From a virus: DNA of 51,291 nt. The translations under genes and the position numbers were made by a program. Each line of letters begins with the position of its first letter. Positions within the stretch are counted from its first letter, which is position 1. Location of the stretch: IMG/VR virus record IMGVR_UViG_3300037424_000161, positions 1 to 51,291 of that record. One strand, given 5' to 3'. Positions 1 through 51,291 of this stretch are shown piece by piece. The notes beneath the pieces were generated by a model. It had not been told where the DNA came from. It was given only the letters and a program-made list of their open reading frames with translations, and searched no databases.

Positions 1-127
1 GTGCACCATTTTCGAGGACTTGATCGCCTTGGATTCCGCATCAGCGGATACCGTCGCGGCAATCTCGAACTCACCCGTAATCACATAGCTCGATACGTCA
101 GCCTTATTGATTGTCGTCATAGTACAT
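1..127. repeat. Terminal direct repeat, left copy (identical to 51165..51291); circular-contig overlap or terminal redundancy
   Basis: Bases 1-127 (gtgcaccattttcgagg...ttgtcgtcatagtacat) recur base-for-base at 51165-51291. Bases 1..120 duplicate the 5' part of minus-strand CDS 50910..51284. Confidence 0.95.
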
Positions 128-241
128 TCCCCTTTCATCGGGAAGTGTACCACGCGGGCGCTAGTTGAATTGTCAAAGATCAACATGGAGATGGATTTGA
201 GGCGTCTCGCACCTCATGTTTCATCCACCCTCATTGAATCC

Positions 242-269
242 ATCATACCGCTCATTCCATGAATGTCAA
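242..269 (-). promoter_or_regulatory. Possible sigma70-type leftward promoter for the first early gene
   Basis: On the minus strand: TTGACA (269..264), 16-nt spacer, TATGAT (247..242). It lies upstream of ATG at 120 (= 51284). No extended -10. Confidence 0.3.
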
Positions 270-408
270 GTTATTTCGTATCGGCCATGTATAACCGTTG
301 TCAATGGGGGTATTTAGGTCCATAGACCGTCGGGTTAGCTTGTCTCCGTAATGTGCCTAGTATGTAAAATGTCCAACATTGTACAATCAACTATGTTGAA
401 GGCAAAAA

Positions 409-433
409 AGTTTGTTCAAAATTTAAATGAACT
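409..433. repeat. 25-bp palindromic motif, copy 1
   Basis: agtttgttcaaaatttaaatgaact; sits in the divergent control region, 57 nt upstream of the -35 at 490. Confidence 0.85.
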
Positions 434-489
434 ACATGTAGTCTCTATTAGTATAGAAGAGTAGTAATAAAATTGTACGAAATTATGTC

Positions 490-518
490 TTGACATACAC
501 CTAATTCTGTGTTATGAT
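490..518 (+). promoter_or_regulatory. Near-consensus sigma70-type promoter for the rightward arm
   Basis: TTGACA (490-495), 17-nt spacer, TGT-TATGAT (extended -10; -10 at 513-518). AGGAG at 528-532 and ATG at 544 follow. Confidence 0.6.
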
Positions 519-543
519 GGTAACAATAGGAGACTTGTATTCA

Positions 544-1167
544 ATGAGTAGTCAAGTGCAAGTTAGAGATGGTCTATATGGGTTTGAATTTAGAGATGTG
601 GATAAGCGTAGAGCTAAAGATGGCGAGAGGAAAACGTATGAGGCGAAGGCTCTATGGCAGAGACATCATGAAATTGTCAACTTGACAGCTCAGGGATATA
701 AACAAGTAGAAGTTGCTCGTATTCTAAATATAGACCCACAGACAGTCTCTAACGTCCTCAATAGTGGGTTAGGTAAATATAAGCTCTCGGAAATAAGACA
801 GGACCGAGATGAGGAAACTAAGCTCGTCGTTGAGAAAGTCCGAGTCCTCACTGAACAAGCCCTTAACATATACCAAAATATACTAGACAACGAGAATGGT
901 GCAGCTACCATTAAAGACCAGAAAGACGTAGCTGATACTGTAGTACTCGAACTCAGTGGTCTACGTGTGCCCACTCGCATACAAAGTAATTCAATCAGTA
1001 CTATACTTTCAGCTGCTGAGCTGGAGGAATTCAAACAGCGTGGGATTAAAGCCGCGCGCGAGTCTGGATTAGTAATAGATGTCACTCCTGAGGCAAAACC
1101 AGTTAAATTTGTTGAACCTGAATCACAAGTTAATGTTGGAGATCTCCCAGAATGCAGGAACAAGTAA
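544..1167 (+). CDS. HTH DNA-binding protein (candidate regulator or small-terminase-like)
   Basis: ORF 514..1167 trimmed to ATG 544 because the -10 box overlaps ATG 514. HTH-like LTAQGYKQVEVARILNIDPQTVSNVL. First gene of the rightward arm. Confidence 0.6.
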   Translation: MSSQVQVRDGLYGFEFRDVDKRRAKDGERKTYEAKALWQRHHEIVNLTAQGYKQVEVARILNIDPQTVSNVLNSGLGKYKLSEIRQDRDEETKLVVEKVRVLTEQALNIYQNILDNENGAATIKDQKDVADTVVLELSGLRVPTRIQSNSISTILSAAELEEFKQRGIKAARESGLVIDVTPEAKPVKFVEPESQVNVGDLPECRNK

Positions 1168-1427
1168 GATCATTCCTCTCTCACGACTGGACGAAGGTAT
1201 TTGCAATAATAGTAACTTTAGTAGGAATAGCAGTGGCCTTTGAGCATCGGATTACGATAGCAGAGGCAACTATCAATGACATTCAGTCGCATAAAACTGA
1301 GGATGTCACCAGATTTGAGAAAATAGAAAATGGACTATCTGGTGTGTCCATAAATAGTCTTAAACAAAGTATCATTTTAGATTCACTCGAAAAGCGGATG
1401 ACAGCACTTGAGTTGAAGAAGAGATAA
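1152..1427 (+). CDS. Membrane-anchored coiled-coil protein (holin/spanin-like by architecture only)
   Basis: 91 aa. N-terminal hydrophobic helix VFAIIVTLVGIAVAF, then a heptad-like segment. The start overlaps the upstream stop. Confidence 0.5.
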   Translation: MQEQVRSFLSHDWTKVFAIIVTLVGIAVAFEHRITIAEATINDIQSHKTEDVTRFEKIENGLSGVSINSLKQSIILDSLEKRMTALELKKR

Positions 1428-1451
1428 CCCAGCCCATCTGCCCTGGACAGT

Positions 1452-1874
1452 ATGACGAAACTTACGCTCAATCGTAGAATATTTACACAGCACTCAACTA
1501 TCGGAGAGTTGTTGATCGATGGAAAGTGGCAGTGTTGGACACTTGAGGATGTAGTAAGGAAAGGTGAGAAAATACCGGGACATACAGCTATTCCTGAAGG
1601 ACATTATGAAGTGATTCTGTCGCCCTCGAATAGATTCAAGCGACTGATGCCTTACTTACTCAATGTACCTAACTTCACAGGTATTATGATTCATCCTGGT
1701 AACACAGACGCTGACACTCATGGATGTATCTTGGTTGGTCAGACACGTAATACAGACTTCATCGGTGCGAGCAAATTGGCATTTAACGCACTTTATGCAG
1801 TCTTAACTGACTTGCTAGCACTCGACAGAGTATTCATCACCGTCACTCATATTGACGAGCTGACGTGGCCTTAG
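1452..1874 (+). CDS. Hypothetical protein, possible cell-wall hydrolase/peptidase (DUF5675-like by recollection)
   Basis: 140 aa. Segment IHPGNTDADTHGCILVG has His/Asp/Cys spacing suggestive of a metal or catalytic site. Located among small membrane proteins. Confidence 0.4.
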   Translation: MTKLTLNRRIFTQHSTIGELLIDGKWQCWTLEDVVRKGEKIPGHTAIPEGHYEVILSPSNRFKRLMPYLLNVPNFTGIMIHPGNTDADTHGCILVGQTRNTDFIGASKLAFNALYAVLTDLLALDRVFITVTHIDELTWP

Positions 1875-1897
1875 TTCATTTAAATTTTGAACAAACT
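1873..1897. repeat. 25-bp palindromic motif, copy 2
   Basis: agttcatttaaattttgaacaaact; followed within 3 nt by GGAGG and ATG 1911. Confidence 0.9.
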
Positions 1898-1910
1898 TTG
1901 GAGGTCTCAA

Positions 1911-2192
1911 ATGTCTGATGAAACTAAATTAATTGGTTCTTTGACAGTAGCTGAATTTCGCTCACTGTTCTTCCCAGATCGCTCTAGTTCATTCAGATCA
2001 CCTGAACTTATAGTGGCCCCTCCACCTCCAGCCATTCCTAAACAAGGTAAAGACTACGTAACTGTAGGTGACATGATCTCTCACACTGAGGAAGAGTGGG
2101 AGGGCATCCTTGGTTATAAAGTTCCTAAACCACAGATGCTCACTTGGTGGGTTAATGAGCCTGACAAAAAGCTTGTCATTCTTAAGGGGTAA
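1911..2192 (+). CDS. Hypothetical protein
   Basis: ORF 1887..2192 trimmed. The TTG at 1887 lies inside the palindrome, whereas ATG 1911 has GGAGG 5 nt upstream. Confidence 0.55.
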   Translation: MSDETKLIGSLTVAEFRSLFFPDRSSSFRSPELIVAPPPPAIPKQGKDYVTVGDMISHTEEEWEGILGYKVPKPQMLTWWVNEPDKKLVILKG

Positions 2193-2195
2193 CCC

Positions 2196-2414
2196 TTGGA
2201 CTTCCTCAAATCTCAGTTTGACAAAGTCTTACTATCACTACTGTTCATTGCATCGGCTATTATGACAGTTGTCCTAATGCACTGGAACATGGATACTTCA
2301 ATGATAACCTGGAGCCAGTCCCTAACGACTGGCTTTGTAGGTGCGCTTCTCACACTCATCACTGGATCTCGTTTCACTGCACGTTCTAGTGATAAACCGC
2401 CCGGAGACAAGTAA
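2196..2414 (+). CDS. Small two-TM membrane protein (holin-like)
   Basis: 72 aa with TTG start and AAGGGG 6 nt upstream. Hydrophobic segments VLLSLLFIASAIMTVVLM and GFVGALLTLITG. Confidence 0.45.
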   Translation: MDFLKSQFDKVLLSLLFIASAIMTVVLMHWNMDTSMITWSQSLTTGFVGALLTLITGSRFTARSSDKPPGDK

Positions 2415-2569
2415 TGGACTTCTACATTTCAATGGCACTCTCTATTATCTTTCAAGTACTCAAACAAGCTGTAAAGAACAAGAAATCCAAGTCTGACATG
2501 AAGTCTGCATTTCTTAAACTTCGTGATCAGATCAATGTACTCTATGCCGGTGATAGGGATTTTGATTAG
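2414..2569 (+). CDS. Small hypothetical protein (51 aa, below ORF-track cutoff)
   Basis: ATG 2414 overlaps the upstream TAA (TAATG). Translates MDFYISMALSIIFQVLKQAVKNKKSK...; stop TAG at 2567-2569. Confidence 0.35.
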   Translation: MDFYISMALSIIFQVLKQAVKNKKSKSDMKSAFLKLRDQINVLYAGDRDFD

Positions 2570-2577
2570 GAGGAGCT

Positions 2578-3003
2578 ATGCGTAGGGTATTTCTGTTTCT
2601 GCTTCTGGCATTGCTGGCGGCTCCTGCATGGTCGCAGCAGATCACGAAGACCGTCGCCTGGGATGCGAGCTCGTCCGCAGCGACGGCACCGGTTGACAAT
2701 CCCGTGAAATACCGCCTCTACACCTGCGCCGATCAGACTTTCACCGGCTGCCAGGTGCAGGAGGCTGGGACCGCGCTCGAAATCCCGCACACATTCCAGA
2801 GCGGCACTGTATTTCAGTTCGCCACGGCCTACTGGTATGCACTCGTGGTTGACGGTGTGCCGCAAGGGGACATCGCGGAGAGCGGCAAGAGCAACGTCAT
2901 GCGGGTCACAGTGCAGATCCCTCCGGGCAACCCCGGCAATGCGAAGATCCGGGTTGTCGATGTCGAACCGACGAACAGCGGGCAGACCATTGGAGTGAAG
3001 TAA
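2578..3003 (+). CDS. Secreted protein with signal peptide, in G+C-rich island
   Basis: AGGAGG 6 nt upstream of ATG. N-terminus MRRVFLFLLLALLAAPAWSQQ is a classic signal peptide. Composition is visibly more G+C-rich than the flanks. Confidence 0.6.
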   Translation: MRRVFLFLLLALLAAPAWSQQITKTVAWDASSSAATAPVDNPVKYRLYTCADQTFTGCQVQEAGTALEIPHTFQSGTVFQFATAYWYALVVDGVPQGDIAESGKSNVMRVTVQIPPGNPGNAKIRVVDVEPTNSGQTIGVK

Positions 3004-3329
3004 TGTGTTGGCGCGGGCATGACCCGGAGCGGAGGAATAAGTACGGGCATTGCATGGACTGTCACGCAATCCTTATGCGGGCGCGACGGCACGGCAGACA
3101 GGCTCACCGGATGCCTCGTTATCGCTTGAACATTTCGGAATTTCACAGACTGACGAAAGGCAGAATGACAATCGTGGCGCAGTTAGCGGGAATCTCGCGG
3201 GACACTGTTCGATGCTGGCTCTCCGGTGCGCGTCACGCGGGCGGAAGTTGTGCGACGAACAGAGTAAGAGCGGAAGCGCTAACTGCGGTGTTTGGAATAC
3301 CTTTCGATTATTTATGGACGAGTATTTGA
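3003..3329 (+). CDS. Cys/His-rich HTH protein, in G+C-rich island
   Basis: TAATG overlap with the upstream gene. Contains CWRGH...HCMDCH and the HTH-like MTIVAQLAGISRDTVRCWLSG. Competing ORFs in this G+C-rich stretch lower confidence. Confidence 0.45.
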   Translation: MCWRGHDPERRNKYGHCMDCHAILMRARRHGRQAHRMPRYRLNISEFHRLTKGRMTIVAQLAGISRDTVRCWLSGARHAGGSCATNRVRAEALTAVFGIPFDYLWTSI

Positions 3330-3473
3330 CATAAGCAAAGTTCCAATAACCAGATTGCCGTTCGCATACTGGCTGGTATAAGTGTGATAGATTTAGTAAC
3401 AAGAATGAGGGCCACTACTAACTAGCAAGACTGTGAGAGGGAAGGCGGATATATACTAACGCCGGTGGCCCTC

Positions 3474-3498
3474 AGATCATTCAAAAATTGAACGAACT
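3474..3498. repeat. 25-bp palindromic motif, copy 3
   Basis: agatcattcaaaaattgaacgaact; abuts the inverted repeat 3407-3415/3465-3473; ATG 3500 follows after 1 nt. Confidence 0.85.
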
Positions 3499-3499
3499 A

Positions 3500-4561
3500 A
3501 TGGCACCTAAACTTTCAATTATCATCAGTAACCGTAACGACGTGGCAATGTTAGCTGTCACTGTTCGCTCCTGCATAGAGGAACTTCGTCCACTCGGACC
3601 CGGTGCAAGTGAGATAGTGATCGCTGACAACTCTGACAAGGACACCTTTCAGCTCCTAAATGGTGCTTTACCTTCTGGCTACTGCAGAGACAAACTCCTC
3701 AGAATCCTTCGTCAAGACTTTCCCTGCCTTTTCTCCGCACGAGAGTTAGCAGCTGAAAGGGCCCTTGGACAGTACATACTATGTCTCGACTCACATATGA
3801 TAGTCGGACGAGATGTCTTCATCGACCTTGTCGACTTCATGGACCGCCACTCAAATGACAGTGATCTGGGCTTCGCTCATGCTCCAATTTCCTGGGCTCA
3901 TCAGCATGAAGATCGCGCTCGTCATGACCGTGATATGAGTCAGCATGAACTTGGTGCATGGGGTACAGCGTACAAAACTGAGCGTACAATAACTTGGAAG
4001 GGAATGCCTTGGATATGTCGCAGGGAATGGTTCCTTGACCGGAACAAGGGACTAAACGGCTACGGTGCTCTCTCTGAGCATCGTGTGAGTTGGGGAGGAG
4101 GGGACTTGCACATAGGCGTTAAGCCTTGGTTACTTGGATTTAAAAACTGGGCAGTCCCCTCTAACCCATGCATACATATAGGGCCGTTTCCTAAAGTAGA
4201 TCTGGGCAAAGATCCAAATACCACTATTGTCAACAAAGCTCGCCCCGATCGCTATCGCCTCTACAATACAAGTGGAGAGTTCCCTCATACTTTTGGATTT
4301 CTCGTCTCCTGCTACGTACTCGGAGGCGAACCTATGATGCATCGTAATAAGAAAGCTATCACCGAGCACTTTGGACGATTTCTAAATGTTGACAAGTGGT
4401 GGTCGAAAGCTATAGAAATTGGCACTAACGAACGAAAGTGGTTACTTGATCGACAAGTTATGTCATTCGAACAGCTTCTCATAACTAAACCTTGGAACTC
4501 TAATGGCTCAAACTCAACGTCAAGCGACGGATGCACAGATCTACAAGCTGTGGCTGTCTAA
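3500..4561 (+). CDS. GT-A fold glycosyltransferase (GT2/GT27-like)
   Basis: LSIIISNRND...EIVIADNSDKD is a GT2-type N-terminus. ILCLDSHMIV is a DxH motif. WGGGDLHIGVKPWLLG...PCIHIG resembles the WGGENLE Gal/GalNAc-T motif. TTG 3488 trimmed to ATG 3500. Confidence 0.75.
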   Translation: MAPKLSIIISNRNDVAMLAVTVRSCIEELRPLGPGASEIVIADNSDKDTFQLLNGALPSGYCRDKLLRILRQDFPCLFSARELAAERALGQYILCLDSHMIVGRDVFIDLVDFMDRHSNDSDLGFAHAPISWAHQHEDRARHDRDMSQHELGAWGTAYKTERTITWKGMPWICRREWFLDRNKGLNGYGALSEHRVSWGGGDLHIGVKPWLLGFKNWAVPSNPCIHIGPFPKVDLGKDPNTTIVNKARPDRYRLYNTSGEFPHTFGFLVSCYVLGGEPMMHRNKKAITEHFGRFLNVDKWWSKAIEIGTNERKWLLDRQVMSFEQLLITKPWNSNGSNSTSSDGCTDLQAVAV

Positions 4562-4997
4562 AGTACATGATAATAGATACCTACGCCCACAGCGATGGGC
4601 AGAGCTTCTCAAAGTAATAGAGAAGTTTCGTGTAAAAACAGTAATTGAGTTTGGCTGTGGTGTTTCTACACTACTGATGGGTCATAGAGGTATCCGAGTT
4701 GACACTTATGAAACTGATCCTTTCTACCTAGACTTCGTCAAGTCTCTCAATCCACCTAACGTACTCTTTCACCTTCACAATAACGTAAACATAGATGTAT
4801 CTGGCACTTACGACATGGCTCTAGTCGACGGAGTCCTCCCCCGACAGCCTCAGCTAAAGGCCGTCCTGCCACTTACCAGACTAATCGCAATAGATGACTT
4901 TGGCCCACTTTATAAACGCGAGCTTGTACCACTGTTAGGCAATCATACTCGGCTTAATCCAGGCGCACCGTTAATGGCTATTTTCAAGATCGAATAA
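4503..4997 (+). CDS. Class I SAM-dependent methyltransferase-like protein
   Basis: 164 aa. Motif I-like VIEFGCGVST, acidic VDTYETD and DMALVDG. Overlaps the GT gene by 59 nt. Confidence 0.55.
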   Translation: MAQTQRQATDAQIYKLWLSKVHDNRYLRPQRWAELLKVIEKFRVKTVIEFGCGVSTLLMGHRGIRVDTYETDPFYLDFVKSLNPPNVLFHLHNNVNIDVSGTYDMALVDGVLPRQPQLKAVLPLTRLIAIDDFGPLYKRELVPLLGNHTRLNPGAPLMAIFKIE

Positions 4998-5011
4998 ATT
5001 TTGAACGAACT
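4987..5011. repeat. 25-bp palindromic motif, copy 4
   Basis: agatcgaataaattttgaacgaact; overlaps the stop of 4503..4997; GGAGA and ATG 5029 follow. Confidence 0.85.
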
Positions 5012-5028
5012 AATTGGAGATTAACTCC

Positions 5029-5202
5029 ATGAAGGTCACTAAACTGAAACAGCTACACCCTAATATGTGGGATGTAGTATATAAACAAGCAATGAATGAA
5101 CTTAAACGAGTTATTATAGTTCATGAGACTATAGCTCACAATGTAGCCTTTGTAGCATGTAGTCAGTTACATAAGGAACTAAAGGTTAAGACTGATAAAT
5201 GA
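5029..5202 (+). CDS. Small hypothetical protein
   Basis: ORF 5014..5202 trimmed to ATG 5029 (GGAGA 8 nt upstream). ATGA overlap with the terminase start. Confidence 0.5.
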   Translation: MKVTKLKQLHPNMWDVVYKQAMNELKRVIIVHETIAHNVAFVACSQLHKELKVKTDK

Positions 5203-6743
5203 TGGATCCTCAGATTAGTGAAATCTTAGTAAACTGCTCTATTTCCACCAGGATGATTGCTAAGACTTTCTTTCCTGAGCGATTCACCTTACCATTTGCA
5301 GAAAATATCCACGGGCCTATCTTCGATCTCATAGATGGACCCGATCAAAAAGTCGCCATTGCAGCCCCTCGAGGCTGGGGTAAGACCTCGGTAGTCGGTC
5401 TCGCACTAATGGCCCGTAAGATCATGTTTCGTCAGACTCCCTTTATCATCTACATCAATAAATCTGAAACTGCTGCCATCATGCAGACGGACAACTTACG
5501 TCGTGAACTTGTAACCAACCGTAACATCAAAGGATTCTTCGGCTCTGTTAAAACTCGCACCGCTGGCGATGACGAGATTGAAGAACAATTCTCAAAGAAA
5601 GCTTGGCTAGCCTATGATACCTTTGTACTTCCTCGTGGGGCAGGTCAGCAGGTTCGAGGTGTGCTCTTTAAAAACTCTCGTCCTGGCCTTATTGTCATTG
5701 ATGATCTGGAAGATCCAGACAAGATCGAGAATGAAGAAATACGAAAAGCTTGGTATCAGTGGCTATACGCTGATGTCATAAAGGCAGTTCCTCAAATCGG
5801 ACCTGAGGCGGCCAACTGGAAGATTGTCTACATTGATACACTGAAGCATGAAGACTCGGTTCTCCAAAAATTATTAGATTCGCCAGAGTGGAAATCTGTT
5901 CGTCTCGAAGCTTGTGACAACGACTTTCACTCGACCGCTCCTAACTTCATCTCTGATGAACAGATAATGAAGGAGTGGAATCACCACGTAGAGGCAGGTC
6001 AAACTGACGTATTCTTTCGTGAGTTTCGTAACCTACCTATTTCGACCAAGGATTCGGCCTTCCGCCAGGAATATTTCCATTACTACAACCTTCCTCATGA
6101 TCGAGGGAAGGGTGAACAGGACATTGACAAACTCGACGTAGACATTCAGGCAGATCAGAACATTGAAACAGTAGTCATCCTCGATCCTGCCAAGACTGTC
6201 AAGATTCACTCTGCTGAATCAGCTATCATCGGTATCGGTATTGACCTAACGAGTGCTCGTCTCTACATCCGTGATGCAGTATCCGAAAAGATGTATCCAG
6301 ATGAAATCTACGATGCCTTATTCGGTATGGCCACTCGTCTCGGTGCGAAGGTAATCGGAATTGAGGAAACATCTCTCAACGAGTTTATCAAACAGCCTAT
6401 CAAAAATGAGATGTTTCGCCGCGGGACATTCTTTGAGTTAGTATGGCTCAGTCCTAGAGGTGGCAACAAGAAACAAGAACGTATCAAGGAGCTAGTCCCT
6501 TACTATCGAGGTGGTTGTATCTACCATAATGCCTCTAATGTGGCTATCAAGAAACTTGAGCAACAGTTGCTGATGTTCCCTCGATCAGCTCTATGGGACA
6601 TGATGGATGCTGAAGCTTACATCATTGAGATGCTTGAACTCGGAGAACGATACTTCAGCCCTAAAGAAAATCCAGATGATGTTGAGTCTGAGTATAAGGA
6701 ACTATCTTATGATAAACCAGTTGAAGACTGGAGGTACATCTAA
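5199..6743 (+). CDS. terL: Terminase large subunit
   Basis: 514 aa. Walker A-like IAAPRGWGKTS and Walker B-like GLIVIDDLED. C-terminal nuclease-sized domain. Confidence 0.9.
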   Translation: MMDPQISEILVNCSISTRMIAKTFFPERFTLPFAENIHGPIFDLIDGPDQKVAIAAPRGWGKTSVVGLALMARKIMFRQTPFIIYINKSETAAIMQTDNLRRELVTNRNIKGFFGSVKTRTAGDDEIEEQFSKKAWLAYDTFVLPRGAGQQVRGVLFKNSRPGLIVIDDLEDPDKIENEEIRKAWYQWLYADVIKAVPQIGPEAANWKIVYIDTLKHEDSVLQKLLDSPEWKSVRLEACDNDFHSTAPNFISDEQIMKEWNHHVEAGQTDVFFREFRNLPISTKDSAFRQEYFHYYNLPHDRGKGEQDIDKLDVDIQADQNIETVVILDPAKTVKIHSAESAIIGIGIDLTSARLYIRDAVSEKMYPDEIYDALFGMATRLGAKVIGIEETSLNEFIKQPIKNEMFRRGTFFELVWLSPRGGNKKQERIKELVPYYRGGCIYHNASNVAIKKLEQQLLMFPRSALWDMMDAEAYIIEMLELGERYFSPKENPDDVESEYKELSYDKPVEDWRYI

Positions 6744-7207
6744 TGGCTGACAATCCTCAGAAATGGTCTGCCTACACAGCTGCAAAGACTGCATTGTTTG
6801 CAGCTACAGATTTAAAGAACTTGACGACTGGATCTGGTAAGCTATCAACGGCTTCAGCCATTAACAATGCAGCCGGAGATCAGCTAGCCGACCTCGAACT
6901 CTTAATTGATTTAGCAACTGCTGCAGCTGCTGGTGGCTACATTGCTATCTGGTTTATCAAAGCTCTCGATGCATCAAACTATGGAAGCGGCGCTGACGCA
7001 GTATTCCCAGCTAGACCCCCGGATGTAATTATTCCCGTGCGTTCGACCACGGATGACTCACAGGTCGTTACCATTGCTGGTGTACTGTGGCCTCAGGGGT
7101 TATTCAAAGTACTATTTCAGAATAACTCTGGTCAGACAACAACTAACACAGATAGTCTAACTCAAGTTTATTTCCGTTCCTATAACAATAATATAGTGAC
7201 TCCATAG
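6743..7207 (+). CDS. Hypothetical structural/accessory protein
   Basis: 154 aa; start overlaps the terL stop; first of four genes between terL and portal. Confidence 0.55.
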   Translation: MADNPQKWSAYTAAKTALFAATDLKNLTTGSGKLSTASAINNAAGDQLADLELLIDLATAAAAGGYIAIWFIKALDASNYGSGADAVFPARPPDVIIPVRSTTDDSQVVTIAGVLWPQGLFKVLFQNNSGQTTTNTDSLTQVYFRSYNNNIVTP

Positions 7208-8094
7208 TGTCTAAACATTCTCTAATCTGGAATCCATTATCTACTGTGGCTCCTACAACTCTTCCTCCGACGACGTTAGCTCCGACAACAATTCCTACAA
7301 CTTCAGCTCCAACAACTGTCGCTCCTACACTTCCTCCAACTACCCTTGCACCAACTACAGTTCCGACAACTCTCCCTCCTACTACCTTAACTCCAACTAC
7401 CCCAGCTCCAAGCGAAATTAAAGTATCTAAGGCTGTAGTATACTCTGTCCTAGGTCCTCCATACATAAGTGTTTCTAAATCGATCATTTATGCTGTAATA
7501 GAAGAAGTAGTACCTACAACTCTACCAACTACAGTCGCTCCGACTACTCTTCCATCTACATCTCCTCCTACGACTCTCGCTCCAACCACAGTACCAACTA
7601 CTACTGCTCCAACAACTTTGCCGACAACATCTCCATCTACTACAGAGGCTCCTACTACTCTAGCCCCTACAATTGTACCTACAACTCTTGCACCAACAGT
7701 ACTTCCTACTACTCTTCCACCTACAACCTTAGTTCCACCTACAACTCTAGCACCTACCGTTGCTCCAACTACTTTAGCTCCCACTATACCTCCTACAACG
7801 ATAGCTCCGACTACATTTCCTACAACTACTCCTCCGACCACAATAGCGCCTACCACTCACCTAACATCCTTAGCACCCACTACACCTTCCACAACAGGTG
7901 TACCAACAACAGTACTACCAACAACTATAACTCCGACAACCCTTACACCTACAACTTTCTTATCATTAGCTCCAACGACAGCTATACCTTATGTCATATG
8001 TGAGAAGGTATTCGACTCTCGTATTACTAACATATTACATCTAGTCTCATCTATCACTAAGGAGATCAAGTACAATGGACACCTTTGTGGGTGA
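7207..8094 (+). CDS. Pro-Thr-Thr repeat (mucin-like) protein
   Basis: GTG start overlapping the upstream stop. About 220 of 295 aa are x-P-T-T-[LVI] pentads (nt 7249-7410 and 7513-7980). These are split by VSKAVVYSVL/VSKSIIYAVI strands. Confidence 0.6.
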   Translation: MSKHSLIWNPLSTVAPTTLPPTTLAPTTIPTTSAPTTVAPTLPPTTLAPTTVPTTLPPTTLTPTTPAPSEIKVSKAVVYSVLGPPYISVSKSIIYAVIEEVVPTTLPTTVAPTTLPSTSPPTTLAPTTVPTTTAPTTLPTTSPSTTEAPTTLAPTIVPTTLAPTVLPTTLPPTTLVPPTTLAPTVAPTTLAPTIPPTTIAPTTFPTTTPPTTIAPTTHLTSLAPTTPSTTGVPTTVLPTTITPTTLTPTTFLSLAPTTAIPYVICEKVFDSRITNILHLVSSITKEIKYNGHLCG

Positions 8095-8464
8095 TACTCC
8101 AAGATTGGTTATCAAAACAGGTATTGATCTCTCTGGCTATGACACCTTATTGATAAAGTTTAGACGTCCTAATCATACATCAGGGTTTTGGACCGCTACC
8201 ATATATCCTACTAATAACACTTGGATGTACTATGACTTACTACCTACTGATCTTAACATACCAGGAATGTGGGCACTAGAAGCTCACGCTCATGATCCAG
8301 CATTACCAGGAGCTGTGACCGCCCATCTCCATGGTAAACCTTTTAATCTAGACATAGCTATGCCATTGACAGAGTCATCTTCACCTCCGACAACAATGGC
8401 ACCAACGACGACTATAACGACTTTGTCACCAACAACATTAGCGCCAACAACTTTGGCACCGTAG
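8075..8464 (+). CDS. Hypothetical structural protein with C-terminal PTT tag
   Basis: 129 aa ending SSSPPTTMAPTTTITTLSPTTLAPTTLAP (nt 8375-8461). Confidence 0.55.
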   Translation: MDTFVGDTPRLVIKTGIDLSGYDTLLIKFRRPNHTSGFWTATIYPTNNTWMYYDLLPTDLNIPGMWALEAHAHDPALPGAVTAHLHGKPFNLDIAMPLTESSSPPTTMAPTTTITTLSPTTLAPTTLAP

Positions 8465-8469
8465 GTATT

Positions 8470-9432
8470 ATGGCTATACTTTGGATGGGTGGAGAAGACA
8501 TAAGCTTTCCCAATGGAGCAAGTCCTCCAGTAGGTGTCACTACATCAGGATGGTTTAGAAGTAACTATGCCCGCTGTGCACTATCTATGGAGTTACATAC
8601 TGGATATAGTAAAGCATTTTCTGGTGGAGGTGTTACCTCGTGCTGGCTATCTGTGCGGTTTTATTTACTAAATGGTTACTATACTGCTCAGCGAAGTATA
8701 GGGCTTATTAAAAATAGTACTACCAATAGAGGAATATTCTTTGGGTGCCTTTCTGCCAATAAACTATCAATATTTAAGTATAATGGAACTACAGAGACTA
8801 CTCTAGTCACAGAGGTTGGTGCATCTGCAGTGGGACTAAATAAAATAGATATGCAGATCATTGACTATGGTGGATCTGGGACAGTTAATCTCTATGTTAA
8901 TGGCGTATTAGTTGCCACCTATACTGGTGATATTAGTGTTGATGGTGTAAGTGATTTAGATTCAGTCTGGCTCGGACCCAATGGAGCTGAAATTGCAGTA
9001 TCTGAGATTATAGTAGCTAGTACTGATACACGGGCTAAATCACTACGTACACATTCTATCACCGGTGCTGGAGATGCAAATGCTTGGCATGGAACATATG
9101 CAGATATTGATGAGGTTGCAATTAATGATGTAGATTTTGTATACTCAGATGCTGCAGCTGACGATATTCAGTGTGCCCTTGCAGACTCACCAGCCGGGAC
9201 ATTCGCTGTAGATGCAATTAAGGTCGAAGCCCGTGCTTGTATAGGTGCTGGTAGCCCTATTGATGTACTAAAACTCGGTGTTAAGCATGGCGGATCTATC
9301 GATGTAGACGCTGGACAGACTCTAGATGAATCGTGGAAGACTTACGAGAGAATGACAACGACTATTAACGCGAACCCTATTACGACAGCTATATTAGATG
9401 CAGCTCAGCTTAACCTTAGGTCTGCCGCATAG
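8470..9432 (+). CDS. Hypothetical structural protein (beta-rich, jelly-roll/LamG-like guess)
   Basis: 320 aa, beta-strand-rich composition, immediately upstream of portal. Confidence 0.55.
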   Translation: MAILWMGGEDISFPNGASPPVGVTTSGWFRSNYARCALSMELHTGYSKAFSGGGVTSCWLSVRFYLLNGYYTAQRSIGLIKNSTTNRGIFFGCLSANKLSIFKYNGTTETTLVTEVGASAVGLNKIDMQIIDYGGSGTVNLYVNGVLVATYTGDISVDGVSDLDSVWLGPNGAEIAVSEIIVASTDTRAKSLRTHSITGAGDANAWHGTYADIDEVAINDVDFVYSDAAADDIQCALADSPAGTFAVDAIKVEARACIGAGSPIDVLKLGVKHGGSIDVDAGQTLDESWKTYERMTTTINANPITTAILDAAQLNLRSAA

Positions 9433-9455
9433 ATCATATAAAATTTGAACGAACT
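9431..9455. repeat. 25-bp palindromic motif, copy 5
   Basis: agatcatataaaatttgaacgaact; overlaps the stop of 8470..9432 and lies 8 nt before portal ATG 9464. Confidence 0.9.
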
Positions 9456-9463
9456 GAGACCAT

Positions 9464-11428
9464 ATGCCATACATAGTGAAGGGTCAAATACCTCTATCAT
9501 GGAAAGATGATATTTATAGTAGGGAGAACTATGACTATAAATATCCTAATGGCCTAGACCTTAAGCCAGGATCTGAGTTTCACAATAAGTTACGTAACTA
9601 CATCTGGGAAAGGGCCTCTCAGTCACGTTGTGAGATTTCTAAACGCTTCGATTCGTGGAATAAGATAGATCAATCTCTCACTGTCTACATTCCTCTCAAG
9701 GATGAGGAAGAACTAATACAGGAAAAGGATACCTCCAAACCAGTCTCTATTATCTTCCCTTATTCCTACTCCATGCTCGAGGCACTTCTCACCTATCTCA
9801 CAATAGCGTTCTTTCAAGATCCTATGTTTCAATATGAGGGAGTTGAGGACAGCGATACAGTAGGCGCTATGCTGATGGAACTAGTCATCCATCTACACTG
9901 TGTTAAGAACAAAGTCCCTCTCAATGTCCATACAGTTCTTCGGGACTGTCTTGCCTACGGAGTAGGTATTGCTATTCCTGAGTGGAGTGAGCGTTGGGGA
10001 AGAAAGCCTGTCAAGAAACCCTCAATGACAGATTCTGCACTTGGAACACGGACTAACAATGAAGTATCAATGGTTTCCTCCATATTATTCGAAGGTAACT
10101 CACTCAGTAACATTGACCCCTACATGTGGCTTCCAGACCCCTCTGTATCAGCCAGCGAAATTCAGAAAGGTGAGTTCGTAGGATGGGTTGACCGCACTAA
10201 TTATATGAACCTACTAACAGAGGAAACCCAGAAAGATTCAAATCTTTTCAATGTAAAGTATCTCAAAGCTCGTAAGGACAAGCGCTCAATCCTAGCCCTC
10301 GACAATAGTGATCGCCAAACTCGTCATGGTGGATCTTCCGAACTCAATCGCTCAATGACAGATACTGTTAACCCAGTCGATCGCATCAGAATGTACGTAA
10401 CTCTCATTCCAAAGGATTGGAAACTAAGTACTGTTGAAGTCCCTGAAAAATGGTACTTTGAACTCGCTTGTGACGATGTAATTATCTCATGTATGAAAGC
10501 TGATCACAATCACGGTCTATATCCTCAGACAGTGGCAGCTCCTGAATACGATGGCTATTCCATAACTCCTATCGGCCGAATGGAGGTCCTCTATGGGCTC
10601 CAACACACTCTCGATTTCCTATTCAATTCCCATATTAGCAATGTGCGGAAAGCGATCAACGACATGCTTATTGTTGATCCCTACTTGGTCAATATCGAAG
10701 ATCTCAGAGATCCAAAACCTGGAAAGCTTATTAGACTTAGACGCCCTGCTTGGGGAAGAGGAGTTGACAAGGTTGTACAGCAACTTGCAGTCACAGACAT
10801 TACGAGACTCAATATTGCAGACAGCGCATACATAACTCAGTGGATGGACAGAGTAAGTGGTGCTGATCAGTCAATGCAGGGTGCACTAAGGATGAGTGGA
10901 CCTGAGCGATTGACTTCGAGTGAATTTCAAGGAACACGAGGTTCAGCTATCTCTCGCCTCCAACGTATTGCAATGCTTATCGGTATGCAGTCGATGCAGG
11001 ATATAGGGACAATGTTCGCTGTTCATGCACAGCAGTACATGAAGCAGGAAACCTATGTTAAAATAGTAGGACGTTACGCTGATCAGTTACAACAGACTTT
11101 TGGGAAGAAGACAAGAGTACCTGTTACACCTTATGACCTAGCAATTAACTATGACTTAATAGTAAGAGATGGCTCAATCCCGGGAGGTAACTTCTCCTCC
11201 TCTTGGATTGATCTCTTCAAAGTTATAGGTACTACACCTGAGCTAATGCAACAGTTCGATGTAACTCGGATCTTCATGTATATAGCCCAGCAACTTGGTG
11301 CTAAGAACGTAGAGGACTTCCGTCGTAACCTTAACAACATCAATGCTGTATCAATGCCTGATGAGGCAGTATCTCGTGGAGTTGAGGCAGGTAATCTAGT
11401 CCCCGCGATGCCAGGAGGAGTACAGTAA
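9464..11428 (+). CDS. Portal protein
   Basis: 654 aa. Size and position (upstream of scaffold-like and capsid genes) fit a portal. No catalytic motif is available to confirm. Confidence 0.7.
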   Translation: MPYIVKGQIPLSWKDDIYSRENYDYKYPNGLDLKPGSEFHNKLRNYIWERASQSRCEISKRFDSWNKIDQSLTVYIPLKDEEELIQEKDTSKPVSIIFPYSYSMLEALLTYLTIAFFQDPMFQYEGVEDSDTVGAMLMELVIHLHCVKNKVPLNVHTVLRDCLAYGVGIAIPEWSERWGRKPVKKPSMTDSALGTRTNNEVSMVSSILFEGNSLSNIDPYMWLPDPSVSASEIQKGEFVGWVDRTNYMNLLTEETQKDSNLFNVKYLKARKDKRSILALDNSDRQTRHGGSSELNRSMTDTVNPVDRIRMYVTLIPKDWKLSTVEVPEKWYFELACDDVIISCMKADHNHGLYPQTVAAPEYDGYSITPIGRMEVLYGLQHTLDFLFNSHISNVRKAINDMLIVDPYLVNIEDLRDPKPGKLIRLRRPAWGRGVDKVVQQLAVTDITRLNIADSAYITQWMDRVSGADQSMQGALRMSGPERLTSSEFQGTRGSAISRLQRIAMLIGMQSMQDIGTMFAVHAQQYMKQETYVKIVGRYADQLQQTFGKKTRVPVTPYDLAINYDLIVRDGSIPGGNFSSSWIDLFKVIGTTPELMQQFDVTRIFMYIAQQLGAKNVEDFRRNLNNINAVSMPDEAVSRGVEAGNLVPAMPGGVQ

Positions 11429-11724
11429 TGTCTGAGCCACTTGAAGAAGTCCAACTCCATTGTACTAAAGATCAACTAAACGATTTCAAAGAATCTGTCC
11501 TTTGGAAGGATATAACAACTGAACTCGAAGCTTGGTCCGAGGGATTCAAACGTGAGATGCTCTCCATCGTAGATGACAGTGCAACTGAAAATCCATCAAC
11601 AGCTTCTGTCCTCCTCCATATGGGCGATCTTAATGGGAGACAGAAGGCAGTTAACTATTTCTTAACCCTTCCAGATGTCTTCTTAGGCATCTTGGAATCC
11701 CGTAACAAACAAACTGGAGGTTAG
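11428..11724 (+). CDS. Hypothetical protein
   Basis: 98 aa; ATG overlaps the portal stop (TAATG). Confidence 0.55.
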   Translation: MSEPLEEVQLHCTKDQLNDFKESVLWKDITTELEAWSEGFKREMLSIVDDSATENPSTASVLLHMGDLNGRQKAVNYFLTLPDVFLGILESRNKQTGG

Positions 11725-11727
11725 CCA

Positions 11728-12612
11728 ATGAGTACTACAAGTCAAGATGTTCAGAATGAACTGGCTGCAATGAACAAGTCACTCACTGAACAAATTACTG
11801 TTAGTGAACTGGTCGAGGATAAAAAAGATGACAAACGCACTGATGTTACAGATACAGTCGCTGAACCTTCATCTACTGACAAGCCTGCAGAGAAAGTACG
11901 TGAGACACCAGCTGATAAGGTACGCGAAACTCCATCCGACGTGGATGATGTCGTTGTAGAAGATAAGAAAGAACCAGAACCAGAACCTGACGAGAAAGAC
12001 AAAACCATAGCAGATCTTCGAGCTAAACTGGCCGAGTCCGAAGCTAAACCAAAAGTTGAGACTAAACCTGAAGTCAGGTCTGAGGTTAAGGAAACCACCC
12101 CTGAACCTATCGAACAAGACTTCATCGGTGAACTAGATGTTGATGAACTTACGCGCGACCCTAAGGAATTCAACAGGCTCCTCAACAAAGTCTATCGTCA
12201 GGCATCAAAGGACACTCGGGAAAGTGTTATGAGCACTCTCCCTGATATAGTAAAATCTAACATCGCAATTATGGAGGATCTTAAGAAGGCCAGTGAGCAA
12301 TTCTATACAGATAATTCTGACCTAGCGCCTTTCAAGAAAGTTGTAGCGACTGTGTTTGAAGAACTAGTTGCTGCTAACCCTAACAAACCTTATGGTGACC
12401 TTATTAAAGATGTCGGACCTGATGTGCGTAAGCGATTGGGCCTCCCAGAAAAGACATCTTCTAATAAACAGCCTGAGGACAAATCTAACAAATCAGATAA
12501 TCCTCCCAGACTACCTCATAAGGGTGGTAAGGCTGGACGTGTAAGTGATACACCATCAGTTAACCCTCTCCAATCTGAAATTGGGGAGATGAACAAAACC
12601 CTAGGGAGATAA
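11728..12612 (+). CDS. Scaffolding-like protein
   Basis: 294 aa, highly charged (K/E/D) low-complexity sequence with tandem KVRETP[AS]D. GGAGG upstream. Sits between portal and capsid. Confidence 0.55.
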   Translation: MSTTSQDVQNELAAMNKSLTEQITVSELVEDKKDDKRTDVTDTVAEPSSTDKPAEKVRETPADKVRETPSDVDDVVVEDKKEPEPEPDEKDKTIADLRAKLAESEAKPKVETKPEVRSEVKETTPEPIEQDFIGELDVDELTRDPKEFNRLLNKVYRQASKDTRESVMSTLPDIVKSNIAIMEDLKKASEQFYTDNSDLAPFKKVVATVFEELVAANPNKPYGDLIKDVGPDVRKRLGLPEKTSSNKQPEDKSNKSDNPPRLPHKGGKAGRVSDTPSVNPLQSEIGEMNKTLGR

Positions 12613-12617
12613 CCTTT

Positions 12618-13070
12618 ATGGGACTTGAACAGAATAACGAACAGCACTACCGGGAGGTGGTCGATAAGTTCGTTGACATCAATGAGGATTACCAGATGTC
12701 AACGAGGGACTATGTGGTTCGCCCCTCGGCTCATGACCCTCTCAATCAGGCAATCGCTCTTACATTGCCCCCTGTGGCAGAAGCAGTTGGACGCTTCTAC
12801 TCCATCATTTCTCGTGGAGCTGACGCAGTCAATACTATCACTATTCACGACAGACATGATTCAGAATGCTGGACTGCTGACATTGTGATGAATAGCAAGT
12901 GCGACCGTGTACTTATGTACAGCGATGGACTCTGCTGGCATGCACTAACATCCGAATCAGTTGGTGATTGGCCTGGTCAGACTACCAGGGCTCCTGGAAC
13001 TGCGAGACCTACTACACTGGCTCCTACTACACTAGGGCAAACAACTGAGGCGCCAACTACTGCTCCTTAG
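12618..13070 (+). CDS. Hypothetical head-associated protein with C-terminal PTT tag
   Basis: 150 aa ending GQTTRAPGTARPTTLAPTTLGQTTEAPTTAP (nt 12975-13067). Located directly upstream of the capsid gene. Confidence 0.55.
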   Translation: MGLEQNNEQHYREVVDKFVDINEDYQMSTRDYVVRPSAHDPLNQAIALTLPPVAEAVGRFYSIISRGADAVNTITIHDRHDSECWTADIVMNSKCDRVLMYSDGLCWHALTSESVGDWPGQTTRAPGTARPTTLAPTTLGQTTEAPTTAP

Positions 13071-13081
13071 TGGTTATTAAC

Positions 13082-13106
13082 AGTTTGCTTAAAATTCAAA
13101 CGAACT
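13082..13106. repeat. 25-bp palindromic motif, copy 6
   Basis: agtttgcttaaaattcaaacgaact; 19 nt upstream of capsid ATG 13126, with GAGG in between. Confidence 0.85.
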
Positions 13107-13125
13107 TTTTCACGAGGTAACTAAT

Positions 13126-13279
13126 ATGTTTCTTGGAATGAGAGGTAATGACGACTGGGTGGTCGATCAGCGACCACTCAATTGGAGACAACAAATCCTA
13201 TATCTTTACCCTAATGGGATGGCTCCATTAACTGCCATTCTGTCTATGATGGGATCTGAGAAAGTAGATGATCCTCAGT
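13126..13279 (+). CDS. Major capsid protein, exon 1
   Basis: Translates MFLGMRGNDDWVVDQRPLNWRQQILYLYPNGMAPLTAILSMMGSEKVDDPQ. This resembles the N-terminus of HK97-fold podovirus capsid proteins, but the frame stops 6 codons later unless spliced. Confidence 0.7.
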
Positions 13280-14135
13280 CAATTAGAGGCTGCTTGTAGA
13301 GGAAACTTTACAATGAAAACAGTGAGAATTGCTGGAACTCCCTTAGAGCCTTCATCACCAGAGAGTGAAAGTATGCAGGATTGGGAAATCAGCAGCGAAA
13401 GCTACATGAACCTACAAAGATTTGTAGACAAAACAGCCTATTCGGTAGGCGCTATTCTAGGCGATGGTAGTATGAGATACGTTCCTAGTTATGGAAATGG
13501 TTCTTGGTATTCGATTGAGTTATCTTGTATGGATATAGAAATTATCAAGAGATTTCAGTATGAGATGCATACTACTTTTGGTAAGGACTATACTATTCAT
13601 ACTAAGAAACTCGATAGTGGAGTAGACTTCTACACTATAAGAACTAGCTCAAAGCATATTCATCATTACTTCTATAATCTTACCAACGGAAAGACTGAGA
13701 TTCCAGTGGAGATTATTAGAAGTTCAGATGATGTTAAGAAAGCTCTTGTAGCTGGTTTAATGGATACTGATGGAACTGTTAAACTTAACGAAACCTGGAA
13801 TGGATCAAAAACTAACAAAAATCCTAGATGGCAACTTGGCTTTGCTAATACTGAGATTAAGATAGTTGAATCGCTAGCGTCGCTACTAACCTCTATGAAG
13901 GTTAAAGTTGGTAGTATGCAAACTACGAAAAGAGGGAGTTATAGGACTATCTATAATATCTTTCCCAACATTCGTAGCTTTATTGATGCTGGATTCTATT
14001 TTCAGGCTCAGAGAAAGCAAAATAGGCTTAATGATTATCTTGTTCATGTATCTGGTTCAGAGACTATGCACACTGCATCCGTGACATCGGATGATGATAT
14101 AGTCCGAGCTTAGGTAAAAGCCTAAGAACTACTCG
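13280..14135 (+). mobile_element. Probable group I intron carrying a LAGLIDADG homing endonuclease
   Basis: 856 nt separate two capsid fragments lying in different frames. The exon ends in T (13279) and the insert ends in G (14135). Joining gives DDPQ-F-HWWTQ and a 1326-nt (442-codon) ORF. Confidence 0.65.
13313..14113 (+). CDS. LAGLIDADG homing endonuclease (double-motif)
   Basis: Two LAGLIDADG-type motifs, VGAILGDGSM and VAGLMDTDGT. The ORF is open from 13268; the start is uncertain (ATGs at 13268, 13313 and further downstream). Confidence 0.8.
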   Translation: MKTVRIAGTPLEPSSPESESMQDWEISSESYMNLQRFVDKTAYSVGAILGDGSMRYVPSYGNGSWYSIELSCMDIEIIKRFQYEMHTTFGKDYTIHTKKLDSGVDFYTIRTSSKHIHHYFYNLTNGKTEIPVEIIRSSDDVKKALVAGLMDTDGTVKLNETWNGSKTNKNPRWQLGFANTEIKIVESLASLLTSMKVKVGSMQTTKRGSYRTIYNIFPNIRSFIDAGFYFQAQRKQNRLNDYLVHVSGSETMHTASVTSDDDIVRA

Positions 14136-15307
14136 TTCATTGGTGGACCCAGTCACAGACAGCTGTAGCTGGTCTCGTTCAGGGTGTTTATACCTTACCT
14201 GATTGCTCTGTTGCATACGTTACTGGTGGAGTGGCCGGGACTGTTCTCTATGTCCTCATAACTACCGCCCTCGGTAATCGTATCCGGGAAGGCCATCAGA
14301 TCCTCCTTCGTTGCTCTACTGACTGGTCAGTAGATGTAGTTGGTAAGGTCACCGGCTGTGCTCGTGGTGGAGTTAATACAGTCCTTGCAGTCAAACTGCT
14401 TGAAGCTGACGATAACTCTATTACGATTCCTGCCCATGACCTGAGTGATTGCGACACCTTTGGCATCATCGGTAACATCAACCCTGAGGGTGGTGAGATG
14501 CCTGATGCAATCGCTCTGAATCCTACTAAGGTATACAACTACACCCAGATCTTCCGTACTCCACTTTCCATTACTCGTACTGCCAAAAAGACTCGTCTTC
14601 GCACTGGCGATCAGTATCAGAAGGCTAAGTCTGAAGCACTCGAGATGCACTCTTGGGAAATGGAGTTGGCGTTCCTCTGGGGTATTCGCACTGAGAACAT
14701 CGGTGACAATGGTAAGCCTGAACGCACCACTATGGGTGTGATCAACTTCATTCGTCAGTTTGCGGCGACAAACTGCGATGATTACACGCTCAATCCCACC
14801 TACGCTGGTGTAGCTTGGCTCACTGGTGGTGAAACCTGGCTTAAGACCATGCTAGAGCAGATCTTCCGCTTCGGTGCCGAAGAGAAACTCTGTCTCTGTG
14901 GATCCGGCTTCTTGCTCGGTATCGACGCTCTCGCTAGTGTCAATGGCTATATCAACCTTTCCGTCGGTCAAAAGGCTTACGGAATGCAGATTCGCTCGTG
15001 GCTTACGCCCTTCGGCACTATTCACATGAAGACTCATCCACTGTTCAGCTTTGCTGCTACAACTCGTAACATGGGAGTTATTCTTGAGCCGAAGGAACTT
15101 ACCTACCGCTACATTGACGATACTTCGTTCTACAGCGAAACGTCTAACAAGACTCATCCTGAAGGCTATGGCAATCGTCGACTTGATGGTACTAATGAGG
15201 AGTTCCTTACTGAGTGTGGACTTGAGTTTGGTCTGCCTCAGAAGTGCGCTGTGCTCAACGGTGTTGGTCTGGATAGTGCTTTAGCGGCGCCGACTACGGC
15301 TCCGTAG
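14136..15307 (+). CDS. Major capsid protein, exon 2
   Basis: The frame is open from 14126, well upstream of the ORF-track GTG 14231. Begins (F)HWWTQSQTAVAGL, contains NYTQIFRTPLSITRTAKKTRLRTGD, and ends in a short PTT tag ALAAPTTAP. Confidence 0.75.
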
Positions 15308-15364
15308 GCTAACCTCCTACAGACCAGCTAACGACTGGAGAGGTAGTGCCCATTCTGCCTCTCC

Positions 15365-15389
15365 AGTTCGTTCAAAATTTCAACGATCT
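15365..15389. repeat. 25-bp palindromic motif, copy 7
   Basis: agttcgttcaaaatttcaacgatct; 9 nt upstream of ATG 15399. Confidence 0.85.
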
Positions 15390-15398
15390 TGGTGACAT

Positions 15399-16121
15399 AT
15401 GGACTTACGTGAGATTCGAACAAAGTTCCGTGACCTCTCTGGTCGCTACGATCTCGTCAATGATGACTTCAGTGATAACGGGGCTGACTTCTTCATTAAT
15501 GAGGCTAGTAAGTGGCTTGACAAGACCGTTGAGACAACTAAGTCCTGGGGCTCGTATATGATAGAGAGACCTACAGGAGTCTGGTATGTGAAGTTTCCAC
15601 TCGCCCGTGCTATCAAAGAAGTATGGATTTCAACCGTCGAGGGTAGATGGCAACTTGAGAAAATCCGTCTACAGGACCTCATAGCATCTTATTTCTCTGG
15701 CACTCCTGCAACCCTAGTCAATGGGTCACCTGAGTACTATAGTCCATTAGTTACCAGACATATACCAGAAACTATTACTCCAGTCCAGTTAGCAGCCTTT
15801 GCTGCCTATGTAGGTGTAATCCCTAGTATGGCTCATGACTACAACGCAATCATTATGTCTGCTCCAGTTGATCAAGCTACATTGGTTGAAATAGTTGGAT
15901 TATTTTACTCTATGGAGCTGACTGCAGACAAGGATGAAAACTACTGGAGTAAGACTAACCCACTAATGTTAATCGAAGCCACTATACGGCAGACTTATAT
16001 TCTTAGTGGTAATAAACCTATGTTGGATGTACTAGATCGTGGAATAGATGGAGACCTTACTCGACTTGATAAGGATCTGGTCGAACAGATCTCTGCCGAA
16101 GTTGATGAGATGGAAGGGTAA
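15399..16121 (+). CDS. Hypothetical structural protein (head-tail adaptor/tail tubular A-like by position)
   Basis: 240 aa, first gene after the capsid. Preferred over the overlapping ORF 15346..15561, which runs through the palindrome. Confidence 0.55.
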   Translation: MDLREIRTKFRDLSGRYDLVNDDFSDNGADFFINEASKWLDKTVETTKSWGSYMIERPTGVWYVKFPLARAIKEVWISTVEGRWQLEKIRLQDLIASYFSGTPATLVNGSPEYYSPLVTRHIPETITPVQLAAFAAYVGVIPSMAHDYNAIIMSAPVDQATLVEIVGLFYSMELTADKDENYWSKTNPLMLIEATIRQTYILSGNKPMLDVLDRGIDGDLTRLDKDLVEQISAEVDEMEG

Positions 16122-16178
16122 TGAGATTCATCTACAAGCACGGTCGTTGAGGACATTGTGCTCCTCAGTTGAGGGGGA

Positions 16179-16361
16179 ATGAAAATGCTCTGGACAAGGC
16201 AGCAGGTAAAGTATCTATTGTCAAAAGGATCTCCACTGACAGCAGAGCAGAAGTCAAAGATGAAGGGCGAACTTCACGCAAATCCTCAGATGGGGCACAA
16301 GAAGAAGAAACATCACTCAGCAAATGATGGAAAGTTTATTGATGATAGGAGACATCTATGA
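16179..16361 (+). CDS. Small basic hypothetical protein
   Basis: 60 aa; GAGGGGGA immediately upstream; ATGA overlap with the next gene. Confidence 0.5.
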   Translation: MKMLWTRQQVKYLLSKGSPLTAEQKSKMKGELHANPQMGHKKKKHHSANDGKFIDDRRHL

Positions 16362-16708
16362 TAACTGACGAAGAACGCAAAAGTATTATTAATGAAGCAG
16401 TGGAGAAGGCCCTCCTATTGTTACCTGAGATTGTCGGCAACTTAATAATGAACCAGGCTAATCATCTAAGACTTAATAAAAAGTTCTATGATCAGTATCC
16501 AGATTTCGCCTCAAAAAAGGATGTAGTTGCTTCAGTGGTTGAGATGATTGAGCGAGAGAGTCCAGGAACTGACTATGCAGAAATACTTAAGAGGGCAGTA
16601 CCCGTTGTCAAGGAACGTATGAGAATGACAAGTGCACTGAATATGACAGATGTATCTAGACCTTCTCGTAATCTCAAGCTCGCTCAAAGTAACAATGGAG
16701 AGCTGTAA
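16358..16708 (+). CDS. Hypothetical protein
   Basis: 116 aa; translationally coupled on both sides. Confidence 0.55.
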   Translation: MITDEERKSIINEAVEKALLLLPEIVGNLIMNQANHLRLNKKFYDQYPDFASKKDVVASVVEMIERESPGTDYAEILKRAVPVVKERMRMTSALNMTDVSRPSRNLKLAQSNNGEL

Positions 16709-17211
16709 TGCCCATCTTACAAAATGGCTCCTTCACATTTGAGATACCCACTGAAGATCTAGCAAAAGGACTACGACCTTCAGTACGTAGTCCTAGGAAT
16801 GCAAAGTTCCTTACACTCTGTGAGGGAATGGTAGGATTGGATAATGTACTACAGGTGCTAGATGACATCGAGACAAATAGAGTCCTTACAGCAGCTATCA
16901 CAGATGGCTTTCCATATCCACAGATCTTTATCTTCACTAATGTAATAATTATCTGTGGTGAGACTACAATCTACGAACTAATTGCTGGTACAATAACATT
17001 GATGCTCGATGTAGGTGCTGGAAATGCCGGGATTGAGTGGTCTGCTGTAGACTTCTTCGATTACGTCTATATGAGTAATGGAAAAGTAGCAGTGCAGCGA
17101 CAAGCGAGTGATCAAGTCTGGGAAATAACCACAGATGTACCTATCGCAAGTGCAATCTGTAACTTCAATGGACAAGTATTAATCGGCGCTCCTGGTGTAG
17201 TGAGACCTTAA
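16708..17211 (+). CDS. Hypothetical structural protein
   Basis: 167 aa; TAATG overlaps at both ends. Confidence 0.55.
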   Translation: MPILQNGSFTFEIPTEDLAKGLRPSVRSPRNAKFLTLCEGMVGLDNVLQVLDDIETNRVLTAAITDGFPYPQIFIFTNVIIICGETTIYELIAGTITLMLDVGAGNAGIEWSAVDFFDYVYMSNGKVAVQRQASDQVWEITTDVPIASAICNFNGQVLIGAPGVVRP

Positions 17212-19388
17212 TGTCTACAACGACTCCTCCTATTACCATTCCTCCGTTCGCTACAACCTTAGCACCTACAACTGAACCTCCTACTTATGCTCCAGTAACA
17301 GACGCGCCTGAAGTACCAATAGTTCCTTCACCCGAACCTTGGGCACAGGATCGTAGACTTGGCCCTTGGTCATTCATATCTCAACGTAATAAGTGGGGCT
17401 ATCTCAATAATCCCAGATGGCAACCTATCCCTAGACCTTTCGTTCACGGTGGACCAGATGACTATACTGGACGAGAGAGTGAAGAACCACAGATCTACAA
17501 ACCTAATGAGCCAAAGTATCCTTCTGGCACAGTGAAGATCCATCATCAGTGTGGACACTGGCATAAACCTGAGGCATCAGGAACTGCACCTCCCTTAGAG
17601 AACTTTTTAATATCTGTACCTCTCGAAATGATGTTTACTAAATATTTCGAGAATGAGTCAAATACTACATGGATAACTACTGAAACAAGAATAGATCCGG
17701 CTGATTACTCTGGTATTATAGATGCCTGGTTTGAAGTAATGGTTGATAGTGGTCAGACAGAAGCCGGTCATGAGTTTAAATTAGTTGATGAAACTGGTTA
17801 TGTATATGCCACAATAGATTGTACCACCGCTCATAATGGCCTTGGTAGAATAAGGGAACATTTTACATTAAGTGCAGTTGCTAGAAATTATTATGTGAGA
17901 ATGGAATATACTGGTCCAAACTGGTGTGCTTCATCCACTAGTAGAGCTATGATAGTCTTGGATATAGTAAACCCTACCATAACTCGTATTCAGATACCTT
18001 TACTAGACTCAAATCAATCTGCTCCTGGATGTGCAGCTACAGGTGAAGAGCAGCATGATTGGCCCATCTTTGTATATGCTTACTGTGGGAGATATAGAAG
18101 AGATGAATATGGCTATGACGATGGAGATACTACCGGTACATCAGGTAATAATCCAAGACAGTTTGTACTATTCAAAAAAGACGAATTAAAGTGGGATACT
18201 ATAGACCATTGGGACCTTGAAGTAATTGGAGGTCTATGGAACTTAGCTGAGGGTAGAGTAGCTCTATTTAATAAAACAACTAATCAAATGGTAGCTGGCT
18301 CGGAGCTAATCTGGCAAGACGGAGATAGTCCATTTCCTGCTGAATTAATAGCTTATTGGGGACCTATAGTTGGCTGTCATCCTTTACGTAAGACTATCAG
18401 AATTGAAAATAATGCTGTTAATTTTACTAATGGAGATGAGTTTGAACTTCGTCTTAGAGCTGTCGGTGGTGTAGACAACTGGGATGAAGTTGTATTAGTT
18501 TATTCAGCTTGTCTATATGCAACAGTTACTCCAGTTACTAAATGTGAAGTTTATTGGAGAATAAGCACAGCCACAGTTGGGACTTATTTTATATGGAATT
18601 ATGATAACTTAGTACGTTCTTTATATGACCCAACAAAGTTCTCACCAGGTGGTACTCTGCATTTTGAGATGACTGCCGCATGTGAAGGTCTATTATCCAA
18701 AATATACATAACAGATTTGGATGAAGAAGATTTTGGATCTCCTGAGGAACAACTATTAAGTCATAGTGCTGAAATTATAAGTGGGGCATGGCAACCCAGT
18801 CCACTAAACTCAGGTCCATTAGGTGATGATATACTAATGAATACTGAAGGTGGTCCACTATTAGATTCATCTGCGTCAATAGTCTTGGCTGTCCCTAGTG
18901 GTGGATATATCTTTGTTAGAGCTGGTGCATTTGACCTAACACCTATAGTTGGAAAGACCGTATATCAGCTAAGACTATATGCTGCAGTAGTAAATGCCAC
19001 TCAAGATACTTATTGGTATCTTGGTGGAGGGTTAGTATTTAGTGAAGCTACTACTGTAACAGGTCCACCAACTGTTTATCAGGTTAGGGGAATTCTACGT
19101 AGTATATCTGGAACTACCGTACCAACTACTGTCTTAGTTGGATTTAATAAGACTGATAGTAACCCTGTTGTATATGCTGTAAATCAAGTATCTGTATTTG
19201 CTGGACTAGCCCAAGATATAGCGGCTACTGAACTAATTCCAACAATGATCAGGACTAGACTACGTACTGGTGATATTCTTGGAGCAATAGATCCAAATCA
19301 TAGAATTATTACACACTATGATGTACCAAATACTAGTAATGACATAGGTCATGCTATGGGATTTCTAATTCGTCAAGTTAGTTTATAG
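17211..19388 (+). CDS. Large tail protein (tail tubular B/nozzle or fibre-like) with N-terminal PTT tag
   Basis: 725 aa beginning MSTTTPPITIPPFATTLAPTTEPPTYAPVTDAPEVPIVPSPEP (nt 17211-17339). The call rests on size and position. Confidence 0.6.
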   Translation: MSTTTPPITIPPFATTLAPTTEPPTYAPVTDAPEVPIVPSPEPWAQDRRLGPWSFISQRNKWGYLNNPRWQPIPRPFVHGGPDDYTGRESEEPQIYKPNEPKYPSGTVKIHHQCGHWHKPEASGTAPPLENFLISVPLEMMFTKYFENESNTTWITTETRIDPADYSGIIDAWFEVMVDSGQTEAGHEFKLVDETGYVYATIDCTTAHNGLGRIREHFTLSAVARNYYVRMEYTGPNWCASSTSRAMIVLDIVNPTITRIQIPLLDSNQSAPGCAATGEEQHDWPIFVYAYCGRYRRDEYGYDDGDTTGTSGNNPRQFVLFKKDELKWDTIDHWDLEVIGGLWNLAEGRVALFNKTTNQMVAGSELIWQDGDSPFPAELIAYWGPIVGCHPLRKTIRIENNAVNFTNGDEFELRLRAVGGVDNWDEVVLVYSACLYATVTPVTKCEVYWRISTATVGTYFIWNYDNLVRSLYDPTKFSPGGTLHFEMTAACEGLLSKIYITDLDEEDFGSPEEQLLSHSAEIISGAWQPSPLNSGPLGDDILMNTEGGPLLDSSASIVLAVPSGGYIFVRAGAFDLTPIVGKTVYQLRLYAAVVNATQDTYWYLGGGLVFSEATTVTGPPTVYQVRGILRSISGTTVPTTVLVGFNKTDSNPVVYAVNQVSVFAGLAQDIAATELIPTMIRTRLRTGDILGAIDPNHRIITHYDVPNTSNDIGHAMGFLIRQVSL

Positions 19389-19397
19389 GAGACCCAG

Positions 19398-19823
19398 ATG
19401 TCTAACAAAGCCTCAAATCACATTAAGTATCTGGTAATGACTGGAGTAATCAACTTTCTCACAGATCAATTCAAAGCGATTTTGATGGATACAGGATTTG
19501 CTTATAACCCTGATACTCATTCTCAATATGCAGATATTTCAGCACAGGAACTAGCCGCCGGTAATGGATACCTTCAGAAAGCGAAAGTTCTTGCTGGAGT
19601 GGCTGTACTGGAAGATGATATTAATAATAGATGTTCGGTTACTTGGACTAATCCCTCATGGGTAGCAGCGGGTGGTCCTATTGGTCCCTCACCAGGTATG
19701 ATAATTATAGATGAGACTGTAGCAAATGATCCTATTGTGGGCTATGTTGATTTCCTTAGTGAGTATACACAGGTGGATGGTGGGACCTTTACAGTGGCTA
19801 ATCCTGAAGTAAGAGCTCTATAG
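19398..19823 (+). CDS. Hypothetical structural protein
   Basis: 141 aa; AGGAG upstream. Confidence 0.55.
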   Translation: MSNKASNHIKYLVMTGVINFLTDQFKAILMDTGFAYNPDTHSQYADISAQELAAGNGYLQKAKVLAGVAVLEDDINNRCSVTWTNPSWVAAGGPIGPSPGMIIIDETVANDPIVGYVDFLSEYTQVDGGTFTVANPEVRAL

Positions 19824-19834
19824 TGGAGGAGTAA

Positions 19835-21151
19835 ATGTCTACTCCGGCGCCAACGACATTAGCACCTACTACACCACTGTCACCTACAACTCCAGTACCT
19901 ACTACCTTAGTCGCTCCAACCACGGCTACTACGACAGGTGTGCCAACTACTGAAGCACCTACAACTACACTTACAACATTAGCTCCCACGACAGCAGCCC
20001 CAACGACAGTAGGTCCAACTACACTAGCACCTACGACTATAGTACCAGGTACTACACTAACAACAGTTGCTCCCGCTACAGCTGTGCCAGGTACTTCTGC
20101 ACCTTCACAGATTGAGTATCCGGCTAATTTAATTCTCTACCCAGGTCCAATAGAGATTACCTTATCACTACATGGAGAGATACTTAACAAAACAGTATTT
20201 GTCCAGCCTCTGATAATAACTCTCAGTCTACTCGGATCATATGCTAAGGATGTGTATATAGATGGTGGTCCCATAGAGATCACTATTACACTCCATAGTT
20301 ATGGTACACTAACGGCTGGTGCTAACAAGTGTAACTGGATTCAGTGGTCTAAGGTTGGTTACCTAGACTTTACCATAGATGAATCGAACGTAGCTGGGGA
20401 ACGACCACTTGACTGGAAGGGATGTGTTAGTGAAATACTCAAACTTGTTGATCGAGTGATTGTCTATGGTGAGAATGGTGTGAGTATGATGTCTCCAGCA
20501 GGTGTCAACTGGGGAATGCAAACTCTGCATAGACTGGGGGTTGTATGTAAGCCAGTTGGTACAGATACTGAACACTTCTTCATTGATAAGACTAACAAAC
20601 TATATAGGTTAGCAGGAGATGGACTTAAGCTACTTGATTACTCTGAGTTCCTCTCAACACTAACAAATCCTAGAATGTTACTTGATACAGAAACAGGTAT
20701 CATCTACATCTGTGATGGAGAACTTGGATTTGTCTATAGCACAAAGAGTGGAAGCTTCGGTTCAGGCCCAGTTAATGTAACTGGTGTTGGTACACAGAGT
20801 GGAACACTCTATGTTGTAGCATCTGATATAATCGAAGTACCTAAACTGCATATTTGCACAGATATCTATGACCTAGGTACTCGTAAGCCTAAGACAATTC
20901 AGTGGATTGAAGTAGGTACAGATCTATCTAATGGTCTGCAAGCAATGGTAGAGTCAAGAGTTAGTAACAAACAAGGATTTATGGAATCTAGGTGGATCTT
21001 AGTTAATCCAAGTGGGATGGCATTCATCCCTTGTTATGGGCGAGAGTTTAAGTTTCACCTTCGATCATTCATCTATGAATATCTCGAACTAGATTACCTT
21101 AGGGTGACTGGAACAGTACACGGAACTAACTATCTCGATCAGGTGGGATAA
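19835..21151 (+). CDS. Tail fibre/spike-like protein with 91-aa N-terminal PTT region
   Basis: GGAGG upstream. N-terminus MSTPAPTTLAPTTPLSPTTPVPTT... (nt 19835-20107), followed by repeats GPIEITLSLHG / PLIITLSLLG / GPIEITITLHS. Confidence 0.6.
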   Translation: MSTPAPTTLAPTTPLSPTTPVPTTLVAPTTATTTGVPTTEAPTTTLTTLAPTTAAPTTVGPTTLAPTTIVPGTTLTTVAPATAVPGTSAPSQIEYPANLILYPGPIEITLSLHGEILNKTVFVQPLIITLSLLGSYAKDVYIDGGPIEITITLHSYGTLTAGANKCNWIQWSKVGYLDFTIDESNVAGERPLDWKGCVSEILKLVDRVIVYGENGVSMMSPAGVNWGMQTLHRLGVVCKPVGTDTEHFFIDKTNKLYRLAGDGLKLLDYSEFLSTLTNPRMLLDTETGIIYICDGELGFVYSTKSGSFGSGPVNVTGVGTQSGTLYVVASDIIEVPKLHICTDIYDLGTRKPKTIQWIEVGTDLSNGLQAMVESRVSNKQGFMESRWILVNPSGMAFIPCYGREFKFHLRSFIYEYLELDYLRVTGTVHGTNYLDQVG

Positions 21152-21588
21152 TGTCTATAATGTTGAGAGTTGATCAGATCCCTGCTACATGGAACGCTAT
21201 CAAGTACGCTGCGGCTTCAGCTAATATGAATAAGATTAGTAATGAAGAGCTGCCAGTCTACCTTAACAAATTACTAGCATCATTACTTAACGAAACCTCT
21301 CAATGTTTCATTAGGTTAGATGAGGAGAATCAGCTCTCAGCCATTGCTCTCACTCGGATTAATCAAGATGCAACGAGTGGTGAAAGGTCGCTCTTCATTA
21401 TCTGTCTTTACTCATTTAAGTTTGTCGAAGAAGGACAATGGAAGACTGATATGGAAGATCTTAAGTCATTCGCTAGAAAGAGTAACTGCAAGCGAATAAC
21501 TTTCTATTCTAACAATGAGCGAATCTACGAGATGGCTAACACGCTAGGATTTACAGAATATTACCGTTGCTTCACAATGGATTCATAG
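21151..21588 (+). CDS. Hypothetical protein
   Basis: 145 aa; TAATG overlap with the upstream gene. Confidence 0.5.
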   Translation: MSIMLRVDQIPATWNAIKYAAASANMNKISNEELPVYLNKLLASLLNETSQCFIRLDEENQLSAIALTRINQDATSGERSLFIICLYSFKFVEEGQWKTDMEDLKSFARKSNCKRITFYSNNERIYEMANTLGFTEYYRCFTMDS

Positions 21589-21597
21589 GGGACCACT

Positions 21598-22485
21598 ATG
21601 GGTGGAGATAAAGATACACAGACTCAGATCATTCGCTATGCACCTTATTTAGAGCAACACCATCAGGAGATATTGGATATAGTAAGGTCAAATAGGACTA
21701 GACTCCTGGTAAACTCTACAGGTTTCGGCCCACCTGATAGCTCTCCATATAAAGATTATGTAGACTTTAGTATTGAAGATGCATTCTTCGGTGCTGGATA
21801 TGCACTAGGATCATTCCCTTCCCTCTACGATATGTATGGGAAGTTCATGGCGGGTCTAGATATTGAAGTACTATTCGATCAGACGTTTGAAGATACTATC
21901 AATGGAACAGTAGTTGACAATGCTATCTCAGCTGAGGCTGATAGATTGGAAGATGATCTAGTTCAGAACGCTATACCAAGACTTGAGACTGGATTAAGAG
22001 ACATTAATTCAGTAATGAGTTCCTCCTTCGTTGTCGGTAGGGCTATGATGGAGACAGCTAGGACGAAAGCTATCTCTCGATTCAGTGCTGAGCTTAAAGC
22101 TAGGTTAATTCCAGTAGCTGCTGATAGATGGGCTCGTCACCTTGAGTGGAATAGATCTGTTGTAGAGATGTATGCACAGGTACTTAAGTTCTATTTCTTG
22201 TCAAAGATAGATGTAGACAACCATAACTTTGAGATAGCTGCTAAGAATGCTCTCTGGCCATTTACTATCCTTCAGTATGAGATATCAGCGCTAGGTGTGC
22301 TTAATGGTGCGAAAGATATAACGAGTGATGTAGCTGGTGCATCGAAAGCATCTAAAATATTAGGTGGAGCTATGATGGGAGCAAGCGCAGGTGCCATGAC
22401 TGGAGCTGCTATAGGCTCCGGTGGAGGGCCCATCGGTGCAGCTATTGGTGCAGGTGTGGGCGCATTAGTTGGTTGGTTATCATAG
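21598..22485 (+). CDS. Internal virion/ejection-like protein with glycine-zipper C-terminus
   Basis: 295 aa ending GGAMMGASAGAMTGAAIGSGGGPIGAAIGAGVGALVGWLS, a hydrophobic Gly/Ala zipper. Confidence 0.5.
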   Translation: MGGDKDTQTQIIRYAPYLEQHHQEILDIVRSNRTRLLVNSTGFGPPDSSPYKDYVDFSIEDAFFGAGYALGSFPSLYDMYGKFMAGLDIEVLFDQTFEDTINGTVVDNAISAEADRLEDDLVQNAIPRLETGLRDINSVMSSSFVVGRAMMETARTKAISRFSAELKARLIPVAADRWARHLEWNRSVVEMYAQVLKFYFLSKIDVDNHNFEIAAKNALWPFTILQYEISALGVLNGAKDITSDVAGASKASKILGGAMMGASAGAMTGAAIGSGGGPIGAAIGAGVGALVGWLS

Positions 22486-22508
22486 TTCGTATAAAATTTA
22501 AATGAACT
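22484..22508. repeat. 25-bp palindromic motif, copy 8
   Basis: agttcgtataaaatttaaatgaact; overlaps the stop of 21598..22485; GGAGG and ATG 22522 follow. Confidence 0.9.
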
Positions 22509-22521
22509 TAACGGAGGTATT

Positions 22522-23709
22522 ATGCCACAGACTTACGGTGTAGCCCCTGGAACTGGAGGACTTGAGGTTCCTATGGGAGGCGGTGGTAACTTTCTCACTA
22601 ACTTATTTCAAAACAAGATGTTCTTACAATTCCTCGCAGCTGCAGGGCAGGACATCTCTGGAGGAGGAAAGAATTTAGGTGGAGCTATTAACCAAAATAT
22701 CTCCTCACAGAATTACATGAAGTTGTTGAGTCAGATGTTGGGTGGGGATATTCCTGAAGGAGGAGTTATCAAGATGGGTCCTGAGGGAATGGATATTAAG
22801 GTACCGAAGATGGGTACTTTAAGTGGGCAGCCCTCTCAAGGTACATCAGTAGGTAACGCAAACCCTTTCGTTTCTAGCCAGTCAGGTTTCTCAGCGTCTG
22901 ACCTCGCTGGCGTAAATCCTGAGATGATCAGTCAGGCGCTGCAGCTTAAACAGAATCAGCAGTCACTGGAACAGAGACGAGTCAGTGATGTAATGGATGC
23001 TATGTATAAAGGTGGAATGCTCAGTGTGGCTGAACGTGGAGTAGCTGTAGATGAAGCCGGAATTCCGATAAGAGAGACGGCTGCTGAAACAGATAGACTT
23101 AACGCTGTTAGACAGATGCTAAGTGAATTTAGAGATGCTCCTATTGAAGTTCCTGGACTTGGTAAGGTTGACCTCAAGACGTGGGACGCTTTGGATACTA
23201 AGACTAAGGCATACTCATTCTATGTGTTTGACACCAAAGTAAACAAAGGTGCTCCGCTCACATATACAGCTTGGGAGAAGCAGACTGATCCACTAGCTAT
23301 CGAACGATACTATGAGAGATCCAAAACTGATCCGGCCTTCAAGAAATTCTTGTTTGAATATGCTAAGGCTGGATCTACTAACATTAACCTTAGTCCGGCA
23401 GAGAGGGCACTTGGAACTGCATCTGTCGAACCAAGAGTTCAGTTGAAAGATCCTGCGTTGATCTCTAGATTGATAGGTGATAAGTTAGACTCTCTCGAAT
23501 ACAAGATGTTAGCAGCTAGTGATCCTGAAAAAGCTGGACAATACAGAATGTCTGTCTCTAGAGATCTCATCGAGAGCATGATCACTACAGGTGGTGGTAG
23601 GATAGATCCAGATACTAAACCCTATCTTGATAAAGATGGCAAGACAGGTGTGTGGACAGTCATATGGCCAGATGGAACTAAGGAGACTATTCGTCATGCC
23701 CTTAAGTGA
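22522..23709 (+). CDS. Internal virion protein-like (by position)
   Basis: 395 aa with a Gly/Gln/Ser-rich N-terminal half. Precedes the giant gene. Confidence 0.5.
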   Translation: MPQTYGVAPGTGGLEVPMGGGGNFLTNLFQNKMFLQFLAAAGQDISGGGKNLGGAINQNISSQNYMKLLSQMLGGDIPEGGVIKMGPEGMDIKVPKMGTLSGQPSQGTSVGNANPFVSSQSGFSASDLAGVNPEMISQALQLKQNQQSLEQRRVSDVMDAMYKGGMLSVAERGVAVDEAGIPIRETAAETDRLNAVRQMLSEFRDAPIEVPGLGKVDLKTWDALDTKTKAYSFYVFDTKVNKGAPLTYTAWEKQTDPLAIERYYERSKTDPAFKKFLFEYAKAGSTNINLSPAERALGTASVEPRVQLKDPALISRLIGDKLDSLEYKMLAASDPEKAGQYRMSVSRDLIESMITTGGGRIDPDTKPYLDKDGKTGVWTVIWPDGTKETIRHALK

Positions 23710-26700
23710 TCAAGATACGTTAATTCTTCCATTTGAGCAGGGTGGTAAGGCTAAGGAAAAAGGACAGGCGTCAAGCTCATTGATTCTTCCTTTCGAGCGA
23801 TCTGAACCCACACCTATTGTTCCCTCTCAGCCTTCAGTTAGACCTAACCTTCCTTATGGTCAGGCTACTAGTATATCAGCAGGTAAACCTTATGAGCCAA
23901 GCTTAGCTCAGAATGTAGTAGGTGGAATTGCTAAGTTGTTAGGTGTACCTTATGATCCAGCATTGGGATTAGATCCTGAGCGAGCGAAAGCTGACGCACT
24001 CGTTCAGAGGAAGGCTAACGAGAAAGGAGTTCCTCTTTATCAATATAGAAATTCACCTGAGATGTTAGAACAGTTTGTAGGTGAATTCGGTAACATGATG
24101 ACGTTAGGTGCTGCACCTACGTTACGTAAAGCTATATTGGGAACGGAGGAGGTTAAGCCTTCAGGTTCGGCAGGAATTATAGGTGCTCAGCTTGGATCTC
24201 TTGCCGGACTAATTACAGGCCCTGGTAAGTGGGCAGGGATGGCCTTAGGCGGAGCTATTAGATTCCTTCCTGGTGCTACACAGGAAATGCAACTCTCACA
24301 TAGGATCATTGTCGAAGCTCTACGTGATTCAGCTACACTCGGCACAGCTATGGGTGCCAGCGCTCTCGGTGACGCAGCATCACAGGTAACTTTTAGTGAT
24401 GCGGCTGGAGTCATCTGGGACAGGATGAAGAGTGGTGCAATGACTGGAGCATTGTTCGGTGTAGCGAAAGGAATGTTTCCTAAGGAAGGATGGGAGAAAG
24501 GAGCTAGGTTACTTAGCGGATTAGTAATGCTTAATGTGCAGAGGAAGATTGAAGGAGGGTGGGAGAAGAATCCTTTCGCTGATAGACCGGTTGGTGAGGT
24601 ACTATTTGATATAGGTTTGGATGCATTCTTCTTATGGAAAGGGCTGCCAAAGAATCAGTTTGACTCGCTTGTGAAAGATGTGAGTGATAATGTAGACAGA
24701 GTGGTAGCTACTAATCAGAAGATAGAGGGTCTTAAGGATGTACCTGAAGGTGAGCTGAAGAAGGCAAAAGAGAAAAAGTTAGCTATCGAACAGAAGCAGA
24801 ATCAACTGGAAGTTGAACAGGCTGCGAAGAAGGCAGCTGCAGCAGCTGAAGCGGCAGAGAAAGCTAAGGTTAAGGCTGAGGAAGCAGCTAAGGCAAAGGT
24901 TAAGAAAGCACCGGAGACAGAAGAAGAACGTAAAGTTAGGATGGCCAAGGTTAGGGCTGCTGGGAAAGTGAAGGTACCTACTGAGGAAGCTAAACCTATT
25001 GAACCAGTGGTCACACCAGTTGAGCAACCTAAGCCCGAGTTACTTCAGACTGAAATACCTAAGGTAATGGAACAAGCTGAAGTGCCAGCTGCTGAACCTC
25101 CAGTTAAGAAACTAACTAAACCTCAACAAGCTAGAGTTGATAAAGTTAAGTTGCTATCAGCTGAGGGTAAAGATCCAGGACAGATTGCCTTTAAGATGAA
25201 TATGAAGGAGGCAGAGGTTAGATCCATACTGGGAATGGAACCTCCTAAGTTAATATTACCTGGAGAGAAAGTTGAACCTGTTAAACCAAGTGAGAAGATA
25301 GACTATTTAAGTGAAGGACCTAAAGCTAAGGTTGAACCAAAAGTTCGTTCAAAAATCGAACAAACTCCTCCAACTCCATCTGAACCATCGACAGGTCTAG
25401 TCGTAACTCCTTCTGATATGAAAGCGCTCGAAGCAAAGTTTGGTCCCAACTGGGATGAATTGAGTGATAAGGAGATAGGGGATTTCTTAGCGACTAAACC
25501 TACTGAAGTTAAACCAGCTGTTGAAGTACCTCTTGTTGAAGAACGCTCCGATATTGAAAAGTACTACAACAAAGACATAGAGAAGATCACTCAATCAGAG
25601 TTCGATAAATACTTCGATCTAATGGAAGCTGGTGAAGTAGGTGTTAAGACTGAACCAATAACTAATGTTGATCTACAAACCGGAACTCCGGAGCCGGCAG
25701 AATTAGTTGGTGATGACTCCATCTATAGTGCTGATAAGGCAGCTACAGACGCTCGAACTAAACTATATCAGAATAATAAAGCAGTAGCGAATAACATAAG
25801 TGAGTTACTATCTCGTAATCCAGTGCTGCCTAAAGACCCAGGCGCTACAGCTTGGAAACTCTTCAATGATGTAAACAGATGGTTACATGGAGAAGAGGTT
25901 GATATAGCTGGAACGAGAGGATTCTTGAGTGAGTTGGCAGCGAGAGCTGATGAATTTAAGGATCAATTCATAGGTGAAGATTATCCTCAGTCATTCTATG
26001 ACTGGAAGGAGATGATTAGTGATGGAGCGAACTGGGCGAGAAAAGTAGATCGTACAAAAATTGAACGAACTGGGCAGACACTCTATTCCGGTGTAGATCC
26101 TTTTAAACTCTACGAAGGTCTCCAGAATTGGTTTTCTCAGCTTAGGAAAGATGCAGAGAGGAAATTACCTAATAAGGCAACAGGTGAGCAGATATCTAAT
26201 ACGTTGAGAAAGGGAGTGACACAGGATGAGTGGAATAGAAGTGGATTGAGTAAGTTGTTAGTGGCTGGGCAGAAGTATACGAAAGAGGAAGTGATAGGGA
26301 CTATTGATAAGAATCTGCCGGTGTTGAAGGATGTGGTGCTTGATAAGGAAGCTAATATAAATGAAGTTGAACATTTCAGAGCTAAAGCTAGAGAGATAAA
26401 AGAGGTACTTGATCAGGATCCTACTAACGTAGAGTTACGGCAGCAATGGAAAGATGCTATTGGTAGGATAGATGTAGCCCTTATAGAGAGAGATAGAATG
26501 GGCCCTAAATTCTCTTCCTACGTCGAGCCTGGAGGGAGTAATTATAAAGAGTTGTTTGTGACGGCTCCGTTAGATAGAAGTAGATACATAGAGTTTGAGA
26601 AGGCTCATCCTCAGCCGGAATACTATTCTAGTGAACTGTACTATGATAATCTGAAGAACTCCTGGATTAAAGATAATACTTGGCAAGACGGTCACCCTGA

Positions 26701-29700
26701 CTACTCAGACATAGAAAATCCTATCGTTAGACTTAGGTTTAATGATCGCACTGATGCACAAGGTAATAAGGTCCTCTTCATCGAAGAGCTCCAACCACCT
26801 AACCCTGAGAATCAAGCTAAAATGCCTCCTGAGTTTGTCAAAAGGTGGCGTGAGATAGGAATGAAACGTGCTATTAAATATGCTATAGATGGAGGATATG
26901 ATAGAGTAGCGTGGACTACTGGGGAGATGCAAGCTAATCGCTACACACTGGAAAGACAGGTTAATAGAATAGATTGGGCTAGAAGAGAACCAGATGAAGG
27001 AATGAGGAAGGGGGCTGAAGGATATTATCTTATCAATGTTACTACAAAAGATGGTGGAGTGATTGATTACTATCCTAAACCAAATGAGCTTTCAGAATTA
27101 GTAGGTAAAGAGTTAGCTGAAAAAATCTTAAGTTCAGATAAGAAGCTCGGTATTATAGAAGGGGTTGATCTTAAGATTGGTGGTCAAGGGATTAAAAAGA
27201 TCTACGACCAAGACCTTCCCAATGTAGCTAGGAGATTAGGAGGGAAGGTTGAGGAGATAAAATTACATCTTGGAAAGGATATTGACGTATCTAAAATAGT
27301 TGAGTCTGATAATCTTTGGTATGTAGATCAGCATCCATTCCCATATCCTACTAGAGAGGCTGCTATTAGAGCCTTATCTGGAGACATTACTAGACCAAGT
27401 GAATCATCTGTCCCTTCCTTCTCCCTCTCTCCTTTCAAACAATCTCCTTACCAACCGACACTTTATAGTGGGATACCCGTAGACAAGATCAAGCAAACTA
27501 TCAAGGACATTTTCTCTCGGCCTAACATAGAAAAAGAAGACGTCCCCGACACTCTCTCAGGTGCCCTCGCTGCCGGTCGCCGTGGATTTAAGTACATGGA
27601 AGATGCTAGAAAGATGAAGGAGTTTAATGTACTTGAGGCGGCAAAGATCACACAAGAGACGTTTACGAGAGCGGCTATTGAAAGATCAGGGAATATTGCT
27701 AGAGACATTATAAATAAGTTAGGCAACAAAGGAATAGATGTACTTCAGTCCATGTATCTTTCTCGTGGAGGACATCCTCGAGCCACTAATATGCTCGAGC
27801 AGATGAGTAAAGAGGTTTACAATGGACTAAGTAGAAATGAACTGAAGATATTTGATACTGTCGATCTAGCTCGTAGAGTACTCTCTATTGCGAACTATAA
27901 GACCAAGAAACAGTTTAAGCCACCTAAGGATATGTCGGTAGAGACATCAGCTATTATTGATACACTTTATAGATATAAGTCTGTTAATGGACTGGAGAAC
28001 TTAACTGATGAACAGGTGGCAAAGATCGAGCGCTCTCATCAAGCCTATGTAGATTGGATGAAGAAGGCTCTCAGTGATATGTATAATGAGGGACAGTTAA
28101 TCACTGAAGAAGAGTACAATAACTTAGTCATTCATAACTATCGTAAGTTAGGAAAGGTCAATGAAGTTTACGATCGAAGCTATCGGGTTGAGATAGGTGG
28201 GAAGAAAAGAACTATTTACGATTCAGGAGTTGAGTCACTTCAGAGAGGTAAGGACACAGATATACTTGAGCCCAGCTCAAAGGTGATGGCACTTGAGGTG
28301 TTTAATAGAGCTTATGGTAGGATAATGCATAACAAAGCTAACCTTGAGTTGCTTAAGTTAGCTAGGGATGTTAAAGATAATCCCTTTGTAAGGTTCAAGG
28401 AGAGTAAGGAGGATAAGATTCCTCGGGGATTTCAAAGGTTCTTTGTGTATGAGAAGGGACAGCGTAAAGCTATCTATCTATCTCCTGACATGGCCAAGGA
28501 ATGGCTAACTAGTTCACCTGAGGTAAGTTTTAGATTCGCTAAGGTGATGAGATTCCTAAGTGGAACTCCAATAGTTCGTACCTTTGCAACTGGCATTGAG
28601 TGGGGATTTGCACTGGCTAATGTGCCTAGGGATGTAATGCATCTTTGGTATGCGGCTAGACAGTTCACAGATGGTAGGTGGGAAGGAGTGTATAATGCTA
28701 ACCTTCCAGTGTTTGCACTACAGCTAGGTAAAGATGTACAAGAGACGTTCAGTGATGCTGCATTGCGTAAGGGATTGTATGATGACTATATGAAGTACGG
28801 TGGAGGGATGGACCTGCTCACATTGCAATCTAGGTTGTTCGTGAGAGGTCGTCACCTTGATTCATCTGTGAGTAAGTACGAAGACTTCCTAGGTTACTTT
28901 GGAGTTACATCTGAGTTAGCTACACGTCTAGCTATAATGAACAGGGTTATTAAGAATAGAGCAGCTGAACGAGGGATTAGTTATGCTGAGGCTAGAAAGA
29001 ATCCTGATATATTGAAGGATGCTACATTCTCAGCTCGTGACTATATGGACTTTAGTCAGGGCGGGAGTATGATTAAGGCTATGGATAATGTTATTCCTTA
29101 TTTGAATGCCAGCATTGTAGGTACACGTAGCTTGATGAGAGCATTCAAACCTGGCAGTGGTACAGCCCTCACATCATCTTGGAAGTTAGCTCAGTTTGGA
29201 CTGCTAGTTGGAGGAGCTACAGCTTATTTCTACAAAGAAAATCCTGAGACAATGGAAGCACTTAAAGGTAACATAGCTGCACAGAATAACTTCGTTATTC
29301 CGCTCGGTGATGAGTATGGATTTGAGGATCAGGAAGGACAGATGAGATACCCTTTCCTCAAGATCCCTCTCGATCCTGGACAGAAGTTCTTCAAGACATT
29401 CTTTGAAGCAGCTACGATGAAATGGTTAGGGTATGATGTAGATATAGATCGTGTAACTGGATCACTTAAGCAAATGTCTCCAGTGTCAGGTACTGAGTTA
29501 CCTCCAGTTCAGGCAGCTATACTTGGTTATGTTACTAATAAGGATTTCTGGACTAACGAAGACATATGGAAGAAGACACCTAAGCCACTTCCATATCCGA
29601 TGAGTGCTGAGGAATTTATCCCTGGGCAGACAGGTGAAGTTTACACAGCGATAGGTGAGAAGACTGGGCTGTCGCCTGAACGGATTAAGTATGCTGCTGA

Positions 29701-30271
29701 GGAATTAGTTACATCAGGAAGTATGTGGTCTTACCTTGGAGGTAAGGCTTACTCATCAGTGTTTGGTGATCTACCGAAGGAAGAGAAGGAACAGCATCTT
29801 GCGATGACACTATCGAAGATCCCTGCAATTAATAGATTCTTCGGTGTTACTAATCCTTACTCAAAATATGCAGCTAGCATAACTGAAGCTGAGGCCGAGA
29901 GTGCTACAAAAAGGTGGATTGAGACAAGGGAATTAGATGCTAGAATCAATGGATACCTTTATAAAGGTAATGTGAAGAAGAGTGAGATCTTTGATTATAT
30001 CAGAGCGCAGAAAGATCCTAACACACAAGAGAGATTGTTCGAGCGCTATGTATTAGCAGAAGGTGTGAAGAACTTACCTAATCGTAGCTTCTGGATGAGG
30101 TTGCAGAATCTAACAACTGAGGCTAGAGCTAAGGTATTTGTAGACAGAATGAATAAATCATCTGAAGCTGAGAAGGTTCAGCTGAACAAGGAAGCTGGAC
30201 AAGCAGCTGCAATAGGTGGAATACTGTCAGATGATTTCTGGGTTGAAGTAGCTAAGTTGAGGCGGAAGTAG
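23696..30271 (+). CDS. Giant (~2191 aa) internal/ejection-type polyvalent protein
   Basis: ORF open from 23627; ATG 23696 overlaps the upstream stop by 14 nt. Features: duplicated LILPFE motif, Gly-rich hydrophobic segments, an A/K/E low-complexity stretch, and a conserved-looking block NPIVRLRFNDRTDAQGNKVLFIEELQ. Confidence 0.7.
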   Translation: MPLSDQDTLILPFEQGGKAKEKGQASSSLILPFERSEPTPIVPSQPSVRPNLPYGQATSISAGKPYEPSLAQNVVGGIAKLLGVPYDPALGLDPERAKADALVQRKANEKGVPLYQYRNSPEMLEQFVGEFGNMMTLGAAPTLRKAILGTEEVKPSGSAGIIGAQLGSLAGLITGPGKWAGMALGGAIRFLPGATQEMQLSHRIIVEALRDSATLGTAMGASALGDAASQVTFSDAAGVIWDRMKSGAMTGALFGVAKGMFPKEGWEKGARLLSGLVMLNVQRKIEGGWEKNPFADRPVGEVLFDIGLDAFFLWKGLPKNQFDSLVKDVSDNVDRVVATNQKIEGLKDVPEGELKKAKEKKLAIEQKQNQLEVEQAAKKAAAAAEAAEKAKVKAEEAAKAKVKKAPETEEERKVRMAKVRAAGKVKVPTEEAKPIEPVVTPVEQPKPELLQTEIPKVMEQAEVPAAEPPVKKLTKPQQARVDKVKLLSAEGKDPGQIAFKMNMKEAEVRSILGMEPPKLILPGEKVEPVKPSEKIDYLSEGPKAKVEPKVRSKIEQTPPTPSEPSTGLVVTPSDMKALEAKFGPNWDELSDKEIGDFLATKPTEVKPAVEVPLVEERSDIEKYYNKDIEKITQSEFDKYFDLMEAGEVGVKTEPITNVDLQTGTPEPAELVGDDSIYSADKAATDARTKLYQNNKAVANNISELLSRNPVLPKDPGATAWKLFNDVNRWLHGEEVDIAGTRGFLSELAARADEFKDQFIGEDYPQSFYDWKEMISDGANWARKVDRTKIERTGQTLYSGVDPFKLYEGLQNWFSQLRKDAERKLPNKATGEQISNTLRKGVTQDEWNRSGLSKLLVAGQKYTKEEVIGTIDKNLPVLKDVVLDKEANINEVEHFRAKAREIKEVLDQDPTNVELRQQWKDAIGRIDVALIERDRMGPKFSSYVEPGGSNYKELFVTAPLDRSRYIEFEKAHPQPEYYSSELYYDNLKNSWIKDNTWQDGHPDYSDIENPIVRLRFNDRTDAQGNKVLFIEELQPPNPENQAKMPPEFVKRWREIGMKRAIKYAIDGGYDRVAWTTGEMQANRYTLERQVNRIDWARREPDEGMRKGAEGYYLINVTTKDGGVIDYYPKPNELSELVGKELAEKILSSDKKLGIIEGVDLKIGGQGIKKIYDQDLPNVARRLGGKVEEIKLHLGKDIDVSKIVESDNLWYVDQHPFPYPTREAAIRALSGDITRPSESSVPSFSLSPFKQSPYQPTLYSGIPVDKIKQTIKDIFSRPNIEKEDVPDTLSGALAAGRRGFKYMEDARKMKEFNVLEAAKITQETFTRAAIERSGNIARDIINKLGNKGIDVLQSMYLSRGGHPRATNMLEQMSKEVYNGLSRNELKIFDTVDLARRVLSIANYKTKKQFKPPKDMSVETSAIIDTLYRYKSVNGLENLTDEQVAKIERSHQAYVDWMKKALSDMYNEGQLITEEEYNNLVIHNYRKLGKVNEVYDRSYRVEIGGKKRTIYDSGVESLQRGKDTDILEPSSKVMALEVFNRAYGRIMHNKANLELLKLARDVKDNPFVRFKESKEDKIPRGFQRFFVYEKGQRKAIYLSPDMAKEWLTSSPEVSFRFAKVMRFLSGTPIVRTFATGIEWGFALANVPRDVMHLWYAARQFTDGRWEGVYNANLPVFALQLGKDVQETFSDAALRKGLYDDYMKYGGGMDLLTLQSRLFVRGRHLDSSVSKYEDFLGYFGVTSELATRLAIMNRVIKNRAAERGISYAEARKNPDILKDATFSARDYMDFSQGGSMIKAMDNVIPYLNASIVGTRSLMRAFKPGSGTALTSSWKLAQFGLLVGGATAYFYKENPETMEALKGNIAAQNNFVIPLGDEYGFEDQEGQMRYPFLKIPLDPGQKFFKTFFEAATMKWLGYDVDIDRVTGSLKQMSPVSGTELPPVQAAILGYVTNKDFWTNEDIWKKTPKPLPYPMSAEEFIPGQTGEVYTAIGEKTGLSPERIKYAAEELVTSGSMWSYLGGKAYSSVFGDLPKEEKEQHLAMTLSKIPAINRFFGVTNPYSKYAASITEAEAESATKRWIETRELDARINGYLYKGNVKKSEIFDYIRAQKDPNTQERLFERYVLAEGVKNLPNRSFWMRLQNLTTEARAKVFVDRMNKSSEAEKVQLNKEAGQAAAIGGILSDDFWVEVAKLRRK
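25342..25366. repeat. 25-bp palindromic motif, copy 9 (intragenic)
   Basis: agttcgttcaaaaatcgaacaaact inside the giant CDS, encoding VRSKIEQT. Confidence 0.8.
26047..26071. repeat. 25-bp palindromic motif, copy 10 (intragenic)
   Basis: agatcgtacaaaaattgaacgaact inside the giant CDS, in the same codon phase as copy 9, encoding DRTKIERT. Confidence 0.8.
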
Positions 30272-31493
30272 TTTGTTCATTTTTTAAATGATCTTCTTTC
30301 GTGCTCAGAATGTGAATCATAGTTTCAGCCCCAGGCCTTCGTATAAGTACTACGTGTTTAGCTACCTCCAGTGTAGTTAGCACTCGATCAATAGTTATTT
30401 TATCCACGTCACCCTCAAACCTTCTCGCAAACTGACTCATCGACACATCAGGTGTTAGTGAGCTCTGAAAGAACATAATAGCATCGTTGATGATAGAGGA
30501 GATATCAGACTTACCGATACCTCTGAAGACAGTACCCATCTTAATCTCTACCTCATTCAATATAGTAGATGCACGATCAAAGTCGTCACTAGTTATAACA
30601 AGTTCATTACTACGACTAGCAGCACAGACCATAGCAAGTGAATTAAGATGGTTACGACGGCGTCCATTGTAGCCGTCAAACTTCTTATCATGAAAAGGTG
30701 GATTCTTAGCCGCACTGTAACACCAGTCTGTGTAATAATTAGCAGCGTCACCTGTATAGTGATAGCATCCACTAATGAGTGCTATCTGTTCTAGATCATG
30801 TATTAGGTATTGCTGTAGCTCTATTTCCTTCTGTGTAGAGCTAGGAAATATGACGAGTTTCTCACGGCGCTCCTCATTAACAAAGATAATACGACTAGTG
30901 AGCCCACCACCAATAGCTTCCATAGGTAGGGAGGACTGTATGTTATCAGGAGTAGTACCAGCAAGGATATTAACCCAGACACCAACGATTTCTTCCTTAT
31001 CCCGCTTGATTGTGTCATAGGACCACCTCTCATGACAGTCGTACCAGTCACATAGGGCACTGATTAACTCTCGATTATGATAGCCGAGGAATACAGTAAA
31101 TTCATTACTGAAGATTGTTTGAGAGGAATGATAGAGTTGCTTTCCAGTCTCCATGTCTATGTCGGTTAGATTAGTATCTTTCATCCTACGAATGAGTGCT
31201 TGAAGGGATGTGGCCTGAGCACTTAACCTAACTGCCGGCACCTGAGTAATTATATCTGAAGCATACTTCATAGCTGTGCCCTTACCGGTAGCTGAAGGAC
31301 CAACTAAGACAACGTAAAAGTTAGGATAGAAAACTAAGGATATACCAAGTTCTACACGTACCTTTCGTTGAAGTGCAGCAGCAATAGTTGAGATGGCTGA
31401 CCACTTACGAAATAATGTAGGAGGTTCAGAGTTCTCGGTAAGCAGCATGAAACCAGCGATCCAATCTGGTAGGTGACGTTCTTTAGATGGCAT
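30252..31493 (-). CDS. P-loop NTPase, DUF3987/primase-associated helicase-like
   Basis: 413 aa. Walker A VLVGPSATGKGT is preceded by a region resembling DUF3987-type replicative helicases. Last gene of the leftward arm. Confidence 0.5.
   Translation of the reverse strand: MPSKERHLPDWIAGFMLLTENSEPPTLFRKWSAISTIAAALQRKVRVELGISLVFYPNFYVVLVGPSATGKGTAMKYASDIITQVPAVRLSAQATSLQALIRRMKDTNLTDIDMETGKQLYHSSQTIFSNEFTVFLGYHNRELISALCDWYDCHERWSYDTIKRDKEEIVGVWVNILAGTTPDNIQSSLPMEAIGGGLTSRIIFVNEERREKLVIFPSSTQKEIELQQYLIHDLEQIALISGCYHYTGDAANYYTDWCYSAAKNPPFHDKKFDGYNGRRRNHLNSLAMVCAASRSNELVITSDDFDRASTILNEVEIKMGTVFRGIGKSDISSIINDAIMFFQSSLTPDVSMSQFARRFEGDVDKITIDRVLTTLEVAKHVVLIRRPGAETMIHILSTKEDHLKNEQTTSAST
30270..30294. 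repeat. 25-bp palindromic motif, copy 11 (degenerate) at the convergence point
   Basis: agtttgttcattttttaaatgatct; overlaps the giant-gene stop (30269-30271) and the 3' end of minus-strand CDS 30252..31493. Confidence 0.6.
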
Positions 31494-31513
31494 GAGGAGA
31501 AGTCCATAATGAG

Positions 31514-31816
31514 CTACTGTTCTTTAACAAAGATACCGTTGACCATCTTACCACGACGGTCCTTTATTTGGATGTAAGCATAGAGATAGCACTGAGTTAG
31601 AGTAACTCCATTAAATCCAGCTATCATAGTAAGAACAACTATCATATCACCGATGCTATCTATAGTACCTTCTAAATCACTATCAGTTAGTGCATCACCA
31701 AGCTCAACAAACTCTTCTTTTAGTTTTGTAAGTTGTCCAAGATCAGAAGATTGTTCAAAAATTGCACGATCTTCAGCCCACGATAGGACTTTCTTCTCTA
31801 TCTCTTCGAAGTTCAT
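31514..31816 (-). CDS. mazG: MazG-like nucleotide pyrophosphohydrolase
   Basis: 100 aa. Contains KLKEEFVELGDAL and SIGDMIVVL helices typical of small phage MazG-like proteins. Overlaps the polymerase 3' end by 44 nt. Confidence 0.55.
   Translation of the reverse strand: MNFEEIEKKVLSWAEDRAIFEQSSDLGQLTKLKEEFVELGDALTDSDLEGTIDSIGDMIVVLTMIAGFNGVTLTQCYLYAYIQIKDRRGKMVNGIFVKEQ
31748..31772. repeat. 25-bp palindromic motif, copy 12
   Basis: agattgttcaaaaattgcacgatct; directly abuts the polymerase stop (31773-31775) and lies inside the mazG N-terminal coding region. Confidence 0.7.
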
Positions 31817-34307
31817 TGTAGATCTCCTGTAATTTCTCGGCTAATAGATTAACATTACCTGGAATATACTTACTCTTTAGTTCTTTCATTAACTCCTTAC
31901 ACATACAAAAACCTATTGATAGATCAACTGGTGTCTTAATCTCAACCCCATGCCATTCTAATGGAGTTTCAAGCGAGCACTTAATTAACAGTAACATCTT
32001 AGCATGTTCTTCCCATGGTACAGTGAGTGGTATCTGAAACACAATTGAGTCATGGATCTGAGTGAGGAGTTCAAGTGGTCTGAATAACTGTTGATTGTAA
32101 TAGATGTATTCAATTCCTTGTTCGTTTACTTTGTCGGCACAAGTACTTTGAGGTAGCTGAGCATAACCTTCACGATAGGTATCTTGACAGGCATTAAGTG
32201 GTACAGTGTGAGATGGATAGACTGGACCAAGGAATAGTCGAGAGCGACCGAATAGATTGATCACAGTCCTATCACGCTTAAGCATTTCCTGAATCACTAC
32301 GTGATAGCCACATCTGATCTGTGGGTAGCCTCGATGAATCTTCTCGAGAATGTACTTCGACTCGGCCTCTGGCATTTCATTCTTGAGTGCAAATGTCTTA
32401 TATCCGACGTCGTAGTTGACAGCGTGATTGCCTTTCTTACCCCAATAGCGTTCACTGTGACGACCATCTCCAATGTCACTCGATCCATCTTTATCAGATA
32501 CTTGATTATAAGGTTTATCCAGTATGATGCCAGCAGTCATTCTATGGAGGTCGATGTCTTGTTCGAAGGCTTCAATCTGACTGATAACTCCTCCAACATA
32601 AGCGACAAGTCTGTTCTCAATTTGGCTAAGGTCAAAGCTGTATCCGATATATCCTTCATCGAAGAGGAAGAAGCGAAGAAGATCATGTGGCCAGTTTTGC
32701 TGGTTACCTCCAGTGCCAAAGATAGTCTCGCCCGACGACAGCCTCCCAGTTTCAGCGCCAACTGGTTTATATGAGCTTCTATATCGTCCATCTGGGTCCA
32801 CCTTTCCTATATTGAGATAAGTTGATTTACGTTTTTCAAGACTACGAATATCTAGCATGATGCGAGCGACTGAGGAACCTGGACCGTTGCGACGATAGAT
32901 ACGCTTGAGTGCATCAACGTCACTTGTATCAACAAACTGGCCATGAGCATTCTTTTTCTTATAAGGTTTAAGACCAGTCCTCTTATAGAAATAGTTCATC
33001 AATTGCTGAGGTGAGTTATGATTAATATCGTAGCCGACCTCACTACGTAACTCACTGATGAGTTCAGCTAGCTTAACCTCTTGCTCATCCCTATAAGTCA
33101 CCATCCCTTGTACATCTATCTTTATGCCTCTCTCGCTCATGTAAATGAGAGGTTCGATTAACTTACGCTGTCGCTCATATGTTTCAAAGTTATGTTGTTT
33201 GTGAAGTACTTGAATTTGTTTAGGGATAGCCTCAACTGGAACTATCGAGTCCATTCCGCTGTAGTTCCACCAACTCTCCCATGAACCTCCTTGCATCTTC
33301 ATCCATTGCTTGCCGTCTTGCTTATAATAAGGAATGTCAGTATACATTGTAGTAACAAAATCCAGTCCAGCAGGGAAATCTGGGTAAGCAATCTTCTGTG
33401 CGATCTGAGTGCAGTGTAGATTACCCCGAGGACGTATACCGTATTTATGGAACAGAAACTGAAGGTCAAAAATAAAATTAGCTCCACTTTTAGATATCCT
33501 TTCCTCTTGGATTATCTTGGATATGAGAAGCATTATTTCTAGTTCTTGATCTGGACTAAAGTAATCTCCGTGACTACTTCTGAACGGGATACTGACAGAC
33601 TCAGTTGAGGACCAACCAAAGGAGATGCAGTCCACTTCGCCATTAATAACCTCAATGTCGAGAGAAATAGTTTGGCCTCTGAGACCGACTTCATAACAAT
33701 GGTGTAGGATGTCGACTGACTCATTATAACTTGGGCAAATAGTGATATTGCGTCCTGTTCTATGGATTTCTTTATACTCACTTTCATGTTTAGCCCTCAT
33801 TAGATCTTCACAGATCAAAGGTTTGTTGAGAAAGTTAAACTTAGGTGGGATGAAGGTAGCTGGGTGAAAGGTGGGTAAGACTTTCAGTCCTGGTACAAGG
33901 GTTGATTCGAGGACTGAGCCGCGCCACTTTGTGATTCCGACTCGATTAGTTAGAGCGATTAGTGATATGTTGCCGAGTGCTACAATACAATTAAGGTGAA
34001 GTTTTCGTAACTCTTCACCTAGTTCTTGGATGTACTGGTAGCCCTCAGGACTGATCGTCCACTTGCCTCGAGCGTCTAGGTCAATATAGTGACCAAGTGG
34101 GGCATCGAGATCTTTGATCACGTTGGTTAGGTAGAGATCTCTCCTCAGTATCTTTGTCATTGTCAAGCACTCGTCCAATCCTTGGCCTGCTGGACCGACG
34201 AAAGGACGAGGCGGATTAGCGCGAATCTCCTGCTGTCCCGGTTGCTCACCACACACAGCGAGGACTGCATCTGTGTTACCTGAGGGATGGACGTAAGTGC
34301 GTCTCAT
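31773..34307 (-). CDS. Family A DNA polymerase with N-terminal family-4 UDG-like domain and 3'-5' exonuclease
   Basis: 844 aa. UDG motifs GEQPGQQE, FVGPAGQ and FHPA. Exo motifs SLDIEV and NFIFDLQFL. Pol motifs FDLSQIENR (A), KKGNHAVNYDVGY (B, Tyr at the discriminator position) and QIHDSIV (C). Confidence 0.85.
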   Translation of the reverse strand: MRRTYVHPSGNTDAVLAVCGEQPGQQEIRANPPRPFVGPAGQGLDECLTMTKILRRDLYLTNVIKDLDAPLGHYIDLDARGKWTISPEGYQYIQELGEELRKLHLNCIVALGNISLIALTNRVGITKWRGSVLESTLVPGLKVLPTFHPATFIPPKFNFLNKPLICEDLMRAKHESEYKEIHRTGRNITICPSYNESVDILHHCYEVGLRGQTISLDIEVINGEVDCISFGWSSTESVSIPFRSSHGDYFSPDQELEIMLLISKIIQEERISKSGANFIFDLQFLFHKYGIRPRGNLHCTQIAQKIAYPDFPAGLDFVTTMYTDIPYYKQDGKQWMKMQGGSWESWWNYSGMDSIVPVEAIPKQIQVLHKQHNFETYERQRKLIEPLIYMSERGIKIDVQGMVTYRDEQEVKLAELISELRSEVGYDINHNSPQQLMNYFYKRTGLKPYKKKNAHGQFVDTSDVDALKRIYRRNGPGSSVARIMLDIRSLEKRKSTYLNIGKVDPDGRYRSSYKPVGAETGRLSSGETIFGTGGNQQNWPHDLLRFFLFDEGYIGYSFDLSQIENRLVAYVGGVISQIEAFEQDIDLHRMTAGIILDKPYNQVSDKDGSSDIGDGRHSERYWGKKGNHAVNYDVGYKTFALKNEMPEAESKYILEKIHRGYPQIRCGYHVVIQEMLKRDRTVINLFGRSRLFLGPVYPSHTVPLNACQDTYREGYAQLPQSTCADKVNEQGIEYIYYNQQLFRPLELLTQIHDSIVFQIPLTVPWEEHAKMLLLIKCSLETPLEWHGVEIKTPVDLSIGFCMCKELMKELKSKYIPGNVNLLAEKLQEIYNELRRDREESPIVG

Positions 34308-34315
34308 ATGTCTCC

Positions 34316-34340
34316 AGTTCGTATAAAATTTGAACGAACT
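34316..34340. repeat. 25-bp palindromic motif, copy 13
   Basis: agttcgtataaaatttgaacgaact. On the minus strand it is followed by GGAGACAT-ATG of the polymerase (34307). Confidence 0.9.
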
Positions 34341-35671
34341 TATGCACCAGCCTGCTTCATCAAATGAGCTTTAACCAGGAAACTATCCTTATAACCTTTG
34401 CTAAGCTCAAAACCCACAGCTGACATGCCAAGAGAATGAGCTGCAAGAAGACCATTACCGCTACCGAGAAATGGAATAAGTACTCGAGAACCCTGAAAGG
34501 CAAAGGTATCATAAAGCTCCTTCATCAACTCAATAGGTCGTTCGGTAGGGTGAGTCTTACTTTGTGCTGGCACAGGACTAAAATGAAAGTCATTTCCATG
34601 ACCTGCTTTATTGAGGGCTGGCTGACCCTTCCACGCATAGAAGAACATTTCATAGGAGTTAGCGAGTCGTGTAGAGGGATTCATGTTCTGACCTGGAGTC
34701 CCTTTAGTCCAAATACCTACCATACGAGTAGTTTCAAAGCCAGCGCTTTCAATCCAGTTAAATATATGCTCAAACCATGGCTGAGGAGCAAACCAACAGA
34801 TTAACCAGGAGTGAGCTGCCATTACACGGTAGCATTCCTTAAAAGTACGAAGCATTAGGTCAGGGTAGGAGTCCTTACTCATCTCATTGTAGTTGTCAAG
34901 AATGTACTGGGACTCACCATCTTTCTTTTTCTGGTCTGTTAAGTTGATTGCATAAGGTGGATCTATCTCTACAAGGTGCATAAAGTTGTCAGGGATCTCC
35001 TTAACCCCCTCGAAGAAGTCCTTTATAATGAAGCGCTTGGCTAGATCATGTAAGTCTGTATTAACAGATTCAGCCTCAAGCTTCTGTGCAATAACTTGCT
35101 TAACCATTGCTTCGTCGACTTTCTTGAGAACCTTAGATGCGTCAGAGGCCGTCTTACAGTTTTCGAATAGCTCTGGGAATGCTTCACGAGCCTGAGCGCG
35201 TTTGACAGCTTCAGTTACAGTAGCAGGTGACGCAGCTCCGATCATATCAGCTGTGTCACGAGTACCCCAACCAGTCTGACCAGGACCAGGTGCTTTGACG
35301 CCGTGTAGTTCTTGTTGCATCTGATGAATTTCGAGAGTGAGTCTATCAAACTCCCAGTACTCCATATCTTTACGATAGAAGTTTTCTGACTTCTCTATAA
35401 TCTTCATCTCGAGGTCGGAAAGATCTTCTTCGTAGATACGTACTGGTATAAGATCCACAGAGTTACGACTAAGCACAGTAAACCTACGCTCACCAGCAAG
35501 AAGTATATAGGTGCCATCTTTGTTATCCTTTACAGCGAGTGGTTGGATGAGACCGGATTCCTTCATATTAGCTTCAAGGCCATCTAGGTCACCCATCTCT
35601 TTACGCACTCGCTCATTTATAATGACTGAACCAGTAGCAATCATTCCAACTTTACCTACAGCTATTGTCAT
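34340..35671 (-). CDS. ParB-like nuclease domain fused to DNA (N6-adenine/N4-cytosine) methyltransferase
   Basis: 443 aa. ParB box LLAGERRF in the N-terminal third. DPPY (VEIDPPYA), then HPTERP and FLGSGNG, which is the beta-class motif order. Confidence 0.7.
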   Translation of the reverse strand: MTIAVGKVGMIATGSVIINERVRKEMGDLDGLEANMKESGLIQPLAVKDNKDGTYILLAGERRFTVLSRNSVDLIPVRIYEEDLSDLEMKIIEKSENFYRKDMEYWEFDRLTLEIHQMQQELHGVKAPGPGQTGWGTRDTADMIGAASPATVTEAVKRAQAREAFPELFENCKTASDASKVLKKVDEAMVKQVIAQKLEAESVNTDLHDLAKRFIIKDFFEGVKEIPDNFMHLVEIDPPYAINLTDQKKKDGESQYILDNYNEMSKDSYPDLMLRTFKECYRVMAAHSWLICWFAPQPWFEHIFNWIESAGFETTRMVGIWTKGTPGQNMNPSTRLANSYEMFFYAWKGQPALNKAGHGNDFHFSPVPAQSKTHPTERPIELMKELYDTFAFQGSRVLIPFLGSGNGLLAAHSLGMSAVGFELSKGYKDSFLVKAHLMKQAGA

Positions 35672-35846
35672 CTGATATTTTCCTCTTCATAATAGTTTTA
35701 TCACATGGACCTAGTGGATGAATACCTATCAATTCATCTCCTTTCATATGAACACAGATCTTATGTCCAGCCATACAGCAGCTTCTCTCTGCAATGATCT
35801 TGAAGTTTACACACCACTTACATGAGAAGTGATATATAGCTGCCAT
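35652..35846 (-). CDS. Small Cys-rich hypothetical protein
   Basis: 64 aa with eight Cys; tightly packed in the operon. Confidence 0.4.
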   Translation of the reverse strand: MAAIYHFSCKWCVNFKIIAERSCCMAGHKICVHMKGDELIGIHPLGPCDKTIMKRKISDDNSCR

Positions 35847-36059
35847 TTACTTTCCTCCAGTCAATAGTTTAAGTAATTCAGCAGCTTGTTCCTCACTCAT
35901 CTTAGGTGTAGCTTTTGCTCCCTTTCGTGTAGTACTGGAGGTTGAAGTTGTTTTGACAGGAGTGCGTCGACTAAGACGAATGAGACGAAGTGTTTCGAGA
36001 GCTTCATCTGTAGTCATGTCGGTTACTGAAGTAATGCCAAGATTATCGAGGTTAGCCAT
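35847..36059 (-). CDS. Hypothetical protein
   Basis: 70 aa; GGAG upstream of the ATG. Confidence 0.5.
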   Translation of the reverse strand: MANLDNLGITSVTDMTTDEALETLRLIRLSRRTPVKTTSTSSTTRKGAKATPKMSEEQAAELLKLLTGGK

Positions 36060-36063
36060 TTTA

Positions 36064-36282
36064 TTACTCCATCCATCTTACACAATCTTTTGTTGTACAA
36101 GTGCCCCATAGATGTCCATTATAAGCAGCTACTGAATAATGTAAAGTTCCAGTTTTACATATAGGGCATGGAAGTGTTCCATCTCCGCCCTTACCTTTTA
36201 CGTGGCCGTTAGATTTAGCTACTCTATGGGCTTCATTGGCAGCTATTACAACATCTGGTAGTTTATTATTATCAGTGTTCAT
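36064..36282 (-). CDS. Zinc-ribbon protein
   Basis: 72 aa; CPICKTG...CTTKDC; GGAG upstream. Confidence 0.5.
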   Translation of the reverse strand: MNTDNNKLPDVVIAANEAHRVAKSNGHVKGKGGDGTLPCPICKTGTLHYSVAAYNGHLWGTCTTKDCVRWME

Positions 36283-36529
36283 CTTGTTTATCTCCAGCCA
36301 ACGATGCCTGTTTCATAGATCTAATTATCTCTCGTGGCTTTACAGTGCCACTCATTAGGACACCAATAGCTATCCCACCATGTTCCTCGATCATGTCTAG
36401 GACATCATTTAGGATGGGCTGGAAGATAGCTTTACGTAGACCGTATTGGGAGATGAGTTTAGCAGCACGATTCTTTTGTTCTTCTGTAATCTCAAAGATG
36501 AAACGGGGTTTGTATTCTTCATCTAACAT
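36272..36529 (-). CDS. Hypothetical protein
   Basis: 85 aa; GGAG upstream. Confidence 0.5.
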   Translation of the reverse strand: MLDEEYKPRFIFEITEEQKNRAAKLISQYGLRKAIFQPILNDVLDMIEEHGGIAIGVLMSGTVKPREIIRSMKQASLAGDKQDEH

Positions 36530-36533
36530 CTTT

Positions 36534-36761
36534 CTACTCCATTAGTTTCTGCTGAAGTTCTTGTATACGGCACCAGAGGATGAAGGCCCAGCCACTTACA
36601 TCGAGTAGCTCTTGCTGTATCTCGTCAAGTAATTTGTCAGGTGAAGCTCCAAATGAAGTGTCACCATATGTCTCAGCGCCAATTAAGAGACGATCACGTA
36701 GCATAGCTGAGTACATTGGCCACTTACGTACAATAGCATCACGGGAGATAGGGCAGTTCAT
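36534..36761 (-). CDS. Hypothetical protein
   Basis: The ORF-track start 36773 is a TTG. ATG 36761 has GGAG 7 nt upstream and a TAATG overlap with the upstream stop. Confidence 0.5.
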   Translation of the reverse strand: MNCPISRDAIVRKWPMYSAMLRDRLLIGAETYGDTSFGASPDKLLDEIQQELLDVSGWAFILWCRIQELQQKLME

Positions 36762-37927
36762 TAGCGTCTCCAATTAACCTTAGGCATAATCACTTCCTTA
36801 ATCACTCGATCACGGAAAGGAAGGATTCGTCTAATAAGGTTAGTTATCTGTGTCTGAATATCCTGAGTTGGTGTATATCCTAATTCAAATAGTTTATGAT
36901 GCACTGGGTTGTAATAGTGTGACTCAGCTTCAAGTCGAGGATTAGGAATATGATCTATATCAAGATACGAGGAGCGCTCAAGACCTAAATCCCGGGCTGA
37001 TTGTTGCACCATCTTGGCTAACTGATTGACTGTATAGAGGTTCTCGAACTGGTTGAAAGTTCGATATTCACCTTCAGAAGGAGGATTGTTTAGTGCTATT
37101 GTTAGACACTGAATCGAATCTTTCAATGGCAGAAATCCACGAGTCTGTTCTCCTTTTCCGTACACAGTTAGAGAATGTCCAATGATGGCCTGAACACAGA
37201 AGCGATTAATCACAGTGCCGAAGCACTCGTCGTAGTCGAACCTTGTTAACTCATTATCATTTTTAGTTTCGTTAAGACCGAAGACTACACCTTGCATAAT
37301 GTCGGTAGAGTGTAGACCCCAGTTACGACAGGCAAACTCAATGTTGTGAGTGTCGTGGACTTTGCTTAAGTGGTAGAAAGAACCTGCACTACGTGGAAAT
37401 AGTAGATTAGCATATGGACAATCAGTATCACCCTCATGCCAAGCTTTATCACTTCCTACTATTGCAGAATGAACTTCTGGTATTCTTCCTTCGGGTATAT
37501 CACAATTAGGTGTTCCATACTCTCCCATTGTACCTAATTTAATGAGATGGGCTGAAGGACAGGACTCTTTCATAGCCCAAAGTAGATGTAATGTACCTAT
37601 AACATTCTGCTGCTGAGTCTCAGTCGCATGACGAACTGATTTCATTGAGTATGCAGCAGATGGTTGTTCAGCCAGATGTATGATTGCTTCTGGTTGAAAT
37701 GACCTTACTAGATTAGTGAGTGCTGTATAATCCACACCAAGAGTTATTCTGGAAGTAGGAAACTTCTTCCTATGATCAATAGATGTTAGGGAAGAACTTC
37801 CTTCATTGTACACTCTATGATCTCTCGAATGATTATCCATACCAAGTACATCATGGCCCCTAGAATCTAGATGAAGTGCCAGTGGCCATCCAATATAGCC
37901 GTCAATTCCCAGAATGAGAACTCTCAT
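36761..37927 (-). CDS. sqdB: UDP-sulfoquinovose synthase (SQD1/SqdB) homologue, extended SDR
   Basis: 388 aa. Blocks ILGIDGYIGW, KLGTMGEYGTPN, SFYHLSKVHDTHNI (YxxxK), NRFCVQAIIGHSLTVYGKGEQTRGF and PNPRLEAESHYYN match my recollection of SQD1 almost block for block. Confidence 0.7.
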   Translation of the reverse strand: MRVLILGIDGYIGWPLALHLDSRGHDVLGMDNHSRDHRVYNEGSSSLTSIDHRKKFPTSRITLGVDYTALTNLVRSFQPEAIIHLAEQPSAAYSMKSVRHATETQQQNVIGTLHLLWAMKESCPSAHLIKLGTMGEYGTPNCDIPEGRIPEVHSAIVGSDKAWHEGDTDCPYANLLFPRSAGSFYHLSKVHDTHNIEFACRNWGLHSTDIMQGVVFGLNETKNDNELTRFDYDECFGTVINRFCVQAIIGHSLTVYGKGEQTRGFLPLKDSIQCLTIALNNPPSEGEYRTFNQFENLYTVNQLAKMVQQSARDLGLERSSYLDIDHIPNPRLEAESHYYNPVHHKLFELGYTPTQDIQTQITNLIRRILPFRDRVIKEVIMPKVNWRR

Positions 37928-38103
37928 GATTGCTCCTTTATATTTAAGGATTCTCTATGGAAATCAGCTTTATGATACTTAAGTTTATCATCAAACCAGC
38001 CGCATCTAATCCAAGGTCTTTCCATAGTTTCCATAATTGCTACTATAGTCATATCAGGTCTACCAGATTTTAATGTAACTATCATACCTAACCAAAGTCC
38101 CAT
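37924..38103 (-). CDS. Small DUF2158-like protein
   Basis: ORF 37924..38154 trimmed to ATG 38103 (GGAGG upstream) because the longer version runs through the palindrome. Contains LKSGRPDMTIVAI...CGWFD. Confidence 0.45.
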   Translation of the reverse strand: MGLWLGMIVTLKSGRPDMTIVAIMETMERPWIRCGWFDDKLKYHKADFHRESLNIKEQS

Positions 38104-38113
38104 TTTGACCTCC

Positions 38114-38138
38114 AGTTCGTTTAAAATTTGAATGAACT
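38114..38138. repeat. 25-bp palindromic motif, copy 14
   Basis: agttcgtttaaaatttgaatgaact. On the minus strand it is followed directly by GGAGGTCAAA-ATG (38103). Confidence 0.9.
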
Positions 38139-38207
38139 TGCGGGCTCGGAACATTTCACCACTTGTGGCTCCGATAGTTTTTATCAGTGGACACCCGCAA
38201 CCTTCAT

Positions 38208-38669
38208 TTAGAACTCTTCATCAGCAGCTGCAACCCTTCTTGCAGGCCCGGCTCCAACAACATACTTGGAGATAGTATTCTTATCCCCGTACTGATCATC
38301 CTTTTGAATTCCTAGAATGACCCAGCCTTCCTTACCGACTAGCTCATTCCAATCAAAAGGTCGACTATAGTCAATTCCGAAACAGATAGCAAAATTCTTG
38401 AACTGACTAAGTGCACGAGTAGCTTTCTTCATATCAAGCTTATCTCGAGTCGCCAGATCCCAGAAGAAAGCATTGAATTCCTTCACAAGGGGCTGATCAG
38501 AAATATCGAAGAGTGGCTGATAATAGTGGGCTCCATTATTCTTGTCACTATATCCGTCATTCATTCCGATAATTCGTGCCTTTACCTCTGACCCACGAGG
38601 AAGGATAGTGGGATCTTGAGAGGTGGAGATTTCCTTTTCCAAATTACTATAATCTGATAGAGGTGACAT
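38208..38669 (-). CDS. Putative ssDNA-binding protein
   Basis: 153 aa ending in an acidic tail AADEEF, as in many SSBs. Adjacent to the recombination ATPase and exonuclease. No motif-level proof. Confidence 0.4.
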   Translation of the reverse strand: MSPLSDYSNLEKEISTSQDPTILPRGSEVKARIIGMNDGYSDKNNGAHYYQPLFDISDQPLVKEFNAFFWDLATRDKLDMKKATRALSQFKNFAICFGIDYSRPFDWNELVGKEGWVILGIQKDDQYGDKNTISKYVVGAGPARRVAAADEEF

Positions 38670-38715
38670 AACTTTTCCTTTTATGTTAGAGTTTTGGGGT
38701 TAGTTGCTTTTGCAC

Positions 38716-38991
38716 CTACAGTTCTATTCGTTCTATGATACTTGACAATCTACTGTTGTATTCATTCATAACTTTAGCCAATCCCTGTAATGACGCAGCA
38801 AGTGGAACTAGATCCAGTGGCCTCTCTGGTTTTGGCTTGTCTTTAGCTACCTTGCTGTCCGCTAGAACTATGGATAATCTATTATCCAATTCATCTAGTT
38901 TATTTGAAAGCTGTTGAATTTCCTTCTCTATCATCTCACGAGCTGAGACCACTTGAGATGGTCTGGATACTCCTATTGTATTGTATCTCAA
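38716..38991 (-). CDS. Coiled-coil hypothetical protein
   Basis: 91 aa with heptad-like sequence. Confidence 0.5.
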   Translation of the reverse strand: MRYNTIGVSRPSQVVSAREMIEKEIQQLSNKLDELDNRLSIVLADSKVAKDKPKPERPLDLVPLAASLQGLAKVMNEYNSRLSSIIERIEL

Positions 38992-39000
38992 TTTTACCCC

Positions 39001-39822
39001 CTATTCAAACGTAAGTTTTGGTTTATCTTCCCAGCTCAATCCGATTTTCTTGAGCAATGCTTTAATGTTAGGTGGCTCGCTCGGCTCAAGCTTACCATTT
39101 GCTTTAAGACGTGAGCGAGCAATGTACTTTCCTTGTGAATCTATCAATAGTCGTCGTTTAGGATTTTCACCTCCTTCTCCAAGTAGTACATAGATTTCGT
39201 CGAACAAAAGTGGAATTGTTAGGACAGCCTGACCTATTGTGTAAAAGCGATATTCGATTAGCTTACGCTCAATCCCGGTTGAGGGATCTATGCTGAGTAA
39301 TTCCTCATTTTCACGTAAATGAGCGTTGAGAATGAAGTCGCATGTGAGGGACATTAACTTCTTAATGTAATTAGTCATCTCGATCTTAGCTGGATTGTAG
39401 TCATGTCGATGACGAGGAGCTTCACCTGCATGACCGGCAGATTTTAACTGATAATTCATAATAGCATCGCCCCACATAGTTGCACCATCTAAACAATAGG
39501 TACCAAAGTGATCAAAGTAACCTACTTTTAGACGTATCTCAGTGGTTGATTTCCACTTGGCAAATTTATCTGGATTGAAGGGATCATCACCTTCCCATTG
39601 AGTATCAGCGATTACATCGCCAGATTCGATGAGTGGACGGAGACACTTAGTCCCACCTGGATCGAAGCTGTCGATGTGCACTGGGCGTCGAGCGGTATGG
39701 AGTAGATAGGTCTTACCAGCACCTACTCCACCACAGACGAGAGCACTGAAGCGCTTTTGCAAGGGGTCACCTGCGTAGTAATCCCGAACTTTCTTTAATT
39801 CATTACGGTAATCGTAAGGCAT
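39001..39822 (-). CDS. Sak4-like (AAA_24) recombination ATPase
   Basis: 273 aa. Walker A CGGVGAGKTY near the N-terminus, followed by IDSFDPGG. Confidence 0.55.
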   Translation of the reverse strand: MPYDYRNELKKVRDYYAGDPLQKRFSALVCGGVGAGKTYLLHTARRPVHIDSFDPGGTKCLRPLIESGDVIADTQWEGDDPFNPDKFAKWKSTTEIRLKVGYFDHFGTYCLDGATMWGDAIMNYQLKSAGHAGEAPRHRHDYNPAKIEMTNYIKKLMSLTCDFILNAHLRENEELLSIDPSTGIERKLIEYRFYTIGQAVLTIPLLFDEIYVLLGEGGENPKRRLLIDSQGKYIARSRLKANGKLEPSEPPNIKALLKKIGLSWEDKPKLTFE

Positions 39823-40034
39823 TAGTCATCACCTTTGAATGGATTGTCTGGATTGAAAGGCTCCTTCTCCATTGTAGATTTTGGTACTGCCTTCTCCTGA
39901 AGTTCAGGATGTGATTCCACTATCATTTCTATCATGATAGTAACTGCATCTGGATTACTATCTAGCCACTTCCATATCTCATCTGCATCGAGATCATCCA
40001 GATATCTAAGGAACTTCTTCAGATTATCGTTCAT
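39822..40034 (-). CDS. Hypothetical acidic protein
   Basis: 70 aa; GGAGG upstream. Confidence 0.5.
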   Translation of the reverse strand: MNDNLKKFLRYLDDLDADEIWKWLDSNPDAVTIMIEMIVESHPELQEKAVPKSTMEKEPFNPDNPFKGDD

Positions 40035-40170
40035 TACTTCCTCCGTACCTATTTACATGAGTATTTCTTTTCAATCTTCGTTGCTTTCTTGTAAGCCCAT
40101 TTCGATGAATCTTCTTACCTTTAGTGGGTGATCTAAAATGAGAAGAATCAAATGGAGTTCCTTTCTTCAT
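40024..40170 (-). CDS. Possible small highly basic protein (48 aa, below ORF-track cutoff)
   Basis: ATGA overlap with the exonuclease stop. Translates MKKGTPFDSSHFRSPTKGKKIHRNGLTRKQRRLKRN.... Confidence 0.25.
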   Translation of the reverse strand: MKKGTPFDSSHFRSPTKGKKIHRNGLTRKQRRLKRNTHVNRYGGSNER

Positions 40171-41168
40171 CTTTGCCACTCCAAGTTTTTCTTAACACTA
40201 GTCTCCATTTTGCTAGGGTCCCAGAACTCCACTCGATAACCGAGAGGAGGCTCATAACAACGTTGAAGTGGATTGCTCCAACTCAGACAGAAGTCATGGA
40301 AAGGGCAGCCTTTGTAAGCAGTGCAGGACTTGGGATTCTGCTGAAAGGCCATGAGGACTGCATCATCTTCCTTACAGTGACTGAGTCGATCCATGTCCCT
40401 TTCAAGGTTATCTACTATATCGTTTACGTTCCATAACCAGACATTCATCTGTTCAGGTGTCTTGAATGCAGGGATGTAGCGTGTAGTAGTATGATAACCA
40501 GCCCCGCGATTCTTACTTCCACGTTCAAGGAATTCGAAGCCAGTTTTACAGAACTCAACACCGAGAACTTTGTCGATAGGAAAGAGGCAGTAGAGACAAT
40601 GTGTGTAAGTGCCATTCTGTATGCTGAGGAATAGTTCCTCATCCCATCGAGTGTCGTGAATCCACTTGCCGGACGTAGTCTTGTGATCCCAACTGAAGTA
40701 TTTATCTTCACTGATCCGATGCATCATACTGTCCATTCGATAGTGAATGTAGCGATCCTTGTCGATAGGAACAGTGCCCGAGATTTCAGTCATCTTGTGA
40801 CCATCTATGATGACTACTTCATTGTCACATAGATCACGCGAGTGCTCCTCAGCCATCTGCATTATTCCGCGGAGGGCAGCTGCTGGGGTCTTAGGAATGT
40901 ACATAGCATCTGTCTCTGGATCAAAATGCTTTCGATATTCAGTAAGGAAAGCGTTCATTGCTCCAGGAATGTCATCATAGCCATAGAGGAGCTGGTGTTC
41001 ACGAGCTTTATGCCAGGAGTTACCGAATGCTAGATCATGAGCTGGAGTATCAGGAGTCCAACCTAGAATGTGACGGTAGAAGTATTTGCGAGGACAAGTA
41101 ATGTACTCATCAAGTTTGGATGAGTCGTAGATGAACCACTCAGGATGTTCAGTTAGAGGAAAGGTCAT
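40167..41168 (-). CDS. Cas4-like PD-(D/E)XK exonuclease
   Basis: 333 aa. N-terminal Cys (ITCPRKY) plus C-terminal CTAYKGCPFHDFC (Fe-S-type cluster spacing). Nuclease-like MDSMM...SWDHKTT. Confidence 0.6.
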   Translation of the reverse strand: MTFPLTEHPEWFIYDSSKLDEYITCPRKYFYRHILGWTPDTPAHDLAFGNSWHKAREHQLLYGYDDIPGAMNAFLTEYRKHFDPETDAMYIPKTPAAALRGIMQMAEEHSRDLCDNEVVIIDGHKMTEISGTVPIDKDRYIHYRMDSMMHRISEDKYFSWDHKTTSGKWIHDTRWDEELFLSIQNGTYTHCLYCLFPIDKVLGVEFCKTGFEFLERGSKNRGAGYHTTTRYIPAFKTPEQMNVWLWNVNDIVDNLERDMDRLSHCKEDDAVLMAFQQNPKSCTAYKGCPFHDFCLSWSNPLQRCYEPPLGYRVEFWDPSKMETSVKKNLEWQR

Positions 41169-41668
41169 AGGAGGGCCTCCAACTGATCTGGGAGAGATTC
41201 ACACTCAGATATACAATACTCAAGAGACCTTACTACACCATCGACAGGGTATCTCTCTTCAATTTCTCTGAGCTCTCTACTCACAACTGATAAATCCGTT
41301 GCATCTCCAGAGTGACCACAATCATAGCCAAACCACCAAGGTTGGTAGCCAATTATTTCACTAACTGGCACTGGATAATCTTTACTTCCTCCTGCATAAG
41401 TTATTCCACCGTGAACATTGAAGAGAATTTCTGGTGTAACTCTCTCTCCATCCCAACATAGAGGTGGAATTACTCCACGCTTTCCTATCTCAGACTGTTT
41501 TAGCCCATCTAACTTTGAATGAAGAAACTCACAGTCCTGTGAGTAATCTATATTGTAGAGTGAATGACTAGACTGAATACCCACATATCCACATCTATAT
41601 CCCATACTTGTTAGTAGAACTATGCAGATATTACTCTTGTGCCTCCAGATCTTTTCAACCTGATACAT
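41165..41668 (-). CDS. Conserved-looking hypothetical protein
   Basis: 167 aa; contains GYRCGYVGI, VHGGITYAG and WWFGYDCGHSGD; function not recognised. Confidence 0.5.
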   Translation of the reverse strand: MYQVEKIWRHKSNICIVLLTSMGYRCGYVGIQSSHSLYNIDYSQDCEFLHSKLDGLKQSEIGKRGVIPPLCWDGERVTPEILFNVHGGITYAGGSKDYPVPVSEIIGYQPWWFGYDCGHSGDATDLSVVSRELREIEERYPVDGVVRSLEYCISECESLPDQLEALL

Positions 41669-41673
41669 CGCTT

Positions 41674-41868
41674 TTACTCCTTCCTCAACAAGTGAAGGTC
41701 GAGCAATTCCTGAGTCAATCGAAGGATTCGATTGTCAAGCTCGTCGTTAGCTAATGTATCCACACTATGCTCTTCACCTGGAATTGATGTAGTTGGAGTA
41801 TGCTTCCTAATACGAAGGTTCCAAAGTGCTTGCTTTCGCCACTGTCGTAGAGTTCGTTCAGTTATCAT
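41674..41868 (-). CDS. Hypothetical protein
   Basis: 64 aa in operon context. Confidence 0.45.
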   Translation of the reverse strand: MITERTLRQWRKQALWNLRIRKHTPTTSIPGEEHSVDTLANDELDNRILRLTQELLDLHLLRKE

Positions 41869-41876
41869 TGTTCACC

Positions 41877-42155
41877 TCATTCATTCTCTGAAATGAACAT
41901 TAGATCGTTACGTCTGATTCGAGATGCTATCGCACCAAAAGAACGACCGTGGGCTTTGGCAGTGTTGGTGAGAAATGTTTTGACTTCATTTGCGAGAGTA
42001 CCATCTTCAGATGGAGACCAGGGGCTGCCTGATCTATCATAATTGTTAGGATGTTTGTGATAGTTATTCACATGGGCAGTCATTATAGCCTCCCATGTAT
42101 TACTCATTTCACTGCTGATAATCTGCTTTATTTCGGTTATCTGTTCAGGTTTCAT
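41877..42155 (-). CDS. Hypothetical protein (possible Myb/SANT-like helix)
   Basis: 92 aa; first gene downstream of the 42212..42183 promoter; contains WSPSEDGTL...GRSFGAIASRI. Confidence 0.5.
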   Translation of the reverse strand: MKPEQITEIKQIISSEMSNTWEAIMTAHVNNYHKHPNNYDRSGSPWSPSEDGTLANEVKTFLTNTAKAHGRSFGAIASRIRRNDLMFISENE

Positions 42156-42182
42156 TTTATTATCCTTTCATCAATGTAATAC

Positions 42183-42212
42183 ATTGTACCACAAGTAGCA
42201 CTTTGTTGTCAA
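42183..42212 (-). promoter_or_regulatory. Sigma70-type promoter (TTGACA-N18-TACAAT with TGG extended -10)
   Basis: Minus strand reads TTGACAacaaagtgctacttgTGGTACAAT. Located between the stop at 42226 and ATG 42155. Confidence 0.55.
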
Positions 42213-42225
42213 CAAGGTAATTCAC

Positions 42226-42426
42226 TTATAGACCATGTCTAGCTAACTCTGGATCATATGCTATCTTGTTAGTTCTGGGGTCTATAACTACTGCATCGCC
42301 ATAGTGAGATACATTAGATCTAGCCTCAGCTAATGAGTCACAGATCTCACATACTATTGCTCTATCTTGATTAAACCTTGCACGACCGTCCATAATCCAG
42401 TATTCCTTTTTCTTCTTTTTACTCAT
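42226..42426 (-). CDS. Hypothetical protein
   Basis: 66 aa; ATGA-type coupling with the upstream gene. Confidence 0.5.
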   Translation of the reverse strand: MSKKKKKEYWIMDGRARFNQDRAIVCEICDSLAEARSNVSHYGDAVVIDPRTNKIAYDPELARHGL

Positions 42427-42713
42427 AGCACTATATTCCTTTCGAGATACGTTCTCTCTTTAAAGAGTAACAAGTTTAATCTCCCGTGCTTATACGCAAA
42501 TATAGCACACGCTATCGAGTTCATCACGTTTAGTGAGCAAGGTACGATGTAATCCTCAGGGCCTGAATCTTTCATGTGTTCCTTAAATTCACGAGTCATG
42601 TTGTTCGTAGCGTATCGATTCATAGGGCCTTCGGATAGAAACACTATCTCTCCGTATTTATTAGCTTCACTAAAGTCATGCGAACTCCTATTTACCACAT
42701 AGACTTTATTCAT
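42423..42713 (-). CDS. Hypothetical protein
   Basis: 96 aa in operon context. Confidence 0.5.
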   Translation of the reverse strand: MNKVYVVNRSSHDFSEANKYGEIVFLSEGPMNRYATNNMTREFKEHMKDSGPEDYIVPCSLNVMNSIACAIFAYKHGRLNLLLFKERTYLERNIVL

Positions 42714-43059
42714 TAGGTGGGTCCTTATCTATGTCATGCATAGGTGAGGTACCTATCATAGATTTCATCTGATCGATGAGTTGGTTGGGAGCAGATGAAG
42801 TAATTTCTTTACGGAAGTTCTCAGTAGGTCGTCGATCACCCATGCCGAGGGGTGGATAACGTAGATCGTTTGATTTTTGAACGATCTTTTCGTCACTAAA
42901 AGCTGGGACTGTAGCTGGATCGAAGTACACTGATAGGTTGATAGGAACTTCAGGACAGATATGAGGTACTACAGTGTCCAAGATCTGACTATATTTCTTG
43001 GACACTATTTTGATGAGAGGTAAGCGAGTGTTACAACGAGAACAGTAGATGAATTTCAT
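42706..43059 (-). CDS. Hypothetical protein with N-terminal CxxC
   Basis: 117 aa; contains an intragenic copy of the palindrome. Confidence 0.5.
   Translation of the reverse strand: MKFIYCSRCNTRLPLIKIVSKKYSQILDTVVPHICPEVPINLSVYFDPATVPAFSDEKIVQKSNDLRYPPLGMGDRRPTENFRKEITSSAPNQLIDQMKSMIGTSPMHDIDKDPPNE
42863..42887. repeat. 25-bp palindromic motif, copy 15 (intragenic)
   Basis: agatcgtttgatttttgaacgatct inside CDS 42706..43059. Confidence 0.7.
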
Positions 43060-43412
43060 CTGTCACCCTTATCATCGTTGTCATACTCATCGTCGAGAAT
43101 TGATTCTTCGTCAGTTTCTTCTTTGATGATAACTTCACACTGTTTCCAAGGCTTAGCGCTCGGATCTAACTTGGTAATTTCACAGACAAGATCTGTGTCA
43201 ATTCCAAGCATTCCAGCTATCTCAGCGCTAAACTTCTTCGGAATGTAGCCGCACATTACACCTTTATACTCAATCTTAACCGCATTAGGATCGAATTTGT
43301 TAGTTGGCTCAGGGACGAGATCCAGTTCATCTCCCTCGCTCAGTTTGCTGATTACAGTGGACAGTAGATGGTGCTGTACGCCGGCTATGTAGAACTTTCT
43401 TTCGCTTGACAT
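43056..43412 (-). CDS. HIRAN domain protein
   Basis: 118 aa. FYIAGVQHH...GDELDLVPEPTNKFDPNAVKIEYKGVMCGYIPK matches the HIRAN pattern. Acidic C-terminus. Confidence 0.6.
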   Translation of the reverse strand: MSSERKFYIAGVQHHLLSTVISKLSEGDELDLVPEPTNKFDPNAVKIEYKGVMCGYIPKKFSAEIAGMLGIDTDLVCEITKLDPSAKPWKQCEVIIKEETDEESILDDEYDNDDKGDR

Positions 43413-43576
43413 CTTTCTTTCTCCTTTTTAAGTTGTGAAAGTATCTCTGATAGTATAGATAATACTATCCTAGATCCTTCTCCAATAACATGCTGGTCAT
43501 TGTGTTTAGGATCTTCTTTCTTCAGTTTTTTAAGGTACTCAACTACATTACGTGAACTGACAGTTATTACACTCAT
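43385..43576 (-). CDS. Hypothetical protein
   Basis: 63 aa; overlaps the HIRAN gene start by 28 nt. Confidence 0.4.
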   Translation of the reverse strand: MSVITVSSRNVVEYLKKLKKEDPKHNDQHVIGEGSRIVLSILSEILSQLKKEKERCQAKESST

Positions 43577-43833
43577 ATGAGAGGTTCTCCCTTCTCATTA
43601 ACTAAGCCCCACTTATATAGTACTTGATGATAGTGTAGTTCAGTATGTGGAGGTCTCTCGTTGAGACATACTGCATAACTATTCTCAGCATTCATACCTA
43701 AACATTCACAGTGAGCAGCGAGAGCTCTGGCATGAATGAGAACCATAGCATTGCTTGTATAGATCTTACCTTGTCCATACAGTTTTGCATATGCCTCATT
43801 CATACCTTTGAATCTATCTTCATCACTATTCAT
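43573..43833 (-). CDS. Hypothetical protein
   Basis: 86 aa; ATGA coupling. Confidence 0.5.
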   Translation of the reverse strand: MNSDEDRFKGMNEAYAKLYGQGKIYTSNAMVLIHARALAAHCECLGMNAENSYAVCLNERPPHTELHYHQVLYKWGLVNEKGEPLI

Positions 43834-44699
43834 ACCTTCACCTCTATCTCCACAAACACAGGAAATCTAGGCACTTGCTTACCACTTGTTAGATGCTGAT
43901 ACTTGATTCGAGCAGTCATTCCTTTGATGAGTTCCTTTGCTTCCCACAGTTCCTTCCTTCTATCTTCACTAAAACCAGTTCCCACATTAAATAGATTACC
44001 ATCGCCGCTCTTACAGATGAGGGCTCCCAGTGTGTCCTTTGGAGTTCCTTCCTTATCAACTTCCTCAACGAAGCCGACGATTTCATATTCATCTTCTTTC
44101 TTAGGCTTAAACTTCATCACGAATGTAGACCGCTTACGTTCGTAGAAATTCATGTTATGACGAACTATGATTCCCTCGTAGCCATCCTTGAGCACTTGAT
44201 CATAAGCCCTCATTACATCATCTAGGTTTTCACATAGATAGAACGGAGATATGACAAGCCAAGGATTGAGACCTCGAAGAGCTTCAATGAGAAGCTGACG
44301 ACGCATCTGAGGTTGATCATTGACTATGTCGAAGATGTGGAATTGGATCTTGAGGAAGTCAGTGTGAAGATTGACTGAACGAGAGGTGATACTTACTATT
44401 TGTTCAAAAGACATTCCGTGACAGTAGAGCTCACCATCTAATTCACACTTCAAGTTAAGTTTAGCAAGGATCTCGTTCAAGTGAGGGACACTGTAGATAA
44501 TGTTCTCCTCAGATGAGAGTAACATATACTCATTACCTTTAGGGCCTGTCTGAAGAGGGACAGCACGACAGCGAATGCCATCATACTTTGGCTGTACAAT
44601 ATAAGGAGAAATCCACTTTGCCAGACGCTTCTCCTCAAAAGGATAACACTTCATGATATTCTTCCAGCGCTGCCAAGTATTATTCATGGCTGATCTCAT
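43830..44699 (-). CDS. lig: ATP-dependent DNA ligase
   Basis: 289 aa. Adenylation motif I VQPKYDGIRC (KxDG) and EGIIVR (motif IV-like). Compact phage-type size. Confidence 0.75.
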   Translation of the reverse strand: MRSAMNNTWQRWKNIMKCYPFEEKRLAKWISPYIVQPKYDGIRCRAVPLQTGPKGNEYMLLSSEENIIYSVPHLNEILAKLNLKCELDGELYCHGMSFEQIVSITSRSVNLHTDFLKIQFHIFDIVNDQPQMRRQLLIEALRGLNPWLVISPFYLCENLDDVMRAYDQVLKDGYEGIIVRHNMNFYERKRSTFVMKFKPKKEDEYEIVGFVEEVDKEGTPKDTLGALICKSGDGNLFNVGTGFSEDRRKELWEAKELIKGMTARIKYQHLTSGKQVPRFPVFVEIEVKV

Positions 44700-44946
44700 C
44701 CCTTGGCTTTTCGTATATCTTGAATGTCTTGGTCTTGAAGAGAATTTCTTTGTAGTTATTTTGATAGTGCTCTGCGAAGGCTTGATTTCCGTATCCAGTA
44801 ATTAGAAGATGTTCACATCCTGGGCACTTCCATAAATCTGCACACCAAAGCTTGTATGAGCCAAAACTGACTATTTCCTCAACTACTATATCATTCTTCT
44901 CTGGTCTATACTCAACTTCACATTTAACACATACTGGACGAGGCAT
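44680..44946 (-). CDS. Zinc-ribbon protein
   Basis: 88 aa; CVKC...CPGC; AGGAG upstream. Confidence 0.5.
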   Translation of the reverse strand: MPRPVCVKCEVEYRPEKNDIVVEEIVSFGSYKLWCADLWKCPGCEHLLITGYGNQAFAEHYQNNYKEILFKTKTFKIYEKPRDEISHE

Positions 44947-44970
44947 TAGCTTTTTCTCCTATCGTTTATG

Positions 44971-44995
44971 AGATTGTTTGAAATTTGAACAAACT
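44971..44995. repeat. 25-bp palindromic motif, copy 16
   Basis: agattgtttgaaatttgaacaaact; upstream (minus sense) of AGGAG and ATG 44946. Confidence 0.85.
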
Positions 44996-45149
44996 ACTTC
45001 ATACGCTTCCAAGCTCCATTGGGTAGTACGATGTATTCTTTCTTGTCACCTAACCTAAGAATAGTGCCAGTCTCCATCCTCTTTATCTTAACCTTAGGTT
45101 TGTTTGCATTAAGTCTATTCATCATAGCATTTCGTCTACCTTTACGCAT
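44994..45149 (-). CDS. Possible small basic protein (51 aa, below ORF-track cutoff)
   Basis: GGAG upstream of ATG 45149. Translates MRKGRRNAMMNRLNANKPKVKIKRMETGTILRLGDKKEYIVLPNGAWKRMK. Confidence 0.35.
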   Translation of the reverse strand: MRKGRRNAMMNRLNANKPKVKIKRMETGTILRLGDKKEYIVLPNGAWKRMK

Positions 45150-45174
45150 TTGACCTACTCCGTACAATTAATAG

Positions 45175-45211
45175 TTAAAAGAAAGGCCCTCCAGCACCAT
45201 GCCAGAGGGCC
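45175..45211 (-). terminator. Rho-independent terminator after CDS 45226..45618
   Basis: 7-bp G+C stem GGCCCTC (45185-45191) / GAGGGCC (45205-45211) with a 13-nt loop. On the minus strand it is followed by TTTCTTTT. Confidence 0.6.
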
Positions 45212-45225
45212 GTTTGATCGCTGGG

Positions 45226-45618
45226 TTACTTCTTCGCTGCCTTGGTCTGAAGCTCAGCCAACATAGCTTTCTGCTGTTCCGGAGTAGCACTCTGGAACCT
45301 AGCAATGTAGGCCTGAACTGGATCGATGACTGCACCACGAGCTGCAACGCCAGGTTTGTAGTTGGCGAGACGGAGCTGGAGAGCTTCCTGTGTCTCACCC
45401 TTCTTCATCCCAGAACGCATGTTAGACTGAACTGTCACAGTCACGTTCGACTCAAAGTTGCTCTTGACAACCTCGTCACCGAACAACTGGATGTCCTCAG
45501 CTGCGGTAACACCGACCGGGACTTCGATAGTGAAGGGACCGATCTGCTTTTGCGTCACTACACCGTTTGCATCTTTCTTTTCAGGCACTGTTGCCTGAAC
45601 CTTCATCTTTTCTGGCAT
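45226..45618 (-). CDS. Early protein, paralogue family A/B (function unknown)
   Basis: 130 aa with its own promoter and terminator. C-terminal DPVQAYIARFQSATPEQQKAMLAELQTKAAKK parallels the C-terminus of CDS 50910..51284. Confidence 0.65.
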   Translation of the reverse strand: MPEKMKVQATVPEKKDANGVVTQKQIGPFTIEVPVGVTAAEDIQLFGDEVVKSNFESNVTVTVQSNMRSGMKKGETQEALQLRLANYKPGVAARGAVIDPVQAYIARFQSATPEQQKAMLAELQTKAAKK

Positions 45619-45661
45619 TTGAATCTCCTTAAGGATTAATGGTTTGAATCAGCATACGATG

Positions 45662-45691
45662 ATATTAACACATCTACAGAAACATTGTCAA
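45662..45691 (-). promoter_or_regulatory. Sigma70-type promoter
   Basis: Minus strand: TTGACA (45691..45686), 18-nt spacer, TAATAT (45667..45662). AAGGAG and ATG 45618 lie downstream. Confidence 0.45.
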
Positions 45692-45719
45692 TGGATAATT
45701 TGGTACAATTATTACAGCT

Positions 45720-45884
45720 TCATATACACCTCCTTTCATTATTCCTAAGTAACTTAATTTTATGTAGAACTCTATGTAGTCTGTACCAACTTCTTTTCCC
45801 GCATAGGTTTAATGCTCTCTGAGAGAGAGGACTATCTTTTCTCAGATTAAATCCGAATACTTCAAGTCTCTTTATAACATCCAT
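45720..45884 (-). CDS. Small hypothetical protein
   Basis: ORF 45720..45950 trimmed to ATG 45884 (AGGAG 8 nt upstream), which removes the overlap with 45907..46572. Confidence 0.4.
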   Translation of the reverse strand: MDVIKRLEVFGFNLRKDSPLSQRALNLCGKRSWYRLHRVLHKIKLLRNNERRCI

Positions 45885-45906
45885 TGTAGTATCTCCTATT
45901 AGGTAG

Positions 45907-46572
45907 TCATTCGACGTTTTTTGGTTTAGGGATGGGATAGGTAGACTCAAATCCTCGCGGCGTCAGCCGCTCGACCTCAGTACGGAGGCGGTCGTTCTCT
46001 CCCTGCAATGAGCCGAGTACCCACAATACGTGGGCAACGATTCCAGCGGGCGGGGAACCTTCCGGCTGATACCTCTGCACTACAGAGAGGATGTCTCTCA
46101 TGCTCAGCCGCACCTCAGTCAACTCAGTCTTGAGTCGGTCGCGGTCATGCTCGACCACCTGACGCGCAATCTCATCCTCCTGGTGCTTGATGACCGCCGC
46201 GTCTCTGAGGGCTACATTGCGATCCACGAGGAGTTTCAACTGCTCCTCGTCCGAGCGTAGTGTAGATTTCAGCACCTCAACATCCCGCTGCGCCTCGGCC
46301 AAACTCCTGCTTACACGAATCCACAGTTTCTTCTTATCCCCAACCTCCCACCGCGCCTCTGCCAACTTCTGCATATACTCATTCAGGTGCGTTGCTATGT
46401 CGTCCCGGTTTGATTTCGTGAAGGCAAGCTCCTGCTCTGTAAGATCAAGTTGCCGTTTAGTTTCATTGCGATACAAAGCTAGTTCAGCCATAACTGCTTT
46501 ACGAACACGCTGGCATTGTTTCCTGTTACATAAGTCTTCTGGATATCCACTACCACATTCACAGAAGTTCAT
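45907..46572 (-). CDS. Coiled-coil protein (Ea22-like region), G+C-rich island
   Basis: 221 aa. N-terminal Cys cluster CECG...C...C, then long heptad-rich segments. ATGA coupling with the upstream gene. Confidence 0.6.
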   Translation of the reverse strand: MNFCECGSGYPEDLCNRKQCQRVRKAVMAELALYRNETKRQLDLTEQELAFTKSNRDDIATHLNEYMQKLAEARWEVGDKKKLWIRVSRSLAEAQRDVEVLKSTLRSDEEQLKLLVDRNVALRDAAVIKHQEDEIARQVVEHDRDRLKTELTEVRLSMRDILSVVQRYQPEGSPPAGIVAHVLWVLGSLQGENDRLRTEVERLTPRGFESTYPIPKPKNVE

Positions 46573-46787
46573 TTTCGTTCTCCCTTCAGTGCTTTACGAG
46601 CAGCATTGCCATACATATATTCATTGGCATCGGTCGCCAGATGCCCACCGTGCAAATTGTCGGCGGCAATCCATTCCAGCGCCTCTCGATACCGATTGCG
46701 CTCCTCCCGACAGGCGGCGAGGTCGCGTTCCAACTCAACAATACGTTTTCTACTCTCGTTTCCAAACGCATCAGGATCATCCATCAT
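46569..46787 (-). CDS. Small coiled-coil protein, G+C-rich island
   Basis: Trimmed to ATG 46787, which has an ATGA overlap with the DUF550 stop and GGAGGAG upstream. Translates MMDDPDAFGNESRKRIVELERDLAACREE.... Confidence 0.55.
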   Translation of the reverse strand: MMDDPDAFGNESRKRIVELERDLAACREERNRYREALEWIAADNLHGGHLATDANEYMYGNAARKALKGERK

Positions 46788-47188
46788 TTCTCCTCCTTCA
46801 CATGCCGATACCCGCGTTCCGTCTTGGTCCAATTCCGCTTCTTGCACTTTTCCAGCTTTCCCCTCAATAGCGGTAGGACATCGGTGACAACGGCACCGTT
46901 ACGCCAAAGACCATGCAAAGCTATGAGAATGATATCTCCCCACTCCACAGGGTCTTTGCCATCCGTGGCCCTCACCTCGGCGATCTCGTCCTCTATGTGC
47001 TTGCAGATGGACTCGGTGTCGGCTTCAGTAAAGGTCGCATTGGCCCAGTGATAGTGATCCAACAGGAAGGCTTTAAACGTCTGCTGTCTGGCGGCGACAA
47101 GGTCCGTTTCGAGAGCGGCAATGCGCCCATGCAACTCACCTATCCCGTCCTGATGCAGATCATCCTTATCGTAATCGTCGTCGCTCAT
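46784..47188 (-). CDS. DUF550/MazG-like (dATP/dGTP pyrophosphohydrolase-type) protein
   Basis: 134 aa. ANATFTEADTESICKHIEDEIAEV...EWGDIILIALHG resembles the DUF550 pattern as I recall it. GGAGG upstream. Confidence 0.45.
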   Translation of the reverse strand: MSDDDYDKDDLHQDGIGELHGRIAALETDLVAARQQTFKAFLLDHYHWANATFTEADTESICKHIEDEIAEVRATDGKDPVEWGDIILIALHGLWRNGAVVTDVLPLLRGKLEKCKKRNWTKTERGYRHVKEEK

Positions 47189-47339
47189 TTCACCTCCAAC
47201 TCGCTACTATTCATTAGTAACACACCTACATTCATTCCAGCTACAAACATACACCAGGTGTAGGCATCTACCGAACTACACAATAAGTGCACATGAGACT
47301 GTTCATGAATCTCTCGATTGAGTCTATTAAGTGCATCTG

Positions 47340-47609
47340 TCATGGTCGATAGACTCCTTTACCCTCATTGAGAGCTTGATTGATTGAGTCAGGGAGGGAG
47401 TTCTTCTTTGTGAGAGACTTAACCATTGCAGACTTCAACTGATTAACAAGGTCCTTAGCCTTGAATGCAGTGTGTTCGGTAGGACCAAGTAATTCAAGTG
47501 ACCGGCTCATTCTATCAGCATAATGAGCTTTGTGAGACTTGTCAACAAGTTCAGTGATACACTTTCCGAGATCGTCTAAGATCTCCCACTCATTCTTTTC
47601 AGCAGTCAT
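47340..47609 (-). CDS. Hypothetical protein
   Basis: 89 aa; preceded (minus sense) by palindrome copy 17 and AAGGAA. Confidence 0.55.
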   Translation of the reverse strand: MTAEKNEWEILDDLGKCITELVDKSHKAHYADRMSRSLELLGPTEHTAFKAKDLVNQLKSAMVKSLTKKNSLPDSINQALNEGKGVYRP

Positions 47610-47630
47610 CTTATTTTCCTTTCGTCAGTT

Positions 47631-47655
47631 AGTTCATTCAAAAATTAAACGAACT
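47631..47655. repeat. 25-bp palindromic motif, copy 17
   Basis: agttcattcaaaaattaaacgaact; overlaps the stop of 47654..47836. Confidence 0.85.
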
Positions 47656-47836
47656 ATAACCACAATAGAATGGCAGCCCATACTGCCATAGCTAATGATT
47701 CTAGGATCTTCAATAGGGTTTCAGTCCTACTATACTTTACAGTTCTTGGAAACTCGAGAAATGTTAAGGATAGTAAGTGTACTATAAATCCTAACATACT
47801 CAGATAAAATATAAGCATAATGAAGAGTCTCATCAC
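47654..47836 (-). CDS. Small two-TM membrane protein
   Basis: 60 aa; hydrophobic segments LFIMLIFYLSMLGFIVHLL and LAMAVWAAILLWL. Confidence 0.5.
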   Translation of the reverse strand: MMRLFIMLIFYLSMLGFIVHLLSLTFLEFPRTVKYSRTETLLKILESLAMAVWAAILLWL

Positions 47837-47847
47837 TTTCTCCTATC

Positions 47848-48162
47848 TCATTGTAGTGGCAGCGTTATACCAAGTTCCTCAGCAATCTTAATGATTTGCT
47901 CCTTGGTAAGTGGTCTATCACTCACTTCTCGCTTTTTCTTCTTTCCTTCTTCACTCTTACCACTTACCAATTCAGCATATCGCCGAGCTCTTCCGTCTAA
48001 CATTGCAAGGGCATAGTCACACTTCTCCCATGCATCTTTGTCATGATTGTAGCGAGCCTTTATAGCCATGCATAAGTTATGCACACGCTGTAACAGGGCA
48101 TAACTCATCTTTACTTCTTTCCACAGTCTGCATCGTTCTGACTTGAGTTCCTCTTGGTTCAT
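47848..48162 (-). CDS. Hypothetical protein
   Basis: 104 aa; GGAGA 8 nt upstream of ATG 48162. Confidence 0.5.
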   Translation of the reverse strand: MNQEELKSERCRLWKEVKMSYALLQRVHNLCMAIKARYNHDKDAWEKCDYALAMLDGRARRYAELVSGKSEEGKKKKREVSDRPLTKEQIIKIAEELGITLPLQ

Positions 48163-48268
48163 TGTAGGTCTCCAACATTCTCATTGTTTCTAGCCAGTTT
48201 TCATAACTCATTGGCATCTCACCTGAGAGCCAACAGTCACGGAGATATGCTATGTATTCAGGGTTCAT
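48077..48268 (-). CDS. Hypothetical protein (overlaps next gene by 86 nt; model uncertain)
   Basis: 63-aa ORF whose 3' end overlaps 47848..48162 in another frame. Confidence 0.3.
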   Translation of the reverse strand: MNPEYIAYLRDCWLSGEMPMSYENWLETMRMLETYNEPRGTQVRTMQTVERSKDELCPVTACA

Positions 48269-48270
48269 AG

Positions 48271-48480
48271 TTAATCCTCCCTCAGTTGTTCTTCATATCC
48301 TTTTAACTGAGCGTGGATCATATTGAGAAAGAAATTGATCAGTAGATCCCTTCCACCTTTTATTCTTCCAAGTTCAGACAATGCCTCTTCAATACAGAGT
48401 TTTGCACCACCTAACTGGATTACTACTGCTCTAAACTGGCCTTTTTTGGATCTGCTCAGTTTGCCCTTTTGATGTGGCAT
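48271..48480 (-). CDS. Hypothetical protein
   Basis: 69 aa. A 33-codon ORF with a strong GGAGGAGG site starts at about 48533 and overlaps its start, so the model is uncertain. Confidence 0.4.
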   Translation of the reverse strand: MPHQKGKLSRSKKGQFRAVVIQLGGAKLCIEEALSELGRIKGGRDLLINFFLNMIHAQLKGYEEQLRED

Positions 48481-48746
48481 CTGCGACAGCCCCTAACAAA
48501 GCCATTTGCTTTAACTTATCTTCTGCTTTCATAGTTACCTCCTCCGCCTAAGCAGCGGCTTGACCACCCATAGAGAATGAGTGGTCCCTGTCGATGCTCA
48601 GATTAATCAATTGTAACAGTCTTCACAATCCTCTCTCCCTTAACTATCTTCTCAAGTCTCTCAAAATCACTTCCTTGAGGAAATAGCCAGACTTTCCTTT
48701 GGGCACAGTCATATGCTCAACTTCTTCTCCCTCACTCTTGATCTGA

Positions 48747-49010
48747 CTACCTATGTTCTGAAGGAGCTCCATATGACTGTCGATGGCTGACATTCTTCGC
48801 TCCCTCTATCATTTCAGCGAATTCAATCAAGGTAGTTCCAACAAACTTGGCCTCTTCACTTGTGAGTCGACCGAGCTTAGTCCACTCACCTTTGTAAAGT
48901 CGAGAGATCTGGATCTTCACAGACCTTCCATTGTACTGGCATAAGGAGACCTGGACATCATCTTTCTTACGTTCCATTAGCACTTTGTCTTTAGCTAGAT
49001 CGAAAGCCAT
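48747..49010 (-). CDS. PC4/YdbC-like ssDNA-binding protein (tentative)
   Basis: 87 aa. VQVSLCQYNGRSVKIQISRLYKGEWTKLGRLTSEEAKFV resembles the PC4-fold pattern. It has its own consensus promoter. Confidence 0.4.
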   Translation of the reverse strand: MAFDLAKDKVLMERKKDDVQVSLCQYNGRSVKIQISRLYKGEWTKLGRLTSEEAKFVGTTLIEFAEMIEGAKNVSHRQSYGAPSEHR

Positions 49011-49059
49011 TGGTTACTCCTTTCATTGAGTGATTAAATCTCTCCCAATTATCAATGCT

Positions 49060-49089
49060 ATTATACCATAACTGATTACCAGATGTCAA
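49060..49089 (-). promoter_or_regulatory. Consensus sigma70-type promoter (TTGACA-N18-TATAAT with TGG)
   Basis: Minus strand reads TTGACAtctggtaatcagttaTGGTATAAT. AAAGGAG and ATG 49010 lie downstream. Confidence 0.65.
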
Positions 49090-49103
49090 TAAGATGAAGC
49101 GCT

Positions 49104-49127
49104 GAATCGTTAATAGTTTAACGAATC
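49104..49127. repeat. Shorter related palindrome (possible degenerate motif copy or hairpin)
   Basis: gaatcgttaa-tagt-ttaacgaatc: 10-bp arms with one mismatch. Sits between the stop at 49126 and the -35 at 49089. Confidence 0.4.
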
Positions 49128-49296
49128 ACTCAACTTCGAGCGATTCAAAGTACTTCCTTGCCACCTTCAGTTCCCTCTCCGACTCAACCAACTTCTCCTT
49201 CATATCTTTATGGAACACAGATTTGGGCGAGTAAGCTGTAATGTACCCCTTCACTCTCAGTACATCATTCTCGATTGCCTTAACTTGTCTGAACAT
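49126..49296 (-). CDS. Small hypothetical protein (56 aa, below ORF-track cutoff)
   Basis: GAGGG upstream of ATG 49296. Translates MFRQVKAIENDVLRVKGYITAYSPKSVFHKDMKEKLVESERELKVARKYFESLEVE. Sits downstream of a consensus promoter. Confidence 0.45.
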   Translation of the reverse strand: MFRQVKAIENDVLRVKGYITAYSPKSVFHKDMKEKLVESERELKVARKYFESLEVE

Positions 49297-49323
49297 TTGT
49301 TACCCTCTCATTAATCATGAGCC

Positions 49324-49353
49324 ATTATACCACACCTTATTCACAGTTGTCAA
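49324..49353 (-). promoter_or_regulatory. Consensus sigma70-type promoter (TTGACA-N18-TATAAT with TGG)
   Basis: Minus strand reads TTGACAactgtgaataaggtgTGGTATAAT. Confidence 0.65.
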
Positions 49354-49378
49354 TAAGCAATCATGCTCAATCGACAAT

Positions 49379-49403
49379 AGTTCGTTTAAATTATAAACGA
49401 ACT
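49379..49403. repeat. 25-bp palindromic motif, copy 18
   Basis: agttcgtttaaattataaacgaact; overlaps the stop of 49402..50106. Confidence 0.85.
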
Positions 49404-50106
49404 ATTTTGGCTTAACTACATTCTTCATCAAATAGTCTATGTCGATAGGAGCATTCTCCAATGCTATACGTTCTGCCTCACGTTTAGCATTATACTCATC
49501 TAACTCCCCATCACTAATCCCTTCTCTAAATCCCTCTCCAGGCTTATGAGCTGGTGGAACTGGATCGTCTACAATAAGTCCACTTTCCCTCGCTCTCTTC
49601 AATCCCTCCTGTTTCCTCACATACTCTTCATGCATCTCCATTTGTTTAGCTAATTTAATCTCTTCCATCTTCTTCTGTGCTATCTTAACCAAGTCCTCAT
49701 TACTCAACTCAGTGTCGATAGGCGAAGGTTCCACACTCCTTCTATTATGTAGTATATTATAATCTATTGGTGTATAGTCACGCGGATCTATTCCCTCACT
49801 CCTCAGCGTCTCAAACCTAAGTGCTGCTCCAACTTTCTTATAAGCACGTGCCTTCAAACTCCCTTGATACAGTCCCCTCTGCTCTAGATGCCGATGAGCT
49901 TCAGTCACACTCTCTATAACAACAGGCATTGAATTACTTCTCTTTATAGTGTCGCATAACAAGTCAAGGCTCCACGCTATCAACTGACTCATCGTCCTAA
50001 CTCTAAACCCCTCACTCTCCCAATAATTAACTAACTCTGCCAAGCTAACCATACTCACTCTAGCCTGCGCTGGAATACTACTCTCCTGCTTCACATCTCT
50101 TTCCAT
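49402..50106 (-). CDS. Hypothetical early protein sharing an ARESGL motif with CDS 544..1167
   Basis: ORF 49402..50214 trimmed to ATG 50106 (AGGAG 8 nt upstream). The longer form would start inside an 18-bp inverted repeat. Confidence 0.55.
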   Translation of the reverse strand: MERDVKQESSIPAQARVSMVSLAELVNYWESEGFRVRTMSQLIAWSLDLLCDTIKRSNSMPVVIESVTEAHRHLEQRGLYQGSLKARAYKKVGAALRFETLRSEGIDPRDYTPIDYNILHNRRSVEPSPIDTELSNEDLVKIAQKKMEEIKLAKQMEMHEEYVRKQEGLKRARESGLIVDDPVPPAHKPGEGFREGISDGELDEYNAKREAERIALENAPIDIDYLMKNVVKPK

Positions 50107-50156
50107 GACCTTAGCTCCTATGTTAGATGGTTGTAATGTGTAACCATGTTTGCGTG

Positions 50157-50318
50157 TTAAACGGTTGTCTGTCCCCATATGCGTAGCAGCACTACGCATA
50201 ACATTGCCAAACATGTAGTGATATATTGCCTACTTGCAATCATGTATACGAAATCTGTTATGTGTTTTTTTTGTAGTGAGTAGTGCACCCCTACCCCTAT
50301 GGACAGACAACCGTTTAA
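50157..50318. repeat. Perfect 18-bp inverted repeat pair enclosing 126 bp
   Basis: ttaaacggttgtctgtcc (50157-50174) is the exact reverse complement of ggacagacaaccgtttaa (50301-50318). A 9-bp-stem hairpin tatgcgtag-cagca-ctacgcata lies inside at 50178-50200. Confidence 0.9.
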
Positions 50319-50319
50319 C

Positions 50320-50345
50320 ATCATAACATCATAACAAATCATAAC
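50320..50345. repeat. Iteron-like direct repeats ATCATAAC x3
   Basis: ATCATAAC at 50320-50327, 50328-50335 and 50338-50345, plus a partial catcata at about 50353. Confidence 0.8.
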
Positions 50346-50392
50346 ACCACTACATCATACACGTCAAGGTATAATTCCGTACATTTATCCTT

Positions 50393-50417
50393 AGTTCGTT
50401 CAAATTATGAACAAACT
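50393..50417. repeat. 25-bp palindromic motif, copy 19
   Basis: agttcgttcaaattatgaacaaact in the long non-coding region. Confidence 0.85.
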
Positions 50418-50638
50418 ACACATCCACACTCTCTTCTACTAACACCGTAGTCTATAACTATACCCGATCCAAACTTCCGTCATCACTACATCACTACATT
50501 ATCTCACTATAAAAGGTAGGAGGGCCATAGCTCATGCCTACGAAACTACAGCCCTTATTGGTAAGAACTTAATGCAGCACTGTAATGCAGTAGTTATCAA
50601 CTCAGTCCGTGACCCTGGATATGTTAGTTAACTACTAA

Positions 50639-50809
50639 CTACTCTCCGGCGAGCTTCCTACGGATTAGCCCCTCCGCGACTGCTTTCTTGAAGTACTCCT
50701 GCTCCTCGAGCGAGAGTTTGCTCCACTCCTCCCTGAATGTAGCAGTGCTTTTGAACTCGAAGAAGTCCTTCACTGCGAGTAATCCAGTTGACTTCTGTTC
50801 GTCTCCCAT
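50639..50809 (-). CDS. Small hypothetical protein (56 aa, below ORF-track cutoff), G+C-rich
   Basis: AGGAAGGA upstream of ATG 50809. Translates MGDEQKSTGLLAVKDFFEFKSTATFREEWSKLSLEEQEYFKKAVAEGLIRRKLAGE. Confidence 0.45.
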   Translation of the reverse strand: MGDEQKSTGLLAVKDFFEFKSTATFREEWSKLSLEEQEYFKKAVAEGLIRRKLAGE

Positions 50810-50909
50810 AGTATAGTCCTTCCTAGGGCCACGAACTCAATTGATAACTAATTGTCAAAGAACTAATTGACCCTTAACAACTCAACAAGCGCCCGGTGGT
50901 ACGATTTAA

Positions 50910-51284
50910 CTACTTGCTCGCTTTTGTCATCAACTCCTTCAGATACGTTGCTCGCTCCTCCACAGTCATCCGCTGCAGTTTCGCAACCATCGCTTCTTCC
51001 GGACTCACCGGCAACTGCCCGCCCTTGAAATTCACCTTCACGGTTGAGCCGTTTACTATCGACTCGTATTTTGACCTCGCACTCGATTGCCAGGTGATTC
51101 GCTTGTCCCGAAGTGCAGCACCAATCACCTCGCCCAATGGAGTACCCTCCATGAGAAAGTGCAAGTGCACCATTTTCGAGGACTTGATCGCCTTGGATTC
51201 CGCATCAGCGGATACCGTCGCGGCAATCTCGAACTCACCCGTAATCACATAGCTCGATACGTCAGCCTTATTGATTGTCGTCAT
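50910..51284 (-). CDS. First early protein, paralogue family A/B (function unknown)
   Basis: 124 aa. C-terminal SPEEAMVAKLQRMTVEERATYLKELMTKASK parallels CDS 45226..45618. The 5' part is repeated at 1..120 because of the terminal overlap. Confidence 0.65.
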   Translation of the reverse strand: MTTINKADVSSYVITGEFEIAATVSADAESKAIKSSKMVHLHFLMEGTPLGEVIGAALRDKRITWQSSARSKYESIVNGSTVKVNFKGGQLPVSPEEAMVAKLQRMTVEERATYLKELMTKASK

Positions 51285-51291
51285 AGTACAT
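51165..51291. repeat. Terminal direct repeat, right copy (identical to 1..127)
   Basis: Base-for-base identity with 1-127. Confidence 0.95.

Follow-up and report, generated by a model that had tools for sequence, protein, structure and literature searches.

A phage-encoded relative of the UDP-sulfoquinovose synthase SQD1 travels with a glycosyltransferase and PTT-tagged structural proteins and may supply a sulfo-sugar for the virion

The window, a 51,291-nucleotide stretch of viral DNA (IMG/VR record IMGVR_UViG_3300037424_000161, positions 1 to 51,291), carries a gene for an SQD1-family protein in its replication module. It also encodes a GT-A glycosyltransferase and four structural-module proteins bearing PTT tags or repeats. 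The features discussed here are listed below, with the basis for each assignment in brackets.

3488–4561, plus strand: GT-A glycosyltransferase (GT2), 357 aa, TTG start, the proposed user of the sugar donor (Pfam, predicted fold, co-occurrence)
4503–4997, plus strand: 164-aa ORF directly 3' of GT2, with the class-I SAM-methyltransferase-like motif VIEFGCGVST (sequence)
7207–8094, plus strand: mucin-like protein consisting almost wholly of [A/V/L]PTT[L/V/I] repeats, with 35 PTT, a proposed O-glycosylation acceptor (sequence)
8075–8464, plus strand: 129-aa structural-module protein with the C-terminal PTT tag SSSPPTTMAPTTTITTLSPTTLAPTTLAP (sequence)
12618–13070, plus strand: 150-aa protein, its gene between the scaffold-like and major capsid genes, with the C-terminal PTT tag RPTTLAPTTLGQTTEAPTTAP (sequence)
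19835–21151, plus strand: 438-aa structural-module protein with a PTT-rich N-terminal region of ~90 aa (sequence)
31773–34307, minus strand: UDG-domain/PolA DNA polymerase, a replication-module and lineage marker (Pfam, synteny in relatives)
34340–35671, minus strand: ParB_N/N6_N4 methyltransferase, a replication-module and lineage marker (Pfam, synteny in relatives)
31773–35671, minus strand: context block holding both replication-module markers
36761–37927, minus strand: SQD1/SqdB/Agl3-family gene for a putative UDP-sulfoquinovose synthase, 388 aa (ORF, homology, fold, clade)

The minus strand of 36761–37927 is an ATG-started ORF for 388 aa with exactly these ends, and the plus-strand frame over the same interval contains many stops. 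The ORF and its upstream neighbour share 4 bp. It lies between an AAA_24 ATPase gene with a small gene for a 153-aa protein on one side and the ParB-methyltransferase, UDG-PolA and DUF3987 genes on the other, a setting that bears out its earlier placement inside the replication module. Pfam assigns the protein only to the broad Epimerase and GDP_Man_Dehyd families, and PHROGs labels it a "nucleotide-sugar epimerase". The automatic annotation at JGI already names the gene a UDP-sulfoquinovose synthase.

An earlier note, made from the letters alone and naming no strand, had matched this protein to SQD1 block for block, and every block it listed is there: GIDGYIGW, KLGTMGEYGTPN, SFYHLSKVHDTHNI, NRFCVQAIIGHSLTVYGKGEQTRG, PNPRLEAESHYYN and the C-terminal IMPKVNW. 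In a phmmer search of PDB sequences, residues 2–388 align to residues 3–384 of Arabidopsis SQD1 (E=7e-103, 48% identity), and the best non-SQD1 match reaches E=5e-07. The NCBIfam model NF041015, "UDP-sulfoquinovose synthase", gives 456 bits against 46 for the runner-up family. The SQD1-specific match leads any epimerase or dehydratase by ~300 bits among PDB sequences and ~400 bits in NCBIfam. The predicted structure, whose model confidence is low at residues 131–180, superposes on the SQD1 structures 1qrr, 1i24 and 1i2b with a TM-score of 0.89 and an rmsd of 2.4 Å (Foldseek E=4e-44), 22 orders of magnitude ahead of the best epimerase (E=1e-21). The SQD1-specific insertion, which follows GTMGEYGTPN, is present, as is the C-terminal extension. 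The top matches, which might have been generic epimerases or dehydratases, are thus SQD1 itself and named UDP-sulfoquinovose synthases. We regard it as confirmed that 36761–37927 encodes a true, intact relative of SQD1.

Alignment of the active site points the same way. The NAD-binding GxxGxxG motif reads G7-I-D-G10-Y-I-G13, with G7, G10 and G13 invariant in SQD1 and in a clade of phage relatives described below, and the catalytic residues T133, Y185, H186 and K189 correspond to SQD1 T145, Y182, H183 and K186. Of 120 members of the clade, 111 have Thr and 9 have Ser at the catalytic Thr position, and all 120 have the Tyr, the His and the Lys. M146, E148, Y149 and Q209 (SQD1 numbering) are conserved over the same set, as are the blocks FGTxxNRF, YGxGxQxRG and NPRxExExHYY. 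Several changes are peculiar to the phage proteins and lie near the active-site lid. SQD1 Arg101, the Arg of EQRSAP, is replaced by Pro in 119 of 120 members. W39 becomes Arg and K169 becomes Met. The lid loop also holds three clade-specific cysteines (C142, C/H153 and C170, window numbering), the middle one being His in the window protein itself.

Two arguments against synthase activity are weakened by comparison with other proteins. Alanine mutants of Agl3 showed His95, Arg101, Met145, Tyr182 and Lys186 to be essential, R101A being inactive (PMC4388408); the phage clade keeps four of these five and has Pro for Arg101. Among 80 cellular homologues, however, position 101 is Pro in 51 and Arg in 26, and one Pro-type protein, from a member of the Bathyarchaeia (L029), scores 593 bits with NF041015, above its equivalog cut-off of 575. 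Arg101 therefore does not define the family, and its loss is not decisive for inactivity. That the window protein falls below the same cut-off is no disqualification either: validated Arabidopsis SQD1 obtains 485 bits and cellular R-type and P-type proteins 505–568, all under 575, and L029 was the sole protein above it. A threshold that validated SQD1 itself fails is too strict to settle who belongs to the family, and we do not take a score below it to mean that the protein is no synthase.

The phage clade comprises 120 metagenomic proteins, and the gene is present on at least 134 IMG/VR contigs; these contigs were retrieved with a clade profile, single-sequence patterns being too specific and giving none. 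Its mean identity of 65%, together with the invariant catalytic Tyr, His and Lys, indicates purifying selection. In a midpoint-rooted neighbour-joining (NJ) tree a long branch separates it from all 80 cellular homologues, whose commonest neighbours are a DPM1/GtrB-like polyprenyl-phosphate GT2 (29 loci) and a GT-C-like membrane protein (18 loci). GenBank phages yielded no close homologue of the protein, nor any megablast match to 30–45 kb of the window. The remark in the earlier note that such a gene would be unusual for a phage holds for GenBank, and less so for viruses at large, given the 134 or more contigs, the JGI annotation and one published putative case on an unrelated Mu-like contig (PMC7785012).

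Within a family of ~45–52 kb phages that are relatives of Desulfofustis phage LS06-2018-MD01, the SQD1-like gene is accessory: roughly half of the members have it. Its presence is patchy on the PolA tree of this family (11 parsimony steps over 67 taxa), and GT2-positive genomes fall in at least eight separate branches and are SQD1-positive every time. This repeated distribution speaks against single shared ancestry as the source of the association, although the tree is an NJ tree without support values and phage genomes are mosaics. The gene also changes place: in two distant relatives (L347 and L139) it lies on the structural strand immediately after the capsid gene, and GT2 precedes the terminase gene; in some relatives it adjoins a dCMP deaminase gene.

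The product of 3488–4561 matches Pfam PF00535 (Glycos_transf_2) only (E=2e-11). Its AF2 model (pLDDT 85.6) resembles the polypeptide GalNAc-transferases (ppGalNAc-Ts): the best 50 PDB matches in a fold search are all members of that group (E 2e-14 to 3e-11, TMq 0.48–0.64), although identity is 13–20% and the lectin domain is missing. The DxH motif is LDSH, and D101-S-H103 and a distal H230 are invariant in 40 homologues. No membrane segment is predicted, which suits a soluble enzyme. Searches of PDB sequences gave a chance match only, BFVD folds returned only generic GT-A proteins of phages and giant viruses, and PHROGs was uninformative for GT2 and the PTT proteins alike. The adjoining 164-aa ORF at 4503–4997 has no Pfam or PHROG match and has homologues at 8 related viral loci; its membership of the module is uncertain.

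The candidate acceptors also vary among relatives. ORFs with at least 10 PT motifs occur only in relatives that are GT2-positive or could not be assessed. The homologue of 8075–8464 in one relative (L351) carries a similar terminal tag. The 12618–13070 product is, judging from the position of its gene, probably a head decoration protein. Homologues of 19835–21151 in L339, L340, L342, L344, L349 and L006 lack the PTT-rich N-terminal extension.

Tabulated from flanks of up to 10 kb and contig-name matching, the PolA family genomes of at least 40 kb divide into 11 with both SQD1-like gene and GT2, 7 with the SQD1-like gene only, 14 with neither and 0 with GT2 only. GT2 is thus present in 11 of 18 SQD1-positive and 0 of 14 SQD1-negative near-complete genomes (Fisher p=3.9e-4, raw and ignoring kinship). 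The 12618–13070 homologue carries a PT[TS] tag at 12 of 12 GT2-positive loci and 0 of 12 GT2-negative loci (p=7e-7, kinship again ignored, under a motif rule picked post hoc). A stricter rule, which asked for P, T or S at 10 or more of the 20 final positions, gave p=1.3e-3 and was replaced because it misclassified four visibly tagged tails. These loci were anchored on the terminase gene instead of the portal gene, a portal-anchored scan having given 15 loci. Scored by contig, all 11 SQD1-positive ones are tagged and all 4 SQD1-negative ones untagged. The 7 of 18 SQD1-positive genomes in which GT2 was not detected imply either that the enzyme may work without GT2 or that the pattern-based scans miss copies; one of the near-complete SQD1-positive genomes of this kind, 3300037851_000404, nonetheless carries tags.

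The association of the SQD1-like gene with GT2 and PTT tags across related phages suggests a sulfo-sugar coat on the virion. The explanation we favour, with confidence a little above an even balance, has the phage making UDP-sulfoquinovose out of UDP-glucose and sulfite, and its own transferase attaching this sugar to the PTT tags. The 388-aa protein would act as a phage-clade member of the SQD1/SqdB/Agl3 group, an NAD-dependent extended short-chain dehydrogenase. By analogy with SQD1 and Agl3, C4 of host UDP-glucose would be oxidised by tightly bound NAD+, water would be eliminated to give UDP-4-keto-glucose-5,6-ene, and sulfite would attack C6 before the 4-keto group is reduced back, yielding UDP-sulfoquinovose. 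No sulfite-generating enzyme is encoded in the window, so the sulfite must come from the host. With the SQD1-like gene transcribed alongside the replication genes, the donor would accumulate before or during virion protein synthesis. The soluble, ppGalNAc-T-like GT-A enzyme (3488–4561) would then move the sugar to Thr residues of the tags and repeats on the products of 7207–8094, 8075–8464, 12618–13070 and 19835–21151, and the outcome would be a virion with an anionic, sulfonated, mucin-like coat. The comparisons establish the homology and the fold, the conservation of the catalytic residues, the structure of the clade, the synteny and the three-way co-occurrence; the enzyme's product, the transferase's use of this donor, the tags' role as acceptors and any benefit in shielding, adhesion or colloidal stability are inferred. 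The more general proposition, that synthase, mucin-type transferase and PTT tags form a repeatedly co-inherited module that gives virions sulfoquinovose-bearing mucin-like O-glycans, is one we hold more tentatively, at somewhat less than even confidence.

The nearest competitor keeps the module and changes the sugar: a diverged, SQD1-derived chemistry might release UDP-4-keto-glucose-5,6-ene, replace sulfite by a different nucleophile or lead to some other 6-modified hexose, still for the phage transferase and the PTT tags. The cysteines of the lid loop and the low model confidence at residues 131–180 make altered chemistry possible, and the long branch to the cellular homologues and the clustering of changes near the lid (Pro101, the three cysteines, Arg39 and Met169) fit it as well. 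In Agl3, moreover, the R101A mutant is inactive and the 5,6-ene forms when sulfite is withheld (PMC4388408). Against this, every known catalytic residue is kept, including the family-typical His beside the catalytic Tyr, Pro101 is frequent in cellular proteins carrying NCBI equivalog names, and nothing positive speaks for another nucleophile; we rate this alternative unlikely. A generic UDP-sugar 4-epimerase or 4,6-dehydratase with a superficial likeness to SQD1, as the broad Pfam and PHROGs labels might suggest, is by contrast scarcely credible: the NCBIfam, PDB-sequence and Foldseek margins, with the family-specific insertion and extension, effectively refute it. The enzyme might also provide a sugar for phage DNA, given a gene near those for ParB-methyltransferase and UDG-PolA and, in some relatives, beside dCMP deaminase. 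We consider this very improbable, as neither a hydroxymethylase (ThyA/ThyX-like) nor a DNA glycosyltransferase was detected, the sole glycosyltransferase is peptide-GT-like, and the gene sits in the structural module in L347 and L139.

Two further readings direct the sugar to the host. The SQD1 family catalyses the committed step of sulfolipid (SQDG) synthesis, and an auxiliary metabolic gene of this kind could raise UDP-sulfoquinovose so that a host SQDG synthase exchanges phospholipid for sulfolipid, sparing phosphorus for phage DNA. The position among early and replication genes agrees with such a role, as do the SQD1-positive genomes without detectable GT2. Yet the window and the flanks of relatives yielded no SQDG synthase of the SqdX, SQD2 or SqdD type, though the host may encode one, and the host of the sole named relative is a non-phototrophic sulfate reducer. 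GT2 and PTT tags are confined to SQD1-positive genomes, the gene lies within the structural module in L347 and L139, and in cellular genomes the closest homologues have GT2 and GT-C enzymes of glycan-pathway type beside them, not SQDG synthases. A role in host sulfolipid is therefore less likely than virion glycosylation, and we judge it improbable. The earlier note had offered both, as a donor for the transferase acting on PTT tags or as a sulfolipid gene; comparison lends weight to the former, through the ppGalNAc-T-like fold, the restriction of GT2 to SQD1-positive genomes and the 12 of 12 versus 0 of 12 tag distribution, and lends the latter no specific support. Rather more doubtful still is a conversion of the host surface, in which the sulfosugar would decorate LPS, capsule or S-layer glycans and block superinfection or change receptors, in the manner of Gtr seroconversion. 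The DPM1/GtrB-like and GT-C-like neighbours of cellular homologues recall such pathways, but the phage GT2 is not of GtrB type, has no membrane segment and shares its fold with peptide O-GalNAc transferases, and the window yielded no gene for a flippase or a GT-C enzyme. The full match between GT2 and tags on structural-module proteins of the phage itself indicates the virion, not the host surface, as the target.

Sulfoquinovose is familiar from the sulfolipid of thylakoids and from N-glycans in Sulfolobus. If the favoured explanation, transfer of phage-made sulfoquinovose to PTT tags, is right, a phage clade tied to a mucin-type transferase and PTT tags would bring virus particles and O-glycosylation within the biology of sulfoquinovose. 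As far as our literature search went, no bacterial virus has been described with a sulfonated glycoprotein coat, nor any use of sulfoquinovose in O-linked protein glycosylation, and on both counts this would be a first. The phages would join a very short list of glycosylated phages as a chemically distinct, permanently anionic case. In sediments and waters they would add a sink for sulfite and a source of sulfoquinovose, both new. A coat of this kind would bear on how stable virions are and how they adhere to mucus or exopolymers, on shielding from immunity or of receptors, and on the sulfur cycle. The Pro101 and Cys triad of the clade also offer a natural experiment on how SQD1-type enzymes bind and deliver sulfite, which is still unsettled.

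The closest named genome, Desulfofustis phage LS06-2018-MD01 (OP947158), shares the order of replication genes with the window and is 46.5% identical in PolA, 51% in capsid, 47% in terminase and 42% in portal, and it lacks the SQD1-like gene, GT2 and PTT-tagged proteins. The one mention of a virus-encoded UDP-sulfoquinovose synthase that we found in the literature concerns a Mu-like viral contig from the Cariaco Basin, whose putative enzyme was discussed for glycosylation (Mara et al. 2020, PMC7785012); it is a single contig of an unrelated virus, with no association with a glycosyltransferase or tags reported.

Among cellular enzymes, the phage protein resembles Arabidopsis thaliana SQD1 over its full length, in the family insertion and C-terminal IMPxVxW, and in GxxGxxG, T145/Y182/K186, H183, M146, E148, Y149 and Q209. 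It differs in Arg101 to Pro, F39 to Arg and N208 to Met, in the clade-specific cysteines of the lid loop, and in being phage-encoded without an SQDG synthase partner. Like Agl3 of Sulfolobus acidocaldarius, it retains His95, Met145, Tyr182 and Lys186, though not Arg101, and its product is proposed to serve protein glycosylation and not lipid (PMC4388408). Agl3, however, feeds a lipid-linked N-glycan pathway, whereas in the phage a GT-A enzyme would O-glycosylate proteins directly in the cytoplasm. That enzyme resembles the GT27 ppGalNAc-Ts in fold, in its DxH metal motif and in an invariant His further along, and its candidate acceptors are Pro/Thr-rich as in mucins; unlike them it has neither lectin domain nor membrane anchor, would act in the cytoplasm, and probably uses a donor other than UDP-GalNAc.

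A functional parallel may be the virion O-glycosylation of mycobacteriophages Che8 and Rita, where the acceptor sites are reportedly C-terminal Ser/Thr-rich extensions; to our knowledge neither phage has an SQD1-type nucleotide-sugar synthase. Here too, as read from the genes alone, a phage glycosyltransferase is paired with Ser/Thr-rich tags on structural proteins. Hosts and virion type differ (Che8 and Rita are siphoviruses of Actinobacteria), the transferase of the window is like eukaryotic ppGalNAc-Ts, and a sulfonated sugar is proposed. In Che8 and Rita, according to the passage of PMC11256854 that cites Freeman et al. 2023, capsid proteins are glycosylated by phage-encoded glycosyltransferases and the glycans form a shield.

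The SQD1-like gene of the window encodes a member of the SQD1 family, as sequence, profile and fold matches agree. In a PDB sequence search, three Arabidopsis SQD1 entries matched at E=7e-103 (protein residues 2-388 against chain residues 3-384), and the next match, a UDP-glucuronate decarboxylase, reached 5e-07. The NCBIfam model NF041015 (UDP-sulfoquinovose synthase) aligned over its full length at 456 bits, with the next family at 46 bits; Pfam and PHROGs assigned the protein only to the broad epimerase/dehydratase superfamily. An AlphaFold2 model (pLDDT 84) matched the SQD1 structures 1qrr, 1i24 and 1i2b with TM 0.89, rmsd 2.4 A and E=4e-44, while the best structural match among generic epimerases gave E=1e-21. 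Because SQD1 is far ahead in all three comparisons, the best homologue is SQD1 rather than a generic epimerase or dehydratase, and the earlier note's identification of an SQD1/SqdB homologue is correct. That the protein is instead a generic epimerase is poorly supported and scarcely credible.

The ORF lies exactly where the earlier note had put it, inside the replication module, and each of the six motif blocks named there occurs in the protein verbatim or nearly so. Read on the plus strand, the interval contains many stops.

Two replication-module ORFs and one further ORF of the window
36761-37927, minus strand: SQD1-like ORF, ATG start, 388 aa
31773-34307, minus strand: UDG/PolA, an N-terminal uracil-DNA-glycosylase-family domain (PF03167) fused to exonuclease and polymerase domains
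23627-30271, plus strand: 2214-aa ORF with strong positive GC skew

The long minus-strand replication operon runs DNA ligase, HIRAN, Pam3_gp32-like protein, PD-(D/E)XK nuclease, AAA_24 ATPase, a 153-aa protein, the SQD1-like gene, small ORFs, ParB_N/N6_N4 methyltransferase, UDG-domain/PolA and DUF3987. Between the SQD1-like gene and the gene upstream of it there is a 4-bp overlap. The PF03167 fusion is kept throughout the phage family. With its SU10-type portal and capsid proteins, terminase and 2214-aa protein, the window looks like a complete ~51 kb phage genome; no tRNAs were found in it. The 2214-aa ORF has no Pfam match, but in all relatives a homologue 1500-2200 aa long lies next to DUF3987 (1577 aa in the Desulfofustis phage).

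Catalytic features of the family are retained across the 120 metagenomic relatives. GxxGxxG, Tyr182, His183, Lys186, Met146, Glu148, Tyr149 and Gln209 (SQD1 numbering) are invariant or nearly so, Thr145 is kept but is Ser in 9 of 120, and the FGTxxNRF, YGxGxQxRG and NPRxExExHYY blocks persist in all or nearly all members. One substitution stands out: Arg101 of SQD1 is Pro in 119 of 120. This residue corresponds to the Arg of the EQRSAP motif in Agl3, the Sulfolobus acidocaldarius UDP-sulfoquinovose synthase, as read from a mutagenic primer sequence (PMC4388408), and the Agl3 alanine mutant at that Arg is inactive (PMC4388408). Among the 80 closest cellular homologues (GTDB species genomes), however, position 101 is Pro in 51 and Arg in 26. 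Since the Pro101 type even includes the protein that passes the NF041015 equivalog cut-off, Arg101 does not define the family; Pro101 remains one reason for caution. The window protein itself scores below that curated cut-off of 575 bits. Biochemically validated SQD1 scores only 485, so the cut-off is too narrow to decide. Cellular homologues reach 505-568, and of the proteins scored for calibration only one from Bathyarchaeia passes (593 bits).

Although its family is known, the enzyme belongs to a new clade specific to phages. No close homologue was found in GenBank phages (tblastn identity 25% at best), and the best 120 matches in a large protein collection are 57-78% identical to the window protein, many of them on 42-53 kb contigs. 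In a neighbor-joining tree these 120 proteins form a single clade apart from SQD1 and all 80 cellular homologues. Mean identity among clade members is 65%, against 46-50% with cellular proteins and 46% with SQD1. Because cellular homologues come from many phyla and reach at most ~52% identity over full length, they point to no particular donor lineage or host. Signature residues of the clade are Pro101, Met208, Arg39, Met169, Thr290, Pro366 and three lid-loop cysteines following GTMGEYGTPN (C142, C153 and C170 in window numbering), each at least 90% Cys; the window protein has H153 in place of the middle one. This Cys triad, absent from SQD1 and all 80 cellular homologues, lies in a low-confidence part of the AlphaFold2 model, and it could form a metal site or be tied to sulfite handling.

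At least 134 IMG/VR contigs carry relatives of the protein, and those with the Cys signature also carry markers of the window's phage family. A second tier, 46-50% identical to the window protein, has neither. These contigs (L144, L145, L151, L155, L146-L149, L152-L154, L162-L166), up to 241 kb in size, encode cell-type SqdB-like proteins with Pro101/Met208 and no Cys triad, and may come either from jumbo phages that acquired sqdB independently or from cellular DNA that was binned wrongly. In cellular genomes (L007-L086), neighbours differ by type: Pro/Asn-type genes (mostly Actinomycetota) adjoin a DPM1/GtrB-like GT2, and Arg-type genes (Acidobacteriota) a GT-C-like 632-aa membrane protein, a 388-aa GT2 and an AsnB-like protein. 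Such GT2/GT-C-type neighbours suggest that non-phototrophs widely make glycoconjugates of sulfoquinovose other than SQDG.

Within the phage family the gene is an accessory with a fixed slot. The nearest named genome, Desulfofustis phage LS06-2018-MD01 (PolA 46.5%, capsid 51% identity), shares the window's gene order but lacks the SQD1-like gene. Across 55 IMG/VR loci (PolA identity at least 60%, at least 6 kb of upstream sequence), the gene lies 0.5-3.2 kb upstream of PolA in 27 and is absent there in 28; in two loci (L288, L274) the slot between homologues of 38208-38669 and 36272-36529 is empty. Presence and absence require 11 parsimony steps on a neighbor-joining PolA tree of 67 taxa (29 with, 38 without), which means repeated gain, loss or exchange of the gene. 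In some relatives a dCMP deaminase sits directly beside it (L002 9348-10004; L003 11481-11987); the window has none there. In two distant relatives (L347, L139; portal 47% identity) the SQD1-like gene has moved to the structural strand, where it immediately follows the capsid gene and is still accompanied by a GT2 upstream of terminase and a Thr/Pro-rich tail.

Both of these companions have counterparts in the window, where [A/V/L]PTT[L/V/I] repeats occur on four structural-module proteins.

Glycosyltransferase, tagged proteins and adjacent ORFs of the window
2578-3003, plus strand: 141-aa protein with a clear signal peptide MRRVFLFLLLALLAAPAWSQ, inside a G+C-rich patch
3488-4561, plus strand: GT2, the sole glycosyltransferase (Pfam Glycos_transf_2, E=2e-11)
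4503-4997, plus strand: methyltransferase-like 164-aa ORF directly after GT2, with the class-I SAM-methyltransferase-like motif VIEFGCGVST
7207-8094, plus strand: PTT-repeat protein, repeat over nearly its entire length, 35 PTT
8075-8464, plus strand: protein with a C-terminal PTT tag
12618-13070, plus strand: small head-module gene, product with a C-terminal PTT tag
13268-14113, plus strand: LAGLIDADG homing-endonuclease-like ORF, an insertion that separates the tagged small head-module gene from the major capsid gene
19835-21151, plus strand: protein with ~90 PTT-rich residues at its N-terminus

The top 50 PDB matches to an AlphaFold2 model of GT2 (pLDDT 85.6) are all polypeptide GalNAc-transferases (best E 2e-14), residues D101-S-H103 and H230 are invariant, and no membrane segment was found. 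The family is small (398 proteins at E<=1e-5), and it has members on contigs equal in length to those of SQD1-like matches (46885, 51637, 42217, 48304, 38862, 50889, 50436 and 52029 bp). The JGI gene call (P0121) covers just 71% of the ORF (254 aa); we adopted the longer TTG-started ORF because ~335-aa homologues support it. The adjoining 164-aa ORF has no Pfam or PHROG match but has homologues in eight related viral loci, and it might methylate glycan or protein. Positions 2001-4000 form a patch of 50% G+C against ~42%, possibly a recent acquisition, in which GT2 begins and numerous spurious ORFs overlap.

Synthase, glycosyltransferase and tags occur in a nested pattern: tags need the glycosyltransferase, which is never found without the synthase. 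Near-complete contigs (at least 40 kb, PolA sample) divide into 11 with both genes, 7 with the SQD1-like gene only, 14 with neither and 0 with GT2 only (Fisher p=3.9e-4, kinship ignored), counting 3300026197_000004 as SQD1-positive (gene elsewhere on the contig) and 3300033150_001682 as GT2-positive (located by profile scan). On the PolA tree, GT2-positive genomes fall in at least eight separate parts and are SQD1-positive without exception. Where the GT2 position and the 12618-13070 homologue were visible in the same terminase-anchored locus, that homologue carried PT[TS] in a Thr/Ala/Pro tail in 12 of 12 GT2-positive loci, and ended in an unrelated ...GYDYDY-type tail in 12 of 12 GT2-negative ones (p=7e-7 by the PT[TS] rule, 1.3e-3 by an earlier, stricter rule, kinship ignored). 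ORFs with at least 10 PT motifs were confined to GT2-positive or unassessable loci. On contigs with both traits readable, SQD1-positive ones were tagged (11/11) and SQD1-negative ones untagged (4/4). These tables draw on flanks of at most 10 kb and contig-name matching, and the scans are pattern-based, so divergent copies may escape.

Such nesting is expected if the synthase makes the donor for the glycosyltransferase and the tags are acceptors; if the donor came from the host, as UDP-glucose would, no phage synthase would be required. This mechanism is therefore the most economical. The SQD1-like enzyme would turn host UDP-glucose and sulfite into UDP-sulfoquinovose, the soluble ppGalNAc-T-like glycosyltransferase would move the sugar onto Thr of the PTT tags in the cytoplasm, and the modified proteins would be assembled into virions, giving an anionic, mucin-like coat. 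Of the earlier note's two functional readings, a sulfosugar donor for the phage glycosyltransferase is thus better supported than a sulfolipid auxiliary metabolic gene.

Altered chemistry in the phage enzyme, which the clade-specific Pro101 and Cys triad would allow, has a minor but appreciable chance. A role independent of the glycosyltransferase, for example in host sulfolipid synthesis, is unlikely: seven SQD1-positive near-complete genomes without detectable GT2 leave room for it, but one of those seven carries tags, and no SQDG synthase is encoded. Conversion of the host surface, for which the neighbours of cellular homologues are the sole hint, is distinctly unlikely, as the phage glycosyltransferase is not of that type. 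DNA modification is poorly supported and highly improbable.

Our literature search turned up neither a bacterial virus nor an O-linked glycan reported to bear sulfoquinovose, and the one published viral UDP-sulfoquinovose synthase it returned, itself putative, comes from a Mu-like contig (PMC7785012). Phage-encoded capsid glycosylation itself has a precedent in mycobacteriophages Che8 and Rita, as PMC11256854 relates in citing Freeman et al. 2023. As a set, the putative donor synthase, the glycosyltransferase and the tags would make a novel form of virion glycosylation in phages.
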